A DNA stretch of 64,000 nt from Escherichia phage OES_C-1, in sequence record PQ553088; one strand, 5' to 3'. The notes beneath the pieces are model-generated. The model was not told where the DNA came from. It searched no databases and worked only from the letters and a program-made list of their open reading frames with translations. Positions 1-64,000 of the stretch are shown here, one piece after another (positions within the stretch are counted from its first letter, which is position 1; each line of letters begins with the position of its first letter). Made by a program: the position numbers and the translations under genes.

Positions 1-1196
1 TTCATTCCAACTAGTTTATCAACATAAGAAGAATACATATCAATTTTAGAAAGTTCTTCGGTCAGTTCTTTGCGAGTTTTACCTTGTACAACAATTTCAC
101 CTGAAATTACTTTCTTAATGAAATGTGCCTTGGCAAAAGCTAAACGAAATGCTGATTCAGTTTCTTTGATTTTGTTATCAATTCGTTTTTGGACATAAGT
201 TTTACGAACTTCAACGAAGTCTTTGATTAAATCAACTACATTATCGTAAACTTGCAGCTTTCCTTTCTCATTAATGACGGTAATATTCTGGGAACGACGC
301 TCAATCAACCCGAAGTCTTTCATAATTTTTGCATGGCGTTCTTCTTCATTATCGCTCAAAGAGTATTCTTTTCGGAATTTAACTTTGAAGCCAAAGCCAT
401 GCTCACCACAAGCATCATCCCATGTAATGAAGCCTTTATCTTCAAGCGGGTCTAAGATTTTACTCACATAAGTTTCACGATCATACTTATATGGAATCTC
501 AGTGATATGCATTTGAGTTCGTGAAGTAAACTTATATGTTCCACGAATTTCATATTGCCCATCAATTTCAACGACTTCACCACGAAATTCTGGGAATTCT
601 ACCTTCGGTTTAGTTACTTTCTTTCCTTGAAGAGCTTGCAGTACAGCTTTCTTGACAGAAGAAACACTATGAGGAAGAATGTAAGTTGCATAACCAGTTG
701 CAATACCGGAAACGCCATTAAGAAGAACAGTAGGAATAATAGGCAAATAGAAAGCAGGCGGAATGTGTTCTTTATCTTGATGTACTGGAGCATATTCAGT
801 ATCTTTATATACGTTATAGAAATTTTTACTTACACGAGCAAAAATATAACGACTTGCTGCTGCCTTTTGGACAGTACGAGAACCAAAGTTTCCTTGACCG
901 TCTAACAGAGGAAAGTTATTATTCCAAGTGTTAGCCATCAAAGCACCTGCGTCTTGCGCAGAGTTTTCACCATGATGATATCCAAGGTCCGCTACACCGC
1001 CTGCGATAGAAGCGAGTTTGTGAAACTTATCTTTATTTCCTCGTGCCAAATCAAGAGCTCGAGCAATAACAAATCGTTGAACTGGCTTAAATCCGTCAAT
1101 CATATTTGGAATGGCACGATTTTCAACCGTGTACATAGCATAAGCCAATGCTTCATTATCAATGATACTTTTTAAATCACGATTATTCAGTTGCAT
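1..1196 (-). CDS. 52: DNA topoisomerase II medium subunit gp52 (N-terminal ~398 aa; 3' end lies beyond window start)
   Basis: Translation from ATG 1194-1196 reads MQLNNRDLKSIIDNEALAYAMYTVENRAIPNMIDGFKPVQRF..., GyrA-like; matches T4 gp52 from memory. Confidence 0.9.
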   Translation of the reverse strand, partial: MQLNNRDLKSIIDNEALAYAMYTVENRAIPNMIDGFKPVQRFVIARALDLARGNKDKFHKLASIAGGVADLGYHHGENSAQDAGALMANTWNNNFPLLDGQGNFGSRTVQKAAASRYIFARVSKNFYNVYKDTEYAPVHQDKEHIPPAFYLPIIPTVLLNGVSGIATGYATYILPHSVSSVKKAVLQALQGKKVTKPKVEFPEFRGEVVEIDGQYEIRGTYKFTSRTQMHITEIPYKYDRETYVSKILDPLEDKGFITWDDACGEHGFGFKVKFRKEYSLSDNEEERHAKIMKDFGLIERRSQNITVINEKGKLQVYDNVVDLIKDFVEVRKTYVQKRIDNKIKETESAFRLAFAKAHFIKKVISGEIVVQGKTRKELTEELSKIDMYSSYVDKLVGM

Positions 1197-1200
1197 AAAT

Positions 1201-1341
1201 TTACCATACTAGTGAATGTAGTGCCATAATAACATCAGAAATGAAAAGCACGACTTGAATTAATCCGAACATTATTCCGTAATATAATGCTATCAATAAA
1301 ATAGCAAGGGCTAATGAATAGCCCAAGATTTTCTTAATCAT
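1201..1341 (-). CDS. small hydrophobic peptide (46 aa, MIKKILGYSLALAILLIALYYG...)
   Basis: Hand-translated sub-60-aa ORF between 52 and ac; start overlaps ac stop; predicted TM helix. Confidence 0.4.
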   Translation of the reverse strand: MIKKILGYSLALAILLIALYYGIMFGLIQVVLFISDVIMALHSLVW

Positions 1342-1492
1342 TAGTAGATAACAACACAAATGTTAAATATGCACACATACCCTGAGCTAAAGCTTGCGAA
1401 AACACACTGCTGGCATCAATACAGATAGTTAAAACACATGCTACTATCCAACAAATAAATGAAATAACTCCTAATAATTTTGCGATATTCAT
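1334..1492 (-). CDS. ac: Ac (acridine sensitivity) membrane peptide, 52 aa
   Basis: Hand translation MNIAKLLGVISFICWIVACVLTICIDASSV...; position between 52 and stp as in T4. Confidence 0.65.
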   Translation of the reverse strand: MNIAKLLGVISFICWIVACVLTICIDASSVFSQALAQGMCAYLTFVLLSTND

Positions 1493-1499
1493 ATTTTCC

Positions 1500-1580
1500 T
1501 CACTGGCGTCCGAAGACGCCTTTAGTTTTAAGATTATTACGATAGAACTGCATCACGTGTTCGTTGTGGAAATTACTCAT
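1500..1580 (-). CDS. stp: Stp peptide (26 aa; activator of host PrrC anticodon nuclease in T4)
   Basis: Hand translation [26 protein letters not shown]; ATG overlaps ndd stop (TAATG). Confidence 0.85.
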
Positions 1581-2038
1581 TAATATGCCTGCAAAACAAA
1601 TTTAAAGTTATCAGCCAACATACGATTCATTTCTTCAAGCGTTTGATACTCAGAATGATGATTACGAGTAAACGCTAAAGCTAACTGACCTTTTCCAAAT
1701 CCCGTCGTCAGAGGTTTCATCTTAGAAGCAGGTAGATAAAATACCGTGTATGGAACATTGTTATTTGCAATAGTACGCGCAAGCTGAGATCGACGCTGGC
1801 GAATATGACTTAGAACTGCACTGAATCCTTGCTTAGAACGCTGATTACCTACATAAAATCGTGCAGATACACATGGATTACTAAATGGACGACCATCTAA
1901 TTTACTTACTAAAAAATAAAATCCAGGTTTAGATAAAATATCTTTATGCGGAGTTCCCAAAAACCACTCACCACCCTTGATTGTACCAATAACAGTTGCG
2001 CCTGCGTTATTCAGATCAGTAACAGTCATGTATTTCAT
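1580..2038 (-). CDS. ndd: Ndd nucleoid disruption protein
   Basis: [33 protein letters not shown]... matches T4 Ndd; start set at internal ATG with GAGG SD (track ORF extends to 2086). Confidence 0.85.
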
Positions 2039-2070
2039 ATTAATTTCCTCTAAATTATTTTCTACTCCAA

Positions 2071-2092
2071 GGCCGCATGAATACACACGGCC
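2071..2092 (-). terminator. intercistronic hairpin (GGCCG...CGGCC, 12-nt loop)
   Basis: Inverted repeat between the 2099..2314 ORF and ndd start. Confidence 0.3.
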
Positions 2093-2098
2093 GATAAA

Positions 2099-2314
2099 TT
2101 AATCGTCGCAGGCGACGCTCAACTCCCAGAACTCTTCTACAGTATAAGTTTCAGTATCATTTTCAATACAGAAACGTTCATTACTGTTATTTACTAAAGT
2201 AGCGTTAACTGTCATTTTCTCGCTAGTGCTCTTAAGAGGTGAAATACGAATTAACTGATCACCGTTATCTAAACAAAAAATTTCACCAACTTTTACATCT
2301 TTAAAACTTTTCAT
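2099..2314 (-). CDS. hypothetical protein (71 aa)
   Basis: Track ORF, tightly packed downstream of promoter cluster. Confidence 0.5.
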   Translation of the reverse strand: MKSFKDVKVGEIFCLDNGDQLIRISPLKSTSEKMTVNATLVNNSNERFCIENDTETYTVEEFWELSVACDD

Positions 2315-2429
2315 AATTCACCTCAAGGAGTATAAAATCCAAATGCAGTTGTTGACCATCCCATCCAATATGGGATATTTGCGCCAATGTAAAATACAAG
2401 AATATAAAACCAAATGCTTAGTAAATTCA

Positions 2430-2627
2430 TTATTTTACACCATTCCAAATTGTTTCAACCACAGATTTCAAACCATTTTGGTGAATATCCATTCCGACAA
2501 CTGCCATCAAATAAATTCCAACTACAACTGAACCCAAGGCGAAAATCAGCATGAAAATGAATAAAGCTGGAAAAATATTATCGAAAAACCATTCAATAAA
2601 TGTAAAAGCACGGCGTTTACGCTTCAT
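2430..2627 (-). CDS. small membrane protein (~65 aa)
   Basis: Track ORF; start moved to internal ATG (MKRKRRAFTF...) preceded by GAGGAAA; hydrophobic core. Confidence 0.4.
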   Translation of the reverse strand: MKRKRRAFTFIEWFFDNIFPALFIFMLIFALGSVVVGIYLMAVVGMDIHQNGLKSVVETIWNGVK

Positions 2628-2634
2628 ATTTTCC

Positions 2635-2748
2635 TCACATAAATCCAAAGTAAGCGTTTAATACATCAATCATTAAAACGATTGGGAATATACTTAAAAC
2701 TACTAGTATTATAACTACATTCCATATAGCTTTAACAATCTTTTTCAT
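2635..2748 (-). CDS. small hydrophobic peptide (37 aa, MKKIVKAIWNVVIILVVL...)
   Basis: Track ORF trimmed to internal ATG at 2746-2748, directly downstream of the conserved promoter/leader cassette with GGAGG SD. Confidence 0.4.
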   Translation of the reverse strand: MKKIVKAIWNVVIILVVLSIFPIVLMIDVLNAYFGFM

Positions 2749-2774
2749 TTTCTGTTCCTCCGTAGCTGATAGTT

Positions 2775-2808
2775 GTATAGTACCACAGAGGAACAGTCTT
2801 GTAAACAA
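2775..2808 (-). promoter_or_regulatory. T4-type early promoter (GTTTAC -35, 18-nt spacer, TACTAT -10)
   Basis: gtaaac at 2801-2806 and atagta at 2777-2782 on + strand; member of the conserved cassette family. Confidence 0.6.
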
Positions 2809-2990
2809 CTTTTTAAAAATATTCGTAATAAATGTGAATACCAATCACTACTGCCGAAACTTGCGCAACCCACCACGCACACGCAATAAGTACAGAATTC
2901 AAAATTTTCATAATAACCTCATCACAAAAGTAAATGTTAAACAAATTACTGGAATACTAATTAACCAAACAAAACACCACCATAATGAAC

Positions 2991-3254
2991 TCATAGTTCA
3001 ATCTCAATGATTTCAAGATTATTTTCTTTAATAGCTTTCTTTAAATCATCGTAAATAAGAACTTCCCAAGAATTGTTTAAATCACCATTCAACAAACGCT
3101 CTTGTTGCAATTTATCAGTAAGATATGGTTGGTCTGATTCATATTTAGACAATCCCAATGAAATAAATGATGTTGCATCGTCAATTTCAGAATATTGTAC
3201 ATGAACAAATTCACCTGTGATTTTATGTTTAACATAAAAGAATTTAAATTTCAT
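2991..3254 (-). CDS. hypothetical protein (87 aa)
   Basis: Track ORF; start immediately downstream of promoter cassette copy. Confidence 0.5.
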   Translation of the reverse strand: MKFKFFYVKHKITGEFVHVQYSEIDDATSFISLGLSKYESDQPYLTDKLQQERLLNGDLNNSWEVLIYDDLKKAIKENNLEIIEIEL

Positions 3255-3280
3255 TTTTGTTCCTCTGTAGTTGATAGTTG

Positions 3281-3313
3281 TATAGTACCACGGTCCTTGT
3301 AGTATGTAAACTA
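3281..3313 (-). promoter_or_regulatory. T4-type early promoter
   Basis: gtaaac 3306-3311, atagta 3283-3288, 17-nt spacer; cassette family. Confidence 0.6.
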
Positions 3314-3327
3314 GTTTATGAAATTTT

Positions 3328-3885
3328 TTAGATGGAAAGATACCATCCGTTGTAGTTGCTTTTTCGCACTACCTTACGAAGGTCTTCTCTATCACCAATG
3401 AACTTCGGAGTGTACTGGATGACACCTGGATGAATTTCTTTAGTGTTGAATATAATTATACAGTCAGCGACTTGATGATTTAGAATGGGCCCTAGATTTA
3501 TTCCAGAACCGTATGGATACTCTCCGCTGCATCCGGTTGTTACCGAAATCCAACGTGAGTCAGTTTGATGTGTTTTGACTTCTACACGAAGCCCGCAGTA
3601 TTTTGGATGCGCCAGTACATCCCACGCATATGTATACGGGTCATTAACATCCTCTTGGCCTTTGTTAACATACCCGCTTAGCCAATCTGCTACAAAAAAT
3701 TCTGCGTACACAGCGATACGACATCTTTCAATAACTTCTGCTTTATCCTGATTAGGATTTTGTTTTAAAGAGTATCTTGCTGTATCAGCAATTTTGACCT
3801 TCATTTCACTAGTCAAGTCATTGTTCGATAGGGTAAATGTCGGAATCTGAAATAGTCTCTGTAAACCTGGATTCGTTTTCTGCAT
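3328..3885 (-). CDS. denB: endonuclease IV (DenB)-like, 185 aa
   Basis: MQKTNPGLQRLFQIPTF...; length and position upstream of rIIB as T4 denB. Confidence 0.75.
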   Translation of the reverse strand: MQKTNPGLQRLFQIPTFTLSNNDLTSEMKVKIADTARYSLKQNPNQDKAEVIERCRIAVYAEFFVADWLSGYVNKGQEDVNDPYTYAWDVLAHPKYCGLRVEVKTHQTDSRWISVTTGCSGEYPYGSGINLGPILNHQVADCIIIFNTKEIHPGVIQYTPKFIGDREDLRKVVRKSNYNGWYLSI

Positions 3886-3952
3886 TTAGACTTTCCTTTT
3901 ATGTCTGAATCACTGGTATTCATATAATAAATCATAATTTCTCTTAAAACAA

Positions 3953-3968
3953 AAGGGCCGAAGCCCTT
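3953..3968 (-). terminator. UUCG-tetraloop hairpin (GGGCUUCGGCCC type)
   Basis: aagggccgaagccctt on + strand; U-rich tail on minus strand. Confidence 0.55.
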
Positions 3969-3971
3969 ATT

Positions 3972-4166
3972 TTATTTGAATTGTGCAATTCTTTTCTCTA
4001 GACATTCAGCATAAGATTTCATTGAGATAAACTGCGAAAGTAACAGTTCTTGCTCAACTGCATTAACTGTTAGAAACTTTGCGCTTTCTAAAAATTTGCT
4101 CAGTGCATTAATTTTGAGCATTAATTGATCGTATTCTTCTTTTACTCGTGCTTGATAACCTAACAT
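3972..4166 (-). CDS. hypothetical protein (64 aa)
   Basis: Track ORF flanked by two UUCG hairpins. Confidence 0.45.
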   Translation of the reverse strand: MLGYQARVKEEYDQLMLKINALSKFLESAKFLTVNAVEQELLLSQFISMKSYAECLEKRIAQFK

Positions 4167-4180
4167 AATTTTCCTCAGTT

Positions 4181-4196
4181 AAGGGCCGAAGCCCTT
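4181..4196 (-). terminator. UUCG-tetraloop hairpin overlapping rIIB stop codon
   Basis: aagggccgaagccctt; rIIB stop codon lies inside the stem. Confidence 0.55.
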
Positions 4197-5133
4197 ATTT
4201 AAATTGTTCAGTAACGTCTTCAACTACTTCGTATTGGCAGGTACGCATTTTAGCGTCGTTGTAATCAATCGGAATTGATACTACATCACGCGGATGCACT
4301 TTAACTTTTACAACTCGACTGGTTGAACTACCAAAGTGACGAATATAAGATTTAGAACACACATGCAGACCACGAGAACAAGTTTGTGTATCATCGTCAT
4401 TCACACGAGTACGCGGCATTTTAACTACTTTACCAGGACTGTTATCAAAGGTGTTTGAGTGACAGTCAAAGTAGTTGTCACGAACTACTTTCCAAGCATA
4501 GAAGTAACCATCTTCTGTAATTTCAATATCGTTTGCTACCAAGAAATCAAAGAGTCGAGATACCGCTTTTTGGCTTGGGTTTTCCAACAGATTTTCCAAG
4601 AACGGAAAATAGAATTCAAAGTTTTCGCCTTTTTCCATCGAGTCAAGAATACGATCAACCAAACCAGATCGCAATTCAATATTTTGATAGAACAAGCTTC
4701 CACCTTCAATTCGAACATCGCCGGAAATATATTTTTCAACAGCGCGACGAACATTAATTTTTTGTGCCGCTTCTTCCAACTTATCCGCTACAAGCAGATT
4801 AAGAATTTCCTGGAAGTTTGAATGAGTATTAGGAGTTGCGTTATAAGTTACACCATCAACAGTAATTGAAATGAATTTTTTAGATGCATTCCAAATAATG
4901 TCAGATTTAGCAATTGGAGCAATAACTACATCACTCTTAACTTCAACTGCAATGTCACCGCTAATGGTAACTTTGGAACGCTCAACTTCTTCAGCATTTT
5001 TCAAAACACGACGGATTGTGTCAACCGATACACCTTGCCAATCAGCCAATTCCTGTTGGGTATAATTACCACTTGAATACAGTTTAACAATTTCAGCTTG
5101 TTCGTTTTTGGTCAGGCATTTAATATTGTACAT
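4195..5133 (-). CDS. rIIB: rIIB protein (312 aa)
   Basis: MYNIKCLTKNEQAEIVKLYSSGNYTQQELADWQGVSVDTIRRVL...; adjacent to rIIA. Confidence 0.9.
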   Translation of the reverse strand: MYNIKCLTKNEQAEIVKLYSSGNYTQQELADWQGVSVDTIRRVLKNAEEVERSKVTISGDIAVEVKSDVVIAPIAKSDIIWNASKKFISITVDGVTYNATPNTHSNFQEILNLLVADKLEEAAQKINVRRAVEKYISGDVRIEGGSLFYQNIELRSGLVDRILDSMEKGENFEFYFPFLENLLENPSQKAVSRLFDFLVANDIEITEDGYFYAWKVVRDNYFDCHSNTFDNSPGKVVKMPRTRVNDDDTQTCSRGLHVCSKSYIRHFGSSTSRVVKVKVHPRDVVSIPIDYNDAKMRTCQYEVVEDVTEQFK

Positions 5134-5144
5134 AATTTTCCTTA

Positions 5145-7322
5145 TTAGGCCGCAAGGGCCTTCATAGTTTTAGCGATTTGGGAAACTTCATCATCACTTA
5201 AAGAGTTGCGATAACCGATGAAGTCGGAAACAATACGGAATTTCTTGGTAAACTCAGCAACCATTTTATCACTGTTTTTTGAAGCATTATTTGATAATAC
5301 ATCAAAAAGATTAGTTACTGTCCAGATGTCATGACCGATGGTATCTTTTCCACCGTTGAAATATACACCCTGTAATGAACTAACCATATTAGCGAGTCGT
5401 GTATATTCTTCAGAAACTTCATCTACACTGAAGTACTTCATCATAAAATCTAGTTCAGGATACTTGATAATTTTATCAATATATCGTTTAGCTGAACTTG
5501 AATAACCTACATACTTATCATAATCTACATCATCAAAAGCATCTACATATAAATCACGCAAAGTTTCAAAAATACATTGGCACTGACCAAGTTCTTTTAC
5601 CTTTTTCTGCAAAAGCGGACGAATAACATAAAATTCATTAATGCCAATAAGATTAGCCATACGAATCAAAATATTCGTAGATGGATGACAAAGCGATGTA
5701 GTACCATCCATAGAGAAAATATCAGAACGATGCATGTATGCTACATAACCAGTAATTTCATCTGCTTCTGACGTAAGTGTAAATAGTTCCTCTTTTTCCC
5801 AGCGACCGTCTTTAATTTCAAACTTAAATGCAGTAGCAGTTTTAGGACGAGGAGCTGTACTTTTTACTGCCTTCGGAATATAACTTTTAACTAAAGCTTC
5901 AATTTCTGACAGATAATGAATGTTAACTTCATCACTTTCAAACATTGCGATAATATCAGGAAGCAAATCAATCTGCGATTCTACTTCCGGATTAATAAAC
6001 AGAAGACGCTCATTGTGATGAATATTCAAAGTGTTATTAAATTCACTATCATCTAATGCACGTGCTAATCCACGGACAATATTAACACGATTTTTAATAT
6101 TATCAATGACGATATTAATTTTTGTTGTGTTAATACCAAACAGACGATAACTTGATGCAACGGCTGAAGTTTCATGACTTTGCTTAATGCGCTTCAGTCG
6201 AGGGTCAAGATTTACTTCATACACAACTCCTGCATTGCATAACTTACTATCAGGTTCAAACATGCTTTGCATCTTCTTATATGACAGATTTTTAGTCGTA
6301 AATTTGACTGAATTACTAATCATATAATCTCGAGCAGAATACCCCATCTTCATCAATTCACGATATGTATGACGGGGAGATGTGGATTCTTTAAATCGTT
6401 TTACATCTTCATTAAATGCTTTCTCACTGAGTTCTTTAACTCGTTCAATAATATTTTTACGAGTACGATCATCCAGTGAAAGAGCCTCGCGAGATGGAGC
6501 AATATCAAGTGAACCCATTGGAAACTTAATATAATTCACTTCATTGCGGATGCTTAACCAGTTACGGTCTCTAATAACACCATCAATAGGATAAACAATA
6601 CCACCATAGATAGCATACAATCCACCACGATCTGGCCAGTATCTTTCTGGATTTACGCCGTAATAATCATCAAAATCCGGAAAATAATCAATTTCGCGGT
6701 CAAGACCATTAATAATAGCCAAATCTTTGAATGGTCGCATGATATAGGAAACTTCATAAGCAAAGTTTCTAAAGTCTTTTTCTTCAACCGGAACTACGAT
6801 TTCAATGCCAGTTTTATCGTTTGGACCCATTTCTTTTACGAATGTAGGTTTAATCTGCGGACCGTCACCATCCATGTAAGCTACATAACCACGAATTTCA
6901 CCTTTATGGTACGAAGTAATACTAAATGTATCAGTATAACTAAACGGAGATTTAGAACCTAAACCAAATCCGCCAATGAAATCGTTGGATTCAGCCTTAG
7001 ATGAACTGAAGTATGAATTATATAACCCAGGAGAATTATCATCACCCTGAATATCAAAATCGCTCATACCCGGACCAAAATCTCGACAAACAAATCGCGG
7101 ATCTAATCGTCCTGGAACTTGAATGATAAATTTTTCAGGATTTCCATTGAGAGCATGGGCGTCAATCATGTTGGTAATTAATTCACGGACTACTGCACGA
7201 ATCTTGTTTGTATACAAATCAGATGACAGAATTTTAAATACTTTAGGAGATGCTGTGATGCTAAATGCTTTTGATTTAGAACCATTGCCAAGAATTGTTT
7301 CTTTTTCAGTGGTGATAATCAT
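5145..7322 (-). CDS. rIIA: rIIA protein (725 aa)
   Basis: [29 protein letters not shown]...; size and rIIB adjacency as T4. Confidence 0.9.
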
Positions 7323-7332
7323 AATTTCCTCA

Positions 7333-7536
7333 TTAATTCATATTACGCTTAATAACTTCAGCAACTTCTAGTAATTCATCTTTAGTTGCAGTGTCGGATT
7401 GAATTTTATCTCTAATATCTTTAAAGCGGTTTTTAAATTCTTCGGCTTCTCCCATATCGAAAAAGCGTTGAATGATTCTATATTCTCGATGAACTGCTTT
7501 ATCAAAAAGTTCTAAATTTACTTTATATGATTTCAT
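7333..7536 (-). CDS. hypothetical protein (67 aa; rIIA.1 position)
   Basis: Track ORF with GAGGA SD; directly downstream of early promoter. Confidence 0.5.
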
Positions 7537-7559
7537 TTCAATATCCTCATTTGCCCAAT

Positions 7560-7593
7560 TAATTATACCACATCCTTGTGGTAAAGTAAACTA
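7560..7593 (-). promoter_or_regulatory. T4-type early promoter (GTTTAC, 18 nt, TATAAT)
   Basis: gtaaac 7586-7591, attata 7562-7567; same 30-nt sequence recurs at 54343-54372. Confidence 0.65.
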
Positions 7594-9408
7594 CTGGCTC
7601 ATCCATTCTTTACGAAGGTCAGCATTATCTCCCATGAGCATTTCAAAAAGCTCTTTCCAGTTCTCAGGAAGTTTAACAACATCATATACTGGATTTTGAA
7701 TCATCTCACGATATTCAGATTTTTCCAAAGAGCCAAGTCCTTTAATATAACGGATGCTATGTTTAGGTAGAGCATCTTTGGCGCTCTCATATTCAGCGAC
7801 TGTATAAAACCATTCTTGTTTTTTACCGACCTGTGCGATGATTACAGGAGTTTTGACAAAGCGAATTCGTCCTTGCTCAAACAGTTCTGGCCAATTACTA
7901 AAAAATCCAAGCAGAGAAGGATAAATGCTTCCTAGACCATCATGGTCAGCATCAGTCATAATAGCAATATTATGATAATTCAAGTTTTCAGCTTTTTCAC
8001 CGAGAACTAATCCAGTGATTGCGCAAATATCAAACAGTTCTTTGTTTTTAAGCATGTCAGCATATGACATGCCCCAACTGTTGAGAACTTTACCGCGCAA
8101 TGGATAACCACCGTGAAGTTCTTTATCACGAACATCAATAAGATATCCGATAGCCGAATCACCCTCAGTCAAGAAAAGAGTAGTGTCAGCATCTTTACCA
8201 CAAAGATTCGCTTTAATATGTTTATGAACCTTAGCTTTAGAGGCCTTTTTAGCTGCTTTAGTTTCAGCTGCTTTTTCTGCTGCCAATTTACGAGCCAAGG
8301 CAGCTTCAATAATTGGCATTAAAATTGCTTCATTATTTAAAATAGCACGTGAAATCTTTTTAGCATCAAGCTGAATATGACTACGAATTTCACCAAATGG
8401 AGAAGTCAAACGCTCTTTAGTTTGAGAATCAAATCGCATGTTTTTCATATCACGAACAAACATAACGATAGTCAAACATTCTTTAACACGTGCTTTAGTT
8501 ACATCAATTTTGAATTTACGTTTGATTTGTGGAATAAGGTCTTCACAAATATCATCCATAACACAGTCAATGTGATGGCCACCATTCTTAGTATGAATGT
8601 TATTGACGTACGTCAATTGACGAAAACCATCCGGTGAACGACCAACCGCAATAGAACAGTTTTCTTGTTCTTGAACGATGGCGTGTTCATCATATTGGCG
8701 TGCATATTTCTTAAAATTACCCTGAACCTTTTTACCATTAAAGGTAAATTGAATATCAGGATAAACTACTGCAAGTGTCTGGAGACGATCTAGCGTAATG
8801 TCAAGATAAACTTGAGATAGCTCATTGGTTTCAAATGACATAAAATCAGGAATGAAAGTAACACGAGTTCCTTTCCATTTTCCTGGAATAGTTTCCCATG
8901 ATTTATTTTCCATGCCATTTGAACAACGAACTACAATATTATTTTGACCATCACCAGTTTCACCGACAAACATCACAGAAAAAATGTTTGTCAAACTAGA
9001 ACCAACACCATTCATACCGCCAGTGACGCGTTCTTTATCATCACCAAAGTTACCACCTGCTTTTGGAATAGTCCATGCAGCAACAGGACCAGGAATTTCT
9101 TCACCAGTAGGTGTTTTAACCATCGCCTGTGGAATACCGCGACCGTTATCTTCAACTGTTACTTGATTGTTTTTAATAGTAACATTAATTTTATTTGCGA
9201 ATTTAAACTTAGTACGAATACCTTCATCTACTGAGTTATCGATAATTTCATCAATAAGCTTAACAAGACCAGGTACATACTGAACACTTTCCCATTTACC
9301 AAACAGAAAGCGCTCATGCATTTCATTAGCGGAAGAGCCAATGTACATGCCGCTACGCTTTTTGATATGTTCAATATCGCTCAGAATTTTAATTTCATTC
9401 TTAATCAT
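7591..9408 (-). CDS. 39: DNA topoisomerase II large subunit, single continuous gene (GyrB-like ATPase plus Toprim region that is separate gene 60 in T4)
   Basis: MIKNEIKILSDIEHIKKRSGMYIGSS... through ...GLGSLEKSEYREMIQ; ~605 aa uninterrupted. Confidence 0.9.
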   Translation of the reverse strand: MIKNEIKILSDIEHIKKRSGMYIGSSANEMHERFLFGKWESVQYVPGLVKLIDEIIDNSVDEGIRTKFKFANKINVTIKNNQVTVEDNGRGIPQAMVKTPTGEEIPGPVAAWTIPKAGGNFGDDKERVTGGMNGVGSSLTNIFSVMFVGETGDGQNNIVVRCSNGMENKSWETIPGKWKGTRVTFIPDFMSFETNELSQVYLDITLDRLQTLAVVYPDIQFTFNGKKVQGNFKKYARQYDEHAIVQEQENCSIAVGRSPDGFRQLTYVNNIHTKNGGHHIDCVMDDICEDLIPQIKRKFKIDVTKARVKECLTIVMFVRDMKNMRFDSQTKERLTSPFGEIRSHIQLDAKKISRAILNNEAILMPIIEAALARKLAAEKAAETKAAKKASKAKVHKHIKANLCGKDADTTLFLTEGDSAIGYLIDVRDKELHGGYPLRGKVLNSWGMSYADMLKNKELFDICAITGLVLGEKAENLNYHNIAIMTDADHDGLGSIYPSLLGFFSNWPELFEQGRIRFVKTPVIIAQVGKKQEWFYTVAEYESAKDALPKHSIRYIKGLGSLEKSEYREMIQNPVYDVVKLPENWKELFEMLMGDNADLRKEWMSQ

Positions 9409-9460
9409 CACTTATCCTCGTTTGGTTTCGGGAATATTATACTCCAATAATCATAAAGCT

Positions 9461-9478
9461 AAAGGCCCGAAGGCCTTT
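9461..9478 (-). terminator. UUCG-tetraloop hairpin
   Basis: aaaggcccgaaggccttt. Confidence 0.5.
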
Positions 9479-9747
9479 TATTTAAAACGAATAGTTGAAT
9501 CCTTAAAGAACAGCCCAGAACATACTGTTCCTTCTACTTTCTGCCCAGTAGGTCCAATAGCACGAAATCCAGTATGTTGGAAATCATTTTCAGAACAACC
9601 GAACCAGTTATATCCAGTGATTTCAATATTAGTAAAACCGCTTGAAGACAAAACTTTGGTTGCATTATCAGCATCAGTACATCCTACTAAAGACACTGCT
9701 AATACTAATGCCGCGATAGAACGATTAATATATTTCATAATTTTCAC
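9478..9747 (-). CDS. putative lipoprotein (89 aa; signal peptide with LVGC lipobox)
   Basis: MKIMKYINRSIAALVLAVSLVGCTDAD... Confidence 0.5.
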   Translation of the reverse strand: MKIMKYINRSIAALVLAVSLVGCTDADNATKVLSSSGFTNIEITGYNWFGCSENDFQHTGFRAIGPTGQKVEGTVCSGLFFKDSTIRFK

Positions 9748-10115
9748 TTAAATTTAATGGCTTGAAGAAGACTAATAATTCTCAAACGGCTTCTTTCATC
9801 TTTAACCGTAAATGAAAGAGGGTCGCCAGATTTCATAGTGATGGTGCATTCAAAATCAAAATCTTCTGTAACTTCTTCGAATAGGTCAAATTCTTCATCA
9901 TAAATTAGAACATTACTCTGAAAACTGTGAAGAATTTTTCCATCATTTCCAGATGCTGTACTAATCATTGTAACATTATTACCTTTCATATCTTCAACGA
10001 TAAATTCGCTTGTAGATATTACATTACTAATAGAACCATTCCTATAAATAGCAGAAAATAGATATTTCTTTTCTTCACCTTCGCGAATGCGATATTTCTT
10101 ACCGATTTTAAACAT
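9744..10115 (-). CDS. hypothetical protein (123 aa)
   Basis: Track ORF, translationally coupled to upstream ORF. Confidence 0.5.
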   Translation of the reverse strand: MFKIGKKYRIREGEEKKYLFSAIYRNGSISNVISTSEFIVEDMKGNNVTMISTASGNDGKILHSFQSNVLIYDEEFDLFEEVTEDFDFECTITMKSGDPLSFTVKDERSRLRIISLLQAIKFK

Positions 10116-10117
10116 AA

Positions 10118-10294
10118 TTATCCTTTAAGTAAGTCGTAAAATCCACCATTCACATGCTTAGGAGCAGAAGGCCGACGAGTAGACAAACGATGACATTTAG
10201 GGCAAACATCATTTTCTCGTTCAGAAATCTTTTTAATTTTTTCATATTCATGCCCACAATCTTCGGATTGGCATTTATAATCATACATTGGCAT
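10118..10294 (-). CDS. zinc-ribbon protein (58 aa; CxxC...CxxC)
   Basis: Hand translation MPMYDYKCQSEDCGHEYEKIKKISERENDVCPKCHRL... Confidence 0.45.
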   Translation of the reverse strand: MPMYDYKCQSEDCGHEYEKIKKISERENDVCPKCHRLSTRRPSAPKHVNGGFYDLLKG

Positions 10295-10296
10295 AA

Positions 10297-10716
10297 TTAT
10301 TCCTTAAAATGTGCTTTCAACATCTGATACAAGGACCATGCCTGTTCATTATTTTCAATAGTAACTTTCATTACCGGGAATTCTGTGAAATCTTTTATTT
10401 GTTCTTGCTCTTCCTGCTCTTGTTCTTCAGCTGCCTGGTATGGATTTTCCACTTCATCAAAGAACCCGGCTTCGTCAGTAGAAAGCCAGATAAAGTTTTC
10501 GTCAAGGATATCGCCATGTTTTGCATATCCAATTGTGCCAGTAGATAACATAATTTTAGTAGGACGCCCAAGATAATCAGCATCTAAAATTTTAAAAGGT
10601 TCCATACCTAAACGTCGTGCATAGATTCTGTTATCAGTATGGTCTTTAATAAAATTTTCTTGAGCTTGTTTATTTTTAAATTGATACCATTTATTAACTT
10701 CAAATCTAATAGCCAT
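10297..10716 (-). CDS. hypothetical protein (139 aa; acidic [10 protein letters not shown] tract)
   Basis: Track ORF. Confidence 0.5.
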
Positions 10717-10931
10717 TAATAAATTTCCTTCCAGTAAGTTGTGCCATCTTCAGTAATTTCACGAAATACACCGTAAATTGGTTGTTTATCACCAACCTTT
10801 TCATACACATAAACCGAAGTCAAGTGAGTAAACTTGCTAGTATGTTCTTTTTGAACCACTACCAAATCTGGATCAAATAATACATCTTCAAATTCGTCAT
10901 TAGTGCAGTTCTGAACAATTTTACGTTTCAT
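10716..10931 (-). CDS. hypothetical protein (71 aa)
   Basis: Track ORF, GAGGAAA SD. Confidence 0.45.
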
Positions 10932-11030
10932 TACAATTTCCTCATTAATTGAACATTGGAGTGATGCGTTTCAGAAGAGTAGCAGCACCTTTGGCAAATT
11001 TTCCATTTTATTCTCCAAGTTGTTTTCTGT

Positions 11031-11073
11031 ATCAGTAGTTGATATTGATATAGTACCATAATCAACTACTGAT
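11031..11073. repeat. perfect 13-bp inverted repeat (atcagtagttgat / atcaactactgat) with 17-nt spacer containing tatagtacc promoter core
   Basis: Read directly from sequence. Confidence 0.7.
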
Positions 11074-11103
11074 GTATATAGTTTTATGAAAAAATTTTAA
11101 ACT

Positions 11104-11592
11104 TTATGCATAGAGAGCTTTGCTATAATGTTTAATCCAACTTTCAGGAATGACTTTGTATGTTCCTAAAAATACCGCGTTGTACAACTTAACACCATCT
11201 TCTACCCACTGATCGGTAATGTATGCGCACATAGCACGAGTATAAACAGCCGCACCATCATCTTTGATAAATTTAAATTCATGGGGAGCAATGAACTTAA
11301 TAGCCTGACCGAGTTTCCACTTAAAGTCTACACCTACATGCGAAGTATCAATCGTTTCAATTCCTTTAGCAGGAACAGCTTTCAAAAACGCAGATTCAAG
11401 AAATTTCGCACGAACATAGCCAAACTGAGGTTTAGACTTTCCATCTTTAGGAATGATACGCACTTTTACTTCAGAATCTTCATCTTTAACGCCATGTTTA
11501 AGCTGAATGCTTACAATTTCAACTAATTTTCCTGCTGCTTTAGAACGGGATTTATCAGATACACGAGCAATTTCACCAATATTAATAATCAT
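11104..11592 (-). CDS. hypothetical protein (162 aa; motB position)
   Basis: Track ORF; length equals T4 MotB but sequence not verified. Confidence 0.45.
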   Translation of the reverse strand: MIINIGEIARVSDKSRSKAAGKLVEIVSIQLKHGVKDEDSEVKVRIIPKDGKSKPQFGYVRAKFLESAFLKAVPAKGIETIDTSHVGVDFKWKLGQAIKFIAPHEFKFIKDDGAAVYTRAMCAYITDQWVEDGVKLYNAVFLGTYKVIPESWIKHYSKALYA

Positions 11593-11668
11593 AGTTATCT
11601 CTCACTTGTTAAAAAGATTTTATACTCCACAGGACCATTATACTCTGGTCCCAAGAGTTTGTAAACTA

Positions 11669-12208
11669 TTACTTCAAAATAGCTACCACCGCACTACGAG
11701 GTACTACACTAAAATCACCTGCATGAACAACGTTCAGAAGTTCAACACCATCTTCAATCCACTGGTCTGTTACCCAGCCACAGACCGAAATAAATGGGGT
11801 CTTGATAGCTACAGCACGAGTTAGAAGGTCAGTAGGATCGCATTCTTGGAAGAGGATGAACTCTGCTTCAAAGACTATAGTTTTAATTACTTCATCATTA
11901 TCTAAGCGTTGTGCTCGAATCACGTAAGCTTTATTCTTATCATGCCAATTACTTTTTGAAAAACTTTTAACCACAAACTCGCCTTCACCAAAAACATTAG
12001 TCAATGCTTTATAACCCAAATTTAGTTCAGTAGTTTTAATTTCAGTTTCAACCAGTTTGTAGGTTTTGCCGATTTCAATAGCGGTAGTCATAGCAGGTTC
12101 CTTAATTTCCAGTGGTTTAACAGGGCATACATAAGTACTTACAACGTCAAAATCAATCAGTTTAGCTACCGGATTTGGTGTGTATTCAGGATTATAATTA
12201 AATTTCAT
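11669..12208 (-). CDS. hypothetical protein (179 aa); C-terminal motif shared with 11104..11592
   Basis: VTDQWIEDGVELLNVV vs ITDQWVEDGVKLYNAV. Confidence 0.5.
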   Translation of the reverse strand: MKFNYNPEYTPNPVAKLIDFDVVSTYVCPVKPLEIKEPAMTTAIEIGKTYKLVETEIKTTELNLGYKALTNVFGEGEFVVKSFSKSNWHDKNKAYVIRAQRLDNDEVIKTIVFEAEFILFQECDPTDLLTRAVAIKTPFISVCGWVTDQWIEDGVELLNVVHAGDFSVVPRSAVVAILK

Positions 12209-12210
12209 AT

Positions 12211-12750
12211 TTATCTCATTTCAATAAAATCTACGAGTTCAGCATGCGATTTGCGGAACATTACTTGGTGCCTGCCAATGATAACTTGATCATCTGGAAC
12301 TTCGTATACAGCGAGATAAAATCCTTTAGAAGATAATTCTTCGCGTTCTTCTCGTGTGAACCATCTCATCATATCATATTCGCTAGCGAAAGCAAAATGA
12401 TAAAGAGCTATAAACCATCCTGGAATATGATATTCTACTCCAACATAATCTTTCTTGAACTTAGTATTAATTACTATATTAGCGTTTTTAACTAATAGTT
12501 TATCTTCGTGTGGTAAAGGAATTCTTTTATTATCATCACTATGATGCATAAAATTAGGTCTATCATAACCTACGTGTAATAACCACTCTTCGCTCCATGA
12601 ATCTATTATACTCCTGTACGGCGTTATTTGAACACAAAGATTTCGACGTATTGTTATAGCATCTTCATAATTAAGAATACTAAAAGATGATTCAACACGA
12701 TAAATTTTCATTTTATTATCCTCAGTAGCTATGGTGTTATAATACCACAA
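12211..12750 (-). CDS. hypothetical protein (179 aa)
   Basis: Track ORF. Confidence 0.5.
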   Translation of the reverse strand: MWYYNTIATEDNKMKIYRVESSFSILNYEDAITIRRNLCVQITPYRSIIDSWSEEWLLHVGYDRPNFMHHSDDNKRIPLPHEDKLLVKNANIVINTKFKKDYVGVEYHIPGWFIALYHFAFASEYDMMRWFTREEREELSSKGFYLAVYEVPDDQVIIGRHQVMFRKSHAELVDFIEMR

Positions 12751-12770
12751 CTAACCGAGGAAGTAAACAA
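12737..12770 (-). promoter_or_regulatory. T4-type early promoter
   Basis: gtaaac 12763-12768, ataata 12739-12744, 18-nt spacer. Confidence 0.55.
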
Positions 12771-12774
12771 CTTT

Positions 12775-13458
12775 TTATCGTTTTGTTGGAAGAGACAGAG
12801 GATCGCACTCTTCCTCTGACGGAGCATCTTCAAGACCCATAGCATATCGCAAAGCATACTTCATCATCAGGATGTCTTTCGCACAGTCATGAATAGAATC
12901 ATGTGCAACGAATCCATCTAAAGTTCCCTTTGGAAGAGGACACGTGGTCATATCACGAACAAGCAGAAGTGCTTCAATTCTGGTACGAATATCACGTTGA
13001 TTCCAGAATTTACATGGTTCTAACTTAAATGTATCAAGCTCATTCTCAGATACACCATTGAGACGCTGAATATCGCGAATGAGATCGACTAAAATTGGAA
13101 AATCAAATGACATTCCACGGCACCAGCCTTGAGATTTCCAAGGATCGATGTTATGTGCATTGATGTAATCATTAAATTTTACAATACCATCGATAGTGCT
13201 TACATCTTCATCTGATGGTGCAATATTTTTTCGAGCTTCAGGAGACTGATTTTTCCACCATTCGATGGTGCTTTTAGTAAAAAGACGATGTCCTTTTTGG
13301 CTTTTTAAATCAAACTTGATTTTAATGCCGCGTGAAACTAATTCATCAAACGTTTCAACTACTTCTGGGTTAGGGTCAAAGGCAATAACAGCCAAATCAA
13401 TAACAGCTGCCTTTTCACCACTTCCCATTGTTTCAAAATCTATAATAAAATCAAACAT
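12775..13458 (-). CDS. dexA: exonuclease A (DexA; DEDDh 3'-5' exonuclease), 227 aa
   Basis: MFDFIIDFETMGSGEKAAVIDLAVIAF...; position upstream of dda. Confidence 0.8.
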   Translation of the reverse strand: MFDFIIDFETMGSGEKAAVIDLAVIAFDPNPEVVETFDELVSRGIKIKFDLKSQKGHRLFTKSTIEWWKNQSPEARKNIAPSDEDVSTIDGIVKFNDYINAHNIDPWKSQGWCRGMSFDFPILVDLIRDIQRLNGVSENELDTFKLEPCKFWNQRDIRTRIEALLLVRDMTTCPLPKGTLDGFVAHDSIHDCAKDILMMKYALRYAMGLEDAPSEEECDPLSLPTKR

Positions 13459-13733
13459 TAAATTTTCCTCGCTAAATCGCGAATTTGACCTACAGTATAA
13501 TCTTGGATATAAACTTTATTAATGGGCTCATCAATAAATTTTGCCATAGATTCAATATCTTTTTGTATCTCTTCAAGACTGTATACTATCTTTGAAGCTT
13601 TTTCGCGAATAGTAACATTATCAGGTCCTGGATTTTCCTCAATGACAGCTTTAACATTTGTCATAAGAGATTTAAATTGGTGTAAACTTAATTCAATCAT
13701 TAATAACCGCCTTATAAAGATGGCTAATTTCAC
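13458..13733 (-). CDS. hypothetical protein (91 aa)
   Basis: Track ORF. Confidence 0.45.
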   Translation of the reverse strand: MKLAIFIRRLLMIELSLHQFKSLMTNVKAVIEENPGPDNVTIREKASKIVYSLEEIQKDIESMAKFIDEPINKVYIQDYTVGQIRDLARKI

Positions 13734-13953
13734 CTAAAACATAATCACTAATTGTAACAGTTTTCACTTCGCCACAAAAGAATTCTAACGCAATCAAATC
13801 TCGTTCGATTTCTTCCAATTGAAGCATTAACTTGCCTGATTCAATTTTCACGTTTTTGCGATTTTTACTATAAGCTATTTCATAAATTTCGCTCACTTTA
13901 TCTTGAAGTAGATAAAACTGGTCTTTAGTTATTTCCACGAATAGCTTCCTCAA
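13693..13953 (-). CDS. hypothetical protein (86 aa)
   Basis: Track ORF. Confidence 0.45.
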   Translation of the reverse strand: MRKLFVEITKDQFYLLQDKVSEIYEIAYSKNRKNVKIESGKLMLQLEEIERDLIALEFFCGEVKTVTISDYVLGEISHLYKAVIND

Positions 13954-13959
13954 ATTTAA

Positions 13960-15279
13960 TCATACATAAAACACATCATAACGACCACGTGTTACACCAA
14001 CATAAAGAAGCTGCTGAGCTAGTTCAGCATCTGCATAATGAATGCAAGGTGTATAAATGAAAGCACGATCTACAGACATGCCCTGAGCTTTATGGAATGT
14101 TGATGCAGGAAGTGCTTTCACTTTACTAAACTGTGATTTAGCATCCCAAAAATCACTCCACGGAGCTTTTCCGCCTTTATTCCAATTTTTATAAGTTTCT
14201 GCCGTTTTACCTAAAAATAAGTTAAACTTATACAGCTCTTCATCAGATGAAATTATTTTAATCTTTTCACGATAATATTCATCATCGCCGTAAGTTTCTA
14301 CTGTTAAATCCCAATGACGAATTAGATATTCTCCAGGAACACCACGAGCTTTAACAAATGTTGATGTATATTCTGCTTCTATAATACGAACTAACTGTCC
14401 GTTATTAAAAATAATTTCTGACACAGGCTTTCCATCAATTTTATATGTTTTAATTAACGGTTCCTGCATTACAATAATTTCACCGACAATAAAATCTTTA
14501 TCAGTTTCAAAAATCTTTTTACGAATAATGCTATTTAACTTATCAACAGATTTATTCGTAAATGCCATTACACGATTTTCAAACAAATCATCTAGCGATT
14601 TTACGATTGAAAAATAATTTACCATAAAATCGCGTAAAGCGGTATCACCAGTAAATCCACGTACTCCATGCCCGTCAACAATTTTATCATAAATCCACTT
14701 ACCGTTGCGAACATCAGTAGCTACATCAATAATAGGAGCATTACTGCGTTTAACTTCAGTGAGTTCACATTGATAAAAATCTTTGTGCGTAAAGAATGGA
14801 CTGATATAAGCAGTGTTTTCTCCTGGGTCAACAGGTCTAATTTGCTTATTATCGCCTATTCCAATTATAGTACACCAAGGTGGAATAGTTGAAAGCAGAA
14901 TTTTAAATAGCTTTCTATCATACATTGATACTTCGTCGCAGATTAATACTCTGCATTTAGCCAAATCTGGTACTTCTTTTTGCTCAAAAAGAACGTTTTC
15001 TTCGTATGTTACAGGGTTAATTTTAAGAATACTGTGAATAGTACTCGCTTCTTTCCCTGATAGTTTTGAAAGAATCTTTTTAGCTGCATGTGTAGGAGCT
15101 GCTAAAATAATGCCAGTTTCGCCTGTAGATATTAAAGCTTCAATGATGAACTTAGTAAGAGTAGTCTTACCAGTACCGGCAGGTCCATTAATAGTTACAT
15201 GATGTTTCTTTTCTTTAATAGCCCTCATAACAATGTTAAAGGCATTTTTCTGGCCTTCGGTCAAATCATCAAATGTCAT
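13960..15279 (-). CDS. dda: Dda DNA helicase (SF1), 439 aa
   Basis: Walker A GPAGTGKTT, MTFDDLTEGQKNAFNIVMRAIKEKKHHVTINGPAGTGKTTL... Confidence 0.9.
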   Translation of the reverse strand: MTFDDLTEGQKNAFNIVMRAIKEKKHHVTINGPAGTGKTTLTKFIIEALISTGETGIILAAPTHAAKKILSKLSGKEASTIHSILKINPVTYEENVLFEQKEVPDLAKCRVLICDEVSMYDRKLFKILLSTIPPWCTIIGIGDNKQIRPVDPGENTAYISPFFTHKDFYQCELTEVKRSNAPIIDVATDVRNGKWIYDKIVDGHGVRGFTGDTALRDFMVNYFSIVKSLDDLFENRVMAFTNKSVDKLNSIIRKKIFETDKDFIVGEIIVMQEPLIKTYKIDGKPVSEIIFNNGQLVRIIEAEYTSTFVKARGVPGEYLIRHWDLTVETYGDDEYYREKIKIISSDEELYKFNLFLGKTAETYKNWNKGGKAPWSDFWDAKSQFSKVKALPASTFHKAQGMSVDRAFIYTPCIHYADAELAQQLLYVGVTRGRYDVFYV

Positions 15280-15587
15280 CGTAAATTCCCTGCAATTGGT
15301 ATACTAACAATACGCCCAGTATCTAGAATTCGTTGATATAATCTTTGTGTATCTACATCAGGCTTAACATGTTTAACTTCTATTTTATTAAACCAAAATT
15401 TACGTGGAGTCTCAACTAATCTTGGAATTCCTTTACCTAAAGCTAGTCGATACTGCTCTTTAAGAGTGGTAAATACTTTATCAGCAATCTTCCATTCAAA
15501 AAATACAGCAGGACGATGTTCATCAAGCGGAACTGGCGCCGTAAATCCGTCTTTGTCTCGGTAAACTATCGCATATACATAAACCAT
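15276..15587 (-). CDS. hypothetical protein (103 aa)
   Basis: Track ORF overlapping dda start. Confidence 0.5.
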   Translation of the reverse strand: MVYVYAIVYRDKDGFTAPVPLDEHRPAVFFEWKIADKVFTTLKEQYRLALGKGIPRLVETPRKFWFNKIEVKHVKPDVDTQRLYQRILDTGRIVSIPIAGNLR

Positions 15588-15588
15588 A

Positions 15589-16335
15589 TTATCCTCGGAT
15601 AAGTTTAAAAATTGAACAATTTAGCGGGTATCCTCTTTTCAGTTTAAGTTTATCAATAAAAGACAAATTTTGATACCGCTCTACACCTTGAATAATTTTA
15701 TCACACATATCATATTGCATTTCTGCTTCTGACAGCTTTTTCACAATTTTCCAATCCGAGCCTTTAAGAAGAACGTTCAATTTAACAACTTCAGCGCCTT
15801 CTGCTATGCGAGAACCATCAATACGTGCTTTAAGTGCTATAATCCTTAGCTTAATGTCAGAGGTCTGTTTTGATTTAGAAAGCTGAGAAATGTGTTCAAT
15901 TCGGTTTTCACGTTTTTTCTGTATAGCTTTAATTTGATTATAAGTCTTTTTGATTTTAGCCCATTTCTTTTCATCTAAATTTAGTTTATGAACTTTTTTC
16001 GCAGATGAACGACCAATTCGCAAAGCAAATAAATCACGCTTTTCAATCAACTCTTCTAAAGTATAATCAGAACGAAATGTATTATACTTTTTCTTTACTG
16101 CAATAACATTCCCTTTAATGTATCCAACGTTATTATCAAAACGTTCTAATGATAATTTCTCTCCTTCAATACGATTATCAAAAGGTTCTCCCGAGTAAGC
16201 ACAAACTTTTTGATCTAAAATGTTCTTAATGTAATTGAAGTCTAAGTTAAAATCTTTAGAACGTCTTTTTGCAGATGCCTGAGTATGCTCTAGACGACGT
16301 TTAATTTTACGAATTTGGTTATTAGACAGCTTCAT
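15589..16335 (-). CDS. srd: Srd-like protein (248 aa)
   Basis: Position between dda and modA and length as T4 srd; sequence identity not checked. Confidence 0.45.
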   Translation of the reverse strand: MKLSNNQIRKIKRRLEHTQASAKRRSKDFNLDFNYIKNILDQKVCAYSGEPFDNRIEGEKLSLERFDNNVGYIKGNVIAVKKKYNTFRSDYTLEELIEKRDLFALRIGRSSAKKVHKLNLDEKKWAKIKKTYNQIKAIQKKRENRIEHISQLSKSKQTSDIKLRIIALKARIDGSRIAEGAEVVKLNVLLKGSDWKIVKKLSEAEMQYDMCDKIIQGVERYQNLSFIDKLKLKRGYPLNCSIFKLIRG

Positions 16336-16369
16336 ATTTTTCTCACATCTTACGGACGGTTAACTACTT

Positions 16370-16403
16370 ATACTATAACATTTTTACTTCAGCTTGTAAA
16401 CAA
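16370..16403 (-). promoter_or_regulatory. T4-type early promoter
   Basis: gtaaac 16396-16401 with 18-nt spacer to -10. Confidence 0.5.
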
Positions 16404-16457
16404 CTTTATGAAAAATGCTTTAAAACTTTCATGGTATAATGAATCTAAGTCCTTCCA

Positions 16458-17060
16458 TTATAGATTAAATCCTTCAAAGTCAAGAGTATAGATAGTGTAC
16501 GTTGAATACTTTTTATACTCATATCTATCTGCAATTCTAAATACACTTCCAGCTGGTATCATTACTTCTTGTTCATCTGAAACTAATTCCATATTACGAT
16601 AGCGATGGCTATCTGGAAACTTAAAACTTGGACTATATTCTTTACAACGTAGAGCTTTTATAGCATACTCCTGGAAATTAAACACCATAGGAGCTTTGAA
16701 TTCAAAAATAACTTGTGTGTTGTATTCTAATCCAGAAGCAAAATGTAGAGCTATATTTTTATCATATGAAGCTGATACTACTTTATCAAATGTAATAATA
16801 TCAATTCCTTGATTTAACACCTGTTTAGTCTCAACTGGAACACCTCTCCAAAGAGGTTTATCGTTTGGAACCAAACGAGATTTGACTATTTCATTTAACC
16901 AAGAATGATCGTCTGGTTTATTAGTAATACAATGAATTAAAAGTTCAATTTCAGATAAATTAAATCCTTCAGAAAGTAATTCTTCACGAATAGAAGCACG
17001 CACCGATGCATCCATTGATTTGATTTTAAAATCTTTTAATTGCATTGCTGAATATTTCAT
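16458..17060 (-). CDS. modA: ADP-ribosyltransferase ModA-like (200 aa)
   Basis: Length and position as T4 modA; tandem paralog of next ORF. Confidence 0.65.
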   Translation of the reverse strand: MKYSAMQLKDFKIKSMDASVRASIREELLSEGFNLSEIELLIHCITNKPDDHSWLNEIVKSRLVPNDKPLWRGVPVETKQVLNQGIDIITFDKVVSASYDKNIALHFASGLEYNTQVIFEFKAPMVFNFQEYAIKALRCKEYSPSFKFPDSHRYRNMELVSDEQEVMIPAGSVFRIADRYEYKKYSTYTIYTLDFEGFNL

Positions 17061-17692
17061 TCAACTACCTCAATATCATACACTTTAAATGTTCCAAATG
17101 AATCGTGTAATTTTTCTTTTGAAATAGAAGTTATTTTATACTTTCCAATTGGAATCATCCATTCTTGTTCACGTACAATCATCATTAAGTTATCAGTACG
17201 TTCTGAATCTAATCCATCAGTATCTTCATATGTATACTTAAACTCAGTATTAGGAGAAGAAAGTATAATATCGCTGATATGGTCAGAATAATTAAAAGCT
17301 TTATCAGTTTTTAAGCGAAATATTATTTCAGTGAAATACTCAACATAAGAAAAACCACACGCGGTGTGCAAACTAGTAGTAAATGAATCTACCCTGTTCG
17401 TTGAAAACACTTCTCCGACTTGTAAATCTTTAATGAGCTCTTTTGTCGATTTTGATATACCACGATATAGCTGATAAGGCGATTTAGTTAAATGCTTTTT
17501 AACGATTTTATTCAACTGCCGATGAAGAGCTTCATTCTTTTTGGCTTCCATACACTGCCAAAGAACTGACTGTTCAAAGTCAGTAAATTTTTCACAGACC
17601 TTTTTGTACATATCATATTGAAAATCAACACTTTCAGCTTTTATAGATAACTGTTCAACATCTGCAAGATTAATAATCATGATAGCCTCCAT
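17057..17692 (-). CDS. modB: ADP-ribosyltransferase ModB-like (211 aa)
   Basis: Tandem paralog, overlapping stop/start with modA. Confidence 0.65.
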   Translation of the reverse strand: MEAIMIINLADVEQLSIKAESVDFQYDMYKKVCEKFTDFEQSVLWQCMEAKKNEALHRQLNKIVKKHLTKSPYQLYRGISKSTKELIKDLQVGEVFSTNRVDSFTTSLHTACGFSYVEYFTEIIFRLKTDKAFNYSDHISDIILSSPNTEFKYTYEDTDGLDSERTDNLMMIVREQEWMIPIGKYKITSISKEKLHDSFGTFKVYDIEVVE

Positions 17693-17704
17693 ATACTTCA
17701 GAAG

Positions 17705-17738
17705 CTATCATATCATTGTTAGGAAGGAAAGTAAACAA
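17705..17738 (-). promoter_or_regulatory. T4-type early promoter
   Basis: gtaaac 17731-17736. Confidence 0.5.
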
Positions 17739-17747
17739 CTTTTTGAA

Positions 17748-17930
17748 TTATTTTGCCCAGGGAGCCCAAGGCGGAGGGTCAAGATGGTATGAAGCTAGTT
17801 CTTCTAGAAGAGCATCTGGGGCTTCAATTCCATAATTCTGTAATACTATACGGTACTCTTTCTTATAATCACTAGAATCATTCTGGTTATTCGTAGAATG
17901 ATTATCTTCTAACATCTCAAATAAATCCAT
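17748..17930 (-). CDS. hypothetical protein (60 aa)
   Basis: Track ORF. Confidence 0.4.
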   Translation of the reverse strand: MDLFEMLEDNHSTNNQNDSSDYKKEYRIVLQNYGIEAPDALLEELASYHLDPPPWAPWAK

Positions 17931-17938
17931 ATTAATTC

Positions 17939-18409
17939 CTAGCGATAAAAACCAAATTGACGATTAGCTTCAATAATCTTTCTTTCTTCTTCGGACATTC
18001 TCCAGCGTAGTCCAACATCAAAATGAGCCCAGACCATCTTAACAAATGCATTTATATCTTTAATATCTTCAATAATGAATGTTTTACTTTTCGAAGGTTG
18101 ACTCGCTAATTTAACTTTATCGTCTTCAAACAGGTCAAAAAGACCATATTCATGAGCTCTTTTATAGCCTTTAATAGTTAAAGCTTCAGAAGAAGAAAAC
18201 GGTGAATCAGTATTCTGCAAAATATCTTCAGTATGCTTTATAATTAGAATAACATTTTCTGGATATTTTCTTTCTTTTATATCTTTAATTAAAAGATCCG
18301 GATTTTCTGCTAAAGGAATAATTAATGAGCACTTTTTATCAAGCGTATTTACTGATTTACCTTCTTTAGACATAAATTCTATTGAATAATGTTTTGCTAC
18401 TTCAATCAT
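17939..18409 (-). CDS. hypothetical protein (156 aa)
   Basis: Track ORF. Confidence 0.5.
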
Positions 18410-18562
18410 GTGATTTCCTCTTGCCTACTAATGGGCCGTCAGGAATTTTGTTTTCCTGGATATATTTCTCATTTTCTTCCATCATTTTACTACCGATTTT
18501 AAGAAGCAAATCCATTGCTTCATTTGCTTTAGCTTTAGCCTCTTCTAACGTCATATCTCTGT

Positions 18563-18766
18563 TCATGATTTATCCCCATAGATGTCTCTCATCAATTTAA
18601 GCGCTGAGCGTTCTAATTTCTTTTCTTTCTCGGCACTAATCATTGATTTCATCCATTCTTCTGATTCGTTCTGCATTTCTTTATTTGCTTGTTCAACCCA
18701 ACCATCGTCAATGTACATTGAGTTTGGTCTATTGAACCATTCAAACATTTTCTTCAGAACTTTCAT
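18563..18766 (-). CDS. hypothetical protein (67 aa)
   Basis: Track ORF. Confidence 0.4.
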
Positions 18767-19238
18767 TTATTTTACCTAAAACAACAGTAGGAGCATCGTC
18801 AAATTTATGAATTTTTAGCAAATTTGGATTTAAATTATTCCATAAAGAGGTAATAAAATATGATAGCGCATTTTCTTCCGTAATTATAAATTTATTTCCC
18901 TTATCTATTTTCCAGTCATATATTGAATCATATGAATATAATGGCAACGGTTTATTGTTATAATATGCTTCAGCAACATCAATATAGTTAGATTTAGTAA
19001 ATGCCTGAATTGACATAAATGGAGAATTTCGTACAGTTTCAATAATTCCGATCTTTTTAAGTTTTATTTCAACATCTTCTGGAACTGGCATTGAAATAAA
19101 ATCTTCTACTAGATACATGCTATTATCATATCTTTTATCAATCATTACTGCTACGGTAATTGGAACGTCTTTAGCAAACGACATACTATTACTGCTAATA
19201 TACATTTCAAACAAAATCGCTTCCATAATTTTCCTCAA
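18741..19238 (-). CDS. hypothetical protein (165 aa)
   Basis: Track ORF. Confidence 0.5.
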
Positions 19239-19573
19239 TCACAAGATGTAGATGAACAACTAGAATCACAAGAACTTCCACACGAATCGCCCGTCCATAC
19301 ATGAACAGGAACATTAGTGTCATATGAATCAGAACTAGACTGTGTATTCTGCGTATTAGATGATGTAGGTGTTGACCAACGCCAAGGATTTTTATAATAT
19401 TCCTGGGCTTCTTCATAAGTCATAGTAACTGCTTCTACTGTTCCATCTCCCATATAAACATATTCAACTACAGTTAAAGGAAGGTAGTCATTTGAAATAG
19501 GAACTACACCTTCTCCGGGAGTTGTAGAGAAAAAATCCGTAAAGAAACTTTTAAACCAATTAAAGATAAACAT
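19235..19573 (-). CDS. hypothetical protein with Ser/Cys-rich C-terminus (112 aa)
   Basis: C-terminus ...[21 protein letters not shown]. Confidence 0.45.
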
Positions 19574-19779
19574 TACAAAAAGCCTCTTTTGAATTCGACT
19601 TGCTTCTCGCCATAATCATATCGAATCTCTGCGTTAAATTCGACAGAACCATCTGCGTACATCATAAATGAATGCACAACAACTTCTGTAGACCATGGTT
19701 GTAGTTCATATTTCTTCATTACATGCCGTGAAATGATAATATCTAAATCTTCATTTGGTTTAATCCAACGATTTAACAT
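19573..19779 (-). CDS. hypothetical protein (68 aa)
   Basis: Track ORF downstream of early promoter. Confidence 0.45.
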   Translation of the reverse strand: MLNRWIKPNEDLDIIISRHVMKKYELQPWSTEVVVHSFMMYADGSVEFNAEIRYDYGEKQVEFKRGFL

Positions 19780-19805
19780 AGTGCTCTCCTCTATAAGATA
19801 ATTCT

Positions 19806-19835
19806 ATTATACCATACTCATTTTGGAAAGTAAAC
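19806..19835 (-). promoter_or_regulatory. T4-type early promoter (TATAAT -10)
   Basis: gtaaac 19830-19835, attata 19806-19811, 18-nt spacer. Confidence 0.55.
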
Positions 19836-19850
19836 CAGTAAAATGAAAAA

Positions 19851-19870
19851 AGGACTCCCGAAGGAGTCCT
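19851..19870 (-). terminator. UUCG-tetraloop hairpin downstream of soc
   Basis: aggactcccgaaggagtcct. Confidence 0.55.
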
Positions 19871-19875
19871 TGAAT

Positions 19876-20121
19876 TTATTCACCAGTTACTTTCCACAAA
19901 TCTTCGTTCGCAGTAATCCATTCAGTACGTTGATTTTCTTCATATACTGTAGAATATGCTGCTTTTTCTGAAGGGAATATCTGATAATGAGCTCCAGAAA
20001 TTTTGTGAACGTCAGAATAAAGAGGGAAAGCTACAGAAATTTCCTTTCCTTCAATTTTCTTATTTCCATCTAATTTCTGCTCAAATGTTTTGATATTAAC
20101 ATAACCGCGAGTACTAGCCAT
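19876..20121 (-). CDS. soc: Soc small outer capsid protein (81 aa)
   Basis: MASTRGYVNIKTFEQKLDGNKKIEGKEISVAFPLYSDVHKISGAHYQ... matches T4 Soc. Confidence 0.9.
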   Translation of the reverse strand: MASTRGYVNIKTFEQKLDGNKKIEGKEISVAFPLYSDVHKISGAHYQIFPSEKAAYSTVYEENQRTEWITANEDLWKVTGE

Positions 20122-20137
20122 GTAATTCTCCTTTTAT

Positions 20138-20347
20138 TTAAATTACATGATTATTTATAATAAATTCTTGCGGAACGTTAAAATACCCAATTTTAGTTAA
20201 TATAACAACATCACCGTTAATAATTACCGGAGAATAATCGGCTGGAGCATTAAACTTCCAATGGGCTCTAATATTATATCCATCAGAACCAAATGCTCGA
20301 CTAGCCGGTCTCCCGGCTTTTTGCCATGCATAAAAATCAAATTTCAT
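20138..20347 (-). CDS. hypothetical protein (69 aa)
   Basis: Track ORF. Confidence 0.45.
   Translation of the reverse strand: MKFDFYAWQKAGRPASRAFGSDGYNIRAHWKFNAPADYSPVIINGDVVILTKIGYFNVPQEFIINNHVI
20152..20159 (-). promoter_or_regulatory. candidate late promoter TATAAATA upstream of soc
   Basis: + strand tatttata is the reverse complement of T4 late consensus TATAAATA, ~30 nt upstream of soc ATG. Confidence 0.4.
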
Positions 20348-20544
20348 TTTGAATGCTCTATAATTAATTTTAAGGCTTCTTCATGCACCTTACCTAATTG
20401 TATATGTCCAGTTTTAATTGTGTAAGCTTTGTGGAGCTGATTAGATAGGAGCTCGTATGTGAGCTCCTTGTCATAATTTTTAAATAGCTGGTCAATACGT
20501 TTCTTGTGGGCTTTCTTAAGTTGACGTTTATTTAAACGAGCCAT
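20344..20544 (-). CDS. hypothetical protein (66 aa)
   Basis: Track ORF. Confidence 0.45.
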   Translation of the reverse strand: MARLNKRQLKKAHKKRIDQLFKNYDKELTYELLSNQLHKAYTIKTGHIQLGKVHEEALKLIIEHSK

Positions 20545-21062
20545 TAATAACCTCGGTCTTGACGAGCGAAGTTTTCAGCATTTTTCAGATAATAAAGTTT
20601 AAAGATTTCTTCAGCCGTAAGACCGAGACCTTGGAACATGTTCAGAACGAAATGAAGAATATCAATCATTTCGAATTTAATTTCCAACTGGTCTTGTGGA
20701 GACAAATCAGTAATCAGAGTTTCACGTCGTTCACCATGTTGAGCTTTCCAAGGCTTCCATACAGCAGATGCATCTTTTTCACCATTGCTCATACCACCAA
20801 GAGAAGTCAATAGTTCGCGGAATTCATCATCAATATAATCTTTCTGATTACGCAGCCAATCAACAACTTCACCCGCAGTAGCCAAATCATCAGGATGACG
20901 GTTATATTCAGGTTTATCTTTAGCTAAACGAACCTGTAGAGATTTCTGCATATCAAGCATAACCTGCAGCGGGTCTTTTTCATCACCGAGAATATCCCAG
21001 TATTCATTTTGAGCTTTATCAGCGCCTTCGATCAGTTGACTACATTCGTTAAAGTAAGCCAT
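20544..21062 (-). CDS. 56: dCTPase/dCTP pyrophosphatase gp56 (MazG-like)
   Basis: MAYFNECSQLIEGADKAQNEYWDILGDEKDPLQVMLDMQ...; start set at internal ATG. Confidence 0.8.
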   Translation of the reverse strand: MAYFNECSQLIEGADKAQNEYWDILGDEKDPLQVMLDMQKSLQVRLAKDKPEYNRHPDDLATAGEVVDWLRNQKDYIDDEFRELLTSLGGMSNGEKDASAVWKPWKAQHGERRETLITDLSPQDQLEIKFEMIDILHFVLNMFQGLGLTAEEIFKLYYLKNAENFARQDRGY

Positions 21063-21122
21063 TATTTTTCCTTTCAATTCATTAATAAGTTAAATAATTA
21101 TATCATTTGAGTATGTAAGCAA

Positions 21123-22462
<1,340 letters not shown>

Positions 22463-22485
22463 TATATTATCCTCAACAGTTTATT

Positions 22486-22519
22486 TTATAATACCACAAC
22501 AAGCTGAGAAAGTAAACAA
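22486..22519 (-). promoter_or_regulatory. T4-type early promoter driving the nuclease-like ORF and dam
   Basis: gtaaac 22512-22517, ataata 22488-22493, 18-nt spacer. Confidence 0.55.
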
Positions 22520-22565
22520 ATTTTGTAAAATTTGCGATAAATATTAATTTAAAGGAGGACGACGC

Positions 22566-22766
22566 ATGGTACAAAAATTAATGGCACTTGTAGATGCCAT
22601 AAAAGGTAATAAAAAACGTATAGCTTTTACTATTTCTGCTATGATAGGAATTTTACTTTGGAATTTTGTTTTATCGCCAGTTGCTATTGCTCACGGTGTT
22701 AGTATTCCAGTAATTACTCTTGATACATTCGTAGATTTAGCATTTGCTTTAGTTGGGTTAATTTAA
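22566..22766 (+). CDS. plus-strand small membrane protein (66 aa, two predicted TM helices)
   Basis: Strong SD AAAGGAGG 7 nt before ATG; no competing minus-strand ORF; convergent with gene 61. Confidence 0.35.
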   Translation: MVQKLMALVDAIKGNKKRIAFTISAMIGILLWNFVLSPVAIAHGVSIPVITLDTFVDLAFALVGLI

Positions 22767-23791
22767 ATCTTAGCATATTTAGATAGCCGCATTTTAGCCA
22801 TCAGCCCTTGGGCAATATTATTTTTCATATATTCCATAATTTGTTCAGGGGTTGCACCTTCCTTTCTAATCATATCATTAACATCTTTTGATTTCCAGGG
22901 AGATTTATCCCAAAACATAACCCTTTCTCCTGCATCAACTAATTTAGTCATTCGTTTAATAGTATCAGGGTGACGAGGTTCATTATCTAAAACCCATACA
23001 CGTCTATCTTTAAATGGAACAATTTCTAGGTCTAATTGACCACCTGTAATAGCTATACCATTTTCAATAAAAAGTGAATCTATAGGTCCTTCTAGAACAT
23101 ATACATCACCATCTTTAACTCGTTCAACTCCATAGATTTTTGTTGCCTCAGGATAAGCTTTGATGGTGATATATTTTTGAGGAGCATCTTTCTTTAATGC
23201 ACGTCCTTGAAAAGACTCAGCTTTTCCGTTAGCATTATAAATTGGAATAACAAGACGAGGCTCAGGTGTTTCCTTTTTATATGTTCCTGGAGCTATACTA
23301 TTAACTAATTTAGGCCATTCAGTTGTAAACCAAAGATATTTCCATTTATCCTTTGGAATACAACGAGCTTTTACATATTTTATAATTGGATGGTCTTCCG
23401 CCAATTTATCTAATCTGATGCATGACGGAAGAGATTTAATTATTTTCTTCTCGGGTTGTTTAGGAAGTTCTTTAGGTTTTTCTACTGGACGACTTTTACC
23501 TTTTTCTTTTCTTATTTCAAAGATATACTCACGATATAAATCAGGTTCAAACTCCTTTAAATATATTCCGATTGGTGCATGATAGTTACAGTTATAACAA
23601 TGAATATTTCCTTCATTATTATCACCGTAATACCATCCACGGGCTTTATTTTGGTCGGTTTTTGAATCTCCACAAACAGGGCATCTAAACCGTAATTTAA
23701 AAGTTGAACTATTATTTACTTGTGTGAATTTAGGTAAATGAGCTAGCGCACGATATGCAAACTCATTATCAATCCAAGGTATTGATGACAT
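22763..23791 (-). CDS. 61: DNA primase gp61 (342 aa)
   Basis: Zinc ribbon CPVCGDS...CYNC plus Toprim region; MSSIPWIDNEFAYRALAHLPKF... Confidence 0.9.
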   Translation of the reverse strand: MSSIPWIDNEFAYRALAHLPKFTQVNNSSTFKLRFRCPVCGDSKTDQNKARGWYYGDNNEGNIHCYNCNYHAPIGIYLKEFEPDLYREYIFEIRKEKGKSRPVEKPKELPKQPEKKIIKSLPSCIRLDKLAEDHPIIKYVKARCIPKDKWKYLWFTTEWPKLVNSIAPGTYKKETPEPRLVIPIYNANGKAESFQGRALKKDAPQKYITIKAYPEATKIYGVERVKDGDVYVLEGPIDSLFIENGIAITGGQLDLEIVPFKDRRVWVLDNEPRHPDTIKRMTKLVDAGERVMFWDKSPWKSKDVNDMIRKEGATPEQIMEYMKNNIAQGLMAKMRLSKYAKI

Positions 23792-23793
23792 TT

Positions 23794-23958
23794 TTACTCT
23801 TCTTTTTCTTTAGATTCCTCTTTTTTCTTTTTAGGAATCTGTTCAGGACCTTTATTTACTACAGCGCCTGACGTTGTTCCAGTAGAGATATTTTCAGGAT
23901 TACCGCCTGAATCTCCAGCGACCATATCTTCTTTGATAAATTCTTTATATGTTTTCAT
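23794..23958 (-). CDS. small lysine-rich protein (~54 aa)
   Basis: Hand translation MKTYKEFIKEDMVAGDSGGNPEN...KKKKEESKEKEE. Confidence 0.3.
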   Translation of the reverse strand: MKTYKEFIKEDMVAGDSGGNPENISTGTTSGAVVNKGPEQIPKKKKEESKEKEE

Positions 23959-23959
23959 A

Positions 23960-24316
23960 TTAACCTCTATTCATAAAAGCATTAAAAATTTGGTCATCAA
24001 TTGATGGAATAGCAACCCTTTCTGCGTCATTTAGCAAATCATTAATTTCATCAGATAGCATAACACATGTACCTTTATTTCCTGTAATTGTTACTGCACA
24101 ATTACGAACATTTTCTTTATCGAATTTTAGGTTAATATTTTCGTAGTGAAAATCCTTTAATGCCGAATATATTTTTAAAATGAAATTGTCTTTTACTACA
24201 ATAAACCCAACCTCGCTATTAAAACGTGGTTCATGGAAACTGTAATAAACCTTTTCATCTATGAAATCGTATGAAATTTTTTCCATTTTTAAATATGAAA
24301 ATTCAGAACTATACAT
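23960..24316 (-). CDS. hypothetical protein (118 aa)
   Basis: Track ORF. Confidence 0.5.
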   Translation of the reverse strand: MYSSEFSYLKMEKISYDFIDEKVYYSFHEPRFNSEVGFIVVKDNFILKIYSALKDFHYENINLKFDKENVRNCAVTITGNKGTCVMLSDEINDLLNDAERVAIPSIDDQIFNAFMNRG

Positions 24317-24328
24317 ACTAACCTCTAA

Positions 24329-24622
24329 TTACTCACCTACCACTTCAGCGATGATATTTTTATTATTGAAGTTTTTATCACAATACAGAACGTAATTATA
24401 CTGCATTACACCACCAGACTTAAGCTGTTTTTGTACTTCAGCTTTCATTTCAGGACGATCACGCTCAACGATATTCATAATATCTGCTTCAATCTGAGTT
24501 TCAACCTCAGTTTGATCTGCAGTCATAGACCATTCGCACAAATCTTTATCATAACCTGCCATAGCAGGCTGAGCAGCACAAGAAGCTAAAGCAAAAATTG
24601 TAGCAAAAACAAATTTTTTCAT
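24329..24622 (-). CDS. sp: Spackle-like periplasmic protein (97 aa, signal peptide)
   Basis: MKKFVFATIFALASCAAQPAMA signal peptide; size and position between 61 and 41 as T4 sp. Confidence 0.65.
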   Translation of the reverse strand: MKKFVFATIFALASCAAQPAMAGYDKDLCEWSMTADQTEVETQIEADIMNIVERDRPEMKAEVQKQLKSGGVMQYNYVLYCDKNFNNKNIIAEVVGE

Positions 24623-24650
24623 GATAATCTCCTCAGTAGTTTATGTTTAT

Positions 24651-24680
24651 ATAGTATCTCAATTTCCAACAAAAGTAAAC
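24651..24680 (-). promoter_or_regulatory. T4-type early promoter
   Basis: gtaaac 24675-24680, atagta 24651-24656. Confidence 0.55.
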
Positions 24681-24682
24681 AG

Positions 24683-24985
24683 TTATTTTAAAACTTCTGC
24701 ATAATCACATGTTACAAACTGTTTCTCTAACTTGACGATTTTACGAAAGTATCTTTTGCATTGACGAATCTGTCGCTTCGTAGGGCGCACAGCAAACTTA
24801 ATAAATTCCACTCGACCAAATGGAGGACTTTCTTCTGCTGGAATATCTAACACCAATTCCCACGTATCCGCAATAAGTGCTTTGAATTGTGTATTTTTCC
24901 TGATGTTATACGGAGTAGGTTTAAATAAAACCGTATGCATATTACCCTCGCCAATCAGATTCAAAAACTTTTTTATCATTAACAA
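24683..24985 (-). CDS. hypothetical protein (100 aa)
   Basis: Track ORF. Confidence 0.5.
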   Translation of the reverse strand: MLMIKKFLNLIGEGNMHTVLFKPTPYNIRKNTQFKALIADTWELVLDIPAEESPPFGRVEFIKFAVRPTKRQIRQCKRYFRKIVKLEKQFVTCDYAEVLK

Positions 24986-25133
24986 ATGCTTTAACTAAAG
25001 CTTTATTAACTTCAGCAAGTTGTGAAGTGACCCATAGAATTTGATCTTTATCAGACACATCCATAGTGATTTCTTTGGTAAACATATTACCATTTTCAAA
25101 CCAGCCAATAAAAACAATCTTTGCTAATTCCAT
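24942..25133 (-). CDS. small protein in dmd position (63 aa); possible Dmd antitoxin homolog
   Basis: Immediately downstream of gene 41 as T4 dmd (61.5); identity not verified. Confidence 0.45.
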   Translation of the reverse strand: MELAKIVFIGWFENGNMFTKEITMDVSDKDQILWVTSQLAEVNKALVKAFVNDKKVFESDWRG

Positions 25134-25162
25134 AACAATCTCCCCATTTAACCAACAAGACT

Positions 25163-25192
25163 ACTATACCATAGTCTTGTCAGCTTGTAAAC
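25163..25192 (-). promoter_or_regulatory. T4-type early promoter
   Basis: gtaaac 25187-25192, actata 25163-25168. Confidence 0.55.
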
Positions 25193-26619
25193 TAAAATTT
25201 TAATTCATTTGCTAAAGCATCTAACTGAGCTCGAGTGGATTCGTTTCTTTGATAGCGGTTCTGTTCAGCCTGAATCTGCTGTGAACCTGCTACTTCGTTC
25301 ACTTCAGTTGGAGTAGAATCTTGTTCAATTTCTACCCATTTCTGATTTCCTTTTTGAACACCCATCAAAAACTTATTCCATTTATTCTTATCACCATATC
25401 GTGATTTGATTTGCTTAATGAGTTGCTGTTCAGCAGCTGCTAACTCTTCAGTTTCAATGACCGCAAGCATAAAATCGGCTGTTGCTGGAAGACCGGCAGA
25501 TTCTGCAATATCGCTCATGTTAACATCAGAAGAATCCCAAGCTTGTTTACCAACCTGTGCTGCAGTCCAAAGAACAGTTTCGGTTTCAACAGCCAGAGCA
25601 CGCAATTCCTCTGCGATAGCTTTAACAGTTGTGTAACTATTTTCTGAGTAAACTCTGATGCGGCAAGATTTACAAATACCTAGATAGTCGACAATAATGA
25701 TCGTTGGAACAAAATTCTTCTTGAGCTTCAATTCGTTCAAAAGAGAACGAAATGTATTAGCGTCTGCTCCACCAGTAGGATACTGTTTAACGATTAAACG
25801 GCCGAGAGTAGATTTCTCACGCCATTTTTCCATTTTTCCTTTATACTCAGCGTAAGAAATATGCCCGTCATCAATGTCATCAAGAGAAACATCGAGCATA
25901 TTAGCGTCAATACGTTTAGCACAGACTTCTTCTGCCATTTCCATGGAAATGTAAAGAACATTATGACCGAGCTGCAAATAATCTGCTGCCAATGAACACA
26001 GACCTAATGACTTACCGACGTTAACACCAGCCATTAAAACGTTCAGTGTTCCAGTCTCAGCTCCGCCTTTAGTAATTTTATTTAGAATTTTGAGTTTAAA
26101 TGGAACCTTACGAGCTTTATTCATATAAGATAGCCAACGTGCTTCGTAGTCATCCATCCAATCATGGCCAACATAGCTATCAAATGAAATTGATAATGCT
26201 TGGCGCATGATGTCAGGAATAGCACCAACATCCGGCATTTTCTTATTTCGTTTTTCCGGAGGAAGCTCAGCATTAGTTTGAATTTCAATTATTTTAGATG
26301 TGGCGTTAAACATCGCCCTTTGCTGAACATATTTTTCTGTTTCTTTTACTAACCAGCTGTGGTCTTCTGGAGAATCGGCTAGTTTAGAAATAAGTGTTTT
26401 TACACCAGAATATTCTGTTTCAGTAAATGAACTATTTTCTAATGCAACATTTAATGCATTAATAGATGGAACGCTATGGTACTCATTAACATGAGATTTA
26501 ATTAATTTGAATGTATTTTTAGCTGGACCACTTTCAAAATATTCTGAATCCATATATGGCCAAACTTTTGAAAAATAAGCTTGATCAAATATGAGATGAG
26601 AAAGAATAATTTCTACCAC
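25192..26619 (-). CDS. 41: replicative DNA helicase gp41 (DnaB-like), 475 aa
   Basis: Walker A GVNVGKS, RecA-like core; MVEIILSHLIFDQAYFSKVWPYMDSEYF... Confidence 0.9.
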   Translation of the reverse strand: MVEIILSHLIFDQAYFSKVWPYMDSEYFESGPAKNTFKLIKSHVNEYHSVPSINALNVALENSSFTETEYSGVKTLISKLADSPEDHSWLVKETEKYVQQRAMFNATSKIIEIQTNAELPPEKRNKKMPDVGAIPDIMRQALSISFDSYVGHDWMDDYEARWLSYMNKARKVPFKLKILNKITKGGAETGTLNVLMAGVNVGKSLGLCSLAADYLQLGHNVLYISMEMAEEVCAKRIDANMLDVSLDDIDDGHISYAEYKGKMEKWREKSTLGRLIVKQYPTGGADANTFRSLLNELKLKKNFVPTIIIVDYLGICKSCRIRVYSENSYTTVKAIAEELRALAVETETVLWTAAQVGKQAWDSSDVNMSDIAESAGLPATADFMLAVIETEELAAAEQQLIKQIKSRYGDKNKWNKFLMGVQKGNQKWVEIEQDSTPTEVNEVAGSQQIQAEQNRYQRNESTRAQLDALANELKF

Positions 26620-26628
26620 ACTTACTCC

Positions 26629-26991
26629 TTAAAAGAATTTAAATTTTTTCTTTGACCTTTTATTAAATGCATCTTGTAGTTGCATTGTAATACATTTTTC
26701 TACATGAGGAGCTAACTCAGCTTTTCTTTCTTGGTCAAGAACAGCAAAGTCCATTACGACTTTTCCATCAACCCAATCTAATTTTGTCACATACACAATG
26801 TGTGTAGAACCATCTTCTAGTTTAATGACAATCTCCTGGATAACATTTTCCATGGCAGATTTAATTATCTTAAGAGATTCATTAAAAAGACGTTCTTTTC
26901 TTTCTTCTTCCCCCTCCGAAGAGGGGGATTCGTCGATAATTTCTAGATCTAAATCTAAATCATCTTTATTCATTAAATTCTTCCATATCAC
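26629..26991 (-). CDS. 40: gp40-position protein (120 aa)
   Basis: Position between 41 and uvsX. Confidence 0.55.
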   Translation of the reverse strand: MIWKNLMNKDDLDLDLEIIDESPSSEGEEERKERLFNESLKIIKSAMENVIQEIVIKLEDGSTHIVYVTKLDWVDGKVVMDFAVLDQERKAELAPHVEKCITMQLQDAFNKRSKKKFKFF

Positions 26992-28147
26992 TTAACTTAT
27001 CTAGGTCAGTTTCTAAATCAGCTGCTGATTTACTTTTACTTTCTGGAGATTTAAATTTTTCAACCTTTGAGTTAATTAATTCATCAACTTCAGCTTCAAC
27101 AATTTCATTACTATCAATAGCACCTAATTGATAAGCACGTTTAATAGCATCTCGGAATGGTTGATGCTTAAATAAAGGACCCCAGAATGTAGTGCAATTG
27201 GTATCTTTTGCACGCCAAGATTTTTCTTCGCGAATCATCTCGCCAGTTTCTTCGTCAAGAAATTCACGAGCATACCAGCCATTTTTAGGTTTTACTACAA
27301 ATCCTAATTCAAGAGCCATATCTAACAATCCAGAATAAGGATCGATACCACCGTCAAATTTAACATCAATAAAGAATTTACTTTTTTCTTTGACGGTGCG
27401 AGATTTTTCTACATTTAGAACAAATTGATACCCCTGAAGATCAGAACCATCTTTAATCTGACGCTTACCGATAATGAATACAGTATCAGCCGAATACATT
27501 ACGCCTGTACCACCTGTCATCACGGTTTTACTAAACATTTCAATTGTTTCAATTGTATGGTTAACCGCAACGCATGGAATGTTTTTAATACTAAAATAAG
27601 GAGTAACAATACGGAATAATGACTTCAGTGATTTAGCACGAGTCATATCTGCCACAGATTTTTCATTCAAGGCATCTTCCGTTTCTTTCTTAGAAGCCAT
27701 ATTACCGATTGAGTCGATGAATACAATAACTTTTTCACCGCGCTCAATAGCTTCAAGCTGATTCACCATATCAATTTTCAGTTGTTCAACTGACTGAATT
27801 GGCGTATGAATTACTCGTTCCGGGTCAACTCCCATGGATCGCAAATAAGCTGGAGTAATACCAAATTCGCTATCATAGAATAAACAAACTGCGTCAGGAT
27901 ATTTGTTCAAATACGCCGCAACCATAGTCAAAGACATATTTGATTTAAAGTGTTTAGAAGGACCTGCGAAAATAGTTAAACCGGACTGCATTCCACCATC
28001 AATCGCACCGGAAATAGCGATATTAAGCATTGGAATTTTTGTACGGATTACATCCTTTTCATTAAAGAATTTAGATGTAGTCAGTTCAGCAGTCATTTTA
28101 GAAGTGGAAGCTTTAATCAAACGGGATTTTAAATCTGCAATAGACAT
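26966..28147 (-). CDS. uvsX: UvsX recombinase (RecA-like), 393 aa
   Basis: MSIADLKSRLIKASTSKMTAELTTSKFFNEKDVIRTKIPMLNIAISG... Confidence 0.9.
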   Translation of the reverse strand: MSIADLKSRLIKASTSKMTAELTTSKFFNEKDVIRTKIPMLNIAISGAIDGGMQSGLTIFAGPSKHFKSNMSLTMVAAYLNKYPDAVCLFYDSEFGITPAYLRSMGVDPERVIHTPIQSVEQLKIDMVNQLEAIERGEKVIVFIDSIGNMASKKETEDALNEKSVADMTRAKSLKSLFRIVTPYFSIKNIPCVAVNHTIETIEMFSKTVMTGGTGVMYSADTVFIIGKRQIKDGSDLQGYQFVLNVEKSRTVKEKSKFFIDVKFDGGIDPYSGLLDMALELGFVVKPKNGWYAREFLDEETGEMIREEKSWRAKDTNCTTFWGPLFKHQPFRDAIKRAYQLGAIDSNEIVEAEVDELINSKVEKFKSPESKSKSAADLETDLDKLSDMEEFNE

Positions 28148-28224
28148 TCATTTTTTCCATAGGCATCATTATATTTTCCTCACCGGTTAAAGATAGGGTA
28201 ATTATAACACAATAAATTTAGGCA

Positions 28225-29067
28225 TTAATCAACTGCTATTGGATGAATAGCATTAAACTTATGAAACGCTTCTGATTTTTCTTTGCGCGAAACACACATG
28301 CGAAGAACCTTTAATGGCTCGTCTTCTTCACCCAACGATTTTCGTTTTTCAATATTAGAAGTTTTCCAACGAGCTTGCTCTGGAAATTCTCTATTGATTT
28401 GCTCAAGCGCTCTATTATGTTTAGAATTACTACGAATTGAACTACACCCGCCAGGAGCTTGTGATTTTCCAGATACAACCAAATATTTGAACAAGGCCAA
28501 ATGCGGATAACCTTGATTAATTAAATTGAGAAATGCATACATATCTTCGCATAAATCAATTTTTCCATACCCAATTTGTTCTGTCGTAAGTTTTCCAAGG
28601 TCATACCAGGTATTCGTGAATCCATATGAATTTTCACGATAATTACCCCAAGATGAAGTAATTTTAAAAATTGGTAGACGAGCATGACCGTGATAATACC
28701 CGCAATCCATTGCATCCTCAACGTATTGAATTAATTCATAGAATTGCTCACGAGTCAATTGATTGACTTTATCTACACGCCGTTTATCGTCTCTCTTTCG
28801 TATTGAACTCATACGAATAGTAGTATCATCATCGATCATCCAAATTCGTTGACCTGCATACATATCAGTAATTGCTTTACGAGTTCCAGCAATTCCATTG
28901 ACATCATCAGGAATAGTTATAATTTTAGCTCTAGACCCGTAAGCGTCATGATAAGCTTTTTCTTCATGTTCACGTACTACAATATGTGGTTCATAATCAG
29001 ATGGAAACATATCAAGGGCAGAAACTGCCCTTACGCGTTGATAGCTTGGAATTACGAATTGAATCAT
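28225..29067 (-). CDS. GT-A fold glycosyltransferase (DxD motif), 280 aa; candidate DNA hydroxymethylcytosine sugar transferase in the beta-gt slot
   Basis: N-terminal FVIPSYQR and WMIDDDTTI motifs; located between uvsX and 42. Confidence 0.55.
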   Translation of the reverse strand: MIQFVIPSYQRVRAVSALDMFPSDYEPHIVVREHEEKAYHDAYGSRAKIITIPDDVNGIAGTRKAITDMYAGQRIWMIDDDTTIRMSSIRKRDDKRRVDKVNQLTREQFYELIQYVEDAMDCGYYHGHARLPIFKITSSWGNYRENSYGFTNTWYDLGKLTTEQIGYGKIDLCEDMYAFLNLINQGYPHLALFKYLVVSGKSQAPGGCSSIRSNSKHNRALEQINREFPEQARWKTSNIEKRKSLGEEDEPLKVLRMCVSRKEKSEAFHKFNAIHPIAVD

Positions 29068-29705
29068 TTAAGTGCCTTACATTTGTCAAAATGGTATCTT
29101 GTCATATTTGGCCCACGTCCTTTTAGTCCGCAATGCGGACATATTTTTTCTATCAAATTATGAGGTTTTCCTTTACGATTTTTAGACATCGTTTCTTTAA
29201 TTATTTTAGCTTTTTCTGCGCCAAAAATTTCTTCATAAGTTTTACCAGAATTTTCCTTTGCTCGATTTATAATTCCATATGCCTGTTCATTTTTACCATA
29301 CATTGGATTACCTTCGCCTTTCATTCTTTTAGAATGATCAGGACGCTTGATTCCACGAAAGGCATTTCCACATTTATATCTTTCTTCTGGAGATAGTTTC
29401 TTACCGTACATTCCATTTAATTTACCTGGAAAACTTCCTCCCCACGCTTCATTCTTTAAATTATATGAATCCGGGCAATTGGCAGCATCTAAACAAGTTA
29501 AAATAATTTCTTCAACTTGTCTAAACATCGGTCCTTCATATAATATTTCTTTATTAAAGGATTTTATTCCATATTTCTTTTTAGCATGTTGCCAAACTAC
29601 ACCCGAACCATCATAATTCGGGTTGTGACCATCGTGACTTCCTATATACCACTTTTTAGTTTTAGGATGTTTATACTTATAAACATGTGGCACATTTACT
29701 TCCAT
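29064..29705 (-). CDS. free-standing GIY-YIG homing endonuclease (Seg-like), 213 aa
   Basis: HVYKYKHP...KKWYIGS GIY-YIG core; repeated G-x-x-H-S/NPMYGK NUMOD-like motifs; overlaps both neighbours. Confidence 0.65.
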   Translation of the reverse strand: MEVNVPHVYKYKHPKTKKWYIGSHDGHNPNYDGSGVVWQHAKKKYGIKSFNKEILYEGPMFRQVEEIILTCLDAANCPDSYNLKNEAWGGSFPGKLNGMYGKKLSPEERYKCGNAFRGIKRPDHSKRMKGEGNPMYGKNEQAYGIINRAKENSGKTYEEIFGAEKAKIIKETMSKNRKGKPHNLIEKICPHCGLKGRGPNMTRYHFDKCKALK

Positions 29706-30436
29706 TTTCCAGTATAATCCTTTTTAGCAATATGAGTTTCACCGGTGTTCCACCAATGGTCAACTAAATAAAACTGATTTTCGTAAACATGAAGACTTCC
29801 AACGTTCCATATAATAGAACCTGCTTTATATTGCCGCGATGGGTCGCCTGCATTCAAATCAGATACTAATTTATCTAGTACGTATTTTTGCCATGCATAA
29901 TCATTACGATAGCCTGCCCAGCAATCATTACTTCTCATGTTAACCACTGCATTGACTTTCTTATCACGAATCAGGTACTGTACTGTATTCGTACACATGA
30001 AATCTGACATACCATCTTTGTTGTAGTCAAACTGCATGGATGGACGAGTATAAATCATGATACCACGTCGAGAATCAGGATTTTGACCAAGTTCAGCTAA
30101 ACACATGTCATACTGAGCATAGTTATCTTCTGACCAGATGGCCCAACCATAATTCGAGTTAATTTCGCCTTTAGAAGATGCTACCTGCTGCCAAATCTTT
30201 GGTGTTTCACCTGGAATATCTTTAACAAACAAGCTCTTAGATTTATACCATTTAAGTTCACGCTGAATGTATTCATCATTAAGAGCGCCAAAAATAAATG
30301 GTTCATCTGCTACAAATGATGCGCCAATAATTTCAATAGTTTTAACACCAGTTTTATCAACTACGAAATCTTTTTCCTTTAATGCAGTTCCCAAATAAAA
30401 ACGGATTTCTTCAACTGTCATAGAGTCACTAATCAT
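29696..30436 (-). CDS. 42: dCMP hydroxymethylase gp42 (246 aa)
   Basis: MISDSMTVEEIRFYLGTALKEKDFVVDKTGVKTIEIIGASFVADEPFIFG... near-identical to T4 gp42. Confidence 0.95.
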   Translation of the reverse strand: MISDSMTVEEIRFYLGTALKEKDFVVDKTGVKTIEIIGASFVADEPFIFGALNDEYIQRELKWYKSKSLFVKDIPGETPKIWQQVASSKGEINSNYGWAIWSEDNYAQYDMCLAELGQNPDSRRGIMIYTRPSMQFDYNKDGMSDFMCTNTVQYLIRDKKVNAVVNMRSNDCWAGYRNDYAWQKYVLDKLVSDLNAGDPSRQYKAGSIIWNVGSLHVYENQFYLVDHWWNTGETHIAKKDYTGKWK

Positions 30437-30443
30437 TTAAACC

Positions 30444-30593
30444 TCAATTGATACATTCATATTTAACTTGTAACAGTAATAAACCCCAACCTAAAATAAT
30501 AGTTGGAATCATAAGAGGAACCGTTACACTATAGTATATACTTATTATAATCATCAAGATTAAAAGCAATGCTGTTATAATTTTGCTTTTCAT
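30444..30593 (-). CDS. small membrane peptide (~49 aa)
   Basis: Hand translation MKSKIITALLLILMIIISIYYS...; ATG overlaps imm stop. Confidence 0.35.
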   Translation of the reverse strand: MKSKIITALLLILMIIISIYYSVTVPLMIPTIILGWGLLLLQVKYECIN

Positions 30594-30841
30594 TCCTTCT
30601 CTCTGATGATAATTACCTGATTTGGCTGCGCAGACTTTTTAGTTTCACCTGCAATTGACCAAATAAATGTAATAAACCAACCAATAATTGACCAGTTAAA
30701 CAGCAAAGATGTGAAAAAGATTCCTACTGTCGATTTTGACCCACGCATTAAGGCAATGAACCAAGGAAGCATGTATATAATAATAGCCAACACACCTGAA
30801 ACTAAAACCATAAAAATTGAACCTGCTACTAAAGTTTCCAT
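30590..30841 (-). CDS. imm: Imm superinfection immunity membrane protein (83 aa)
   Basis: METLVAGSIFMVLVSGVLAIIIYMLPWFIALMRGSK... Confidence 0.85.
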   Translation of the reverse strand: METLVAGSIFMVLVSGVLAIIIYMLPWFIALMRGSKSTVGIFFTSLLFNWSIIGWFITFIWSIAGETKKSAQPNQVIIIREKE

Positions 30842-30848
30842 GTTTTCC

Positions 30849-31229
30849 TCACTTAGTCAAATTTTTTACGCATGAATTATAAGAATTTACTACATACTCC
30901 ATCGGAGCATTTTTACCAGTACGCCATTGATAATTATTAGCCCAATTAGCCCAAAGTTCGGCACAGTAACTTTCAATTTTTTCTTCACGTGTAATTACAT
31001 CCGAATTACGATATGCTTGAGCAGATTCATCTGGACGAATAGCTTCGTCAAAATTCGCCTGCATTTGTTCGACTGTTTGCTTTGGAGCTTCTTTATAACA
31101 CTTGACATTAGGATTATAAAATTTGCTTGAACAGTTTACAATTTTTCCTGCATCAGACTGATTTACTACCGGTCCTTGAGCTACACAACCAGTAAGACCT
31201 AATGCAATAACCAAAATAGCGATTTTCAT
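30849..31229 (-). CDS. putative lipoprotein (126 aa; LTGC lipobox)
   Basis: MKIAILVIALGLTGCVAQ... Confidence 0.5.
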   Translation of the reverse strand: MKIAILVIALGLTGCVAQGPVVNQSDAGKIVNCSSKFYNPNVKCYKEAPKQTVEQMQANFDEAIRPDESAQAYRNSDVITREEKIESYCAELWANWANNYQWRTGKNAPMEYVVNSYNSCVKNLTK

Positions 31230-31239
31230 AATAATTTCC

Positions 31240-31488
31240 TCAAATGCAAGTAGTAATTACTCCAGTAGTGCTTATGCAGGTATTACCCATTTGCACACCT
31301 AAAGATCCATTTGTATTCACATGAAGATTATCATCAATTTTAACTGATATTTTACCATTAGTGTGAATAACAGTGCTAGATTCAATCACAGGTTGAGTAT
31401 CATTTTCAACACTAACAAATGGAACTGCTGCTAATGCAACTAAACAAACTGCTAAGCATCCCATAACAATTTTCATTTTATTCTCCAA
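31240..31488 (-). CDS. putative secreted protein (82 aa, signal peptide)
   Basis: MENKMKIVMGCLAVCLVALAAVPFVSV...; downstream of promoter cassette. Confidence 0.5.
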   Translation of the reverse strand: MENKMKIVMGCLAVCLVALAAVPFVSVENDTQPVIESSTVIHTNGKISVKIDDNLHVNTNGSLGVQMGNTCISTTGVITTCI

Positions 31489-31510
31489 ATCCGTATTAGT
31501 TGATAGTTGT

Positions 31511-31540
31511 ATAGTACCATGGAAGAACAGTCTTGTAAAC
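31511..31540 (-). promoter_or_regulatory. T4-type early promoter (cassette family)
   Basis: gtaaac 31535-31540, atagta 31511-31516. Confidence 0.6.
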
Positions 31541-31627
31541 AGTTTTGTGAAAATTTTTTAGGGAATTCTAAAGGTCCAGAATCATCTGTTTTTCATAAGT
31601 ATAGATTTATATTACTTGTATGAAAAA

Positions 31628-31643
31628 GGGACCCGGAGGTCCC
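31628..31643 (-). terminator. hairpin downstream of gene 43 (GGGACC-UCCG-GGUCCC on transcript)
   Basis: gggacccggaggtccc. Confidence 0.5.
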
Positions 31644-31656
31644 TAGATTTATTCTA

Positions 31657-34353
31657 TCAGCCAAACAGGAAGTCTAACGAAGCTTTTTCTTCATAGTCCA
31701 TGCCAGCCGATTCACACATACCCGCAAGCGGTTTAACAAACGATTTTTGGAACAAAGTTGAGTAGTCAATCCAAGACAGTACGTCAGAACGAATTTCTTT
31801 TGGAAGTTCTGTACCCGACGGCCAAGCAATGCATTTGTCACCAAATGGATTTCCTTCACGCAATGGAAGAACCATTACTTTATTTCCATCCAAAATTGGA
31901 GCTACACCTAAACCGCTAACAGCTCGACGATAAGTTAGCACACCACGAATATGGAACGGACATTTAAATCCTGGCCAACCTTTATCATCATATTTCGCTA
32001 TATCGTTCGCAGTTTTTACTTCAGCAATAACTTTATAGTCAAGTTGACGATATTCTTTCTCGAAGTTCTTGTAATATTCTTGGACAGACTCTTCACCTTC
32101 CTGAAGAATACGACGAATACTTTCTTCGAGAGCTTCTTGGACCGCTTTAGGCGTTGAACTCTGCTGAGTTTCCATACCCATGATTTTTAGATGTGGTTCA
32201 GCAAAACGCTTATCTTCCATATCATAAACGTTCAGAGCATAACGCTTTTTCGCTTTCCAAAATCCACCAACGCCCTTTGAACCAAGTGGAGGGCAAGAAA
32301 TAGCTTCACGGTCCATATGCATCAGATGCTCGCGGTTATTCATATAATCACATAACTCACGATATGCAACATCAATCATAGGTTCCATCTTTTTCTTACC
32401 GAACTGATTCATGAATTCAACTAAATCGTTCTGCTCTTTGAATCGGTCAAGACCAACTTTTTCAATAACTTTATCTACACAAACATATACCGAATCAGTA
32501 TCACCTGCTGCAATGAAATCTTCGCCATTAGTTCCGCATACTTTATTCAGATATTCATTAATTTTACGAGCAATCCACTGAATACCAACTTGGCCGAAAA
32601 TTGTGATAGCAGTAGCATTTCGCAAATCATAGTAACGGAAATGAATATTACCAAGAGCACCATAAAGACTGTTAATAAGAATTTTACGGTTCAGCTGATT
32701 TGTATTAGCAAGTGTAGCTGCTTTTTCACATTCTTCAATCAAACTATTGAGAACAGATTCAGTATAATTCGATAGTTCATTTAAGAAATCATCACTGAAC
32801 TTAACATATCGTTCAACTTCAGGTTTAGTTGAACAAGACCCTGCGCCTTTCATAATAATCTTTTTAATAGCTTCGGCATTCATTTCTTCAGCGAACATTT
32901 TCTTTTTCCAGTCTTTACGCTGGAAAAATACTTTAGCGATTTCCTTTGGAATGATACCTTCTTGATGCTTATCATACATCCATCCATTCGGAGAACAAGA
33001 ATATTCATCACTCGGTTTAGGAGCTGTTCCTGCGATATATTCATGAATTGGATGAACTTTAAATTGTCCACGAATAGTTTCAGGACTAATGTTAACCTGA
33101 CGAATAATGCTAGGATATAGAGACGTCAAGTCAAAACTCATAATATATCGACGAGCAATTGGTTTAGGTTCAAACACAAATGCACCCGGAAAACTCTGTT
33201 TAACGTGCGAACCTTGTTGAGGAATAACCTTATGTTCACCTTTCAATGAGTTAAAAATAATAGCATCCCAAGTTTTAATAGGACTCATTACACCGGAAAA
33301 AGGCATTTTAGCATAATAAGACATACTTAAAACTAGATCGATAAACCCGCGAATTTTATCAATTGCTTGAACTGATTCTACGTCAATGATGTTATAACTA
33401 ATGTATCGTTGATGATTAGTCTCACGAAGTTTATTAATAGGACCATCATATGGTAATTTACCTTTTTTGGTTTCATGTTGAGCAACTGATTCCAAAGAGA
33501 ATGATGGCAAATTAGTAAATGCGAATTTCTTGTACAAATCTAAATAATCAAGAATAGATACGCCATCAATAGAATAAATTTCTTTGCTACCGTACATATT
33601 TTGAATTAGTTTAGATTTTACTCGACCGATTGGAGAGAAGCGTTTCATACTACGTTCACCGAGAACCATTTTAACACGATTCATGATATACGGAACGTCA
33701 AATCCCTCAATATTCCAACCGGTAAAAATAGCAGGTCGTTTCTGTTCCCAGAGATTAATATATTCCATGAGCATATCACGCTCATTATCAAATGGCATAT
33801 AAATTACTCGGTCAAGAATTTCTTGAGGAACTTCATCACCACCTTCACAGTCAAGTTTAGCAGCTAACTTTGCATCCCATTTTGATACTGAACCGTACAT
33901 TGAATTCAACAAATCAAAGACGTAAAAACGGTCGTCAATTGAATCATAATGAGTGATAGCATCAATTTCATATTCCGCTTTCATTGGGTCAGGAAATTTA
34001 TCACCAGTAACCTCAATGTCACAGTTAGCTACACGAACAAATTTTCGGTCATAAACAATTTCTGAACCATATGTATCACTGATATAAGCGAGTTTAAAAT
34101 CGTTCATACCAAGAGCTTCGAGACCGATGTCTTCCATTCGTTTCATCCAATCTCGGGCATCTTTCATTGATGGAAATTTTTGAGGAGCGCAATTTTTACC
34201 GTAAATGTCTTTGTACTTTGACTCTTCCTTACAATGCCTAAACATAGTCGGAAGATATTCTACTTCGCGAGTACGTTCCTTTCCATTTTCATCAATATAA
34301 CGTTCAACAATGTTATTTCCGACTGTTTCGATAGAGATATAAAATTCTTTCAT
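31657..34353 (-). CDS. 43: DNA polymerase gp43 (family B), 898 aa
   Basis: Exo and pol motifs (YGDTDS); MKEFYISIETVGNNIVERYIDENGKERTREVEYLPTMF... Confidence 0.95.
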   Translation of the reverse strand: MKEFYISIETVGNNIVERYIDENGKERTREVEYLPTMFRHCKEESKYKDIYGKNCAPQKFPSMKDARDWMKRMEDIGLEALGMNDFKLAYISDTYGSEIVYDRKFVRVANCDIEVTGDKFPDPMKAEYEIDAITHYDSIDDRFYVFDLLNSMYGSVSKWDAKLAAKLDCEGGDEVPQEILDRVIYMPFDNERDMLMEYINLWEQKRPAIFTGWNIEGFDVPYIMNRVKMVLGERSMKRFSPIGRVKSKLIQNMYGSKEIYSIDGVSILDYLDLYKKFAFTNLPSFSLESVAQHETKKGKLPYDGPINKLRETNHQRYISYNIIDVESVQAIDKIRGFIDLVLSMSYYAKMPFSGVMSPIKTWDAIIFNSLKGEHKVIPQQGSHVKQSFPGAFVFEPKPIARRYIMSFDLTSLYPSIIRQVNISPETIRGQFKVHPIHEYIAGTAPKPSDEYSCSPNGWMYDKHQEGIIPKEIAKVFFQRKDWKKKMFAEEMNAEAIKKIIMKGAGSCSTKPEVERYVKFSDDFLNELSNYTESVLNSLIEECEKAATLANTNQLNRKILINSLYGALGNIHFRYYDLRNATAITIFGQVGIQWIARKINEYLNKVCGTNGEDFIAAGDTDSVYVCVDKVIEKVGLDRFKEQNDLVEFMNQFGKKKMEPMIDVAYRELCDYMNNREHLMHMDREAISCPPLGSKGVGGFWKAKKRYALNVYDMEDKRFAEPHLKIMGMETQQSSTPKAVQEALEESIRRILQEGEESVQEYYKNFEKEYRQLDYKVIAEVKTANDIAKYDDKGWPGFKCPFHIRGVLTYRRAVSGLGVAPILDGNKVMVLPLREGNPFGDKCIAWPSGTELPKEIRSDVLSWIDYSTLFQKSFVKPLAGMCESAGMDYEEKASLDFLFG

Positions 34354-34411
34354 AGATATTCCTTAGTTTATAGCCCGAGTTATTAGGCTCTTGATATATT
34401 ATACTCCAAAT

Positions 34412-34429
34412 AAGGGGCCGAAGCCCCTT
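34412..34429 (-). terminator. UUCG-tetraloop hairpin downstream of regA
   Basis: aaggggccgaagcccctt. Confidence 0.55.
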
Positions 34430-34431
34430 GC

Positions 34432-34800
34432 TTAATTACCAATCGTATATTTAGGAACGAGTTTCCATTCATGTTTTTGTTTAAAAGAAATAACTCGGAA
34501 GTTATTAGTTAAATCTTTCATAAAAGTTCTTTGTCCAGGAACGATTTCAATCAGTCCCCAATCTTCTAACAGCCATGCAATCGAATCACGACGAACTTCA
34601 TCTTCTTCTGTCATTTCAACTTGACGGCCATCCATACGAAGCATTTCTTTAAAATGAACGATATAGTATAGTCCTTTTTTCTGAAGAATATGACAGGACT
34701 GATACAGAACTTTATCTTTATTATTAGCAATTCCCATACGAGTCAAAGTTTCTTTTACTTTCAGAAAATCTTCAGGTTTTTTAAGAGTAATTTCAATCAT
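34432..34800 (-). CDS. regA: RegA translational repressor (122 aa)
   Basis: MIEITLKKPEDFLKVKETLTRMGIANNKDKVLYQSCHILQKKG... Confidence 0.9.
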   Translation of the reverse strand: MIEITLKKPEDFLKVKETLTRMGIANNKDKVLYQSCHILQKKGLYYIVHFKEMLRMDGRQVEMTEEDEVRRDSIAWLLEDWGLIEIVPGQRTFMKDLTNNFRVISFKQKHEWKLVPKYTIGN

Positions 34801-34801
34801 T

Positions 34802-35365
34802 TTACCATTCCAATGCTAGTTTTTTGAGTTGTTTCTGTTCTTTTACGTTCTTAGTCACTTCTTTCAAAAAATCATCCGTGACTAATCCTTTAAGTTCTTT
34901 TAATACTAAAGGTAGTTTTCCATTTTTAGTAAGAATTGATTTATAGTTAATTGCATCATTTGTATTAACTTGATACCGTTTAGCAAGTAACTTAATAATC
35001 AATACTTCGGTAGAATCTTCAACCAGTTTTGCCCATTTACCATATCTTTTACCACGAGGAACTGCAGCCATTAGATAATTAAAATGGGCTTCATCACTTA
35101 AGCCTGATCCAATTAAATTCATAGCATATACAGCTGGCATGCACTCTGGAAATTGTGATAATGCATTTTCAACCATGAATTTTGAATAATCTTTTTGAGC
35201 AATAGAGCATTTAGTTTTATTATTAATAGCTCCAATTATTTCAAAAAACTCATTTTCAGCTTTTTCTTTAAAAGAATCAGCAGCGGATTGGACAGCTGTC
35301 CAATCTTTTGAATACCAAGCAACTTGATGCTCGTTTAATTGAATATCATCTTCAAATAAGCTCAT
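34802..35365 (-). CDS. 62: clamp loader small subunit gp62
   Basis: [22 protein letters not shown]...; start at internal ATG. Confidence 0.85.
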
Positions 35366-35366
35366 A

Positions 35367-36326
35367 TCACTTCCACTGCATTTCACATGCCAATTGAATG
35401 AAAAGATATGCTAAATGTAATTCAGTATTAGCCGCAATTCCATGATACTGGTTATTTTCACCAACAATTTCATACATACGAATAATACTTTGCGGAGTTA
35501 CGCGTGTATAGATTTCTTCGGCAAGTTTACCTACGAACCACGAATAATCAGCTGCATATTTTGGTGCTAAAGCTCTGAGCTGTTTAACATCTTTATTTTT
35601 GAGAGACTCAAGAACATCATCAATAGCACCACGATCGTTAGTAACCAGTGATAAAATACCAGCATCCAAAACACCTTTAGATGAATAACTATCGAGCTCG
35701 CCAATAGTTTTACGAAAATCAGGAAAATTCTTTTTAACCAAAGCTGCTACAACTTTCATATCAGCTATAGCAATTCCTTCACGCTTACAGATTTCAGTCA
35801 ATCGACGAATCATCTGCTTCATCATTTCAATTTTATCTTCATCGGTCGGTTGACCGAACGTAATAACTCGGCAGCGTGACTGAAGAGGTTTAATAATACC
35901 ATCAATATTGTTAGCAGTAATAATAATACTACAGTTTGAACTATAAGCTTCCATAAAGGAACGAAGATGTCGCTGAGACTCTGCTAATCCTGAACGGTCA
36001 AATTCATCAATAACGATTACTTTTTGACGACCATCAAATGAAGCTGCACTAGCAAAATTAGTCAAAGGACCACGAACGAAATCAATTTTACAATCTGACC
36101 CATTCACAAACATCATATCAGCATTTACATCATGACACAATGCTTTTGCTACGGTTGTTTTACCTGTTCCTGGAGAAGGAGAATGAAGAATAATATGTGG
36201 AATCTTACCTTTACTTGTAATAGATTTAAAGGTTTCTTTATCAAAGGCGGGAAGAATACATTCATCGATAGTAGATGGACGATATTTCTGTTCAAGAATG
36301 TGTTCTTTTTCATTTACAGTAATCAT
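35367..36326 (-). CDS. 44: clamp loader large subunit gp44 (AAA+)
   Basis: [28 protein letters not shown]..., Walker A GTGKTT. Confidence 0.9.
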
Positions 36327-36358
36327 AATTTCCTCATTCAAGTTTTAGTGTAAATTAT

Positions 36359-36376
36359 AAAGGGCCGAAGCCCTTT
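36359..36376 (-). terminator. UUCG-tetraloop hairpin downstream of gene 45
   Basis: aaagggccgaagcccttt. Confidence 0.55.
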
Positions 36377-36377
36377 A

Positions 36378-37064
36378 TTAAAAATCATGGGTAGAATCAG
36401 CTTCAAGAGCTACTACATAATTCGCATGTTCACCTTCAAATTTAGCAGCGCCTTGTTTACCTTTTGCCCAGAGAAGAAGTTTATAATTTCCTGGTTGCAT
36501 TTTCATATTTGCCATATTGATAATGAAATTAAATGTATTTTCACCATCATAATCACCAAGAGTCAAAGAATATTTAACACGGGTCAAAGCAGAATCTTCT
36601 ACTTTATTAAAACCGTTAATTACGATTTTACCTTCTTTTACTGTGATAGCAATTGTATCAATTTGCAGACCGCGAGATACACGCAATAGCTGTTGAAGGT
36701 CTTCAGCTTTAATTTCAGTAACAACAGATGCTACCGGGAATGGAATTGGTTTATTAGGAGCAACTACTGTACTCGGATCGGCTGCTGGCCAAAAAATTGT
36801 TGAACGAGCATCAGCAATTTTAATATTACCATCTTCTGACTGGGAAATTTCTGCATCGTCATTAACTAGAGACAGAATACCGAGAAAACCGTTCAAATCG
36901 TAAATCGCTACATCAAAATCAATAGTGTCAGAAATATTTGCTTCTGCATAAGTTGTACCATTAACCGCGCGAGTCATAATAAATTGACCAGATTTAAGCA
37001 TAATACCAGAGTTAATAGTAGCGAAATTTTTAAGCAGAGCAGTAGTATCTTTAGACAGTTTCAT
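36378..37064 (-). CDS. 45: sliding clamp gp45 (228 aa)
   Basis: MKLSKDTTALLKNFATINSGIMLKSGQFIMTRAVNGTTYAEANISD... Confidence 0.9.
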   Translation of the reverse strand: MKLSKDTTALLKNFATINSGIMLKSGQFIMTRAVNGTTYAEANISDTIDFDVAIYDLNGFLGILSLVNDDAEISQSEDGNIKIADARSTIFWPAADPSTVVAPNKPIPFPVASVVTEIKAEDLQQLLRVSRGLQIDTIAITVKEGKIVINGFNKVEDSALTRVKYSLTLGDYDGENTFNFIINMANMKMQPGNYKLLLWAKGKQGAAKFEGEHANYVVALEADSTHDF

Positions 37065-37119
37065 GTAATTTCCTTCAATTCAAATGAGATTTAATTTTAT
37101 AACTAATTTAATAAAGCAA

Positions 37120-37509
37120 TTAACGATTAAAATCAGCAGCAATTGTTTCAGCAACAATTTGAGCAGCAACAATTAGACGTTCATCTGCATTACCACAATA
37201 ATCGTCTTCAAGGCGTTCACCACATGAAGTCATAATAAATTTAGCACCAGCATTTAGAGATTCTGTCGTATGTTTGCGCATTAGTTCAATCCATTTATTA
37301 CTTACTTCACGATCGATAGCTTCATAATACGCATGACGAGCAGGTGCAGATTTAATTTTGTTCTGAATAACTTCCATTGCGTTATCAGAAAGAGACAAAA
37401 CCCATGCTCGACGAATTTTATTTTGGTTTTGTGGATTTGAATCAGAACGCACGTGTTTTGGCTGAATATCTTTTACATCAACAGTATAATTCACAGTAAT
37501 TTTAGTCAT
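37120..37509 (-). CDS. rpbA: RpbA (RNA polymerase-binding protein A)-position ORF, 129 aa
   Basis: Position between 45 and 46; size as T4 RpbA. Confidence 0.6.
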
Positions 37510-37518
37510 AATACACCT

Positions 37519-37707
37519 TTAGTCATAATAATCAGTAACAGTCCAAGCTTCATTTCTGTTGGACATTATTTTCGTATATTCTGATTTAAATGCATTCTTA
37601 AGCATAGATTCAGTAACTATATGCTCTTCATTAGAAAAATTATTTCTCAGAATATATCGTTTTATTTCAGGAATAGTTAATAGATGCTGTCCAGTTGAAT
37701 ATTCCAT
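37519..37707 (-). CDS. hypothetical protein (62 aa)
   Basis: Track ORF. Confidence 0.45.
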   Translation of the reverse strand: MEYSTGQHLLTIPEIKRYILRNNFSNEEHIVTESMLKNAFKSEYTKIMSNRNEAWTVTDYYD

Positions 37708-37762
37708 GTTTTTCCTCCATAGAGATTATACTCTAATAAATTAAAGCATAATCTCTTATAAA

Positions 37763-39445
37763 TTAAACCATTACAGTAAACCGACCAACTTTCTTCATTT
37801 GAAGATGCTGACCATATGCTTGCGGATCATGGTCTCTATGCGAAATAACAAAAACATTAGTATTTTTTAAACTATCTAAAATAGTTGAAATAGCTTTTAC
37901 ACCTTCAACATCAGTTGCTGAATCAAAAACTTCATCGAGAATTAGTGTGTTTATTTTAACACCTGAAACTTTTTCAGCAATATCACGCCAAGTAAATAAA
38001 AGAGCAATATCAATTCGTGCTTTTTCACCTTGACTAAATGAAGCATAACTAAAATCTTCACGACCACGGGATTTAATTGTCTCATTAAATTCTTCATCTA
38101 ATGTAAACACATAATCCGCTTCCATTATTTTAAGATAATGGTTAATTTGCTTATTAAATAATGGAATGTACTTTTTAATAATAGCACCTTTAATACCAGA
38201 ATCTTTGAGCATATCAGTCAAAATTCCTCTATGGTATTTTTCCATTACTAAATTAGTTTTTGTCTTAACAATTTTATCAAGTTCTTCTTGAAGCAGTGCT
38301 ATTTCATCAGCATGGTCAATAAACTCAGATGATGCTTTTTCTATAGCCGCTTTAACTTTTTTAGCTTTATCTACCGTCGTGATTAAGGATTGCTTTTTAT
38401 TGCGAATATCATTTGCCAATGACTGTTGGGTTTTAATATTATCTCGGTATTCGTCAACAAGAACTTTTAAATTATCACGATGTGCTGAAAGCTGTTCAAA
38501 CGAATGCGTGCATTCAGAAACTTTATCTTTAATTTTAGAAACAACTTTATCACCGGAACTTAATTGTGACAAACAGGTTGGACATAATCCACCTTCGTGA
38601 TACATATTAATGACTTTATTATATGAGTCAATTTTTGATTTAATTAAAAATGCTTCTTGACCGATTTTATTAAATGCATCAGTCGGGTCTTCATCTAAAA
38701 CAATATTAACTAATCTTTCATTAGCTTCTTCTATTTCCGATTTTAGCGTTCTAGCTTCCTTTGCCAAATCGTCATACATATTCTGCAGACGAGTAAGGTT
38801 GTCACCAGACAATTTTTTCTGGCGTTCAACATTATCGTTATATATTTTAATTTGTTGGATAATACTATCTTTTTTAACATCAAGCACTTGGTTTTGTGAA
38901 TTTAATTCACGTATTAGTGCTTTATTAAGCTTATCCATTTCAGCTAATGTTCCTACTTCGAGCAGGTCTTCGACAAGTTTTCTTCGCGCAGGGGTCGACA
39001 AACCCATGAAAGGGGTATACCCTGCTGTACCAAGGACAACAATCTGCTTGAAACTGGCGTATGACATTCCGATAAGCTGTTCAAATTCTGCTTGGAAATC
39101 TTTACTGCTGGCAGATTCATTAAGACGTGTACCGTTAACGGTGATTTCGAAAACGTTTGGTTTTTGTCCTCTTTTGATATAGTACTTTTTCTCGTCATAT
39201 TCCATCCACAGTTCAACTAAAAGTTCTTTCTTATTTGTACTGTTTATTAATTGGCCTTTCTTTACATCACGAAATGGCTTGCCAAAAAGCCCAAATGTGA
39301 TGGCTTCTAACATAGTAGACTTACCACCGCCATTTCGTCCAGTAATAAGAGTTTTTTGAACCTTATCTAATTGAATGTCAATAGGATTTCCACCTACTGA
39401 CATTATGTTTTGATACCTAACTCGGTTTAGTTTAAAATTCTTCAC
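37763..39445 (-). CDS. 46: recombination endonuclease subunit gp46 (Rad50/SbcC-like ATPase), 560 aa
   Basis: Walker A GRNGGGKST, coiled-coil middle region. Confidence 0.9.
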   Translation of the reverse strand: MKNFKLNRVRYQNIMSVGGNPIDIQLDKVQKTLITGRNGGGKSTMLEAITFGLFGKPFRDVKKGQLINSTNKKELLVELWMEYDEKKYYIKRGQKPNVFEITVNGTRLNESASSKDFQAEFEQLIGMSYASFKQIVVLGTAGYTPFMGLSTPARRKLVEDLLEVGTLAEMDKLNKALIRELNSQNQVLDVKKDSIIQQIKIYNDNVERQKKLSGDNLTRLQNMYDDLAKEARTLKSEIEEANERLVNIVLDEDPTDAFNKIGQEAFLIKSKIDSYNKVINMYHEGGLCPTCLSQLSSGDKVVSKIKDKVSECTHSFEQLSAHRDNLKVLVDEYRDNIKTQQSLANDIRNKKQSLITTVDKAKKVKAAIEKASSEFIDHADEIALLQEELDKIVKTKTNLVMEKYHRGILTDMLKDSGIKGAIIKKYIPLFNKQINHYLKIMEADYVFTLDEEFNETIKSRGREDFSYASFSQGEKARIDIALLFTWRDIAEKVSGVKINTLILDEVFDSATDVEGVKAISTILDSLKNTNVFVISHRDHDPQAYGQHLQMKKVGRFTVMV

Positions 39446-39705
39446 AAAAGATTCCTTTTAATGTATCTTTTAGACCATTCTATCATATCATCATAATCTA
39501 AAAAGTATTCATCAAATTCAGCCATGCAAACAACGCCTTGTGCTGTTTTTGATGTAATATAAATTATTCCAACATATCTAGAATCTTCTTCGGTATAATC
39601 AATGTTTGCTATGAATTCATCATTAATGTCAAATGTCGAAAACTTCACAGTATGCATCCTTAATACAAGATACGGCCATATCTCGCAATGATTTAGGTGT
39701 GTCAT
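39442..39705 (-). CDS. hypothetical protein (87 aa)
   Basis: Track ORF. Confidence 0.45.
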   Translation of the reverse strand: MTHLNHCEIWPYLVLRMHTVKFSTFDINDEFIANIDYTEEDSRYVGIIYITSKTAQGVVCMAEFDEYFLDYDDMIEWSKRYIKRNLL

Positions 39706-39892
39706 TATCTAAAATGTTGAAGTTAAAAGATACAGCCCAGTCAGTGCAGACCGTGACCTTTTTAATACAATTATCTTCAACCTCTAGCGGTTCAAACCAA
39801 TATTCAATAATTTCTTTATGCCCAATATCATCTTTTACTTCGCATTCAAAATGCTGACTCATCATAACATTTTTAAATTCATCAAAAGTCAT
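39629..39892 (-). CDS. hypothetical protein (87 aa)
   Basis: Track ORF. Confidence 0.45.
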   Translation of the reverse strand: MTFDEFKNVMMSQHFECEVKDDIGHKEIIEYWFEPLEVEDNCIKKVTVCTDWAVSFNFNILDNDTPKSLRDMAVSCIKDAYCEVFDI

Positions 39893-40908
39893 TGTGTTGC
39901 CTCTACATATAACTGATTTGCATATTGAATAAGTGCTTCACGGTCAGAATCAGTGATGTCTGGAATTGCATTAATGTATTCTTCCATCAACGTCTGAAGA
40001 GATTGAACTTCAACTTCTTCACTGTCATCTGACTCGACAGAGTTATCAATTTTTGACACAACTCGTAATGAATGCACAACTTTTTCTAGTTCAGATTCGA
40101 ACTTCGTTAGATTTTTGTCTACTTCAGTTACTATAACACGTACTGATAGATTTGTAAAATCTTTATAGTCAATTTTTCCTTTAAATGGATAATGAATTCT
40201 ACGATGCCAGGTAGTGTTGTTTGGAATAAATTCCATTCGTTCTGTTTCTGTATCAAACATCCAGAACCCACGAGGGTCATTCTCGTCACCGGCAGTTAGT
40301 GTCCATGGTGTCCCAATATATCTGACGTTAGCAGCCTCAGAGATAGTATGGAAGTGACCAGACCACACCTCTTTATAAGTCTTAAGGAAATCAGGTTCAA
40401 GACCATGAGATTTCATTCCTTTATAAAAATAAAATCCATTCAGTTCCCAGTGACCAACACAAAAAGAAGCAGATGAAGTTTTGATATGCTCAAGAATTTC
40501 ACCAGTATTTTCTTCACACATCCAAGGAATTAAATCAATTAAACATCCGTCAAAATCTACTGTAGTAGGCTTATCATATACTTTAACATTAGGATATTTA
40601 GCCAAAAGCTCAGTAGAGGCATTTGGATGCATTACATTTTTATAGTGGAGATCGTGATTTCCTACAATAGTATGTAATGTGATTCCAGCACCATCAAGCA
40701 TTTGAACTATTTCACGGGCAAACTCCATAGTTTTATGCGTGATTGCTTTTCGCACATCAAAAATATCACCATATTGAATCCATACAGTAATTCCATTTTT
40801 CTTAGAATATTCTATCGCTTGCTTAATTCCATCAATTTGAATACCGCGAATCCACTCATCATCAGCTTTAACGCCTAAATGCCAATCACCTAAATTTAAA
40901 ATTTTCAT
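39889..40908 (-). CDS. 47: recombination endonuclease subunit gp47 (Mre11/SbcD-like), 339 aa
   Basis: MKILNLGDWHLG... phosphoesterase motifs. Confidence 0.9.
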   Translation of the reverse strand: MKILNLGDWHLGVKADDEWIRGIQIDGIKQAIEYSKKNGITVWIQYGDIFDVRKAITHKTMEFAREIVQMLDGAGITLHTIVGNHDLHYKNVMHPNASTELLAKYPNVKVYDKPTTVDFDGCLIDLIPWMCEENTGEILEHIKTSSASFCVGHWELNGFYFYKGMKSHGLEPDFLKTYKEVWSGHFHTISEAANVRYIGTPWTLTAGDENDPRGFWMFDTETERMEFIPNNTTWHRRIHYPFKGKIDYKDFTNLSVRVIVTEVDKNLTKFESELEKVVHSLRVVSKIDNSVESDDSEEVEVQSLQTLMEEYINAIPDITDSDREALIQYANQLYVEATQ

Positions 40909-41068
40909 ATATCAAGAACCGTCATTGAAATGCAAAATAAAATTATTGAAATAAACCCATCTGGCGTGCTAAAGAACCCAATCCAACATGCTCTAGTGAA
41001 TAGATAAAATGCAAGAAAAAGTATCACATATCCAAGAAATATCATTATATCAAACTCCGTATAAAGCT

Positions 41069-41086
41069 AAAGGGCCGAAGCCCTTT
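41069..41086 (-). terminator. UUCG-tetraloop hairpin overlapping a-gt stop
   Basis: aaagggccgaagcccttt. Confidence 0.55.
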
Positions 41087-42287
41087 ATTTTGTAATAATG
41101 TCAAACTGTTCTTTAAAGCAGAAGCTTGAATCTTGATGCTGATACAAAAATTCATATGCTTTTTCTCGCTCACGGTCATAAAGAGCTCGGTCAGATGACA
41201 ATTCTTTAATACGTTCAAATGTTGATTCCATGTCATTTTCATCAAACCAAATGATACCGCTATCATGCGAGGTCAAAGGAGTATTATCAACACGGAATTT
41301 TAAATTTTCGCCAGTAGATTTCCAAAATACCGGAATTGTTCCACATGCACCAAGCTCGAGATGAGTATATTCTAAAGAACGTTGTAGATATTTTTTGTCC
41401 AACTTACTCAGCTGATAACCAAATCCGGATTTACTCATGCGTTCAAGCATTTCGCTATTTACATAACGGTCAAGAATTTGCGTTGGCAAATTAGGAGCAA
41501 TTTTAATTTGGTCTACTTGATGAAGACGATAATACTCGTATGGAATTCCTTTTTCTTTAATAGGAATGAACGCTGGAGAACGTTCCAGACCTTCCATAAT
41601 AGTACTTAGTCCTGCAGGTTTAAGATGCTTTTCATGAAAATCAAACATCTGATAAAAACCTTTCCATGTAGTCGTACGACCAATCCAACGGTTGATATTC
41701 ATGTTAATTTCAGAAACATCTTTCCAGTAGGTTGACCGAACCTTCGCAATATCCATAGGAGGCTGAAAGTTATATACGGTCGGCGCTTCTTCAATATCAT
41801 CAAACAGAGAAACTGTTTCTGGATACCATTCTTTCATCAGAACTTTATTAAAATCACCATTATCAGAATGGCTAAAAATAACATCAGCTCGACGAACAGT
41901 TTCTTCTAATCCCAAATTTCGACGCAAAGAAAGAGAAGAATGGTCATGTTGATAAACTACAACACGAACAGAAGGTTTAATGTTATCAATAATTTTTTTA
42001 TAGTTATTAATAGTGTCTTCTTCAACCGAAGTAGCAGGAACTGAATTAATAATTAGAATATCACAATCATTTACCAGCTTAAGTGTTTTATCATATTCTT
42101 TTGCCAATAAAACCGGAATTGAAAATGATTTATAATCATGCGCGCAATTACGAGTAAATGATTTATCTTTAGCATAAACCAAAGTTACTTCATGACCATT
42201 TTTAATAAACCAATCACGCTGCTCAAGAGAAAATTTAGTTACACCACAACCTTCAAGACCTCGAGCCATAAAAATACATACTTTCAT
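41085..42287 (-). CDS. agt: DNA alpha-glucosyltransferase (400 aa)
   Basis: MKVCIFMARGLEGCGVTKFSLEQRDWFIKNGHEVTLVYAKDKSF... close to T4 alpha-gt. Confidence 0.9.
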   Translation of the reverse strand: MKVCIFMARGLEGCGVTKFSLEQRDWFIKNGHEVTLVYAKDKSFTRNCAHDYKSFSIPVLLAKEYDKTLKLVNDCDILIINSVPATSVEEDTINNYKKIIDNIKPSVRVVVYQHDHSSLSLRRNLGLEETVRRADVIFSHSDNGDFNKVLMKEWYPETVSLFDDIEEAPTVYNFQPPMDIAKVRSTYWKDVSEINMNINRWIGRTTTWKGFYQMFDFHEKHLKPAGLSTIMEGLERSPAFIPIKEKGIPYEYYRLHQVDQIKIAPNLPTQILDRYVNSEMLERMSKSGFGYQLSKLDKKYLQRSLEYTHLELGACGTIPVFWKSTGENLKFRVDNTPLTSHDSGIIWFDENDMESTFERIKELSSDRALYDREREKAYEFLYQHQDSSFCFKEQFDIITK

Positions 42288-42338
42288 TTAATATCCTCTT
42301 TGTTTTGGTTTATTTTACCAAAAATTTATAAAGCAATA

Positions 42339-42356
42339 TAGGAGCCGAAGCTCCTA
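42339..42356 (-). terminator. UUCG-tetraloop hairpin
   Basis: taggagccgaagctccta. Confidence 0.45.
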
Positions 42357-42530
42357 TCCACATAATACGCCATACAGAGGCTCGTTAGAACTTTTAAATT
42401 TTATGCGCTTATATTTTATAGTTCCTTCTGCTTTAGCTTTATCATGAGACTCTTTAAAGCGTCTCATCATTTCCTCTTTAGAGGAACGAATTTTATTATA
42501 ATCTATTTCAGAAGTCTGGGTGTTCATCTT

Positions 42531-42737
42531 TCACAGTTGCCACCATTTTTTGACTTGATAAGAATCAACCCACACTTTCATATTAGGGTCTGCTCTTACA
42601 ATAGGAGGATTAACTTCTTTAATTGAACTATCATGGTATTCTTTTTCAGAAATTTTCACACAAAGATGACCATTCAGAGATTCAGTAAATCCTGCATTAA
42701 TTTTAAGACGCTTGAATTTTACGTGTGTAAGCATCAA
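42531..42737 (-). CDS. hypothetical protein (68 aa)
   Basis: Track ORF. Confidence 0.4.
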   Translation of the reverse strand: MMLTHVKFKRLKINAGFTESLNGHLCVKISEKEYHDSSIKEVNPPIVRADPNMKVWVDSYQVKKWWQL

Positions 42738-43020
42738 TCATATCCTCAATCTGCGATCTAGTAGTCTTCCAAAGAATACTAATGAGTTCATCGTTATATG
42801 GCTGTTTTAGAATATCCCGACTTTTCTTGATAGCATATTCGTATTGAGCAAAATTATTATTTTCAGCTGCGATCTGAGCGTGCTTATAAAGACGATTCAG
42901 TTCGCGTTTGTTTTTAGACAATAACTTATTTGCTTTTCTTTCTGCTTCAAGACGGTTCTTTTCTTCAATAGAAGAAATAAGCTTTTCCACTTCATCATTA
43001 ATTTCGGGTTTATCAGTCAT
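42703..43020 (-). CDS. hypothetical protein (105 aa)
   Basis: Track ORF. Confidence 0.45.
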   Translation of the reverse strand: MTDKPEINDEVEKLISSIEEKNRLEAERKANKLLSKNKRELNRLYKHAQIAAENNNFAQYEYAIKKSRDILKQPYNDELISILWKTTRSQIEDMIDAYTRKIQAS

Positions 43021-43021
43021 A

Positions 43022-43240
43022 TTATTTCTCTAATATAAAATAAAAATCATCATCTGTTAAATGATACCGATAGTTTAATTCTACACCATTAGATTTAAAA
43101 GCGGTATCATACGGATTTTCTGGGTCAATATCAATGTCAAGAGCTAAAACTTCCCTGAGATACATTTTAAGTAAATAGGGAATAGCTTCAACTTCAGGTA
43201 TTTCTTCCAAGAATCCGGAGAGGTTAATCGTTAGCCTCAT
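43022..43240 (-). CDS. hypothetical protein (72 aa)
   Basis: Track ORF. Confidence 0.45.
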
Positions 43241-43781
43241 ATAAAAAATCCAAACTAGGAGAATCGTCTACAACACTTTTCTTTTCAGCCCCCGGTGTTC
43301 TATAGGTTGATTCTTCGTAATGCGTCATTTTATCGTAGATGTCTTGAATAAAAGTTTCATCTACTAACGCAACCATATCGTCGTCACGACTGTCATAGAC
43401 ATTGTGAACGAAGTAACTATATTTCTTTGCAACTTCCTTACGTTCTTTTTTAATACGTTGGACGAATGCATTAAAACAAGCTTGAGTTATATACGCATGT
43501 GGGTTTTTATATTTCGTTTCATCAAAATTGTGAAGCCCCTTAATAGAAGCTTCTATACCATCTGCAATCATTTCTTGTTTCCAAGACTGGGTGTATCCTG
43601 AAAAGTTGAAACGTTTAGATAAGCCTTCTGCAATAAGCATAATGGCTAATCCGATAGTATCATTCTGACGAACTACTTTATTTGGGTCTTTATTATTTGC
43701 TAATTCTGTTTTCCAATCAATAATAGCTTGTAAAAGCTCTTTATTGTTTACGTAATTATATTTAGGCTTAGTTTCTGACAT
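43224..43781 (-). CDS. 55: late transcription sigma factor gp55
   Basis: [37 protein letters not shown]... Confidence 0.9.
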
Positions 43782-43859
43782 TTTCACCTCTTAGCTCAAT
43801 TCATAGATCTATTATATCATAATATTTGAAGATCTATCTTAAAGCATAGAGGATATCAG

Positions 43860-44129
43860 TTATCTAAGTAAGCAGTATGCTTGGAATACTTTCTCCATCA
43901 TCTTTTTAAATTCATGAATATCTATATAATGATCATTAATATCAGCACGATATAAAAAGTCTAAAAACTTTTTATGGGTGTTAGAATATTTACTGCCATT
44001 TAATTCAGAAACATGGCTTTCCCAATATCCAACACCAGTCTTATTTGGGAAAAATGAAATTTTCATGTATTGGTCAACATAGAAAATACCAAAATTTTCA
44101 ATAGCAATAGAAATATTAATTAATTTCAT
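43860..44129 (-). CDS. hypothetical protein (89 aa)
   Basis: Track ORF. Confidence 0.45.
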   Translation of the reverse strand: MKLINISIAIENFGIFYVDQYMKISFFPNKTGVGYWESHVSELNGSKYSNTHKKFLDFLYRADINDHYIDIHEFKKMMEKVFQAYCLLR

Positions 44130-44341
44130 GCATTCATCAACTTAGCCGCTTCAAGAGCTGCATCTAGTGAATCAAATTGGTCAACATATTCAATCAGTTT
44201 GCCGTAATTAGCATATAACCACCATTGGCTAAATTCATACTCAAGGATGAACCCATTTCCTTCAATTTGAGTTAAACCACTGCCGTTTGTATTTACTTCA
44301 TATCCGGCAAGACGTAAATCGTTAATAAGAGCTTCGTTCAT
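44126..44341 (-). CDS. hypothetical protein (71 aa)
   Basis: Track ORF. Confidence 0.45.
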   Translation of the reverse strand: MNEALINDLRLAGYEVNTNGSGLTQIEGNGFILEYEFSQWWLYANYGKLIEYVDQFDSLDAALEAAKLMNA

Positions 44342-44343
44342 AA

Positions 44344-44670
44344 TTATGCCTTAGTAATTTTCAGGTCAGCAAATTTTTTCTTGCGTTGATTTTTCATACG
44401 ACGAATAGTTTTATCGGAAATTTCATGTTTTTGATAAGCTTTAGATTCTACACCAAAAGCTTTAACATCAAATTCTGACAAGATATATTGAACTAACAAT
44501 TCACGGACAGTATTGCGTCCAATTTTCTGATCATTCTGTTTCATCGTCTGATGAAGCTCTTTTTCCCATTTATCCAAAATTTGAGGAGTTACAATATCGC
44601 CTTTTTCTAGCAGAGAAACTACTTTATCATATGCGTAAGAATTGATGGCGTTTTTAATTTGAATAGTCAT
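44344..44670 (-). CDS. hypothetical protein (108 aa)
   Basis: Track ORF. Confidence 0.45.
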   Translation of the reverse strand: MTIQIKNAINSYAYDKVVSLLEKGDIVTPQILDKWEKELHQTMKQNDQKIGRNTVRELLVQYILSEFDVKAFGVESKAYQKHEISDKTIRRMKNQRKKKFADLKITKA

Positions 44671-44708
44671 ACATTATCCTCAATTGCATTAAAATTTATT
44701 ATCCAAAA

Positions 44709-44724
44709 AAGGGCCGAAGCCCTT
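44709..44724 (-). terminator. UUCG-tetraloop hairpin
   Basis: aagggccgaagccctt. Confidence 0.5.
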
Positions 44725-44923
44725 AGCTAAACTGTTTGGCACCCTTCCAGCCTTCGTACATCATTGCGACTGACAATGACAAAGCTCCTTCACATGCTGC
44801 ATACTTATTATTCCAGAACCAATTTAGAAAAACTTCATCCTCAATACCATTGTATTTCATGTTCTGGAAAAATTTGGCGCGTTCTTCAGCAATTCGCTGC
44901 GATAATTTAGATTCAGGATTCAT
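44723..44923 (-). CDS. hypothetical protein (66 aa)
   Basis: Track ORF. Confidence 0.4.
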   Translation of the reverse strand: MNPESKLSQRIAEERAKFFQNMKYNGIEDEVFLNWFWNNKYAACEGALSLSVAMMYEGWKGAKQFS

Positions 44924-45139
44924 TTAAATTTCCCAATTACCATTTTCATCAATAAATTTAATCCAGTCATTTACTGACCACTTAGTTGTATCGCCTTTTG
45001 GAGTAGCATTTAAAGTATATAGCCCTTGCTTAAAAAGCATTCGTTTGATATTCATATTTTCCTCAGCTGTAACGATAGCACTCGTTTGATTTACGTTTAG
45101 CAACTCGTTGAGAAATATTATAATCAAAATCATCGTCAA
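44924..45139 (-). CDS. hypothetical protein (71 aa)
   Basis: Track ORF. Confidence 0.4.
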   Translation of the reverse strand: MTMILIIIFLNELLNVNQTSAIVTAEENMNIKRMLFKQGLYTLNATPKGDTTKWSVNDWIKFIDENGNWEI

Positions 45140-45395
45140 TGTAAACTGATTTTTTCAACTTTCTTACTTCACCACGTAATTGACGATTCAATTCATTCTT
45201 AACCTCTGAATCAACACCTCGCATACGTCGCCATTTATCTGAGCGAAAAATGTTTTCAACCATATCTTTATGACTTACACCATCAGGAGCTTTACGCTTT
45301 CCGAAATAGTCATAATCACGCACTTTTAAGTCTTTACGACGATACGTTTTACCCATGGAGTTTAATTTCCTTAGCAACTGAACTAAATGCAGCAC
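45063..45395 (-). CDS. hypothetical basic protein (110 aa)
   Basis: Track ORF. Confidence 0.4.
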   Translation of the reverse strand: MLHLVQLLRKLNSMGKTYRRKDLKVRDYDYFGKRKAPDGVSHKDMVENIFRSDKWRRMRGVDSEVKNELNRQLRGEVRKLKKSVYIDDDFDYNISQRVAKRKSNECYRYS

Positions 45396-45531
45396 GATCG
45401 CAAATCATGCGTTTATGTAACTTGAGTATAATATAGCAAACTTCAAAACTATTTACATGAGTAACACGAACAGCATTACCATTAATGAGATAATACTGTC
45501 CCTTTTTAATTTCTTTATCAACCATAACCAT
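45349..45531 (-). CDS. hypothetical protein (60 aa)
   Basis: Track ORF downstream of early promoter. Confidence 0.4.
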   Translation of the reverse strand: MVMVDKEIKKGQYYLINGNAVRVTHVNSFEVCYIILKLHKRMICDRAAFSSVAKEIKLHG

Positions 45532-45561
45532 ATCAATTCCTCAAAGGCAATTCATATGTTA

Positions 45562-45591
45562 ATAATACCACAGTTTGAGCTCGTTGTAAAC
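45562..45591 (-). promoter_or_regulatory. T4-type early promoter
   Basis: gtaaac 45586-45591, ataata 45562-45567. Confidence 0.55.
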
Positions 45592-45682
45592 AACTTTGTG
45601 AAAATTATTTTAGGGAATGATAAGAAGGGAACGATAGCTTTAATATACAGAATGTGAGAAAGAAGGACCCAGAGGGCCCGTC

Positions 45683-45994
45683 TTAGTCTTCTATGATATC
45701 TCTATCATATCCAAGTGAAATGAGAGTTTCTTTGAAATGTTTAATGTTCTTTTGTCTAGAATCATTAATGAAAATGACTGGATAACGAATGTTAAGAGAT
45801 GTGAATCCAGCGCGTTTAGCAAGAGATACAATCAGTGGACGATCATACTCAATCTTACCGTTATTTGTAAGAACTTTATAGAAAGTAAAAGGAGCATTGA
45901 GCTCCTTTAGAAGTTTTGTAACTGATTGACATCCAGGACAACGACCTACTTCATCTGGAATTCCATAGACTTCAATCTTATTCTTTAAGTTCGA
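45683..45994 (-). CDS. nrdH: NrdH-like glutaredoxin (CPGC redox motif), probable GTG start
   Basis: KIEVYGIPDEVGRCPGCQSVTKLLKELNAPFTFYKV...; no in-frame ATG after upstream stop. Confidence 0.5.
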   Translation of the reverse strand, partial: SNLKNKIEVYGIPDEVGRCPGCQSVTKLLKELNAPFTFYKVLTNNGKIEYDRPLIVSLAKRAGFTSLNIRYPVIFINDSRQKNIKHFKETLISLGYDRDIIED

Positions 45995-46289
45995 GTTTTG
46001 TTCCACGAGAAATAATTCCTTGATAAGCCCAGTATGGCGGGTTAACAGAATCATCGCCAGAATTTTCTTCAGGAAAATAAACCTGGATAACAAATCCAGA
46101 TGCATCAAAGGTAAAATAAACCGTAGGTAATTCACCTAACAATTCAGCGCGGTTATTAATTTCTTCGAGTTCTCGTTCTCGTCCAGCCCAAAAACTAGGA
46201 TTTAGACTACATTCATAGAAATAATAGTCATTACCGAACATATCAAAACCATTCCAACTCTCTACCACATACCGCTCAAAACTAATCAT
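45978..46289 (-). CDS. hypothetical protein (103 aa)
   Basis: Track ORF. Confidence 0.45.
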   Translation of the reverse strand: MISFERYVVESWNGFDMFGNDYYFYECSLNPSFWAGRERELEEINNRAELLGELPTVYFTFDASGFVIQVYFPEENSGDDSVNPPYWAYQGIISRGTKLELKE

Positions 46290-46291
46290 AA

Positions 46292-46507
46292 TTAAGCCTT
46301 TTTATCAAGAACAGCATTCAGTTTGTTAGTAATTTTATCCAGGCGCTCATTGAACTCGCTAGAAGACAGTCCTTTTTCTGGAGAAATTAAGCTAATCACG
46401 AAAAATATAGCAATAAAAGGAATAAGAAAAATAGCTCCAACTGCCATAAACAAAAAGAACGTTACAGTTGTAAGAAAATCAGCTAAACCTTTACGAAATT
46501 TATACAT
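46292..46507 (-). CDS. small membrane protein (71 aa)
   Basis: Track ORF, hydrophobic core. Confidence 0.4.
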   Translation of the reverse strand: MYKFRKGLADFLTTVTFFLFMAVGAIFLIPFIAIFFVISLISPEKGLSSSEFNERLDKITNKLNAVLDKKA

Positions 46508-46622
46508 ATTTTACCCTTAATTGATTAACCAAGCATTGATAAGTACTAAACTATACTGCGAATAAAATTCTGGACCAAAATGAAAAACCATATCATTTAT
46601 AGTATCAATAATATAATTCAGT

Positions 46623-47093
46623 TTAATCATGTTTCCACACCCCATCGGTATTTGACCAAAGTCGCTGATTATCTGAACCTCGCCACAGCTTTTTGGTCGG
46701 AAGATTTTTCTCATACTTCCCATCAATAATAACATCAACATATTTAAGCATTTCTAGTTGTTTAATATCTTCAAACTTATATCCTGTCCACAACCAAATG
46801 CTTTTATTCGGATAAAGATTTTTTACTGTTTGAACAATGCAATGAACAACATCTCGGTTATCAGGATAAAGAGGGTCTCCTCCAGTTATAGTTAATCCTT
46901 CTATATAATCATTATTCAAACATTCAATTAATTGTTCTAGCGTTTCACCAGTGAATGGAACGCCATTTCTAGCATTCCATGTTGATTTATTATAACACCC
47001 TTCACATTTATGCAAACACCCCGTAACGAAAAGAACGACCCTGCATCCAGGGCCATTCACAAAATCACAGGGATAAAATCTATCGTAATTCAT
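46623..47093 (-). CDS. nrdG: anaerobic ribonucleotide reductase activating protein NrdG (radical SAM)
   Basis: CLHKCEGCYN CxxxCxxC motif; overlaps nrdD stop. Confidence 0.85.
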   Translation of the reverse strand: MNYDRFYPCDFVNGPGCRVVLFVTGCLHKCEGCYNKSTWNARNGVPFTGETLEQLIECLNNDYIEGLTITGGDPLYPDNRDVVHCIVQTVKNLYPNKSIWLWTGYKFEDIKQLEMLKYVDVIIDGKYEKNLPTKKLWRGSDNQRLWSNTDGVWKHD

Positions 47094-48907
47094 TGGTGTT
47101 TAACCCTATGCATGATTTCTTTATTTTTGCCAAGATTAAATCCGCGCTCGTTCGGATTTCCCAAATAACCGCAAGTTCTTCTTATTGTGTTCATCTTTTT
47201 AGGATCAGTTTCTCCACAAACAGAACAAACAAATCCGTTTTCAGTAGGAGTCATTTCATGGGTACTTCCGCATGTAAAACATTTATCTACCGGCATGTTA
47301 ACACCAAAATAATCTAAATGTTGTGCAGCATAATCCCATACAGCCTCAAGACCTTTTAGGTTATTTTTCATATCAGGAAGTTCAACATAAGAAATGTGAC
47401 CGCCTGTCGCAATGAAATGATATGGGGCTTCGCGAGAAATCTTTTCAAACGGAGTAATATTTTCTTCTACTGAAACGTGGAAACTGTTAGTGTACCAGCC
47501 TTTATCAGTAACATCCTTTACACTTCCATATTTTTCGGTATCAAGTTTACAGAAGCGATAGCACAGGTTTTCAGCAGGAGTAGAATATAAGCTAAAAGCA
47601 AAACCGGTTCTTTCAGTCCACTGCTTAAGATGAGTATTCATTTTAGTTAAAATTTCTTGTCCAATATCACGACCGACAAGAATATTCAATTCGTGAATAC
47701 CAATGTATCCTAAGGACACTGAACTTCTACCGTTTTTAAATAACTCAATTATATCGTCATCAGGTTTAAGACGAACCCCGAATGCACCTTCTTGGTAAAG
47801 AATAGGAGCAACAGTCGCTTTAACTCCTTTTAAGGAACTGATTCTACACATCAAAGCTTCAAAACATAAATCCATTCGTTCATTGAACAATTCGGCAAAT
47901 TTCTGTTCATTGAACTGTGTTCCAATATAAGAATCTAACGCAATACGAGGAAGATTCAGTGTTACAACACCAAGATTATTACGTCCATCAAGAATTTCAT
48001 TACCAGTCGAATCTTTCCACGCGCTCAAGAAACTGCGGCAACCCATTGGAGAAACAGGAATAGATGAGCCGGTGATAGCTTTATTGTTCTTAGCTGAAAT
48101 AATATCAGGATACATCCTTTTGCTTGCACACTCTAGAGCAAGCTGCTTAATATCATAGTTCGGATCGTCTTTATAAAGATTAACACCTTCTTCAACGAAC
48201 ATAACAAGCTTAGGGAAAATAGGAGTTATCCCATCACGACCGAGACCTTTAATACGATTTTTCAGAATTGCTTTCTGAATCATTCGTTCAGTCCAGTCAG
48301 TTCCCGTACCAAATGTAATTGTTACAAAAGGAGTCTGTCCGTTTGAACTAAAGAGAGTATTTACTTCATATTCATAAGCTTGGAATGCATCGTATACATC
48401 TTTTTCTGTTTTAGATTGAGCATAATTTAACGCATCAGCGATTTGCCATTTTTCTGCATCCTCAATATGTTTTGCATAGGTGCGTTTAACATAAGGAGAA
48501 AGTACTTTATCTACATTAGCAAAAGTCGTTCCGCCATATTGATGGGAAGCAACTTGCGCAGTAATTTGTGCCATAATTGCAGTAGCAACGCCAATTGATT
48601 TAGGAGTTTCAATCTGCGCATTACCAAGCTTAAATCCGTTCTCAAGCATTCCTTTTAAATCTACTAAACAACAATTAGTAAAAGGCAATGATATACTGTA
48701 ATCTAAATCATGAAAATGAATTAATCCGACGTTATGAGCATTTACAATATGGCTTGGAAGAATACTACAAGCGATATGTTTAGAAACAATACCAGCCATT
48801 AAATCTCTTTTTGTTGGAAAGACACGAGAATCTTTGTTGGCATTTTCGGTATTTAATTCTTTATCTTTATTTGAAATAAAATTTAAAACATCTTTCTCTA
48901 AAGACAT
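47090..48907 (-). CDS. nrdD: anaerobic ribonucleotide reductase NrdD, 605 aa, uninterrupted
   Basis: Continuous ORF through glycyl-radical C-terminus (...RRTCGYLGNPNERGFNLGKN) and C-x2-C...C-x2-C zinc site. Confidence 0.9.
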   Translation of the reverse strand: MSLEKDVLNFISNKDKELNTENANKDSRVFPTKRDLMAGIVSKHIACSILPSHIVNAHNVGLIHFHDLDYSISLPFTNCCLVDLKGMLENGFKLGNAQIETPKSIGVATAIMAQITAQVASHQYGGTTFANVDKVLSPYVKRTYAKHIEDAEKWQIADALNYAQSKTEKDVYDAFQAYEYEVNTLFSSNGQTPFVTITFGTGTDWTERMIQKAILKNRIKGLGRDGITPIFPKLVMFVEEGVNLYKDDPNYDIKQLALECASKRMYPDIISAKNNKAITGSSIPVSPMGCRSFLSAWKDSTGNEILDGRNNLGVVTLNLPRIALDSYIGTQFNEQKFAELFNERMDLCFEALMCRISSLKGVKATVAPILYQEGAFGVRLKPDDDIIELFKNGRSSVSLGYIGIHELNILVGRDIGQEILTKMNTHLKQWTERTGFAFSLYSTPAENLCYRFCKLDTEKYGSVKDVTDKGWYTNSFHVSVEENITPFEKISREAPYHFIATGGHISYVELPDMKNNLKGLEAVWDYAAQHLDYFGVNMPVDKCFTCGSTHEMTPTENGFVCSVCGETDPKKMNTIRRTCGYLGNPNERGFNLGKNKEIMHRVKHQ

Positions 48908-49719
48908 AATTCTAATTTATCCTTTTGAAATTCTTCGTCTAAATATGGGTTCCAACCCATTTTAAACCTTTTGATGAAATTATCAATTCTAAATTTCGGT
49001 AAGTTTAAATCCGCAAAAATAGATGATTTACTTTTAAAATCTGGACCTAAATAATCATATAAAATTTCTGCGTATTTTAACCATAATATACAAGTACCAG
49101 ATTTAATTGCTCTCGGAGTTTTCCAAGGTTTTACACCATACATCGGATTTCCACTTCCTTTATGCCTGATAGAAGATGAAATTCCAATTTTAATTTTAGC
49201 TTCCTTTGTGTGCGAAAATCCATGATGTGGATTTTCTTTCCAGTATTTTTTAGAAGCTTCTGATATTTTCTTTCTGGCTAAATTAGTATGATGCTTTCCA
49301 TAAAATCCATGATTTTTACCTTTATTACGATTTCTTTTAATCATGGTTATTGATTGCTTTTCTCTAGTTTCTTTAGAAGGAGAAATACCATACGTTGTAA
49401 ATTGACCGTCAGCATATGCTAAATTGAAATACTCTTTATTCCATATATCTTTTTCTATATTCTTTTGAAATTCAGCTTCAATGCTAGTTATTTGTTCATC
49501 TCCGACTAATTGAAAATATAATATTTCAACTTTCGGCGTTTCTTTCAACAGGGCTTTTTGAAATTCGGAAGATGACGAAGACGAATAATAAAATTTACCA
49601 TTTTTATCAATAATATTCGTTCCGTCAAAAGTGCAATTGGTTTTACTTCCAATATAATAATATGGCGGGGTTTTAGCATTAATTCTACTAATAAATGATA
49701 GTTTATATACTACATTCAT
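48898..49719 (-). CDS. free-standing GIY-YIG homing endonuclease (Seg-like), 273 aa
   Basis: VVYKLSFI...PPYYYIGS core; HGFYGKHH / GSGNPMYG NUMOD-like repeats; overlaps 49 stop and nrdD start. Confidence 0.6.
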   Translation of the reverse strand: MNVVYKLSFISRINAKTPPYYYIGSKTNCTFDGTNIIDKNGKFYYSSSSSSEFQKALLKETPKVEILYFQLVGDEQITSIEAEFQKNIEKDIWNKEYFNLAYADGQFTTYGISPSKETREKQSITMIKRNRNKGKNHGFYGKHHTNLARKKISEASKKYWKENPHHGFSHTKEAKIKIGISSSIRHKGSGNPMYGVKPWKTPRAIKSGTCILWLKYAEILYDYLGPDFKSKSSIFADLNLPKFRIDNFIKRFKMGWNPYLDEEFQKDKLELCL

Positions 49720-50189
49720 TTTAAACTCTTTCTAAGCTGCTTCTTAAATGAAGCTATTAATTGTGTTTTAGTGTCAGATTCATTATATTCAAATCCTCTT
49801 TGAAGCATCTCGGCCATCATTTCCTCTTTTCCTAAACGAGAAAATTCCTTTGATTTATCTCCAACAAAGTTAGGGTGAATATTATTTTGGGTGTAATCGG
49901 ATTTTAAATAAGTAAGTAAATTTTCTAACCATTCAAGATAATCAACACCTTGTCCCTTTAAGCCAGAACGATTAAATTTATGCTTCATTTGACCTTCTGC
50001 GGCATTGCATAGATTACAAAGCAATCCACGTACCTTTCCTGCTTTTGGTCCATTTAATTCATGGTCATGATCAAGATGATTAGCTTGAACATCAGGATTT
50101 AGTTCTCGTTGGCAAATTAAACATTTACCGTTTTGTGCATCATAAAATTTCTGTTTTTCTTCTTTATATAATTTGCCAGTCAATAACAT
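49716..50189 (-). CDS. 49: endonuclease VII gp49 (Holliday junction resolvase), 157 aa
   Basis: MLLTGKLYKEEKQKFYDAQNGKCLICQRELNPDVQANHLDHDHELNGPKAGKVRGLLCNLCN... matches T4 gp49. Confidence 0.95.
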   Translation of the reverse strand: MLLTGKLYKEEKQKFYDAQNGKCLICQRELNPDVQANHLDHDHELNGPKAGKVRGLLCNLCNAAEGQMKHKFNRSGLKGQGVDYLEWLENLLTYLKSDYTQNNIHPNFVGDKSKEFSRLGKEEMMAEMLQRGFEYNESDTKTQLIASFKKQLRKSLK

Positions 50190-50231
50190 AATAAAACCCT
50201 TACCTTAAATAGATAAGGGTATTTATTATTT

Positions 50232-50286
50232 TTAAGTATTGTAAAACATTCGATGCAATCGTTTATACTGTCGAATCATCTTTTTA
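50232..50286. repeat. direct repeat copy A (~50 bp, ~90% identical to 50444..50495)
   Basis: aagtattgtaaaacattcgatgcaatcgtttatactgtcgaatc vs aagtattataaaacatttgatgcaatcgcttatattgccgaatc. Confidence 0.7.
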
Positions 50287-50410
50287 GTAGGACGAGAATA
50301 GGTTCCTACGCAAGTGGTCATATGAGGGTCCGTAGAATGTCCTTTAATAAAAAGTTTCCAAACCTTACCGCCATTTAACTTTTCAGTATAAACCAATTCG
50401 GTTTTCATTA
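50234..50410 (-). CDS. hypothetical protein (58 aa) with Pin-like C-terminal 17 aa
   Basis: Hand translation MKTELVYTEKLNGGKVWKLFIKGHSTDPHMTTCVGTYSRPTKKMIRQYKRLHRMFYNT. Confidence 0.4.
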
Positions 50411-50443
50411 AAATGTCCTGTCAGAAAAAGAATTTTGAGTTTT

Positions 50444-50521
50444 TTCAAGTATTATAAAACATTTGATGCAATCGCTTATATTGCCGAATCTTTTGGTCAG
50501 AAAAAGAAATTTGAGTTTCAA
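50444..50521. repeat. direct repeat copy B plus flanking 24-bp repeat gtcagaaaaagaaWtttgagttt (also at 50419..50442)
   Basis: Read directly from sequence. Confidence 0.7.
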
Positions 50522-50930
50522 GCCATTCAATGTACTCTGCGGCAGCTTGCATCAGGTTACCTTCATAGCCATCGTTATTTTCTTGCGCAGCTAATTTAGC
50601 TAATGCGTATGAAATACGTTCACCTTGAAAAGAGGCTTCAGGCTTCTGAACATCTTGGCTAGTTCTCTCTACAACTTCTTCAATTTCGCCATTTTCGACT
50701 GATTCAGTATTCCACAAGCACCAATACGTAATTGGCTTATCGTAGATGTTAATAATCTTTCCGTCGGAAAGTTCAATTTCAATAATTCCAGTATCAGGTT
50801 CTATATCATCTTCACATTCTTTTGCAAGTTCACGAACTTTAAAGACAGTACCTGCACTAAGTTCCGGCCAGTAATTACACAGCCCTATATCAACACGATT
50901 AATTCTAAACCACTTATCTACTGTAATCAT
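50445..50930 (-). CDS. pin: Pin (protease inhibitor)-position protein, 161 aa from internal ATG
   Basis: Length and position between 49 and nrdC as T4 pin; track start is a TTG upstream. Confidence 0.5.
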   Translation of the reverse strand: MITVDKWFRINRVDIGLCNYWPELSAGTVFKVRELAKECEDDIEPDTGIIEIELSDGKIINIYDKPITYWCLWNTESVENGEIEEVVERTSQDVQKPEASFQGERISYALAKLAAQENNDGYEGNLMQAAAEYIEWLETQISFSDQKIRQYKRLHQMFYNT

Positions 50931-51225
50931 GTCCCATCTCCATATCAATTAAGTCATTTATCGTTGGTTCATTATATACTGTTTCTTCATCAGTGTAAAC
51001 CGGTTCTTCCGGCTCTGGCTCTACAGTTTCCCATCTAGCCGCCCACCAAGGTTTAACCCCGAAGCTTATTAAGTTCTTCATAATCAATCCAGGATTCTAA
51101 TCCTGATGGCAAATCAGATTCAATTTCCCAAAGAAGCTCTTCAATTTTCTGAAGACGATCTAGTTCTTCGGCTGGAATAGTAACCATTGACGGAACTCGT
51201 GATACATTAATATCGTAAATCATAT

Positions 51226-51441
51226 TTACCCCAATTTAACCATACAATCGCCGTATTTCCACTTAGAAATAGACTTTTCACCATTAGAATAATAAACTTC
51301 GAGTTTAGCACGATTATTTTTAATTTGAATAACCTTGGCTGTCATCAAAGTTCCATACCCATAATAAACTGCAACTTCATCACCTACATATACCGCGCTT
51401 CCGCGGTAATCATGAATATAGTCAGTTCCTTCGAGCATCAT
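51226..51441 (-). CDS. hypothetical protein (71 aa)
   Basis: Track ORF overlapping nrdC stop. Confidence 0.45.
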   Translation of the reverse strand: MMLEGTDYIHDYRGSAVYVGDEVAVYYGYGTLMTAKVIQIKNNRAKLEVYYSNGEKSISKWKYGDCMVKLG

Positions 51442-51701
51442 TTAAAATATTCTCGCAGTTGGTCAAATCCACCAATATGACTTCCATCAGGAGCAAATAC
51501 CTGGGGCATTGTCAAGCCGATTTGAGTATCACGACCTAGTTTAGTCAGAAGCTCAGCAATTTTCTCATCATCAAAAACACCTTTTTCCGGCATAATGTTG
51601 ATAAATTCAAACGGCTGTTTCTTCACGGTCAAAAGACGTTTTGCATTATCGCAATACACACATTTATGAATGTTGCTATCATAACCATATACTTTAAACA
51701 T
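51438..51701 (-). CDS. nrdC: NrdC thioredoxin/glutaredoxin (87 aa, CVYC)
   Basis: MFKVYGYDSNIHKCVYCDNAKRLLTVKKQPFEFINIMPEKG... Confidence 0.85.
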   Translation of the reverse strand: MFKVYGYDSNIHKCVYCDNAKRLLTVKKQPFEFINIMPEKGVFDDEKIAELLTKLGRDTQIGLTMPQVFAPDGSHIGGFDQLREYFK

Positions 51702-51702
51702 A

Positions 51703-51945
51703 TTATTCCTTAATTCCTAGTACTTGTTTAAAAGTCTCGTCGTAATCAAGACTTTGGCCCGTTTGTTCTTTATGTTTGTATATAATATCACTTACTTCTG
51801 ATAGCATATTTTTATATGAACGAGTTAAAGCAGATTTAAGCACGCTGTATCTATCAGGAAATTTACCATGTTCATTATAATAAGCTATTGCTAATTCACG
51901 GACTGCCTTTTCAGCAGTCTCCATATATTCTTTACGCTTGGTCAT
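51703..51945 (-). CDS. hypothetical protein (80 aa)
   Basis: Track ORF. Confidence 0.45.
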
Positions 51946-51947
51946 TT

Positions 51948-52337
51948 TTAATCCAAAATATTATTAGGCATTGGTTGAACACTCACAAGTTCTTTAAAGA
52001 ACTCAGTAGAGTCAGGCAATTTAACCATTTCCGGAGCATGCTTACTGAATTTATGTTTACATTGACGGCATTTATATTCAAGCTCTGGTTTACGCCAGTT
52101 AATCAATTGAACTTGTTCAGTACCGCATTCAGGGCAATTAGGAACGTTTTTAGAAGCTCTTTCACGTCGTTCAACCATAGCCATAATAGCATCCCATGCT
52201 GGAGGTTTAAAATCTAAATCGTCGCAGCCGTGAATCTTTCCACGCATTTCCATATCATCTTCCTCACCAGCCATAATAATTTTAATTAAACTGGAATTAC
52301 TTGAAGCTGCAATGTCTTCTAATAAACGCTTTTTCAT
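51948..52337 (-). CDS. zinc-ribbon protein (129 aa; CPECG...CRQC)
   Basis: Track ORF. Confidence 0.45.
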
Positions 52338-53260
52338 TTCAATACCTCAATAGCATTACGTAAACCATTTGCTTTGGCGGTTAAAGCCTTAAGAACTTTA
52401 GTATGCTCTTCAATCTGTTTTTCAACTTCAATCAAACGGGCACTGAGATATTCGCGTTCTTCTTTCATAGTATCATTTCCATGATTGGATTTTGGTGTAG
52501 GTTTAAATTCGCTAGGGTCCTTTAATTTAATAACAAATTTAGTTTCAAACAGCGAAAGACCATAATTCGTATTATCATCAAAGGATTTGACTACATCCAT
52601 ATCAGATAATAACACGCGTAAATTATAAGCCAAAGAACTAATAGTTTCATTGTGTTTATTAGCTTCGCGTGGTTTCATATACGGAAGATTTTTATATATC
52701 TCGTGCGGAGCGCAAACGATAATTGACAATTCAAATTGTCCATTCTGGGACGATGGAGTGAATTTAGCCGTAACCCAGTCTTTTACATTCACATTAATAG
52801 TACGGTTATCACCATGACAAAACAGTCTACGAGAATGCTTAAAAAGCATATTCACGTTATTATTGAATTCGTGTGAAAATTCACTAGCAAATTTTTCTTT
52901 ACTATCTTTAGAAAACCATTCTTCTAAATAAGTTCTTTTCACGTCGTTAATAATATTAAATGTAACAACACTAGCATTTGATACATTAGTCTCAATGTAG
53001 CTTGGATACATAAATTTTTTAACATTATTAACAGCTATCACAGAAGATAGTAATCGGGAACGTTTGAACCACTCGAGCAAAGAACCAAGAGAATGTGAAT
53101 ACGCATTTTGTGTATCTTTACAAATATGGTTTTCCCATCCAATATAGTCTAAAAAATCACGAAGAATATTATTGATTACTGCTCTGTGTCCTATCTGATA
53201 ATTACGATGTTTAGTAATAAGACTGTCAAAATAATCAATATAATGTTTACGAGTTTTCAT
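52334..53260 (-). CDS. paralog family member 1 (308 aa), coiled-coil C-terminus
   Basis: MKTRKHYIDYF... N-terminus; C-terminal heptad region ...[21 protein letters not shown]. Confidence 0.55.
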   Translation of the reverse strand: MKTRKHYIDYFDSLITKHRNYQIGHRAVINNILRDFLDYIGWENHICKDTQNAYSHSLGSLLEWFKRSRLLSSVIAVNNVKKFMYPSYIETNVSNASVVTFNIINDVKRTYLEEWFSKDSKEKFASEFSHEFNNNVNMLFKHSRRLFCHGDNRTINVNVKDWVTAKFTPSSQNGQFELSIIVCAPHEIYKNLPYMKPREANKHNETISSLAYNLRVLLSDMDVVKSFDDNTNYGLSLFETKFVIKLKDPSEFKPTPKSNHGNDTMKEEREYLSARLIEVEKQIEEHTKVLKALTAKANGLRNAIEVLK

Positions 53261-53312
53261 GTTCTTCTCACTTGGTTAATGATTTATACTCCGAGCCATC
53301 CTTGGCTTTAAA

Positions 53313-54314
53313 TTACTTAATTAACTGTAAAGCTTGTTCAAGACGATCCAGGCGATTAACAGATTCTTCCCAAATCCTTTTAGCCTGCTCATATTCTTTC
53401 TGTGCTTTATTAGAAATTTCTAGAACTTCTTTATAAGCTTTTTCTAGTGCAATAACTTCTGGACGAATTTCTACCGGTTCAAGTGAATCATCAAGACATT
53501 CCATTAGTTCCTCAAGGGTAGTTTCTTCTTTAGGAGTATTCACAATTTCATCACATTTTTGTTGGTAAATTTCTTTATCAGTCGGTGAGTACGCGCACTT
53601 TACTTCACGGAGACTAACTACAATTTTATATCCTTCCCAACCGCACATATTCTTAAAAGGATAAGTATGAATATTTTCTACCGTTTCCATACAAAGTAAT
53701 GCAGTCTCTAATTGACGAGTTATATCACTAGCAATTGAGAAAAATTTATTAATGTTCTTTTGATTAGCTTCTGGTGTAAAAAATCCATAATTCACAAAAA
53801 TAGCTGCTTTATTTTTATCAAGTTCATATTCTTTTATGATAATCATGTCAGAAGCCCAAGGATGAATTTGACGATAATCACCATAGCATAATTTAGAAGC
53901 TGATTTTAGAATTTGCTTTTTGAAAAGTCTGAAATTACTAATCCAACGACGAGTAAAAATATTCTCAGGGTCTTCTTTATTATTAAGATGATAAGAATTA
54001 ACATCACCGAACCAATTATATCCTACTACATCTTTGGTTCGTTTAATTTCTTTCCCAAAATTACCAAGAATATCCTGATTAACTAAATATGAAAGAAGAC
54101 GAGAACCTTTAAAGGTTTCCTTAATATCACCTTTATCTTCGCGACTAGAAATTTTATGAACTTCATGAATAAATTTGCTGGAAGAAACAATGCTTACATC
54201 AATATTATTGAGCCATTGATTGATAATGGAAATAACATTATTCTGACTAGACATAGGTTTAACTTTATCATCAATAACGCTATTAAATGATTTGATATAT
54301 TCGTTACGAGTCAT
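53313..54314 (-). CDS. paralog family member 2 (~333 aa from internal ATG), coiled-coil C-terminus
   Basis: MTRNEYIKSF... with GAGGAG SD; own early promoter upstream. Confidence 0.55.
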   Translation of the reverse strand: MTRNEYIKSFNSVIDDKVKPMSSQNNVISIINQWLNNIDVSIVSSSKFIHEVHKISSREDKGDIKETFKGSRLLSYLVNQDILGNFGKEIKRTKDVVGYNWFGDVNSYHLNNKEDPENIFTRRWISNFRLFKKQILKSASKLCYGDYRQIHPWASDMIIIKEYELDKNKAAIFVNYGFFTPEANQKNINKFFSIASDITRQLETALLCMETVENIHTYPFKNMCGWEGYKIVVSLREVKCAYSPTDKEIYQQKCDEIVNTPKEETTLEELMECLDDSLEPVEIRPEVIALEKAYKEVLEISNKAQKEYEQAKRIWEESVNRLDRLEQALQLIK

Positions 54315-54342
54315 ATTAATCTCCTCAGTAGAAAGTAAGAAC

Positions 54343-54372
54343 ATTATACCACATCCTTGTGGTAAAGTAAAC
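54343..54372 (-). promoter_or_regulatory. T4-type early promoter (30-nt identical to 7562-7591 copy)
   Basis: gtaaac 54367-54372, attata 54343-54348. Confidence 0.6.
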
Positions 54373-55397
54373 TAGTTCAGTGCATTTAGTGCATTGTTCA
54401 GTTTAGAACGTTGCTTCGTGAGATTTTTGACTTTTTCTTGAGCTTTTTCTAGCATCTTTTCAGCTTCTAGCACTTCATTAGTTGCTTTAACGAGTTCATC
54501 ATCTACTGCTTTAAGAGACTTCTCAATCGCATCTGCATGCCATTTTTCAACAGGTTTAAGACTCGGATTTTCAATAGGAAGAAAATTCACTTTATTGAAT
54601 TTCCATGCATCTTTATTACCTGAACTATACATCCAAAATTTAGGATCGTTTGATGAGTAATTGGATAAATTTAAGTTATCTTGCACTTCCTGCTTTTTCT
54701 CTTGTGTGACTTCGTCCTTTCTCAAAAAATCGTATTTAAATGAAACGATCATATCAAGTTCATATGTTGTTGTATGTTCCCAATTTCGCTCAAAATGAGG
54801 TAAAATCTTAGACTGAACAGCAGCAACAACATCCATATACTTAAATGCTTCTGTCAGCTGTGATTTAAGACATTCACAAATTGAAAGAGAATTTTTAGTA
54901 TTAGGCTTAAAGCTAATTCGTGCAGTTCTATTATTTTCTTTTAACGGTCTTACTTCCATCTGAAGAGTATAACCATCAAATTTCAGGTTCTTTAAGTTAA
55001 TATCAGAGCCTTTTAATCGACTAGCAGTAGACAAAATTTGCTTTAATTGTTTACGGAATAGAGCAATAAATCTCCATTCAATACGATAATGATTTGGATT
55101 GAAAAATCCAGATGATAAATCGACCTTACTTTGACCAACGCCTTGAACAAATAGAGGATTTTTATAATCAATAGTTTTACAGAAATCGGTGAGCTGCTCA
55201 CGAGCCGTCATTTGTGTAATATACCCTGCTTTACTAAAATTACACACCCATTCACTACTGCTATTCTTATACTTAAAGTGATGAATAGCATGATTAACTT
55301 TATCAGGGTCTAAATTATTTTCACACAAAAATGTCATAACATCACGAGTATAGCTGGCTCTACGAACTATATCTTCAATTTGAGAACGAGTTTTCAT
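54372..55397 (-). CDS. paralog family member 3 (341 aa), coiled-coil C-terminus
   Basis: MKTRSQIEDIV...; ...KVKNLTKQRSKLNNALNALN. Confidence 0.55.
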   Translation of the reverse strand: MKTRSQIEDIVRRASYTRDVMTFLCENNLDPDKVNHAIHHFKYKNSSSEWVCNFSKAGYITQMTAREQLTDFCKTIDYKNPLFVQGVGQSKVDLSSGFFNPNHYRIEWRFIALFRKQLKQILSTASRLKGSDINLKNLKFDGYTLQMEVRPLKENNRTARISFKPNTKNSLSICECLKSQLTEAFKYMDVVAAVQSKILPHFERNWEHTTTYELDMIVSFKYDFLRKDEVTQEKKQEVQDNLNLSNYSSNDPKFWMYSSGNKDAWKFNKVNFLPIENPSLKPVEKWHADAIEKSLKAVDDELVKATNEVLEAEKMLEKAQEKVKNLTKQRSKLNNALNALN

Positions 55398-55405
55398 GGT
55401 ATTCC

Positions 55406-56293
55406 TTAAGATTTAAGTAAATCAACAATTTTAATTAACTTTTCACGCTCAGATTTAGCTTTACTACTCAATCCAGATAGTCTGAAAATTTCATCGTCAT
55501 ACTGTTGAATAGAAATATTCAGCTCTTCAATCTGCTTATTAAAATAATCAATTTGTTCAGAATGTTTTTCGTTACTACGAACTGGCACAGGTTTCGTAGG
55601 CAATGTAGTTGAACTTGATTCATCCGGGCGATAAATTAAAATACAACTTGAACCGATAGGGCATTTTGCACCAGATGAATATTCTAATGTTCCAGCTTCT
55701 TTTAAAATTTCAAAAGCTAAACAGAGATGATGCCCCATATTGACATAATCTGTAGAGCGAGCTCTGATGTAATAATCATCTCCGCGAATACTAAATTTAA
55801 AGCATTTAAGGTCTTCTGTATTATTGGTCTTAAAAATCATTTGTTTATCTAGACCTTTAGCTAATCTAGCGCCTAATGCTAATAATCGTCGTTGATTTTC
55901 CCACAAATCCGCAATCATTTGATCGAATGATAATTTCGGCATTAGTCGACCGTAAAGGTCATATCCTTTATTATAATTACGAAGGATTTCACTCGCGTTA
56001 ATACGAGACAATGCTCCAATTTTATTAAGGGCTTTCATAATACGATTAGATAAATCCATTCCAGACTCGTGTGTTCGCTGCAAATGTTTTTCTAATCCAA
56101 ATCCAATATCAACTTTAAACTTATCTAAAATTTCGGCATGAACATCTTTGTCAATAACATTTAAATTTAATGCTAGGTTAAATCTATGAAAAAATTTATC
56201 TGGCTCTCCACGACGAAGTACAGTCCATTCATTCAATTTTTTATTAACTAAAGATTTAATTACTGTATTGACATTATTAATTACTACTGACAT
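55406..56293 (-). CDS. paralog family member 4 (~295 aa from internal ATG), coiled-coil C-terminus
   Basis: MSVVINNVNTVIKS... with GAGGAAAA SD. Confidence 0.5.
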   Translation of the reverse strand: MSVVINNVNTVIKSLVNKKLNEWTVLRRGEPDKFFHRFNLALNLNVIDKDVHAEILDKFKVDIGFGLEKHLQRTHESGMDLSNRIMKALNKIGALSRINASEILRNYNKGYDLYGRLMPKLSFDQMIADLWENQRRLLALGARLAKGLDKQMIFKTNNTEDLKCFKFSIRGDDYYIRARSTDYVNMGHHLCLAFEILKEAGTLEYSSGAKCPIGSSCILIYRPDESSSTTLPTKPVPVRSNEKHSEQIDYFNKQIEELNISIQQYDDEIFRLSGLSSKAKSEREKLIKIVDLLKS

Positions 56294-56300
56294 ATTTTCC

Positions 56301-56708
56301 TCACTCAATTTCAATTTTACTAAATACACAGAATATGATTGAACAGACTACATAAGCGCCACACACAGATTGAACTAATACCATCCCAAAGAACCAAACA
56401 ATATTATCAAACAGTGTCTGTTTTACGTCGAAAGGACGTAAACTTACAGTAATATTATCACCTTTTTCTATTGAAGAATACATCTCTGGGGAAATATATT
56501 CACTAAATCTATAACCGTCTTTAAGTTCATATACGGCAATAAACGATAAATTAGACCCTTTTCCTTGAGTTCCTGTAATAGTATTAACTACAGTAACATC
56601 ATAATCTTTATAGTGCATATAATCATTAATTGCGTAATAACCGTATGCAACTACTACACATAAACAACATATCAATAAATTCAATCTTTTAATTATCAAC
56701 CGTTTCAT
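56301..56708 (-). CDS. membrane protein (135 aa; N- and C-terminal TM segments)
   Basis: Track ORF. Confidence 0.45.
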   Translation of the reverse strand: MKRLIIKRLNLLICCLCVVVAYGYYAINDYMHYKDYDVTVVNTITGTQGKGSNLSFIAVYELKDGYRFSEYISPEMYSSIEKGDNITVSLRPFDVKQTLFDNIVWFFGMVLVQSVCGAYVVCSIIFCVFSKIEIE

Positions 56709-56763
56709 AATAATCTCAATTAAAAGGGCTTAGAACCATTATACCATCCTTGGTATAAAGCGG

Positions 56764-57291
56764 TTATGCGAGTACCGTCTTTAACCGTTCTTCAAACTTC
56801 CGAAGAGTATTTTGGCGTTCAGCTCTTTGCTTTTTGTAAGTTTCAATACGCTCTGAAATGAGAGTGTATCGTTCATTTACTGATTCTTTCATAAAATCAG
56901 GAATTTCACGAGAAGCTTTAATCTCGTCAAATTTATCAATAACAGCTTGCTCTTCAGCAATTAAGTTATCATACATTAAAATATCTTTCTTGATGAACTC
57001 AATATCTTCTTGAGTTACACGAGACATTTTAGATGCTTTATCCTTTTTGTACTGTTCGTTAGTATCACGAGACCAGTGTAATGTACGATTTTTATTCGTA
57101 TTCTTGTAAATTTCTACAATACCGATCTCATCAATAATAACGATCCAATTCCAACGGGATTTGTAAATTTGTCCTCCATCAACAGTGATTTCACCTCCGA
57201 TTGAGATGTCGTTAAAGAACTTGCTTTGTGCTTCAGATTTAAATTTACCATCGTTGTAATTTACCAAGTTGAAAATATCTTTAGCGTTCAT
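56764..57291 (-). CDS. hypothetical protein (175 aa)
   Basis: Track ORF directly downstream of promoter/leader cassette. Confidence 0.5.
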   Translation of the reverse strand: MNAKDIFNLVNYNDGKFKSEAQSKFFNDISIGGEITVDGGQIYKSRWNWIVIIDEIGIVEIYKNTNKNRTLHWSRDTNEQYKKDKASKMSRVTQEDIEFIKKDILMYDNLIAEEQAVIDKFDEIKASREIPDFMKESVNERYTLISERIETYKKQRAERQNTLRKFEERLKTVLA

Positions 57292-57319
57292 TTTCTGTTC
57301 CTCCGTAGTTGATAGTTGT

Positions 57320-57349
57320 ATAGTACCACAGAGGAACAGTCTTGTAAAC
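57320..57349 (-). promoter_or_regulatory. T4-type early promoter (cassette near-identical to 2749-2808)
   Basis: gtaaac 57344-57349, atagta 57320-57325. Confidence 0.6.
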
Positions 57350-57351
57350 CA

Positions 57352-57657
57352 CTAAAAGAAACTTCTTTCACAATTTTTTCCACTGAACCATGCGCTTACT
57401 GCTTTCTTAGTCTCAGGAGCAGTGTTATCCATAAACCATTCAAAGGCAGCCTTTTTATGATTCTGGAGGGCTTCTCGGGCTTTAATCTGCTCACGGTCTA
57501 TTAACACTAACATATGAGCCTTTCTTGTCACCATGGGCTTCTTATGATTTTTTGAATACTCCCAGTCATTTGTCCATCGCATTGTCGTTGCGAATTGAAA
57601 TACAGCTTCTTTAATCTTAGTTTCGTAAATTTCACGAGCCTTTGAGTATAACATCAT
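57352..57657 (-). CDS. hypothetical protein (~100 aa)
   Basis: Track ORF; start at ATGATG after GGAGG. Confidence 0.45.
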   Translation of the reverse strand: MMLYSKAREIYETKIKEAVFQFATTMRWTNDWEYSKNHKKPMVTRKAHMLVLIDREQIKAREALQNHKKAAFEWFMDNTAPETKKAVSAWFSGKNCERSFF

Positions 57658-57756
57658 TACCTCCATTCACCAGTTTAATTCTAGTCATCTTTTTGATGGC
57701 AGTCCATATAATCTATTTCTGAACTGCCTTTTTGTCTTAGAAGGCCTCTTATGAAT

Positions 57757-58725
57757 TTATTTCAGAAGAGTAACCTCAGCGATTTCTTGCCAACCGTTTT
57801 TGTCGGTCATAATAAAGTCAGCAAGATAAAGAGCAGTACGCAGTGAAACATTGCGTAAACGATTAACATTGACTTTCATCCATGATAATGCTTTATAAGT
57901 TTCTTCATCAGAAAGACCGCGCTTTTGCATCATGTCAGTTGAAAGAATAACATCTTCAACCCTGACCATAATTTCTTCATTAGTGTGAACACCCAAATCC
58001 AAATAAACCGAGCGGGACACTAATGCTTGTAAATGTGGAGCAAGTTTAGTACCACGGTCTAATTCGCGGTCAATGTCAACGTTTGTGATAAAAACAATCG
58101 TTCCTTTAAATTCAAACTCACGGTCAATGCCTTTTTCTTCTAAGTAAGAAGATGCAGTGCTCCAGCAGACTTTACGGGTCTCTCCAGTGTCCAGAGCAGC
58201 TTTTAGAAGATTAAGAATGTCCATATCAGAGAAAACATCCACATCATCAATCAAAAGGACAGAGTTCTCTTCACGATTATTCCAAAGCTGTTCATAAAGA
58301 CCAATACCAGAGATTTTACCATTAATGCTTTTATATTCAATGTATCCATTATCATTTGCTTTATTTAAAGCTTTATCTAAAGAATACGTTTTACCAATAC
58401 CTGCTGCGCCAGAGATAATCAATGAACGAATATTTCCATTAATAATACCATTCGTCATCATTCCCATAACATTAAATCTTTTATTAATGCGGGTTTTCAT
58501 ATCTTCATATGATTCTTTAACTTCTTCAACTTTTACACCATCATATGAAATATCTGATTTGTAAACCCAAACACCGCGACGTTTACCGTCAATTTCAACA
58601 AAAACTTTACCATCTCCTTGTGCATCTACCGGAGCATTATCTGGGAACCATTCGCCTAAGAGCTCAAAAGTTCCAGAGATTTCTTTACCGAAGTAGATAC
58701 CCTTATTGATAGTTACAGTTTTCAT
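57757..58725 (-). CDS. P-loop NTPase (Walker A GAAGIGKT, Walker B LLIDDVD), ~322 aa
   Basis: Start at internal ATG with GGAGAA SD. Confidence 0.55.
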   Translation of the reverse strand: MKTVTINKGIYFGKEISGTFELLGEWFPDNAPVDAQGDGKVFVEIDGKRRGVWVYKSDISYDGVKVEEVKESYEDMKTRINKRFNVMGMMTNGIINGNIRSLIISGAAGIGKTYSLDKALNKANDNGYIEYKSINGKISGIGLYEQLWNNREENSVLLIDDVDVFSDMDILNLLKAALDTGETRKVCWSTASSYLEEKGIDREFEFKGTIVFITNVDIDRELDRGTKLAPHLQALVSRSVYLDLGVHTNEEIMVRVEDVILSTDMMQKRGLSDEETYKALSWMKVNVNRLRNVSLRTALYLADFIMTDKNGWQEIAEVTLLK

Positions 58726-58761
58726 TTTATTCTCCAATTTCACATTTGTTTTGATAGGGTA

Positions 58762-58791
58762 ATAGTATCACACTACTACCCTACTGTAAAC
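58762..58791 (-). promoter_or_regulatory. T4-type early promoter
   Basis: gtaaac 58786-58791, atagta 58762-58767. Confidence 0.55.
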
Positions 58792-58794
58792 AAT

Positions 58795-59058
58795 TTATTT
58801 TAATGTTCGCCAAATTTTTACTGCTTCGCGACGAGATACTTCTACAGCTCCAAGTTCTACGGCTTTTTGGCGGCGGCGCGCGTGTAAGTCATAATGTTTA
58901 ATGCGTTTATCTTGAAACCAAGAGCGTTTCATTCCTATTGCTTCTGCCATTTCATGAAGCTCTTCAATATCTCCATCAGTGAACATATGACAATTTTTAG
59001 TTGGATGACCGCGAAGTTTCCATCCATGATTCATTAAAACATCTACGTAAACTGTCAT
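58795..59058 (-). CDS. hypothetical protein (87 aa; MTVYVDVL...ELHEMAEAIGMKRSWFQ...HYDL)
   Basis: Track ORF. Confidence 0.45.
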   Translation of the reverse strand: MTVYVDVLMNHGWKLRGHPTKNCHMFTDGDIEELHEMAEAIGMKRSWFQDKRIKHYDLHARRRQKAVELGAVEVSRREAVKIWRTLK

Positions 59059-59204
59059 TAATTCTGCTCCAAATATGTTTCTATAATTTTCTGAGCGAGA
59101 TAAACTGCATTATCTTCAGTTGCATCTTCTAAGAAATTTTCAAAACAAGCTGAAATCTCTTCTGTGTCAATCAACTTTTTTACTTCAATTAACGTAGTTT
59201 TCAT
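59058..59204 (-). CDS. small acidic protein (~48 aa)
   Basis: Start at internal ATG (MKTTLIEVKK...) downstream of cassette promoter. Confidence 0.4.
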   Translation of the reverse strand: MKTTLIEVKKLIDTEEISACFENFLEDATEDNAVYLAQKIIETYLEQN

Positions 59205-59239
59205 TTTATTCCCCCAAATCCACATCAGTTGATAGTTGT

Positions 59240-59269
59240 ATAGTACCATAAAGCTTTATGCTTGTAAAC
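59240..59269 (-). promoter_or_regulatory. T4-type early promoter (cassette family)
   Basis: gtaaac 59264-59269, atagta 59240-59245. Confidence 0.6.
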
Positions 59270-59296
59270 AACTTTGTGACGTCATTTAAACAAAAA

Positions 59297-59314
59297 GGGA
59301 GCCCGAAGGCTCCC
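59297..59314 (-). terminator. UUCG-tetraloop hairpin downstream of the nucleotidyltransferase gene
   Basis: gggagcccgaaggctccc. Confidence 0.55.
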
Positions 59315-59316
59315 TA

Positions 59317-60330
59317 TCATTTATAATAACTTCGGTGGTTTTCAAGATACACCTTCTCAAGAAAGTCATCCCAGAAACCCATGTCTACTTTTTGCTGCAT
59401 ACCGTTCTTAGAAGCTTCAATGGATGCTGCTTCTACTTGATCGACCACATCTTCCAAAAACTCTTGAACAGTTTTAAATGGATGCTTACCCAGCTTCACG
59501 TCGAGAATAAATGGAGCATCTTGGAGTGGATAAACCAAGTCACCAGTTTTGTAAATTTCCAATAGTTGAAGTCCACCACGGCAAGCATGACTTAGAGCTT
59601 TCCAATCAATGCCTTCATTCGCTTCAGCTTTACGAGCACGTTCGCCGTATTCAGCATCTAATTTATTCAGTGACTGCTTAAGCTCAATAAGAGAAAGTGT
59701 TGTCTGATATTTACGACCCAACACAGTATAGAACGTTTGTGGGCCTGTTTTCTCATGATTATGGAACACCCATTCACAGAACTCGTTTTCTGGAAGACGA
59801 TGCTTAATATCTTCAACTTTAGTGCGACGTTGCTTAATAGAACCATCTTCTTGGTAATCAACCCACTGGTCAGGGATTTGATTAACTACTTTCAATACAT
59901 CACGTAATGCAGCCAAACGAGAACCCTTGACACCATATTTAGAAGCTTGCTTGCGGACATATCCTAAATAGGATTTCATGTTAGTCGTATAAAAACGAGA
60001 ACGATTGTCTTGAATAAACTTCCATACATCAGGCAAATCAGATTTAACCACTAGCTCAGGTGGAGTGTGAAGCATATCTAATGCTACGGTTTCACCATCT
60101 GCTGCTAATTTAAAGAAATACTTAAGACTGTATAGTTCATGGTCAATATCATCTTTAGTGTTTTTAGATGATGTGTTGTTAGTGTTTTTACTCATATGCT
60201 CTTTAACATTTCCGATAAGAATATCGCGAGCAGGAGGAACAAAGATTTCTTTAAAATCTACATCAGATTCTGGAGTAGAAGTTCCATAAAGATGACTACC
60301 GAAATAGCTTTTCATTACTGTTTTCATCAT
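59317..60330 (-). CDS. Pol-beta superfamily nucleotidyltransferase-like protein (337 aa)
   Basis: N-terminal YFGSHLYGTSTPESDVDF (GS-x9-DxD) followed by DDIDHE; helical C-terminal region. Confidence 0.5.
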   Translation of the reverse strand: MMKTVMKSYFGSHLYGTSTPESDVDFKEIFVPPARDILIGNVKEHMSKNTNNTSSKNTKDDIDHELYSLKYFFKLAADGETVALDMLHTPPELVVKSDLPDVWKFIQDNRSRFYTTNMKSYLGYVRKQASKYGVKGSRLAALRDVLKVVNQIPDQWVDYQEDGSIKQRRTKVEDIKHRLPENEFCEWVFHNHEKTGPQTFYTVLGRKYQTTLSLIELKQSLNKLDAEYGERARKAEANEGIDWKALSHACRGGLQLLEIYKTGDLVYPLQDAPFILDVKLGKHPFKTVQEFLEDVVDQVEAASIEASKNGMQQKVDMGFWDDFLEKVYLENHRSYYK

Positions 60331-60788
60331 TCAGCCTTATATTCAATAACAGGACATACTTTAGCTTTACGGGCTTTTAAAAATTCGACGATAATAGATT
60401 TCTTGGGCTGAATAGGAGGTAAACCTTTATACGCCCTATCAATATTTTCTACATGTAAAGTATAATCCTTTTTCCATTTATAATCTTTATATTTTTCATG
60501 TAGTTGTGCAGGAATAACAAATGAACCAATAATAAGTAAAACAAGCAAAATAGCAAGTATAAATGCTGATGGAATAAGAGTCCATAAACTACCAAAAATA
60601 AGCCATTTCTGTATGATTTCTGCACAGATAATAGTTAGACCTGCGAGTATAGTACATCCGAAAAAAGAAACGAAAAATGTAGGGATAACAATAGACCAAA
60701 AGTATGCACACAGTGTCTTAGGTCGTTTCCATTCGTCGTTAAACAGTTTGAATAATTTATAGTGCCAAGAGTTTTCATTAATAATCAT
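60327..60788 (-). CDS. membrane protein (153 aa, ~3 predicted TM helices), translationally coupled to the nucleotidyltransferase gene
   Basis: Hydrophobic segments IVIPTFFVSFFGCTILAGLTIICA and LIPSAFILAILLVLLIIGSFVIP; 4-nt overlap. Confidence 0.5.
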   Translation of the reverse strand: MIINENSWHYKLFKLFNDEWKRPKTLCAYFWSIVIPTFFVSFFGCTILAGLTIICAEIIQKWLIFGSLWTLIPSAFILAILLVLLIIGSFVIPAQLHEKYKDYKWKKDYTLHVENIDRAYKGLPPIQPKKSIIVEFLKARKAKVCPVIEYKAE

Positions 60789-60790
60789 AA

Positions 60791-61312
60791 TTATCCTTTC
60801 ATTGAAGGTGTAACAGTTGTTAAATACTTAATCATAGCTTCAGCTTCTGATTTTGATAATGAAATTTCTTCATTGTTTTGACGAATAGAAATAAAATCCG
60901 GATGACGGTCACCACCAGCTTTTAAAACACACATATAAGTATCAGTTTCATCTTCAATATTTGAAATGATTGAAGCAGTTCCACATGAATGTGGTTTTTG
61001 ATAAATCAATACAGCTTTTCTTCCGCCGTTTGACTGTTCATAAACTTTTAACACATCAAACAAATCACTTCTTTTATCAATAGCTAAGATGTTGTTTTCA
61101 TCTTCAATGTTAAATCCTTCGGATACTTCATAAAGTGTCACCCATAAATCACCTATATCAATAGTAGCATTTTCCTTTCCATGACTTTCAAGAGCGTGAC
61201 AAATTTTCTTGATTTCGTCATAACTCATTTTAATAATATCATCTCCTTGAATAAGGAAGATGTCATTTTTAAATTCAACACGAATTAAACCGCTTCCACT
61301 TGAAATAAACAT
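60791..61312 (-). CDS. hypothetical protein (173 aa); paralog of next ORF
   Basis: C-terminus SKSEAEAMIKYLTTVTPSM vs TKDEAIALKTYLDSVIPTM. Confidence 0.5.
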   Translation of the reverse strand: MFISSGSGLIRVEFKNDIFLIQGDDIIKMSYDEIKKICHALESHGKENATIDIGDLWVTLYEVSEGFNIEDENNILAIDKRSDLFDVLKVYEQSNGGRKAVLIYQKPHSCGTASIISNIEDETDTYMCVLKAGGDRHPDFISIRQNNEEISLSKSEAEAMIKYLTTVTPSMKG

Positions 61313-61318
61313 ATTTCC

Positions 61319-61876
61319 TCACTTTGAAATCATAGTTGGAATGACAGAATCAAGATAAGTCTTTAGCGCAATAGCTTCGTCTTTGGTAAATGTGACAATA
61401 TGTGATCGAAAATCGTCAATTTGACGAATAGTTAAGACATCTCCTTCTTCATAACATTTTGATACATTTAAAACAGTTTCATCATTCTGATTGCAAGCGT
61501 TAGTAATAATAGCATTGCAATTTTTGAGCCATTTTAAACCATGTTTTCTTTCATTAGAATAATAAAAATATTTAATCTTAGCTATAAAATTATCCCAATT
61601 ATTAATTGATAAACACATTGACTCACTTTTAATATTAAATCCTGGGCATGAAGAATAAAAATGAATTTTGTGCTCATCATTGATGCTTACTATTTTATCA
61701 GTATAAGGATATTCAATTTGGGTTAAATGAATGATTTCACTAGGCGTAAAATACAGCATATCGTCTTCTTGCGTCAAACGATACATATTATTTACTTTTT
61801 CTATAGCTAATTCACCAAAAAGCGGACTAACTTCTAATACTAATCGTTTCATATTGATTCTCTTCGACTCACTCAC
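61319..61876 (-). CDS. hypothetical protein (185 aa); paralog of previous ORF
   Basis: Track ORF. Confidence 0.5.
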   Translation of the reverse strand: MSESKRINMKRLVLEVSPLFGELAIEKVNNMYRLTQEDDMLYFTPSEIIHLTQIEYPYTDKIVSINDEHKIHFYSSCPGFNIKSESMCLSINNWDNFIAKIKYFYYSNERKHGLKWLKNCNAIITNACNQNDETVLNVSKCYEEGDVLTIRQIDDFRSHIVTFTKDEAIALKTYLDSVIPTMISK

Positions 61877-62011
61877 AATTACATACTCCTTTGAATAATA
61901 TCAATAATGTTGTTCACCAGATTATAAGTAAACATTGGGTAATTATATTGAATCATCACATACACAACAAACAAAACTTTCATTCTCTTCTCCTTGGCAG
62001 TTGACAAGATT

Positions 62012-62041
62012 ACTATACCATAACCTTGCCAACTTGTAAAC
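62012..62041 (-). promoter_or_regulatory. T4-type early promoter
   Basis: gtaaac 62036-62041, actata 62012-62017. Confidence 0.55.
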
Positions 62042-62044
62042 CGT

Positions 62045-62217
62045 TAAATGACGTTTTCAATAAAATTCTGAAGCTTTGTGTGAGCATCAACCATAATTTT
62101 CATTTCTTCCTTTGCGAAAGCTGTACCTCTTTCACGAGAAGAATACTCATAGTCAGAAACTGCATTAGCATATTCTTCAATTAGCTTCATTAAAAACATC
62201 TGCTTTTCAGTTTTCAT
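62045..62217 (-). CDS. small protein (~57 aa)
   Basis: Hand translation MKTEKQMFLMKLIEEYANAVSDYEYSS... Confidence 0.3.
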
Positions 62218-62401
62218 TATTCCACCTAATCATTTCAAGATATTGAACTAACTTAGCTTTGGATTTATCCAAATCCTTTTTAGCTGCTTCTATACCATCG
62301 TATGAGTATCCTTCACAATGCTCAACTGCTAATTGATATGAATCTATTTCAACATCACGTACTAATTTAATGATTTTTTCAAACTGTTCGTGTGTCAGCA
62401 T
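62207..62401 (-). CDS. hypothetical protein (64 aa)
   Basis: Track ORF. Confidence 0.4.
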   Translation of the reverse strand: MLTHEQFEKIIKLVRDVEIDSYQLAVEHCEGYSYDGIEAAKKDLDKSKAKLVQYLEMIRWNNEN

Positions 62402-62403
62402 AC

Positions 62404-62622
62404 TTAAACTCTCGTATTATGATCGATAATTTCATCAAGAAACATATCTAAAGCTTCTACAGCATTATCAACTTTAGCTTCAAATTCTTCAATACCTGAT
62501 AAGGCAAAGTTAATGCGTTCCTCATCTGCTTTGCGAATTAAAGCTACCAATTCTTTAATTTTATCTGCTTGTTCAATGCTAGTCATTATTCCACCACATA
62601 TGAAAGAGAGAATATTGCACAC
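62404..62622 (-). CDS. hypothetical protein (72 aa)
   Basis: Track ORF. Confidence 0.4.
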
Positions 62623-62819
62623 GCCATATGAGTTGCAGCTTCATCACACATATCATAACGTTTCTTAAGAAGTTCTACAAGTTCTTCACTAGTAACTTCA
62701 TCCATGTCGACGAAAAAATCACCATTAATGATGACGTAGATATTTCCTTCTTGATTGAGTGCTTCAATTTTCATGATGTTCTCCTCTTTATCCGATGGTT
62801 GTATAGTATCACAGCTCAA
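62586..62819 (-). CDS. hypothetical acidic protein (77 aa)
   Basis: Track ORF downstream of promoter. Confidence 0.4.
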
Positions 62820-62832
62820 ATTGAAAGTAAAC
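62803..62832 (-). promoter_or_regulatory. T4-type early promoter
   Basis: gtaaac 62827-62832, atagta 62803-62808. Confidence 0.55.
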
Positions 62833-62847
62833 TGGTAAAATGAAAAA

Positions 62848-62865
62848 AGTCTCCCGAAGGAGACT
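62848..62865 (-). terminator. UUCG-tetraloop hairpin
   Basis: agtctcccgaaggagact. Confidence 0.55.
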
Positions 62866-62869
62866 AATG

Positions 62870-63256
62870 TTATTCGAGGGAAAGAAGATACTTACTTTGA
62901 TAAAACATTCCAGTAATATCATCTATCGTGCTTTGAATGGCTGGAGGCATTTCTTTATAAATGCTGTTAGATTGGTCTAGTATGCGATCAATCATTTTAA
63001 TTGTGTCGGTAGGAAGTTTACTGGCATCTGGAATAGAAGGCGTGTATTTTCTACCAGAATACCCCAAATATTGCTCACCAAATTTATCAATCAAATCTGG
63101 CAACTCAGAGAAAATAAAATCGTATGCTTTGTGTCTAGCATAACTTTTAGTTTCAAAATGCGCAGAATGAAAATAAGCTTGTGCAGCCATTAATAAACCT
63201 AAGTATTCATCTGCCTTTGAAGGTTTTCCACTTTGTGAAAAGTCGCTGAATTTCAT
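62870..63256 (-). CDS. hypothetical protein (128 aa)
   Basis: Track ORF upstream-adjacent to rI. Confidence 0.5.
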
Positions 63257-63546
63257 TCAGTCTCCAATTTAATGTTCATAATTCTAGCGTATGATTGTGC
63301 CATCTCCGCGCCTCGCTCTATACATTCAAAATCGGAAGAGCACGGGTCATTTTTATAAGTCGTTCGCATAAAACTATAGAACTGTTCAGATGATTCTACG
63401 CTTTTGTTTTCAAAAAGCATATAAACGTGTCTAATACCAGATTCCATAAATTTATCAAAATGAGGATCGACATTCGCTTCAATTGGTGGAGATAAAGCAA
63501 ACGCTAATCCTAGCATGGCAAATAGTGCCGTTGCTTTTAAGGCCAT
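63253..63546 (-). CDS. rI: RI lysis inhibition regulator (97 aa, signal-anchor)
   Basis: MALKATALFAMLGLAFALSPPIEANVDPHFDKFMESGIRHVYMLFENKSVESSEQFYSF... matches T4 RI. Confidence 0.9.
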   Translation of the reverse strand: MALKATALFAMLGLAFALSPPIEANVDPHFDKFMESGIRHVYMLFENKSVESSEQFYSFMRTTYKNDPCSSDFECIERGAEMAQSYARIMNIKLETE

Positions 63547-63558
63547 AAAGGCCTCCTA

Positions 63559-63771
63559 TCATTTTTGTCCTGTATTTACTTTATGCCGATGCACGGCCTT
63601 AACTTTATCAAGGTATTTTTCAAAATTTCGCAATCTAGTATAGTCTGCCGGAGATTGGTTGAGTGATACTTCTCGACGCAAAGCTGAAATGATATTTCCA
63701 ACTTCCCTACGAATTTCATCTAATTGAAGAACAGTAAGATTGCGAAGTTGCTTTTCAGTTAATTGTAGCAT
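63559..63771 (-). CDS. hypothetical protein (70 aa)
   Basis: Track ORF between rI and tk. Confidence 0.5.
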
Positions 63772-63814
63772 ATATACCCCTTTAGTTAGATAAACCTATT
63801 TATAACTTTTGCAC

Positions 63815-64000
63815 TAACCGAGCTTTTTAGTTAATTCATTCCAATGTTTTCTACACAAAGAAACATAAATTTCATCACCAATACAGATTTGATTACCTTC
63901 TTTAACTGGTGTTCCATCTTCCATTAATCGAGCTGTCATAATAGCTTTTTTACCACAATGACAAACTGCCTTTAGTTCAATAAGTTTATCTGCAATCGCC
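63815..64000 (-). CDS. tk: thymidine kinase, C-terminal ~61 aa (5' end beyond window end)
   Basis: Hand translation ...[61 protein letters not shown]. Confidence 0.85.

Follow-up and report, generated by a model that had tools for sequence, protein, structure and literature searches.

Two neighbouring genes of an Escherichia phage end in closely similar sequences, and the locus raises the question of which gene owned this ending first and how the other one came by it. The stretch of DNA analysed here, called the window throughout, comprises 64,000 nucleotides of Escherichia phage OES_C-1 (sequence record PQ553088). A first-pass annotation had noticed that the 3' end of pin recurs at the end of an adjacent small open reading frame (ORF), and had taken the small ORF for a mosaic gene generated by copying the end of pin, perhaps through homing-associated recombination. 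Our comparison with related phages argues for the reverse direction and for an interval that has been rearranged more than once.

Gene order and repeats between pin and gene 49

The window comes from a Tequatrovirus, and its segment 49700-51000 is identical (100%) to the corresponding sequence of Escherichia phages OES_C-2 and OES_C-3. Its minus strand, on which all features described below lie, carries the genes in the order nrdC, 49.3, 49.2, 49.1, pin, a 58-aa ORF, gene 49, a GIY-YIG/NUMOD3 ORF and nrdD. The pin gene (50445-50930), recognized from Pfam and PHROG profiles and from the pin annotation of relatives, encodes the T4-type, fused form of the Lon protease inhibitor with 161 aa. The 58-aa ORF (50232-50408), with the translation MKTELVYTEKLNGGKVWKLFIKGHSTDPHMTTCVGTYSRPTKKMIRQYKRLHRMFYNT, is an intact gene of the DUF7279 family by its Pfam and PHROG matches and is equivalent to RB32ORF078c and RB69ORF087c. 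Gene 49 (49716-50189), identified as an ORF and from relatives, encodes endonuclease VII (gp49) and represents the conserved downstream flank.

A stem-loop at 50196-50220, directly upstream of the gene 49 start, anchors the variable interval between pin and gene 49 on its 3' side; it was detected as a terminator-like match with 10 base pairs. It folds with -20.4 kcal/mol (z -4.5) and pairs with the start region of gene 49. The same sequence is present in VR5, G53 and PECP20, and Tequatro-, Dhaka- and Mosigviruses show hardly any variation in it; the regulatory hairpin of T4 gene 49 looks similar. Just upstream of the stem-loop, AATAAATA (50220-50227) resembles a T4 late promoter. At the other side of the interval, a sigma-70-like promoter sequence at 50971-50999 (minus strand; TTTACA, 17 nt, TATAAT, 11/12 positions, near consensus) lies within the coding region of 49.1, just upstream of pin. 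The homing-endonuclease-like ORF (48898-49719; 273 aa, phrog_7504, called from ORF and profile searches) occupies the space from gene 49 to nrdD and shares a few bases with each of these two genes. The nrdD gene itself (47090-48907) is a single uninterrupted ORF of 605 aa; in T4, nrdD carries a group I intron.

Two pairs of direct repeats stand out in the interval, both at the places where they had first been noticed and both far above chance. The longer pair, A and A', comprises 50229-50277 and 50442-50490 with 43/49 identical positions (87.8%; BLAST E 2e-8 over the whole 64-kb window). Its best 48-nt window has 42/48 matches, whereas 200 shuffled versions of 50100-51000 gave 27.5 on average and never more than 32. 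The shorter pair, R2, comprises 50420-50442 and 50496-50518 with 22/23 matches (E 7e-5). No extra copies of A/A' or R2 were found elsewhere in the 64-kb window. In coding terms, A (50232-50279) consists of the last 15 codons of the DUF7279 gene, MIRQYKRLHRMFYNT, and its stop, and A' (50445-50492), found in the repeat search and by its match to phrog_3272, encodes KIRQYKRLHQMFYNT and the stop at what is now the C-terminus of Pin. The two genes had been credited with a shared peptide of 17 residues; the peptide is there, with a length of 15. As described earlier, one R2 copy is located inside pin (50496-50518), where it represents the native codons (E)TQISFSD of the motif WLExQxxFSD, and the other one (50420-50442) is found shortly before the start codon of the small ORF, within what we describe below as a relic of pin.

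Read in gene orientation, the interval consists of the pin body, R2, six nucleotides, A' with the pin stop, AA, the second R2, AGGACATTTTA and the DUF7279 ATG, followed by the DUF7279 body, A with the DUF7279 stop, the hairpin and gene 49. The offset between the two copies is 213 nt for A/A' and 76 nt for R2, and the DUF7279 body is present only once. These two offsets and the single body rule out a simple tandem duplication of one unit with a single period. A third, weaker patch of similarity connects the DUF7279 body (50333-50354) with the relic of pin (50409-50430; 18/22 positions, 21/32 when extended), and like R2 it has an offset of 76 nt. None of 5000 shuffles reached its score at this fixed offset, which was chosen post hoc, and the two sides have in common the octamer AGGACATT, which is allele-specific at both sites. 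The patch may reflect a micro-conversion or a convergence on a Shine-Dalgarno motif.

Family membership of the shared tail

The 58-aa ORF is an ordinary, bona fide member of the DUF7279/phrog_3272 family. Its residues 7-56 align with positions 1-53 of the 53 in the Pfam model DUF7279 (PF23945; E 3e-17), and its score of 62.7 bits exceeds the Pfam gathering cut-off of 24.5; the match to phrog_3272 (E 3.4e-34) covers positions 1-58 of 59. Homologues were found by tblastn in 369 phage records, and DUF7279 genes immediately precede the hairpin and gene 49 in Nami, HMD-9, RB32, VR5, G53, RB69, PECP20 and many IMG/VR loci. With a full-length model match and the same position upstream of gene 49, the window ORF is no different from the rest of the family. 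AlphaFold2 predicted strands at residues 2-9, 15-22 and 31-37 and a helix at 42-56, with a pLDDT of 82 for the best model and 52-63 for the other four, based on a shallow alignment. A large protein collection contained only 10 DUF7279 clusters, all phage-like, so that no deeper alignment was available for structure prediction.

The repeated tail MIRQYKRLHRMFYNT is the native C-terminal helix of DUF7279. It is also the most conserved part of the protein, with R39, P40, T41, K42, I45, R46, K49, R50, H52, R53 and F55 being invariant, and it is conserved in the homologues of Dhaka- and Mosigviruses and of PECP20. A Foldseek comparison of the DUF7279 model with the PDB returned nothing with an E-value below 0.27 and therefore gave no functional lead. 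We found no literature on DUF7279, PF23945, RB32ORF078c or RB69ORF087c; the GenBank note on RB32ORF078c reads "similar to RB69ORF087c, JS98orf087clike, pin".

The Pin protein of the window ends in SDQKIRQYKRLHQMFYNT. Its residues 4-141 match the Pfam family Inhibitor_I24 (PF10465; E 1.8e-46, 157.9 bits against a cut-off of 27) and its residues 1-146 are covered by phrog_2167. The last 15 residues (147-161) lie outside both Pin profiles and correspond to positions 44-58 of phrog_3272. They do not form part of the Pin family: in many genera Pin lacks this tail and ends after the conserved motif WLExQxxFSD in the form WLExQxxFSD[RK]AF. Among the 20 clusters of Tequatrovirus-type Pin in the large protein collection, 13 are untailed with 148 aa and 6 are tailed, in addition to the query. 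T4 Pin, or PinA (UniProt P07068), is known from the literature as an inhibitor of the E. coli Lon protease (PMC8835725 and references therein), and the Pin of the window may act likewise. In the PinA literature that we found, nothing was said about the C-terminus or a chimeric nature of the protein. An AlphaFold2 model of Pin had a mean pLDDT of 66, with residues 145-158 below 50 and the tail modelled as a low-confidence helical extension, and was dropped as a structural argument on the tail.

Comparison with other genera bears on the direction of copying. In the Dhakavirus VR5, a short Pin ending in WLEAQLRFSDKAF overlaps a DUF7279 gene that ends in MIRQFKRLHRSFYNI. In the Mosigviruses G53 and RB69, Pin ends in YLERRLS and is followed by a DUF7279 protein ending in MIRQYKRFHRDFYNVY, and PECP20 carries a tailed DUF7279 gene directly upstream of gene 49 and no pin. 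Among 44 IMG/VR loci anchored on gp49, untailed Pins from several further genera, of the form LExQLxFSD[RK]AF or similar, were found in the loci L018, L019, L022, L023, L030, L033 and L051. Since the tail is covered by the profiles of DUF7279 and phrog_3272 but lies beyond those of Pin, which stop at residues 141 and 146, and since tailed DUF7279 proteins occur beside untailed Pins (VR5, G53/RB69) or in the absence of pin (PECP20), the tail is native to DUF7279 and foreign to Pin, with pin as the recipient that copied it from the small gene.

These observations reverse the proposal of a recent mosaic origin for the 58-aa ORF, by copying of the 3' end of pin and possibly driven by the Seg-like endonuclease. 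That proposal could draw on the existence of the repeats, on the polymorphism of the interval among relatives and on the homing-endonuclease-like gene about 0.5 kb away. However, the ORF belongs to a curated, older family whose profile contains the tail, and tailed homologues in other genera stand beside an untailed Pin or without any pin. Moreover, about 110 phages have the allele, and of the 40 best matches listed, 35 have alignments that start at query base 17 and carry it without a Seg-like ORF and with nrdD abutting gene 49; among these matches the Seg-like ORF occurs only in OES_C-2, OES_C-3, AV121, MLP2 and BEU50. Thus, the endonuclease gene is indeed nearby as had been pointed out, but in the 40 matches listed its presence does not co-vary with the repeat-bearing allele, and the suggested causal link to homing is not borne out. 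We regard a young origin of the ORF from pin as very improbable.

Alleles of the interval and their probable history

The interval between pin and gene 49 exists in four alleles in Tequatrovirus and is a polymorphic recombination mosaic, as the first-pass annotation had supposed, rather than a sequence shared identically by all relatives. In the split type (Nami, HMD-9, HY01, IME340), a Pin of 148 aa ends in WLETQISFSDRAF, and its stop overlaps the start of the DUF7279 gene (TAATG), which ends in MIRQYKRLHRMFYNT. The T4 type (T4, T2, T6, RB68, AR1) encodes a Pin of 161 aa and has no DUF7279 gene. In the pin-only type, represented by phage 132, a 148-aa Pin is encoded and the DUF7279 gene has been removed between TTTTAAT and TTTTACAAT. 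The RB32 type (RB32, RB33, AV119 and the window) combines the 161-aa Pin with a relic of pin and a complete DUF7279 gene. We estimated about 112 records of the RB32 type, about 75 of the split type and about 246 of the T4 type from evenly spaced rows of a junction-spanning search; these numbers agree with 187 records that cover at least 80% of the query and with 116 records that carry a DUF7279 gene with at least 95% identity. Several RB32-type genomes (232Ecol030PP, G3G7, G29, MLP2 and CAM-21) contain a second place that matches the 411-nt or the 106-nt query, and OES_C-2 contains only one.

The split and the T4 type can be compared directly. The distance from the WLE codons of pin to the ATG of gene 49 is 262 nt in Nami (L001) and 125 nt in T4 (L056), which corresponds to a deletion of 137 nt. 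Since 137 equals 3n+2, this deletion provides exactly the shift from the pin frame to the DUF7279 frame across the TAATG overlap. The junction is preserved most cleanly in T4 itself, where Pin ends in FSDR followed by MIQQYKRLHQMFYNT, that is, pin through the R of SDRAF joined to DUF7279 from M44 onwards (its last 15 codons), with the nucleotide junction TCTGACCGA/ATGATTCAG (TCT GAC CGA/ATG ATT CAG, FSDR/MIQ). In the window the corresponding junction is GAC CAA AAG (50490-50498, encoding D-Q-K), as identified by comparison with T4 and Nami. The junction reads RM in T4, SDQM in RB32 and AV119 and SDQK in the window and RB68; these are point variants at one position in all fused alleles, which indicates a single origin for the fused alleles. 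Residues 147-161 of T4 PinA are, by this comparison, captured from the neighbouring gene, and the reference PinA is in this sense a chimeric protein.

The RB32 type contains more than this fusion. Behind the fused pin, a 35-nt stretch (50408-50442), AAACTCAAAATTCTTTTTCTGACAGGACATTTTAATG, is recognizable from comparison with Nami, HMD-9 and VR5 as a relic of the 3' end of an untailed pin. It reads (E)TQNSFSDRTF and a stop, and its TAA overlaps the DUF7279 ATG in the ancestral TAATG arrangement; the counterpart in the split-type phages Nami and HMD-9 reads ETQISFSDRAF and a stop, with the same overlap. The reading frame of the relic now forms the tail of a spurious 40-aa ORF, and an AGGA Shine-Dalgarno-like motif lies 8 nt before the DUF7279 ATG, suggesting that the relic serves as ribosome-binding region and spacer for DUF7279. 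A promoter scan of the sequence from pin to DUF7279 detected no sigma-70-like site. The allele is defined by two extra A residues at the joint between the fused pin and the relic (50443-50444; TGA-AA-AAACTC). Since RB32 and AV119 have exactly the same joint as the window, the RB32 type can be traced to one origin.

The two tail copies of the window point to two sources. A' differs from the tails of T4, RB68 and Nami at only 1-2 of 48 positions and from A of the window at 6, whereas A shares GAC, AAA-CG and TAA with VR5 and GAC, CAG and AAA-CG with G53. Taken together, the interval is probably a deletion- and recombination-prone mosaic in which the RB32-type allele of the window arose in three steps. 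The ancestor, as the comparison shows, was of the split type, with a pin ending in WLETQ(I/N)SFSDRAF whose stop overlapped a separate 58-aa DUF7279 gene. Next, the single 137-nt deletion took the last two codons and the stop of pin together with DUF7279 codons 1-43, moved pin into the DUF7279 frame and thereby produced the 161-aa T4-type Pin, the last 15 residues of which correspond to the DUF7279 helix. Finally, a T4-type genome may have recombined illegitimately with a diverged phage of the split type, at an A-run beside CTTGAAA, so that the last 35 nt of the donor's untailed pin and its intact DUF7279 gene came to lie behind the stop of the fused pin. Such a series of events would leave the module for the DUF7279 helix present twice (A and A'), and likewise the module for the end of pin (R2).

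The heptamer CTTGAAA near the joint is common to the T4-type sequence after the stop and to the native WLE codons of pin, and together with the A-run it may have mediated the recombination. A clean crossover within CTTGAAA, however, would leave 3 A residues, and the joint has 6. The third step depends on about 6 diagnostic nucleotides in the 48-nt module, and the identity of the two R2 copies in RB32 (23/23) fits a duplication in situ equally well. Such a duplication was therefore weighed as an alternative, in which 213 nt of a split-type ancestor, from the end of pin through DUF7279, were duplicated in tandem, a 137-nt deletion in the upstream copy then created the RB32 type, and the T4 type was derived later by recombination between A' and A. 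In favour of this alternative, the joint lies beside CTTGAAA, which is present at both ends of the putative unit, and the two R2 copies are identical in AV119 as they are in RB32. Furthermore, a synthetic 258-nt product of A'/A recombination matches fPS-65, ECP52 and EO1 at 98.5% in one piece. These three phages are suggestive candidates for natural A'/A deletion products, although fPS-65 and the Nami tail are a single base apart (TAA versus TGA), which leaves one diagnostic base for such an origin.

Several other features argue against the duplication in situ. In the T4 type, the tail and the flank downstream of it match the Nami type in all but one codon and show no A'/A hybrid; the T4 type has TGA instead of TAA, and GGC, CAA and AAG-CG instead of GAC, CAG and AAA-CG. 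Copies that began as identical would now have to differ at 6 of 48 positions, as A and A' do. Moreover, this alternative needs three events rather than one to produce the commonest allele, and the intermediate with the full duplication was not seen among the records inspected. We therefore consider it unlikely, and prefer reacquisition of the DUF7279 gene from a diverged donor. The lineage of the donor could not be followed through haplotypes of the Pin body, such as ERVDQAIHKP; these were dropped as a tracer because the same haplotypes occur with and without the tail. Frequent homologous exchange scrambles linkage in these phages.

As direct repeats, A/A' and R2 are potential substrates for additional deletions, by which one allele would turn into another. 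A synthetic 205-nt query was used to look for a natural product of R2/R2 deletion, and the best 30 of 706 records were all undeleted, two-piece matches. Neither this search nor the one for A'/A products yielded a clear natural deletion product of the window allele.

Related events are found in other genera. RB69-like phages such as G53 (L006, 306-1080) carry two DUF7279 paralogues flanking pin (DUF7279a, pin, DUF7279b), and one variant (L021) has a frameshifted downstream DUF7279 copy. PECP20 looks like a candidate tail-to-tail deletion product of this Mosigvirus arrangement. Independently of the T4 type, Pin is fused in frame to a tail at an ACGTTT microhomology (YLERR/FHRDFYNVY and stop) in ZQ3, which is an RB69-like phage, in the locus L052 and in a Logan contig. 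P0037 represents an N-terminal DUF7279-Pin fusion, and the loci L053 and L054 carry a DUF7279-Pin fusion of 191 aa. The parallel events in RB69-like phages support a general mechanism based on short homologies. Six Dhakavirus loci (L013, L016, L017, L024, L028 and L029; at about 980-1290) encode a Pin of 57 aa that corresponds to the conserved C-terminal part, and several of them contain an extra ORF of 89 or 100 aa between Pin and DUF7279, with overlapping stop and start codons. These extra ORFs mark the boundary of pin and DUF7279 in Dhakaviruses as a hot spot for insertions.

Relation to known systems and possible meaning

The Pin of the window is a 161-aa orthologue of T4 Pin/PinA with the fused C-terminus known from T4, T2, T6 and RB68, and only the junction residues differ (QK in the window, RM in T4, QM in RB32). 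With regard to the mechanism, the closest one described is the modular shuffling mediated by PeSLs in T4-type phages, and a homology of less than 50 bp suffices for T4 recombination (Arbiol et al. 2010, PMC2839356). The window resembles the PeSL system (PMC2839356) in that a small accessory gene of a hyperplastic region has short, conserved direct repeats on both sides, and recombination between the repeats here would excise or insert a 213-nt unit. However, the repeats of the window are coding 3' ends and not intergenic cassettes of promoter and stem-loop; between 50190 and 50520 no promoter-like site was detected, pin and DUF7279 have no PeSL-like element between them, and the only stem-loop is that at 50196-50220, downstream of the entire unit. 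Seg/Mob homing offers a likeness in the GIY-YIG/NUMOD3 ORF between nrdD and gene 49, but this ORF does not co-vary with the allele, and the joints show microhomology or an A-run and not a gene insertion. GenBank has contained this allele from the RB32 entry onwards, and the event itself is ordinary short-homology mosaicism. The modest new point is that the C-terminus of the reference T4 PinA was captured from its neighbour.

Whether the tail was kept twice for its function is a separate matter. Selection could have favoured it as a module with a portable function, such as a helix for docking to Lon or to a common partner. Pin has captured it in frame twice independently (in the T4 type and in ZQ3/L052), a DUF7279-Pin fusion exists in the reverse order (P0037), pin and DUF7279 are adjacent across genera, often with a TAATG overlap, and no part of DUF7279 is better conserved. 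On the other hand, Pin is untailed in about a third of the Tequatrovirus records and in most other genera, its tail was modelled with a pLDDT below 50, and no structural or functional homologue was found. Two in-frame events would also be expected by chance in about 1/9 of cases, and out-of-frame joins stop within 0-4 codons. For this last reason, in-frame capture was discarded as evidence of selection: with the other two frames closed so early, two such fusions are not statistically remarkable. A functional reason for the two copies consequently seems doubtful to us, and we give similarly little weight to the related idea that Pin has DUF7279 as its partner or co-factor in neutralizing Lon or another host target, with the helix as the transferable module. 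If this were true, the repeated captures, the N-terminal fusion and the conserved translational coupling would constitute a "Rosetta-stone" signal, and the T4 PinA used in all biochemistry would be a chimera of two genes whose tail contributes to its activity.

Overall, the odd repeats of the window can be explained as traces of two recombination events of an ordinary kind, in a part of T4-like genomes that is known to be hyperplastic. Many natural Pins have 148 aa and are untailed, and thus provide natural variants for mapping what is needed for binding between Pin and Lon. Together with the events in RB69-like phages, the four inter-convertible alleles offer a compact example of how coding repeats of 23-49 nt and microhomologies make, fuse and delete small phage genes.

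Follow-up and report, generated by a model that had tools for sequence, protein, structure and literature searches.

The DNA analyzed here (the window) is a 64 000-nucleotide stretch of Escherichia phage OES_C-1 (sequence record PQ553088), a Tequatrovirus whose DNA is 100% identical to that of Escherichia phage OES_C-3. An array of four minus-strand ORFs corresponds to the T4 genes nrdC.3, nrdC.4, nrdC.5 and nrdC.6, with the coordinates that had originally been predicted.

52334..53260, minus strand: nrdC.3 (paralog A), 308 residues; 93% identical to T4 nrdC.3; phrog_1435, E 1e-100.
53313..54314, minus strand: nrdC.4 (paralog B), 333 residues; 91% identical to T4 nrdC.4; phrog_1435, E 1e-166; AF2 pLDDT 84.
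54372..55397, minus strand: nrdC.5 (paralog C, the published anti-Dsr1 gene), 341 residues; Pfam DUF7235, E 8e-125; 93% identical to T4 nrdC.5.
55406..56293, minus strand: nrdC.6 (paralog D, the most diverged), 295 residues; phrog_2257, E 5e-150; AF2 pLDDT 78; structural link to the nrdC.4 (B) family.

Protein identity to the T4 nrdC.3–nrdC.6 block is 91–94% and the T4 gene order (nrdC–.1–.2–.3–.4–.5–.6–.7–.8) is kept; nrdC.3–6 are also annotated in relatives. The shorter starts initially chosen for nrdC.4 (54314) and nrdC.6 (56293) are correct, as judged from Shine-Dalgarno sequences and promoter position: start 54314 has a GAGGAG Shine-Dalgarno sequence and start 56293 a GAGG, while the alternative ATG of nrdC.4 at 54344 falls within the −10 box of a promoter. 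NrdC.5 passes the gathering threshold of DUF7235 (PF23882; 416.8 bits, threshold 30 bits), NrdC.3 falls under it (12.1 bits, E 0.13) and NrdC.4 and NrdC.6 have no match to this family; newer Pfam releases place the nrdC.5 paralogs in separate families, PF26897 and PF26899. Apart from DUF7235, which is of unknown function, no significant match to an enzyme family or to any other entry was found in Pfam, NCBIfam, PADLOC or the PDB sequences. The label thioredoxin/glutaredoxin, carried by many GenBank records, has no corresponding Pfam match in any of the four genes and was propagated from the neighboring gene nrdC. The genes are known and mostly uncharacterized; what is new is the modest inference that links them in a single superfamily.

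The promoters in this block are of the early type only, at the level of consensus matches. The window contains the early-promoter pattern at 17 sites, always on the coding strand, compared with 0.05 expected, and two of these sites bear on the array.

54343..54372, minus strand: T4 early promoter whose spacer contains a hairpin (PeSL-type cassette); it drives nrdC.4 and nrdC.3; GTTTACTTTACCACAAGGATGTGGTATAAT; conserved in T4, RB6, L001 and L002.
57320..57349, minus strand: early promoter before nrdC.8, identified by pattern match.

The first of these (GTTTAC-N15-TGgTATAAT) is the early promoter that one member of the array had been thought to possess, and that member is nrdC.4. No other early-promoter match lies between 57320..57349 and nrdC.5, and the upstream site probably drives an nrdC.8–.7–.6–.5 transcription unit, as far as the arrangement of the sequence indicates. 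The late-promoter core TATAAATA is absent from both strands between 20160 and 63796, with none within 7 kb upstream of the array, and no MotA-box site was found on the coding strand within the array block.

Paralogy of the four genes, the central element of the original prediction, holds beyond chance in BLASTP and hhalign comparisons, against permuted nulls and in the mutual consistency of the alignments. NrdC.3 and NrdC.4 match directly in BLASTP (E = 5e-4, falling to 1e-8 via orthologs), belong to a common PHROG (1435) and reach an hhalign probability of 98%. The nrdC.3/nrdC.4 profile aligns with that of nrdC.5 with a probability of 85–87% and a score of 50, compared with 14.8 ± 2.5 for a null of column-permuted profiles (z = 14; score reached in none of 60 permutations). 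Each of these two profiles also finds the other as its best non-self match among the 180 ORFs of the window (nrdC.3/nrdC.4 to nrdC.5, and nrdC.5 to nrdC.3); the nrdC.6 profile finds no other ORF there. NrdC.6 aligns with nrdC.5 with a score of 28.6 (null 14.8 ± 2.4; 0/60 permutations; z = 5.8; probability 7.6%) and with nrdC.3/nrdC.4 with a borderline score of 23.2 (null maximum 22.8; z = 3.0; probability 1.7%), so that its HH probabilities are low (2–8%) yet its scores lie above the empirical null. The three profile alignments agree with each other: the two motifs noticed at the outset (SRLLS.../AGYIT.../IGALS... and SKLCYGD/SRLKGSD/ARLAKGLD) fall in identical columns. Pairwise identity among the paralogs is only 12–25%. 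The similar N-terminal starts that had been proposed for the whole array are found in NrdC.3, NrdC.4 and NrdC.5, where they represent a family motif, T-R-x-x-[YL]-I..F, that is also present in orthologs from other genera; NrdC.6 does not share them.

The structure comparison covers AF2 models of NrdC.4 (pLDDT 84) and NrdC.6 (pLDDT 78), with NrdC.5 linked through gp080 of Klebsiella phage Mineola. The core elements of the two models occur in equal order and at nearly equal residue numbers. In Foldseek searches of BFVD, the NrdC.4 model matches NrdC.6 of phage JS10 (E 2.4e-5, prob 1.0), and eight of the 12 significant targets of NrdC.6 are common to both models, with TM-scores for the NrdC.4–NrdC.6 link that are only moderate (0.38–0.49). 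Mineola gp080 is matched by both models and is homologous in sequence to the nrdC.5 profile (HH 94%), and it bridges all families of the array. NrdC.6 appears to be tied to the other paralogs mainly by these predicted structures. Each protein is predicted to begin with an N-terminal helical bundle; an α/β core follows, with a conserved helix-helix-turn motif at its center, and a disordered linker then leads to an amphipathic heptad helix of ∼45 residues at the extreme C-terminus.

52808..52834, minus strand: core motif SRRLFCHGD of NrdC.3 (residues 143–151), within the NrdC.3–NrdC.4 homology alignment; its equivalence with SKLCYGD follows the original prediction.
53877..53897, minus strand: core motif SKLCYGD of NrdC.4 (residues 140–146), at the helix-turn junction H132–142/H145–148.
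55002..55022, minus strand: core motif SRLKGSD of NrdC.5 (residues 126–132), the most invariant stretch of its family.
55847..55870, minus strand: core motif ARLAKGLD of NrdC.6 (residues 142–149), at the helix-turn junction H134–144/H147–150, in a family-invariant block (N133–N157).
52337..52462, minus strand: C-terminal heptad helix of NrdC.3 (residues 267–308); a/d periodicity p = 0.003 versus shuffles.
53319..53462, minus strand: long C-terminal helix of NrdC.4 (residues 285–332), a single AF2 helix (H285–332); heptad p = 0.0025.
54375..54500, minus strand: C-terminal heptad helix of NrdC.5 (residues 300–341); periodicity reached by none of 2000 shuffles.
55412..55570, minus strand: C-terminal helices of NrdC.6 (residues 242–294), AF2 H242–271 and H277–294; heptad p = 0.0095.

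The heptad helix proposed for all four C-termini is borne out by a hydrophobic a/d periodicity that exceeds that of shuffled sequences (p = 0.0000–0.0095); no sequence homology is detectable among the four helices. The T4 reference nrdC.6 lacks this helix owing to a frameshift, which suggests either that the helix may be dispensable or that the T4 copy is dead. Residues conserved across the families are mostly hydrophobic or structural, with the addition of one R/K and one D.

The fast divergence originally suspected is confirmed by between-genus identities of 23–55%, compared with 69–91% for gp49, nrdC, nrdC.8 and nrdC.10. The dN/dS of the array genes is 0.10–0.36 versus 0–0.10 in neighbors, 2–10 times higher yet below 1; the array genes are under purifying selection, without gene-wide positive selection. 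NrdC.3 exists in two allele classes in which the central domain is swapped, and array copy number and membership vary between genera. The family is confined to T4-like phages, with 13 representatives of nrdC.5 among 1.84 billion proteins. Single-copy relatives occur in T4-like phages of Klebsiella and probably of Acinetobacter. This distribution would fit one ancestral gene that in distant Straboviridae lies immediately upstream of nrdC/nrdC.2 and is still single-copy in the Klebsiella Jiaodavirus; tandem duplication may have raised it to three or four copies in the T-even genera. Judged from profiles and models together, nrdC.3–6 are copies that arose very long ago from a single gene and diverge fast.

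An experimental phenotype exists for one of the four members. NrdC.5, described as an early gene, overcomes the sirtuin defense Dsr1, as shown genetically, and plasmid-expressed nrdC.5 restores in trans the plating of the deletion phage on dsr1+ cells (Srikant, Guegler & Laub, 2022; PMC9391042). The allele in the window is 93% identical to the T4 NrdC.5 for which this rescue was published; no mechanism of action against Dsr1, direct or indirect, was found published in the literature searched. Nearby, Gp49.2 inhibits OLD (PMC13096335), NrdC.1 inhibits Septu (HIDEN-SEQ preprint) and nrdC.1–6 can be deleted en bloc (PMC9825161). The suggestion that tandem, diverging paralogs of this kind act in host interaction or anti-defense is supported by the effect of nrdC.5 on Dsr1 and by this anti-OLD/anti-Septu island. 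As copies of a gene whose studied member defeats Dsr1, nrdC.3, nrdC.4 and nrdC.6 make good candidates for additional factors of immune evasion, which would be made inside the cell rather than injected.

We somewhat favor, with considerable reserve, a reading in which the four proteins are paralogs of an ancestral gene that act early and in the cytoplasm in counter-defense, each against a different immune protein. The genes, which laboratory hosts do not require the phage to have, would be transcribed early from T4 early promoters, and their products would act in the cytoplasm. Most likely each protein would bind and neutralize a different host immune protein, as a stoichiometric inhibitor. Specificity would come from the globular domain through its variable surfaces, and the conserved core and C-terminal helix would provide a common scaffold, probably for oligomerization and hence avidity. 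A counterpoint is that the helix-helix-turn motif is the most conserved stretch in every family, and this could point to a partner or activity common to all four proteins instead of a separate target for each.

This counterpoint is the basis of the alternative that survives best, although we consider it rather unlikely: the family may act indirectly, or on one common host or phage component, through the helix-helix-turn motif (for example by masking the capsid trigger sensed by Dsr1 or by remodeling a host process), with the anti-Dsr1 effect as a by-product. The motif region is also the sole part that can be aligned between families, the published nrdC.5 work consists of genetic rescue only, and the TPR sensor with which Dsr1 is reported to recognize major capsid proteins (PMC12803255) makes trigger masking conceivable. 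However, early-only expression is ill-suited to masking a late structural protein, a conserved buried helix-turn motif could equally well be the structural core of the fold, and the upkeep of three or four copies at such low mutual identity points to diversified rather than identical function.

It is improbable that only nrdC.3, nrdC.4 and nrdC.5 are true paralogs and that nrdC.6, without common ancestry, came to resemble them in size and C-terminal helix by convergence. Its low HH probabilities, the failure of its profile to find another ORF in the window, the lack of the N-terminal T-R motif and the absence of cross-matches among the C-terminal helices would all fit such convergence. Its HH scores nevertheless exceed those of all 60 permuted nulls, the two motifs line up in its alignments as they do in the nrdC.3/nrdC.4–nrdC.5 alignment, and the NrdC.4 and NrdC.6 models agree in the order and spacing of core secondary structure and in their Foldseek targets; nrdC.6 also adjoins the other array genes, and the single-copy Mineola homolog is matched by both models.

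An enzymatic role, such as NAD+ restoration or nucleotide modification that would counter NAD+ depletion by Dsr1 catalytically, has a precedent in the NAD+ reconstitution pathways among known counters to NADase defenses, but is very improbable given the absence of significant enzyme-family matches in Pfam, NCBIfam or the PDB sequences, the mostly hydrophobic or structural nature of the conserved residues, the lack of a common catalytic constellation in such divergent paralogs and the narrow phage distribution.

Least credible of all is the proposal that these are effectors like the T4 internal proteins, packaged in the head by an N-terminal capsid-targeting sequence, processed by the prohead protease and injected; T4 Ip1–3 do form a diversified anti-defense family against GmrSD variants (PMC12373910), which is analogous biology, and two of the four genes start with MKT as internal proteins do, but no capsid-targeting sequence, cleavage motif or late promoter is present and nrdC.5 acts in trans from a plasmid, which indicates that packaging is not needed for its action. 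The claimed likeness of the N-termini to MKTYQEFIAE (a reference sequence taken from the original prediction and general knowledge) reduces to MKT, with which six ORFs of the window begin: identities are 1–4 of 10, and the prohead-protease motif [LI]-x-E is absent at residues 8–10 in all four proteins and their orthologs. The N-terminus of NrdC.4 is predicted to be an integral helix of the fold (pLDDT 93), and the NrdC.3–6 proteins, at 33–40 kDa, exceed the internal proteins in size.

Among known systems, the closest is T4 NrdC.5 itself. NrdC.3, NrdC.4 and NrdC.6 share the architecture, locus and early expression of T4 NrdC.5 (DUF7235), to which they are remote paralogs, but differ from it in lying below the DUF7235 threshold and in being only 12–25% identical to it. 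Gp49.2 and NrdC.1 belong to the same hyperplastic early-gene block (gene 49 to mobD) and are likewise ORFs of small or medium size that lack known domains, each disabling a single defense system; they differ in being single genes, without a paralog array, and are unrelated to the array in sequence and size. DSAD1 of an SPbeta-type phage, which inhibits the sirtuin defense DSR2, is similarly phage-encoded and directed against a SIR2-domain NADase defense, and by analogy direct binding of the defense protein by NrdC.5 is our best mechanistic guess. DSAD1 differs in its target: DSR2 senses tail tube, whereas NrdC.5 targets Dsr1, whose TPR sensor is reported to sense capsid protein. Phage tail-terminator/tail-completion proteins (lambda gpU-like α/β sandwich) also count among the closest known systems. 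Ip1/Ip2/Ip3, a diversified non-essential T-even set in which each member disables another variant of a host defense, help to picture, by analogy, what such a set of paralogs might achieve, and differ from the array in their conserved capsid-targeting sequence, protease site and late promoter, in their loci and unrelated fold and in being much smaller. A bolder version, which we regard as speculative and unlikely, treats the array as a panel of inhibitors diversified in specificity that share a helix-helix-turn core and a C-terminal oligomerizing coiled coil, each copy directed against a different Dsr1/Avs7-type TPR-sensor defense member, or against other sensors. Such a panel could be seen as the cytoplasmic, early counterpart of the Ip1–3 panel against GmrSD variants, and the arms race would then show itself in the exchange of the central domain of nrdC.3 from genus to genus and in copies gained or lost.

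Even in T4, the reference phage, three members of the array still lack an assigned function. Their remote paralogy to the anti-Dsr1 gene makes nrdC.3, nrdC.4 and nrdC.6 specific and cheaply testable counter-defense candidates, and the definition of a conserved scaffold and variable surfaces tells experimenters where to seek the specificity determinants. The single-copy relatives in T4-like phages of Klebsiella, and probably Acinetobacter, make the question relevant to therapeutic phages as well. Should the array proteins prove to target different variants of one defense family, they would form a second panel of matched inhibitors after Ip1–3 and GmrSD.

The array lies in the block gene 49 - pin - nrdC - nrdC.1 ... 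nrdC.11 - mobD, and its four minus-strand ORFs are named in annotated relatives as nrdC.3 (52334-53260), nrdC.4 (53313-54314), nrdC.5 (54372-55397) and nrdC.6 (55406-56293). The 4 kb of DNA is 100% identical to that of Escherichia phage OES_C-3 and 90-96% identical to that of several hundred Tequatrovirus genomes, and the encoded proteins share 91-94% identity with T4 NrdC.3-NrdC.6. The coordinates and start codons of the original prediction are correct, as judged from ORF calls and from Shine-Dalgarno sequences at the starts at 54314 and 56293; an alternative ATG at 54344 falls within the -10 box of a promoter. Homologs of nrdC.3-nrdC.8 are labelled 'thioredoxin' in many GenBank records and 'Mur ligase domain-containing protein' in some. 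Neither domain is detectable in these proteins using Pfam, and the 'thioredoxin' label appears to have been propagated from the neighbouring gene nrdC. The window copy of nrdC.2 (51948-52337) encodes 129 residues, compared with 104 in T4; its main body is a zinc ribbon and the extra C-terminal ~25 residues match phrog_21284 ('hydrolase'). A separate 50-residue 'hydrolase' ORF adjoins the nrdC.2-like gene of Klebsiella phage Mineola, so the window nrdC.2 may represent a gene fusion or split. A 71-residue ORF between the pin region and nrdC (51226-51441, minus strand) is 100% conserved in RB6 and absent from T4, and is another presence/absence polymorphism of the island.

The proposal that the four ORFs are diverged paralogs is borne out by BLASTP, by hhalign comparison with permuted nulls (60 column permutations per comparison, on reduced alignments) and by structural links. 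Judged from sequence, the homology of nrdC.3 and nrdC.4 is unambiguous, with a BLASTP E value of 5e-4 directly and 1e-8 via a Dhakavirus ortholog, a common PHROG (1435) and an hhalign probability of 98%. The nrdC.5 protein (Pfam DUF7235) aligns colinearly with the merged nrdC.3/nrdC.4 profile at 85-87% probability, with a score of 50 against 14.8±2.5 in the 60 nulls. nrdC.6 is the outlier, with HH probabilities of only 2-8%; its scores exceed those of every permuted null (z=5.8 with nrdC.5 and z=3.0 with the merged profile). The three pairwise alignments are mutually consistent: two motifs, K-x-G-x-[LI]-[ST]...A...L..F-x-K and after it A-x-[RK]-L...G-x-D, occupy matching columns in all of them, and the segments aligned by eye in the original prediction fall within these motifs. 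Within the 180 ORFs of the window, which served as an internal control, the merged profile finds its best non-self match in nrdC.5, and the nrdC.5 profile in nrdC.3. A search of 1.84 billion representative proteins with the nrdC.5-family profile returned only 13 matches, all T4-like or fragments and none from the nrdC.3, nrdC.4 or nrdC.6 families; searches at the HMMER level thus cannot link the families, and only profile-profile and structure comparisons can. nrdC.8, suspected as a fifth member from its C-terminal helix, is supported by no profile.

The AF2 models of nrdC.4 (pLDDT 84, pTM 0.69) and nrdC.6 (pLDDT 78, pTM 0.66) display the same core order at nearly equal residue numbers: helix, helix, short helix, β-hairpin, helix and β-hairpin, then a linker predicted at low confidence and, at the C-terminus, a long helix. 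In both models the shared motif is located at the same helix-turn junction. Searches of BFVD with the nrdC.4 model retrieve nrdC.3 of fPS-65 (E value of 2e-8) and nrdC.6 of JS10 (E value of 2.4e-5, probability 1.0), and the two models have eight significant targets in common, out of 12 for the nrdC.6 model. The TM-scores in these searches are moderate (0.38-0.49), probably in part owing to the free placement of the C-terminal helix with respect to the globular part. One target common to both models is gp080 of Klebsiella phage Mineola, the gene of which lies directly upstream of the nrdC.2-like gene; this protein is also matched, over nearly its full length, by the nrdC.5 profile (94% HH probability), a match that ties nrdC.5 to both modelled families. 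We conclude that nrdC.3, nrdC.4, nrdC.5 and nrdC.6 form one superfamily, with confidence that is highest for nrdC.3 and nrdC.4, good for nrdC.5 and reasonable for nrdC.6.

The predicted C-terminal heptad-repeat helix is upheld by hydrophobic a/d periodicity in all four tails (p of 0.0000-0.0095 compared with shuffles) and by helices in the tails of the nrdC.4 and nrdC.6 models. HMMs built for each family from its C-terminal 48 residues gave no significant cross-family match among the 180 window ORFs (the best, from nrdC.5 to nrdC.3, is in register with an E value of 0.2), so the helix is a shared architectural feature for which sequence homology is not demonstrable. The claim of similar N-termini holds for nrdC.3, nrdC.4 and nrdC.5, which carry a T-R-x-x-[YL]-I..F motif also present in Mosigvirus and Dhakavirus orthologs, and fails for nrdC.6, which has no such motif. 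Owing to a 1-nt deletion (GAGCTGAATATT to GAGCTGATATT), the T4 reference nrdC.6 (NC_000866, about 5740-5800 of the compared locus; about 55500 in the window) is out of frame over its last ~37 residues and lacks the C-terminal helix; an intact helix is still encoded in the alternate frame, so the deletion is a recent laboratory-strain mutation or a sequencing error. The public protein P0230, in which an unrelated 120-residue N-terminal domain is joined to the nrdC.5 C-terminal helix, was considered as a modular exchange; a chimera of metagenome assembly is most likely, since none of 50,697 phage records contains this domain. Two further public proteins, P0235 and P0236, are likewise spurious.

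Rapid divergence was also correctly anticipated: between-genera identity is 23-55% for the four proteins compared with 69-91% for gp49, NrdC, NrdC.8 and NrdC.10. Pairwise dN/dS is 0.10-0.36 for nrdC.3-nrdC.6 compared with 0-0.10 for the same four neighbours, and the array genes are therefore constrained and functional, yet faster-evolving. A search of viral contigs with nrdC.3 gave only two loci, and an annotated phage collection was used for locus comparison. Tequatrovirus carries four copies, Mosigvirus and Dhakavirus three each with different membership, and Klebsiella Jiaodavirus one confirmed copy at the same position. At the syntenic site upstream of the glutaredoxin gene, Acinetobacter phage Abraxas encodes orf120 (9603-10693 of the compared locus L008, 343 residues), with a significant C-terminal heptad helix (p of 0.005) and a T4-type early promoter of its own; orf120 is not linked to the nrdC.3-6 families at the sequence level and is probably the Acinetobacter (Lazarusvirus) representative seen in the fold searches. 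nrdC.3 occurs in Tequatrovirus as two allele classes (about 93-100% and about 60% identity) in which the central domain is swapped and the first 75 residues and C-terminal helix are conserved (residues 1-75, 86-100% identical; 75-280, 23-56%; C-terminus, 80%). Domain exchange between genera is suggested by the RB6-type allele, which resembles Mosigvirus (76%) more closely than it does the T4-type allele. In nrdC.6 the motif region and C-terminal helix are conserved, and the N-terminus and β-sheet half are variable. Natural rearrangements of the array in public genomes include P0119, a fusion of nrdC.5 (residues 147-273) with nrdC.3 (residues 134-308) on a 167-kb contig with nrdC.4 deleted; P0234, in which the N-terminus of nrdC.5 is fused in frame to the final 13 residues of nrdC.4; and P0121, nrdC.6 of Shigella phage Sf25, with an 83-residue internal tandem duplication.

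Promoters were assigned at the consensus level, from pattern matches in the sequence. The window has 17 matches to the T4 early-promoter pattern GTTTAC-N15-TGnTAnnnT (0.05 expected), all on the coding (minus) strand. The one located between nrdC.5 and nrdC.4, which T4 and RB6 also conserve, agrees with the prediction that one member has its own early promoter; it and the next one upstream are as follows.

54343-54372, minus strand, early promoter of nrdC.4 (pattern match), with the hairpin TACCACAAGGATGTGGTA in the spacer
57320-57349, minus strand, early promoter before nrdC.8 (pattern match)

Each is identical at 30 of 30 positions to another minus-strand promoter about 47-55 kb away (7562-7591 and 2777-2806, respectively). 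These pairs look like PeSL promoter/terminator cassettes, which are proposed mediators of gene shuffling in T4-type hyperplastic regions (PMC4122927, PMC2839356). A MotA-box-like middle-promoter pattern (TGCTTnA-N10-14-TAnnnT) occurs 23 times in the window (7.7 expected) and is absent from the coding strand of the nrdC.3-nrdC.10 block. nrdC.5 was termed an early gene by Srikant et al. (PMC9391042).

None of the four proteins significantly matches a characterised family in Pfam, NCBIfam, PADLOC or PDB sequences; the sole significant family match, nrdC.5 to DUF7235, is to a family of unknown function. The decisive evidence on function is the published nrdC.5 rescue: a T4 clone with a deletion in the array region fails to plate on ECOR17 and on dsr1-carrying MG1655, and plasmid-expressed nrdC.5 restores plating (PMC9391042). 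Dsr1, a SIR2 NADase, has a TPR sensor that reportedly recognises capsid proteins (PMC12803255). Nearby, the products of genes 49.2 and nrdC.1 inhibit the host defences OLD (PMC13096335) and Septu (HIDEN-SEQ preprint), respectively, and nrdC.1-6 are jointly deletable in the laboratory (PMC9825161). In the most likely mechanism, the paralogs, built on a common scaffold, would act early and in the cytoplasm as stoichiometric inhibitors of host immune proteins, with variable surfaces conferring specificity and the C-terminal helix mediating oligomerisation. We infer the direct binding and the oligomerisation, as we do any role of nrdC.3, nrdC.4 and nrdC.6. The fact that one and the same motif is strongly conserved in all the families suggests the main rival, an indirect or common-target mechanism. 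The earlier reading of the N-termini as capsid-targeting sequences of injected effectors is rejected, subject to virion mass spectrometry, because they have only MKT (the start of six window ORFs) in common with the internal-protein targeting sequence, none of the four carries the [LI]-x-E cleavage site, the nrdC.4 model shows a confident integral helix at the N-terminus, the late-promoter core TATAAATA is absent from 20160-63796 and nrdC.5 is active without packaging.

The four genes are already known, one of them with a published phenotype. PHROGs joins only nrdC.3 and nrdC.4, Pfam holds three separate families, and no description of nrdC.3-nrdC.6 as one family was found in the searchable literature. 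The modest advance lies in recognising three uncharacterised T4 genes as remote paralogs of the anti-Dsr1 gene and in defining their conserved scaffold and variable regions.

Follow-up and report, generated by a model that had tools for sequence, protein, structure and literature searches.

Genes of T4 and its relatives are known in which a promoter lies inside a hairpin that covers the ribosome binding site (RBS) of the gene behind it. In T4 I-TevI, I-TevII, I-TevIII and segB and in mobE of phage Aeh1 this is a late promoter, and T4 genes e, soc and 49 likewise have a promoter inside an RBS-sequestering hairpin. A second class of described elements is formed by the T4 early (Pe) promoters, which consist of UP, -35, TGn and -10 elements with additional conserved regions (Hinton 2010), and by the promoter-early stem-loop elements (PeSLs), whose published T4/PST consensus is TTTACW-N17-TAYWAT (Arbiol et al. 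2010, PMC2839356; Comeau et al. 2014, PMC4122927). The PeSL stem-loop lies just upstream of the promoter in PST and T4, and in RB49 and phi1 it is a G-run/C-run stem; in both groups the proposed role is that of a terminator or attenuator, not of a mask of the Shine-Dalgarno (SD) sequence (PMC2839356, PMC4122927). The RB49 stem-loop cuts expression of a downstream lacZ gene about as strongly as rrnB T1 does, some stem-loops lie between -35 and -10 or overlap the -10, and recombination between PeSL copies yields excised mini-circles (Arbiol 2010, PMC2839356).

The stretch analyzed here (the window) is 64,000 nucleotides of Escherichia phage OES_C-1; it is a Tequatrovirus sequence that is colinear with T4 164009-168903 plus 1-59948. 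A sequence-only reading of the window had reported a cassette of promoter and leader at five loci, and the 18 nt core of this cassette, GGTACTATACAACTATCA, indeed has five exact matches, all on the minus strand (2767-2784, 3272-3289, 31501-31518, 57310-57327 and 59230-59247). With two further relatives at 11040 and 62793, each with three mismatches, there are seven matches against 0.07 expected (0 of 100 shuffles reached seven), and the motif GTTTAC-N17-19-TACTAT occurs eight times in the window against 0.01 expected; counts so far above expectation rule out a chance repeat. The possibility that the sequence is a conserved coding region is also ruled out, since all copies are intergenic (stop codon to ATG) and the genes downstream are unrelated. 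In all five copies the core lies inside GTTTAC-N18-TACTAT with TGG before the -10, followed by an SD sequence and ATG. The 18 nt spacing given in the sequence-only reading therefore holds from GTTTAC to TACTAT but not for GGTAC, which begins after 16 nt. Nor is one leader shared by all five loci, as had been thought: ...CTAC(G/A)GAGGAAC is common to only three copies (those before the genes starting at 2748, 3254 and 57291), whereas copies 31476 and 59204 have another leader type, GGATTTGG(A/G)G(A)AATAAAATG. The conserved start region of the cassettes is ACAACTATCAAC.

All the following features are on the minus strand. The nrdC.8 cassette (57289..57349; T4 counterpart at 53943) has its -35 GTTTAC at 57349-57344, spacer at 57343-57326, -10 TACTAT at 57325-57320 (TGG before it), a predicted +1 near 57313, the SD sequence GGAGG at 57304-57300 and ATG at 57291-57289. 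It is nearly identical, as had been observed, to the cassette of the ndd.4 homologue, which encodes a 37-aa membrane peptide (2746..2806; -35 2806-2801, -10 2782-2777, SD 2761-2757, ATG 2748-2746); between 2749-2808 and 57292-57351 there are 2 differences in 60 positions. An 87-aa ORF that is absent from T4 (3254-2991) is preceded by a cassette at 3252..3311 (-35 3311-3306, -10 3287-3282, ATG 3254-3252), which has an AT-rich upstream part, AAAAAATTTCATAAAC, reaching ~3331 and is without an SD hairpin. The cassette at 31474..31560 (AT-rich element upstream, -35 31540-31535, -10 31516-31511, leader GGAGAATAAAA at 31486-31476, ATG 31476-31474) heads a 78-aa signal-peptide ORF (31476-31240) also absent from T4; the gene start given earlier, 31488, is the first in-frame TTG of a mechanical ORF, and the ATG at 31476 is more plausible. 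The fifth cassette (59202..59315; -35 59269-59264, -10 59245-59240, ATG 59204-59202) has a palindromic spacer, CATAAAGCTTTATG, and heads a module of a 48-aa ORF and a DUF4031 ORF (59204-58795) that T4 lacks; upstream of it, at 59315-59296, lies the only intrinsic terminator found in the terminator scan. This inserted module is closed by a second early promoter (58723..58791; -35 58791-58786, -10 58767-58762, ATG 58725), which drives nrdC.10. There the inverted repeat AGTAGGGTA/TACCCTAT brackets the -10, and the leader TTGGAGAATAAAATGAAAACT is a direct repeat also found in the 59204 copy. The genes behind the five cassettes had been described as small secreted or membrane proteins, which fits two of them, the 37-aa ndd.4 product and the 78-aa MKIVMGCLAVCLVALAA... 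protein; the other three, NrdC.8 (175 aa) and the proteins of 87 aa and 48 aa (the latter acidic), do not look like this.

T4 carries the same cassettes before ndd.4, ndd.6, imm.1, nrdC.8, nrdC.10 and motA, and the cassette positions are orthologous to promoters of early-expressed T4 genes: T4 nrdC.8, imm.1, nrdC.9 and nrdC.10 are early by RNA and protein, and ndd.4 is early by RNA. All five copies have GTTTAC(A/T), a spacer of 17-18 nt with TGn and a TAnnAT -10, and an AT-rich UP-like element lies upstream of the -35, fully or in part. In copies 3311 and 31540 this element is AAAAAATTT(T)CA(C/T)AAAC; copy 59269 has a related upstream GTCACAAAGTT, but without the A/T run, and copies 2806 and 57349, which adjoin the stop codon of the upstream gene, have only a partial one. 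Given this consensus fit, the colinearity with T4, the T4 counterparts and their early expression, the five repeats are, as judged from their sequence, T4-type sigma-70 early promoters with a short leader and a predicted initiation site. Host RNA polymerase would fire them within the first minutes of infection. They do not differ in kind from the T4 Pe promoters and are members of that set, but the window phage has three of them before genes that are missing in T4.

The sequence-only reading had likened the cassettes to PeSLs, and much of this likeness stands. Like PeSLs (PMC2839356, PMC4122927), they are repeated composites of early promoter, SD sequence and ATG start codon concentrated in variable regions; they fit the PeSL consensus as TTTACA-N17-TACTAT with TG; and they flank small-ORF indels and replacements between close relatives, with crossovers between the -10 and the SD sequence. 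This is so at three of the five copies (3254, 31476 and 59204 loci), those that head modules missing in T4. When the ORFs behind the cassettes were compared among related phages, these three modules proved variably present: they occur in 153, 316 and 37 phage records, compared with ~499 that have the nrdC.8 locus. Each indel between the window and T4 is bounded by repeats in the cassette or leader: the nrdC.10-locus module carries at each end the repeat TTGG(A/G)G(A)AATAAAATGAAAACT, the imm.1 junction falls in the repeat ATGAAAAT, and T4 retains at the junction an 8-codon remnant (MKIAEIEL) of the 87-aa ORF. Spacer types and leader types have also been recombined between loci and between phages. 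Because 40-90 bp are near-identical at many loci, the cassettes could act as portable homology for the T4 recombination system, and under the PeSL model crossovers either within the conserved core or within the leader and initial codons would insert, delete or re-head small accessory genes.

For the stem-loop the likeness is less clear. Its T4/PST position just upstream of the promoter is matched by at most two copies, 59269 (upstream terminator and palindromic spacer) and 31540 (terminator ~80 nt upstream); these are the only two of the five with an upstream terminator. Copy 3311 has no stem-loop of significance. In copies 2806 and 57349 the stem-loop is a spacer-to-leader stem in the promoter itself; unlike the published, terminator-like stem-loops, it reaches from spacer to leader, with the -10 enclosed and the SD sequence covered. 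The PeSL label thus fits the cassettes, but the published T4-type stem-loop is not the hairpin of the window, and the sequence-only reading, confirmed in its observation, is only partly supported in its interpretation.

The spacer/leader complementarity first noticed in these two copies is real and longer than had been stated: CUGUUCCUCUGUGGU pairs with (A/G)CUACGGAGGAACAG over 15 bp including G-U pairs. In read-through RNA of nrdC.8 (57295..57339, minus strand) the 5' arm (57339-57325) is made of the spacer and the first -10 base, the loop (57324-57310) contains the remaining -10 bases together with the start site, and the 3' arm (57309-57295) covers the SD sequence. The predicted stability is -25.4 kcal/mol (z -5.92; 0 of 200 shuffles as stable), and for ndd.4, whose arms RNA folding places at 2796-2782 and 2766-2752 (minus strand), it is -23.5 kcal/mol (z -4.73; again 0 of 200). 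Since the 5' arm lies upstream of or within the -10, promoter-initiated RNA cannot form the hairpin; from the predicted start it is unstructured in both copies (0 kcal/mol), so that folding bears out the claim that GGAGG is sequestered in read-through RNA but not in promoter-initiated RNA. Between the 58791 promoter upstream and the nrdC.8 cassette the scan detected no terminator, and read-through RNA into nrdC.8 should therefore exist. In the remaining three copies, folding against shuffles gives no hairpin of significance (z 0.0 to +0.9). The hairpin is a property of one cassette type that is present twice, not of the five-copy repeat, and because there are only two copies and these are near-identical, it amounts within the window to one evolutionary event. 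That the device is not confined to the repeat is shown by the motB.2 early promoter (12709..12768, minus strand; T4 position 8218), where the spacer TTCCTCGGTTAGTTGTGG pairs with its own leader ACCATAGCTACTGAGGAT including the SD sequence (-23.1 kcal/mol, rank 1 of 17). Other assignments of the stem were considered. A known structured RNA family is ruled out by the lack of Rfam matches at the gathering threshold in the whole window, and the spacer-leader stem does not qualify as an intrinsic terminator since it has no U-run, AAAAUGAA coming after it. An RNase III site at the 15 bp stem is unlikely on general grounds.

Both hairpin copies share with the I-TevI type a stable SD-pairing hairpin in upstream-initiated RNA and an internal promoter (start site predicted) whose transcript lacks the 5' arm. 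As there, a long RNA initiated upstream is predicted to fold the hairpin over the SD sequence, and the promoter within the hairpin to give a shorter, translatable RNA. The I-TevI-type promoters are late ones and delay expression, whereas here a sigma-70 early promoter lies inside the hairpin, the 5' arm is the promoter's own spacer, and the effect would be to restrict expression to the earliest transcripts, not to delay it. The comparison suggests that an early promoter inside an RBS hairpin with its spacer as the 5' arm is a twist on a known element, of which we found no description in the literature consulted. The repeats are probably early promoters with an RBS that are shuffled by homology and in which the hairpin, where present, limits translation to RNA from the gene's own promoter. 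Of this explanation, the analysis shows the repeat, the anatomy of the promoters, their homology to the upstream regions of T4 early genes, the indel junctions, and the fold with its conservation and covariation; we infer where transcription starts, that translation is masked in vivo and how recombination proceeds. In the ndd.4/nrdC.8 cassette type the otherwise free spacer would serve as the complement of the leader. A transcript from an upstream promoter would have both arms and form the 15 bp hairpin, with the -10 and start region as its loop and GGAGG buried in its 3' arm; a transcript from the cassette's own promoter would lack the 5' arm and leave the SD sequence open. With the 5' arm present only in read-through RNA, translation of the gene would depend almost entirely on transcripts from its own early promoter, and GGAG in the long RNAs would in addition be hidden from the RegB nuclease.

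Variation among relatives bears on whether the stem has a function. Stem variation within the genus is thinly sampled (few Tequatrovirus contigs in IMG/VR; 10 loci in the metagenome scan), and all 13 distinct Tequatrovirus ndd.4/nrdC.8 variants retrieved keep the stem (-19 to -25.5 kcal/mol) while the loop varies. In the T4 ndd.4 variant it is kept via G-U changes, and in the T4 counterparts of the two hairpin copies the SD sequence is paired with a probability of 1.00. Dhakavirus and Mosigvirus cassettes have compensated hairpins of different sequence in the same place; at Dhakavirus nrdC.8, the leader, CTACTGGAGGT, finds its partner in a different spacer, ATCTCCAGTAG, of the same cassette. 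Cassettes of the family with the core TATAGACCTATCAAC have the stem dinucleotides AT/AT, AG/CT, TG/CA and TC/GA, all of them compensated; 91% of cells are paired, three pairs have changes in both partners, and covariation scores 0.183 against 0.072, a level reached by 0 of 500 shuffles. Mismatched spacer/leader combinations also exist, in the L042 nrdC.8 cassette and the MKT-gene cassettes of L047, L094 and L161, and are evidently tolerated. It could be argued from the persistence of such broken combinations in some phages, from the demonstrable exchange of cassette parts by recombination and from the 58/60 identity of the two window copies that the hairpin has no function, having arisen as a side effect of gene conversion and templated (quasi-palindrome) mutation in a highly recombinogenic genome, with one duplication behind the two copies. 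We consider this highly improbable. The stem is conserved within Tequatrovirus while the loop varies, the four compensated stem variants are found in different gene contexts, templated mutation gives no account of the targeting of promoter spacers, and the signal extends over the genome and is specific to promoters (z -8 in T4; -5.9 in a further cassette family).

This last point comes from comparing early-promoter spacers with the sequence downstream of them. The spacer-to-downstream duplex of T4 early promoters is -10.7 kcal/mol against -7.0 kcal/mol for permuted pairings (z -8.6; -8.1 without paralogues), and 10 of 29 are at -14 kcal/mol or lower where 0.75 are expected; the window alone gives z -4.0 and the Mosigvirus/Dhakavirus family z -5.9. 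Spacer-downstream complementarity is systematic in T4 early promoters, which is a new result. The SD sequence pairs with the -35/spacer region at a probability of >0.5 in 11 of 34 T4 promoters, and anti-SD 4-mers are present in 8 of 34 T4 spacers (2.3 expected; p = 0.002). The 3' arm lies over the SD sequence in ~9 of the 22 clear T4 cases and directly after the -10 in the others, so by position the SD sequence is not over-represented as its target, and SD masking is perhaps one outcome of a more general property of hairpins around promoters. An excess of G-U over A-C mismatches (14 vs 7) was discarded as proof of sense-strand RNA, as it is not significant with symmetric scoring. We tentatively put forward a design rule, about which we have considerable doubt, in which the -35/-10 spacer, the one part of a T-even early promoter whose sequence is free, encodes a 5' arm whose 3' arm is either just after the -10 or on the SD sequence, and in which, for about one-third of promoters (among them regB, ipII, motB.2, 30.9, nrdC.8 and ndd.4), the origin of the RNA would set translation and RegB access, giving a short immediate-early pulse. 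If so, every read-through transcript carries a promoter-specific stem that is missing from the promoter's own transcript. The PeSL papers and the 2010 T4 reviews, to which this comparison was confined, give no account of a spacer-to-leader rule, and the literature consulted contained nothing relevant on T4 transcription-start mapping and no earlier description of inverted repeats that bracket promoters.

The same T4 cases lend some weight to a different role, in which the hairpin attenuates or pauses incoming polymerase and thereby insulates the transcription units, or stabilizes the 3' end of the upstream cistron after endonucleolytic cleavage, and burial of the SD sequence is incidental. About 14 of the 22 T4 promoter-bracketing inverted repeats end directly after the -10, short of the SD sequence (for example ipIII 65799, 14 bp, and ipI 73939, 10 bp), and the lowering of lacZ expression by the RB49 PeSL stem-loop to the extent seen with rrnB T1 (Arbiol 2010, PMC2839356) is a precedent. 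The nrdC.8 and ndd.4 stems, however, lead into AAAAUGAA and not into a U-run, unlike canonical intrinsic terminators; the spacers are enriched in anti-SD words (p = 0.002); and in two genera the GGAGG of nrdC.8 is covered by stems whose sequences are independent of each other. A role in transcription or RNA stability therefore seems unlikely to us.

Alternatively, the feature might be read in DNA: an inverted repeat bracketing the -10 could extrude a cruciform or hairpin that modulates promoter firing, for example in early shut-off, or it could be a hot spot for recombination or template switching. The arms do vary between promoters while their position is constant, suggesting that what is read is the structure and not the sequence; how early promoters are shut off has been stated to be unexplained (Hinton 2010), and PeSL crossovers have been mapped within stem-loops (PMC2839356). 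This is nonetheless a very unlikely explanation, as several of the stems rely on G-U pairs (three in T4 ndd.4, two in regB and two in nrdC.8), which are A-C mismatches on the other strand, and loops of 15-23 nt are unfavorable for cruciform extrusion.

The repeat itself is textbook T4 biology that already has its names (Pe promoters, PeSLs), and the cassettes are a clean example of portable homology for the gain and loss of accessory genes; what is added here is the spacer-to-leader complementarity. If it is functional, T-even promoter spacers hold regulatory information for RNA made from other promoters, and a cistron's translation, like its accessibility to RegB, is coupled to the origin of the transcript. 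This would help to account for how dense early units, all in one direction and with promoters only 1-2 kb apart, escape cumulative expression, and for the restriction of some early proteins to the opening minutes of an infection. It also matters for designing insulated synthetic operons.

RegB could have a larger part than the explanation favored here gives it. The early leaders might be mainly RegB/S1 targets for fast inactivation, with the hairpin shielding GGAG on polycistronic RNAs, a possibility that is compatible with translation limited to own-promoter RNA but that, as the main role, we think rather doubtful. The strong-site consensus is GG*AGRAYARAA, and secondary structure protects from cleavage (Uzan and Miller 2010). 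A perfect match to this consensus is seen in the second leader type, GGAGAATAAAATG; the 31476 copy and the 58791 promoter have perfectly matching leaders, and the 64 kb contain only three perfect matches, all in early leaders. In T4 the regB promoter itself has a spacer/leader pairing over the SD sequence of 15 positions (13 Watson-Crick and 2 G-U). The leader that bears the hairpin, GGAGGAACAGAAAA, on the other hand, fits the consensus only with a 1 nt insertion, and the sites are predicted ones. All of the leaders carry GGAG or GAGG except that of the 59204 copy, which has GGGGG in place of GGAG.

The 18-mer GGTACTATACAACTATCA has exactly five exact matches in the window, all on the minus strand (at 2767, 3272, 31501, 57310 and 59230). 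Two relatives with three mismatches raise this to seven matches where 0.07 is expected, and GTTTAC-N17-19-TACTAT occurs eight times where 0.01 is expected. Sequence inspection and alignment of the copies confirm the five-copy promoter/leader repeat recognized in the sequence-only reading; its order is GTTTAC, an 18-nt spacer with a TGG end, TACTAT, ACAACTATCA(A/G)CT, a leader bearing the Shine-Dalgarno (SD) sequence, and ATG. The copies preceding ndd.4 (gene start 2748) and nrdC.8 (57291), said to be nearly identical, indeed differ at only 2 of 60 positions. Other details of that reading change: GGTAC starts 16, not 18, nt after GTTTAC; the leader CTAC(G/A)GAGGAAC, claimed for all five copies, is present in three and not in the other two; the gene placed at 31488 more plausibly begins at the ATG at 31476; and the cargo, described as small secreted or membrane proteins, fits that description for two of the five genes but not for the other three.

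The repeat belongs to known classes, the T4 early (Pe) promoters and the promoter-early stem-loop (PeSL) cassettes. T4 early promoters are of the UP/-35/TGn/-10 type with extra conserved regions (Hinton 2010), a description that the window cassettes fit, and a scan shows that they also match the PST/T4 PeSL consensus TTTACW-N17-TAYWAT (Comeau et al. 2014, PMC4122927). T4 counterparts precede ndd.4 (a variant), ndd.6, imm.1, nrdC.8, nrdC.10 and motA, with more diverged versions before ipII, rI.-1 and motB. T4 nrdC.8, imm.1, nrdC.9 and nrdC.10 are early at the RNA and protein levels, and ndd.4 is early at the RNA level (Wolfram-Schauerte 2022 supplement). No Rfam family matched anywhere in the window. 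The spacer of the promoter with its -35 at 59269 (window 59263–59246) holds a perfect 14-nt palindrome, CATAAAGCTTTATG, in common with the T4 promoters at 55384 and 146875.

The evidence best supports a reading in which the cassettes act as early promoters and also supply homology for recombination. Three of the five copies stand at the head of DNA that is absent from T4. At the nrdC.11/nrdC.10 locus of the window a cassette is followed by a 48-aa and a DUF4031 ORF, then by a second early promoter (58791) and nrdC.10; TTGG(A/G)G(A)AATAAAATGAAAACT is present at both ends of this module, and the T4 locus resembles what a crossover between the two repeats would yield. The extra 78-aa ORF at gene 43/imm.1 is bounded by ATGAAAAT. 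Upstream of ndd.6, T4 167086–166997 (compared with window 3311–2991) carries an 8-codon remnant ORF, MKIAEIEL, in which an imm.1-type cassette and its first four codons are joined to the final codons of the 87-aa ORF; the window has that ORF intact (3254–2991). The modules are polymorphic (153, 316 and 37 phage records versus about 499 for the nrdC.8 locus), and in IMG/VR relatives spacers and leaders of different types have recombined; homologues of the 87-aa ORF there have the same spacer and a different leader. The T4-lacking modules, junction repeats, polymorphism and recombined cassette halves thus fit the PeSL model (Arbiol et al. 2010; Comeau et al. 2014), and the proposal that such cassettes flank shuffled ORFs holds. 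The module at 58795–59204 (48-aa and DUF4031 ORFs) is 80–95% identical to Enterobacter, Proteus, Aeromonas and Klebsiella phage records, which suggests that it moved between genera. In the cassette copies L015:2125 and L027:9037 (IMG/VR contig 2974787500) an intrinsic-terminator hairpin replaces the -35 half and adjoins the remaining spacer and -10 half; these look like the "degraded PeSLs" of Comeau et al. (2014).

In RNA that crosses the ndd.4 or nrdC.8 copy, CUGUUCCUCUGUGGU is predicted to pair with (A/G)CUACGGAGGAACAG in a 15-bp stem, with the -10 and start region as its 15-nt loop. Stem energies are -23.5 and -25.4 kcal/mol, respectively (z -4.73 and -5.92; 0 of 200 shuffles as stable), and RNA starting after the -10 folds as unstructured. 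Folding of the remaining three copies gave no structure beyond shuffles, so the proposed SD-sequestering hairpin, present in read-through and absent from promoter-initiated RNA, stands for two copies and not for the other three. A terminator scan found none between the upstream promoter at 58791 and the nrdC.8 cassette, and read-through RNA should therefore exist. The nrdC.9 stop codon lies 12 nt before the 5′ (spacer) arm, and by our estimate a ribosome terminating there should leave the stem closed.

Published PeSL stem-loops lie upstream of the promoter in T4/PST and have G/C-run stems in RB49, and both are interpreted as terminators or attenuators (PMC2839356; PMC4122927); the PeSL label suits the window cassettes in promoter consensus and shuffling, and their spacer-to-leader hairpin is not the published stem-loop. 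Spacer-SD pairing is not mentioned in Arbiol et al. (2010), Comeau et al. (2014) or two 2010 T4 reviews, and literature searches, with key older papers outside their scope, found no description of it. The cassette is already known as a Pe promoter/PeSL; the predicted pairing of its spacer with the SD appears to be newly seen.

In the ndd.4/nrdC.8 type the spacer would encode an anti-leader arm, and the SD would be exposed only on transcripts born at the cassette's own promoter. Late promoters occupy the same architecture at T4 I-TevI, I-TevII, I-TevIII and segB and at mobE of phage Aeh1 (Edgell 2010). The internal promoter is late in the I-TevI-type cases but early here, where expression would be limited to the earliest RNAs rather than delayed. 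RegB may be a natural partner of such a device. Strong RegB sites follow the consensus GG*AGRAYARAA, and folded RNA is protected from the enzyme (Uzan and Miller 2010). A perfect match to this consensus is present in the second leader type, GGAGAATAAAATG, and GGAGRAYARAA has only three perfect matches in the 64-kb window (58735, 31486 and 11016, minus strand), each in an early leader directly before the ATG; on long RNAs, GGAG within the hairpin would therefore be out of reach of ribosome and RegB alike. In the 59204 copy the leader (59217–59206), homologous in other respects, reads GGGGGAATAAAA, so that GGAG is lost.

The stem persists, at -19 to -25.5 kcal/mol, in all 13 distinct Tequatrovirus variants of the ndd.4/nrdC.8 loci (drawn from T4, IMG/VR and metagenomes). 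Its changes place C/U opposite G or remove the two outer pairs, and the loop differs freely between variants (ACAAC versus TACCC, TACTAT versus TATTAT). At Dhakavirus nrdC.8 the promoter spacer, ATCTCCAGTAG, is unrelated and pairs with the leader of that promoter, CTACTGGAGGT; the Mosigvirus nrdC.8 spacer is instead partnered by sequence just after the -10, and the predicted partner of the SD there is the end of nrdC.9. Scanning for the Mosigvirus/Dhakavirus core TATAGACCTATCAAC turned up 31 distinct cassettes. In a sub-family that includes T4 ipII, spacer [AT]TCTCC-NN-TAG lies opposite leader CTA-N′N′-GGAGA, and the dinucleotide variants AT/AT, AG/CT, TG/CA and TC/GA are all compensated. In alignment A2, 91% of cells are paired and three pairs changed on both sides; its covariation score of 0.183 (0.072 shuffled) was reached by 0 of 500 shuffles, and slid registers gave at most 0.063. 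That the hairpin is a functionless product of templated mutation seems very improbable beside these values. Pairing is not obligatory, because some recombinant cassettes (L042 nrdC.8 and the MKT-gene cassettes) are mismatched. Two window promoters, that of nrdC.5 and one at 7591 (-35 at 54372 and 7591, minus strand), have a spacer-internal hairpin, CCACA-AGGA-TGTGG; orthologues (L040:12606, L041:12338 and L042:12607) keep the AGGA loop on a different stem (AACCA/TGGTT in a Mosigvirus-like contig, ATCCA/TGGAT in Dhakavirus-like contigs), which looks like covariation. The -35/-10 spacer is also the commonest reported stem-loop position in RB49 PeSLs.

Duplex energy between each spacer and its own downstream region (-10 end to ATG) was compared with permuted spacer/leader pairings for 34 early-promoter-like T4 sites. 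The mean is -10.7 kcal/mol versus -7.0 ± 0.43 permuted (z -8.6; 0 of 20000 permutations as low), and for 11 promoters the own pairing ranks first of 34. With paralogues removed z is -8.1, and 10 of 29 are at -14 kcal/mol or lower versus 0.75 expected; z is -4.0 for the window's 17 promoters and -5.9 for the Mosigvirus/Dhakavirus cassette family. About 14 of 22 T4 3′ (leader-side) arms fall directly after the -10 (e.g. ipIII, 14 bp; ipI, 10 bp). For stems ending there a role as attenuator or stabilizer is the favored alternative; for the ndd.4/nrdC.8 hairpin we think it unlikely. About 9 of 22 cover the SD (including nrdC.8, ndd.4, ipII, regB, motB.2 and 30.9). In partition-function folds the SD pairs with the -35/spacer region at probability >0.5 in 11 of 34 promoters, and its mean pairing probability is 0.66 in read-through versus 0.32 in promoter-initiated RNA. 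T4 spacers carry an excess of anti-SD 4-mers (8 versus 2.3 expected, p = 0.002); by position alone the SD was not a preferred 3′-arm target among T4 promoters. Action at the DNA level is a rather improbable alternative, and a strand test of G-U versus A-C mismatches with symmetric scoring was not significant. A general rule that the spacer encodes an anti-leader arm among early promoters is conceivable, at somewhat below even chances. At the T4 regB promoter (62797, outside the T4 range equivalent to the window), TTTTCCTCTTGACTG can pair with CAGTTAAGAGGAGAA over 15 positions (13 Watson-Crick and two G-U pairs) that cover the SD, a known RegB cleavage site. If this pairing forms, read-through regB RNA would be untranslatable and RegB-resistant.

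By sequence comparison the window represents the classic T-even early region. Local BLAST shows it colinear with T4 (NC_000866) 164009–168903 and then 1–59948, broken by a handful of indels, with all genes on the minus strand. Positions 56000–60000 are 100% identical in Escherichia phages OES_C-3 and OES_C-2 and 95–97% identical in hundreds of Tequatrovirus genomes. At window 7926–7991, 65 bp stand where T4 2793–3911 has about 1.1 kb (the gene 60 bypass segment, 60.1 and mobA); topoisomerase gene 39/60 of this phage is probably unsplit and without translational bypass. Window 28135–29704 is not alignable with T4 23555–25487 (segA/beta-glucosyltransferase), and gene content there may differ from T4, for example in DNA-modification genes.
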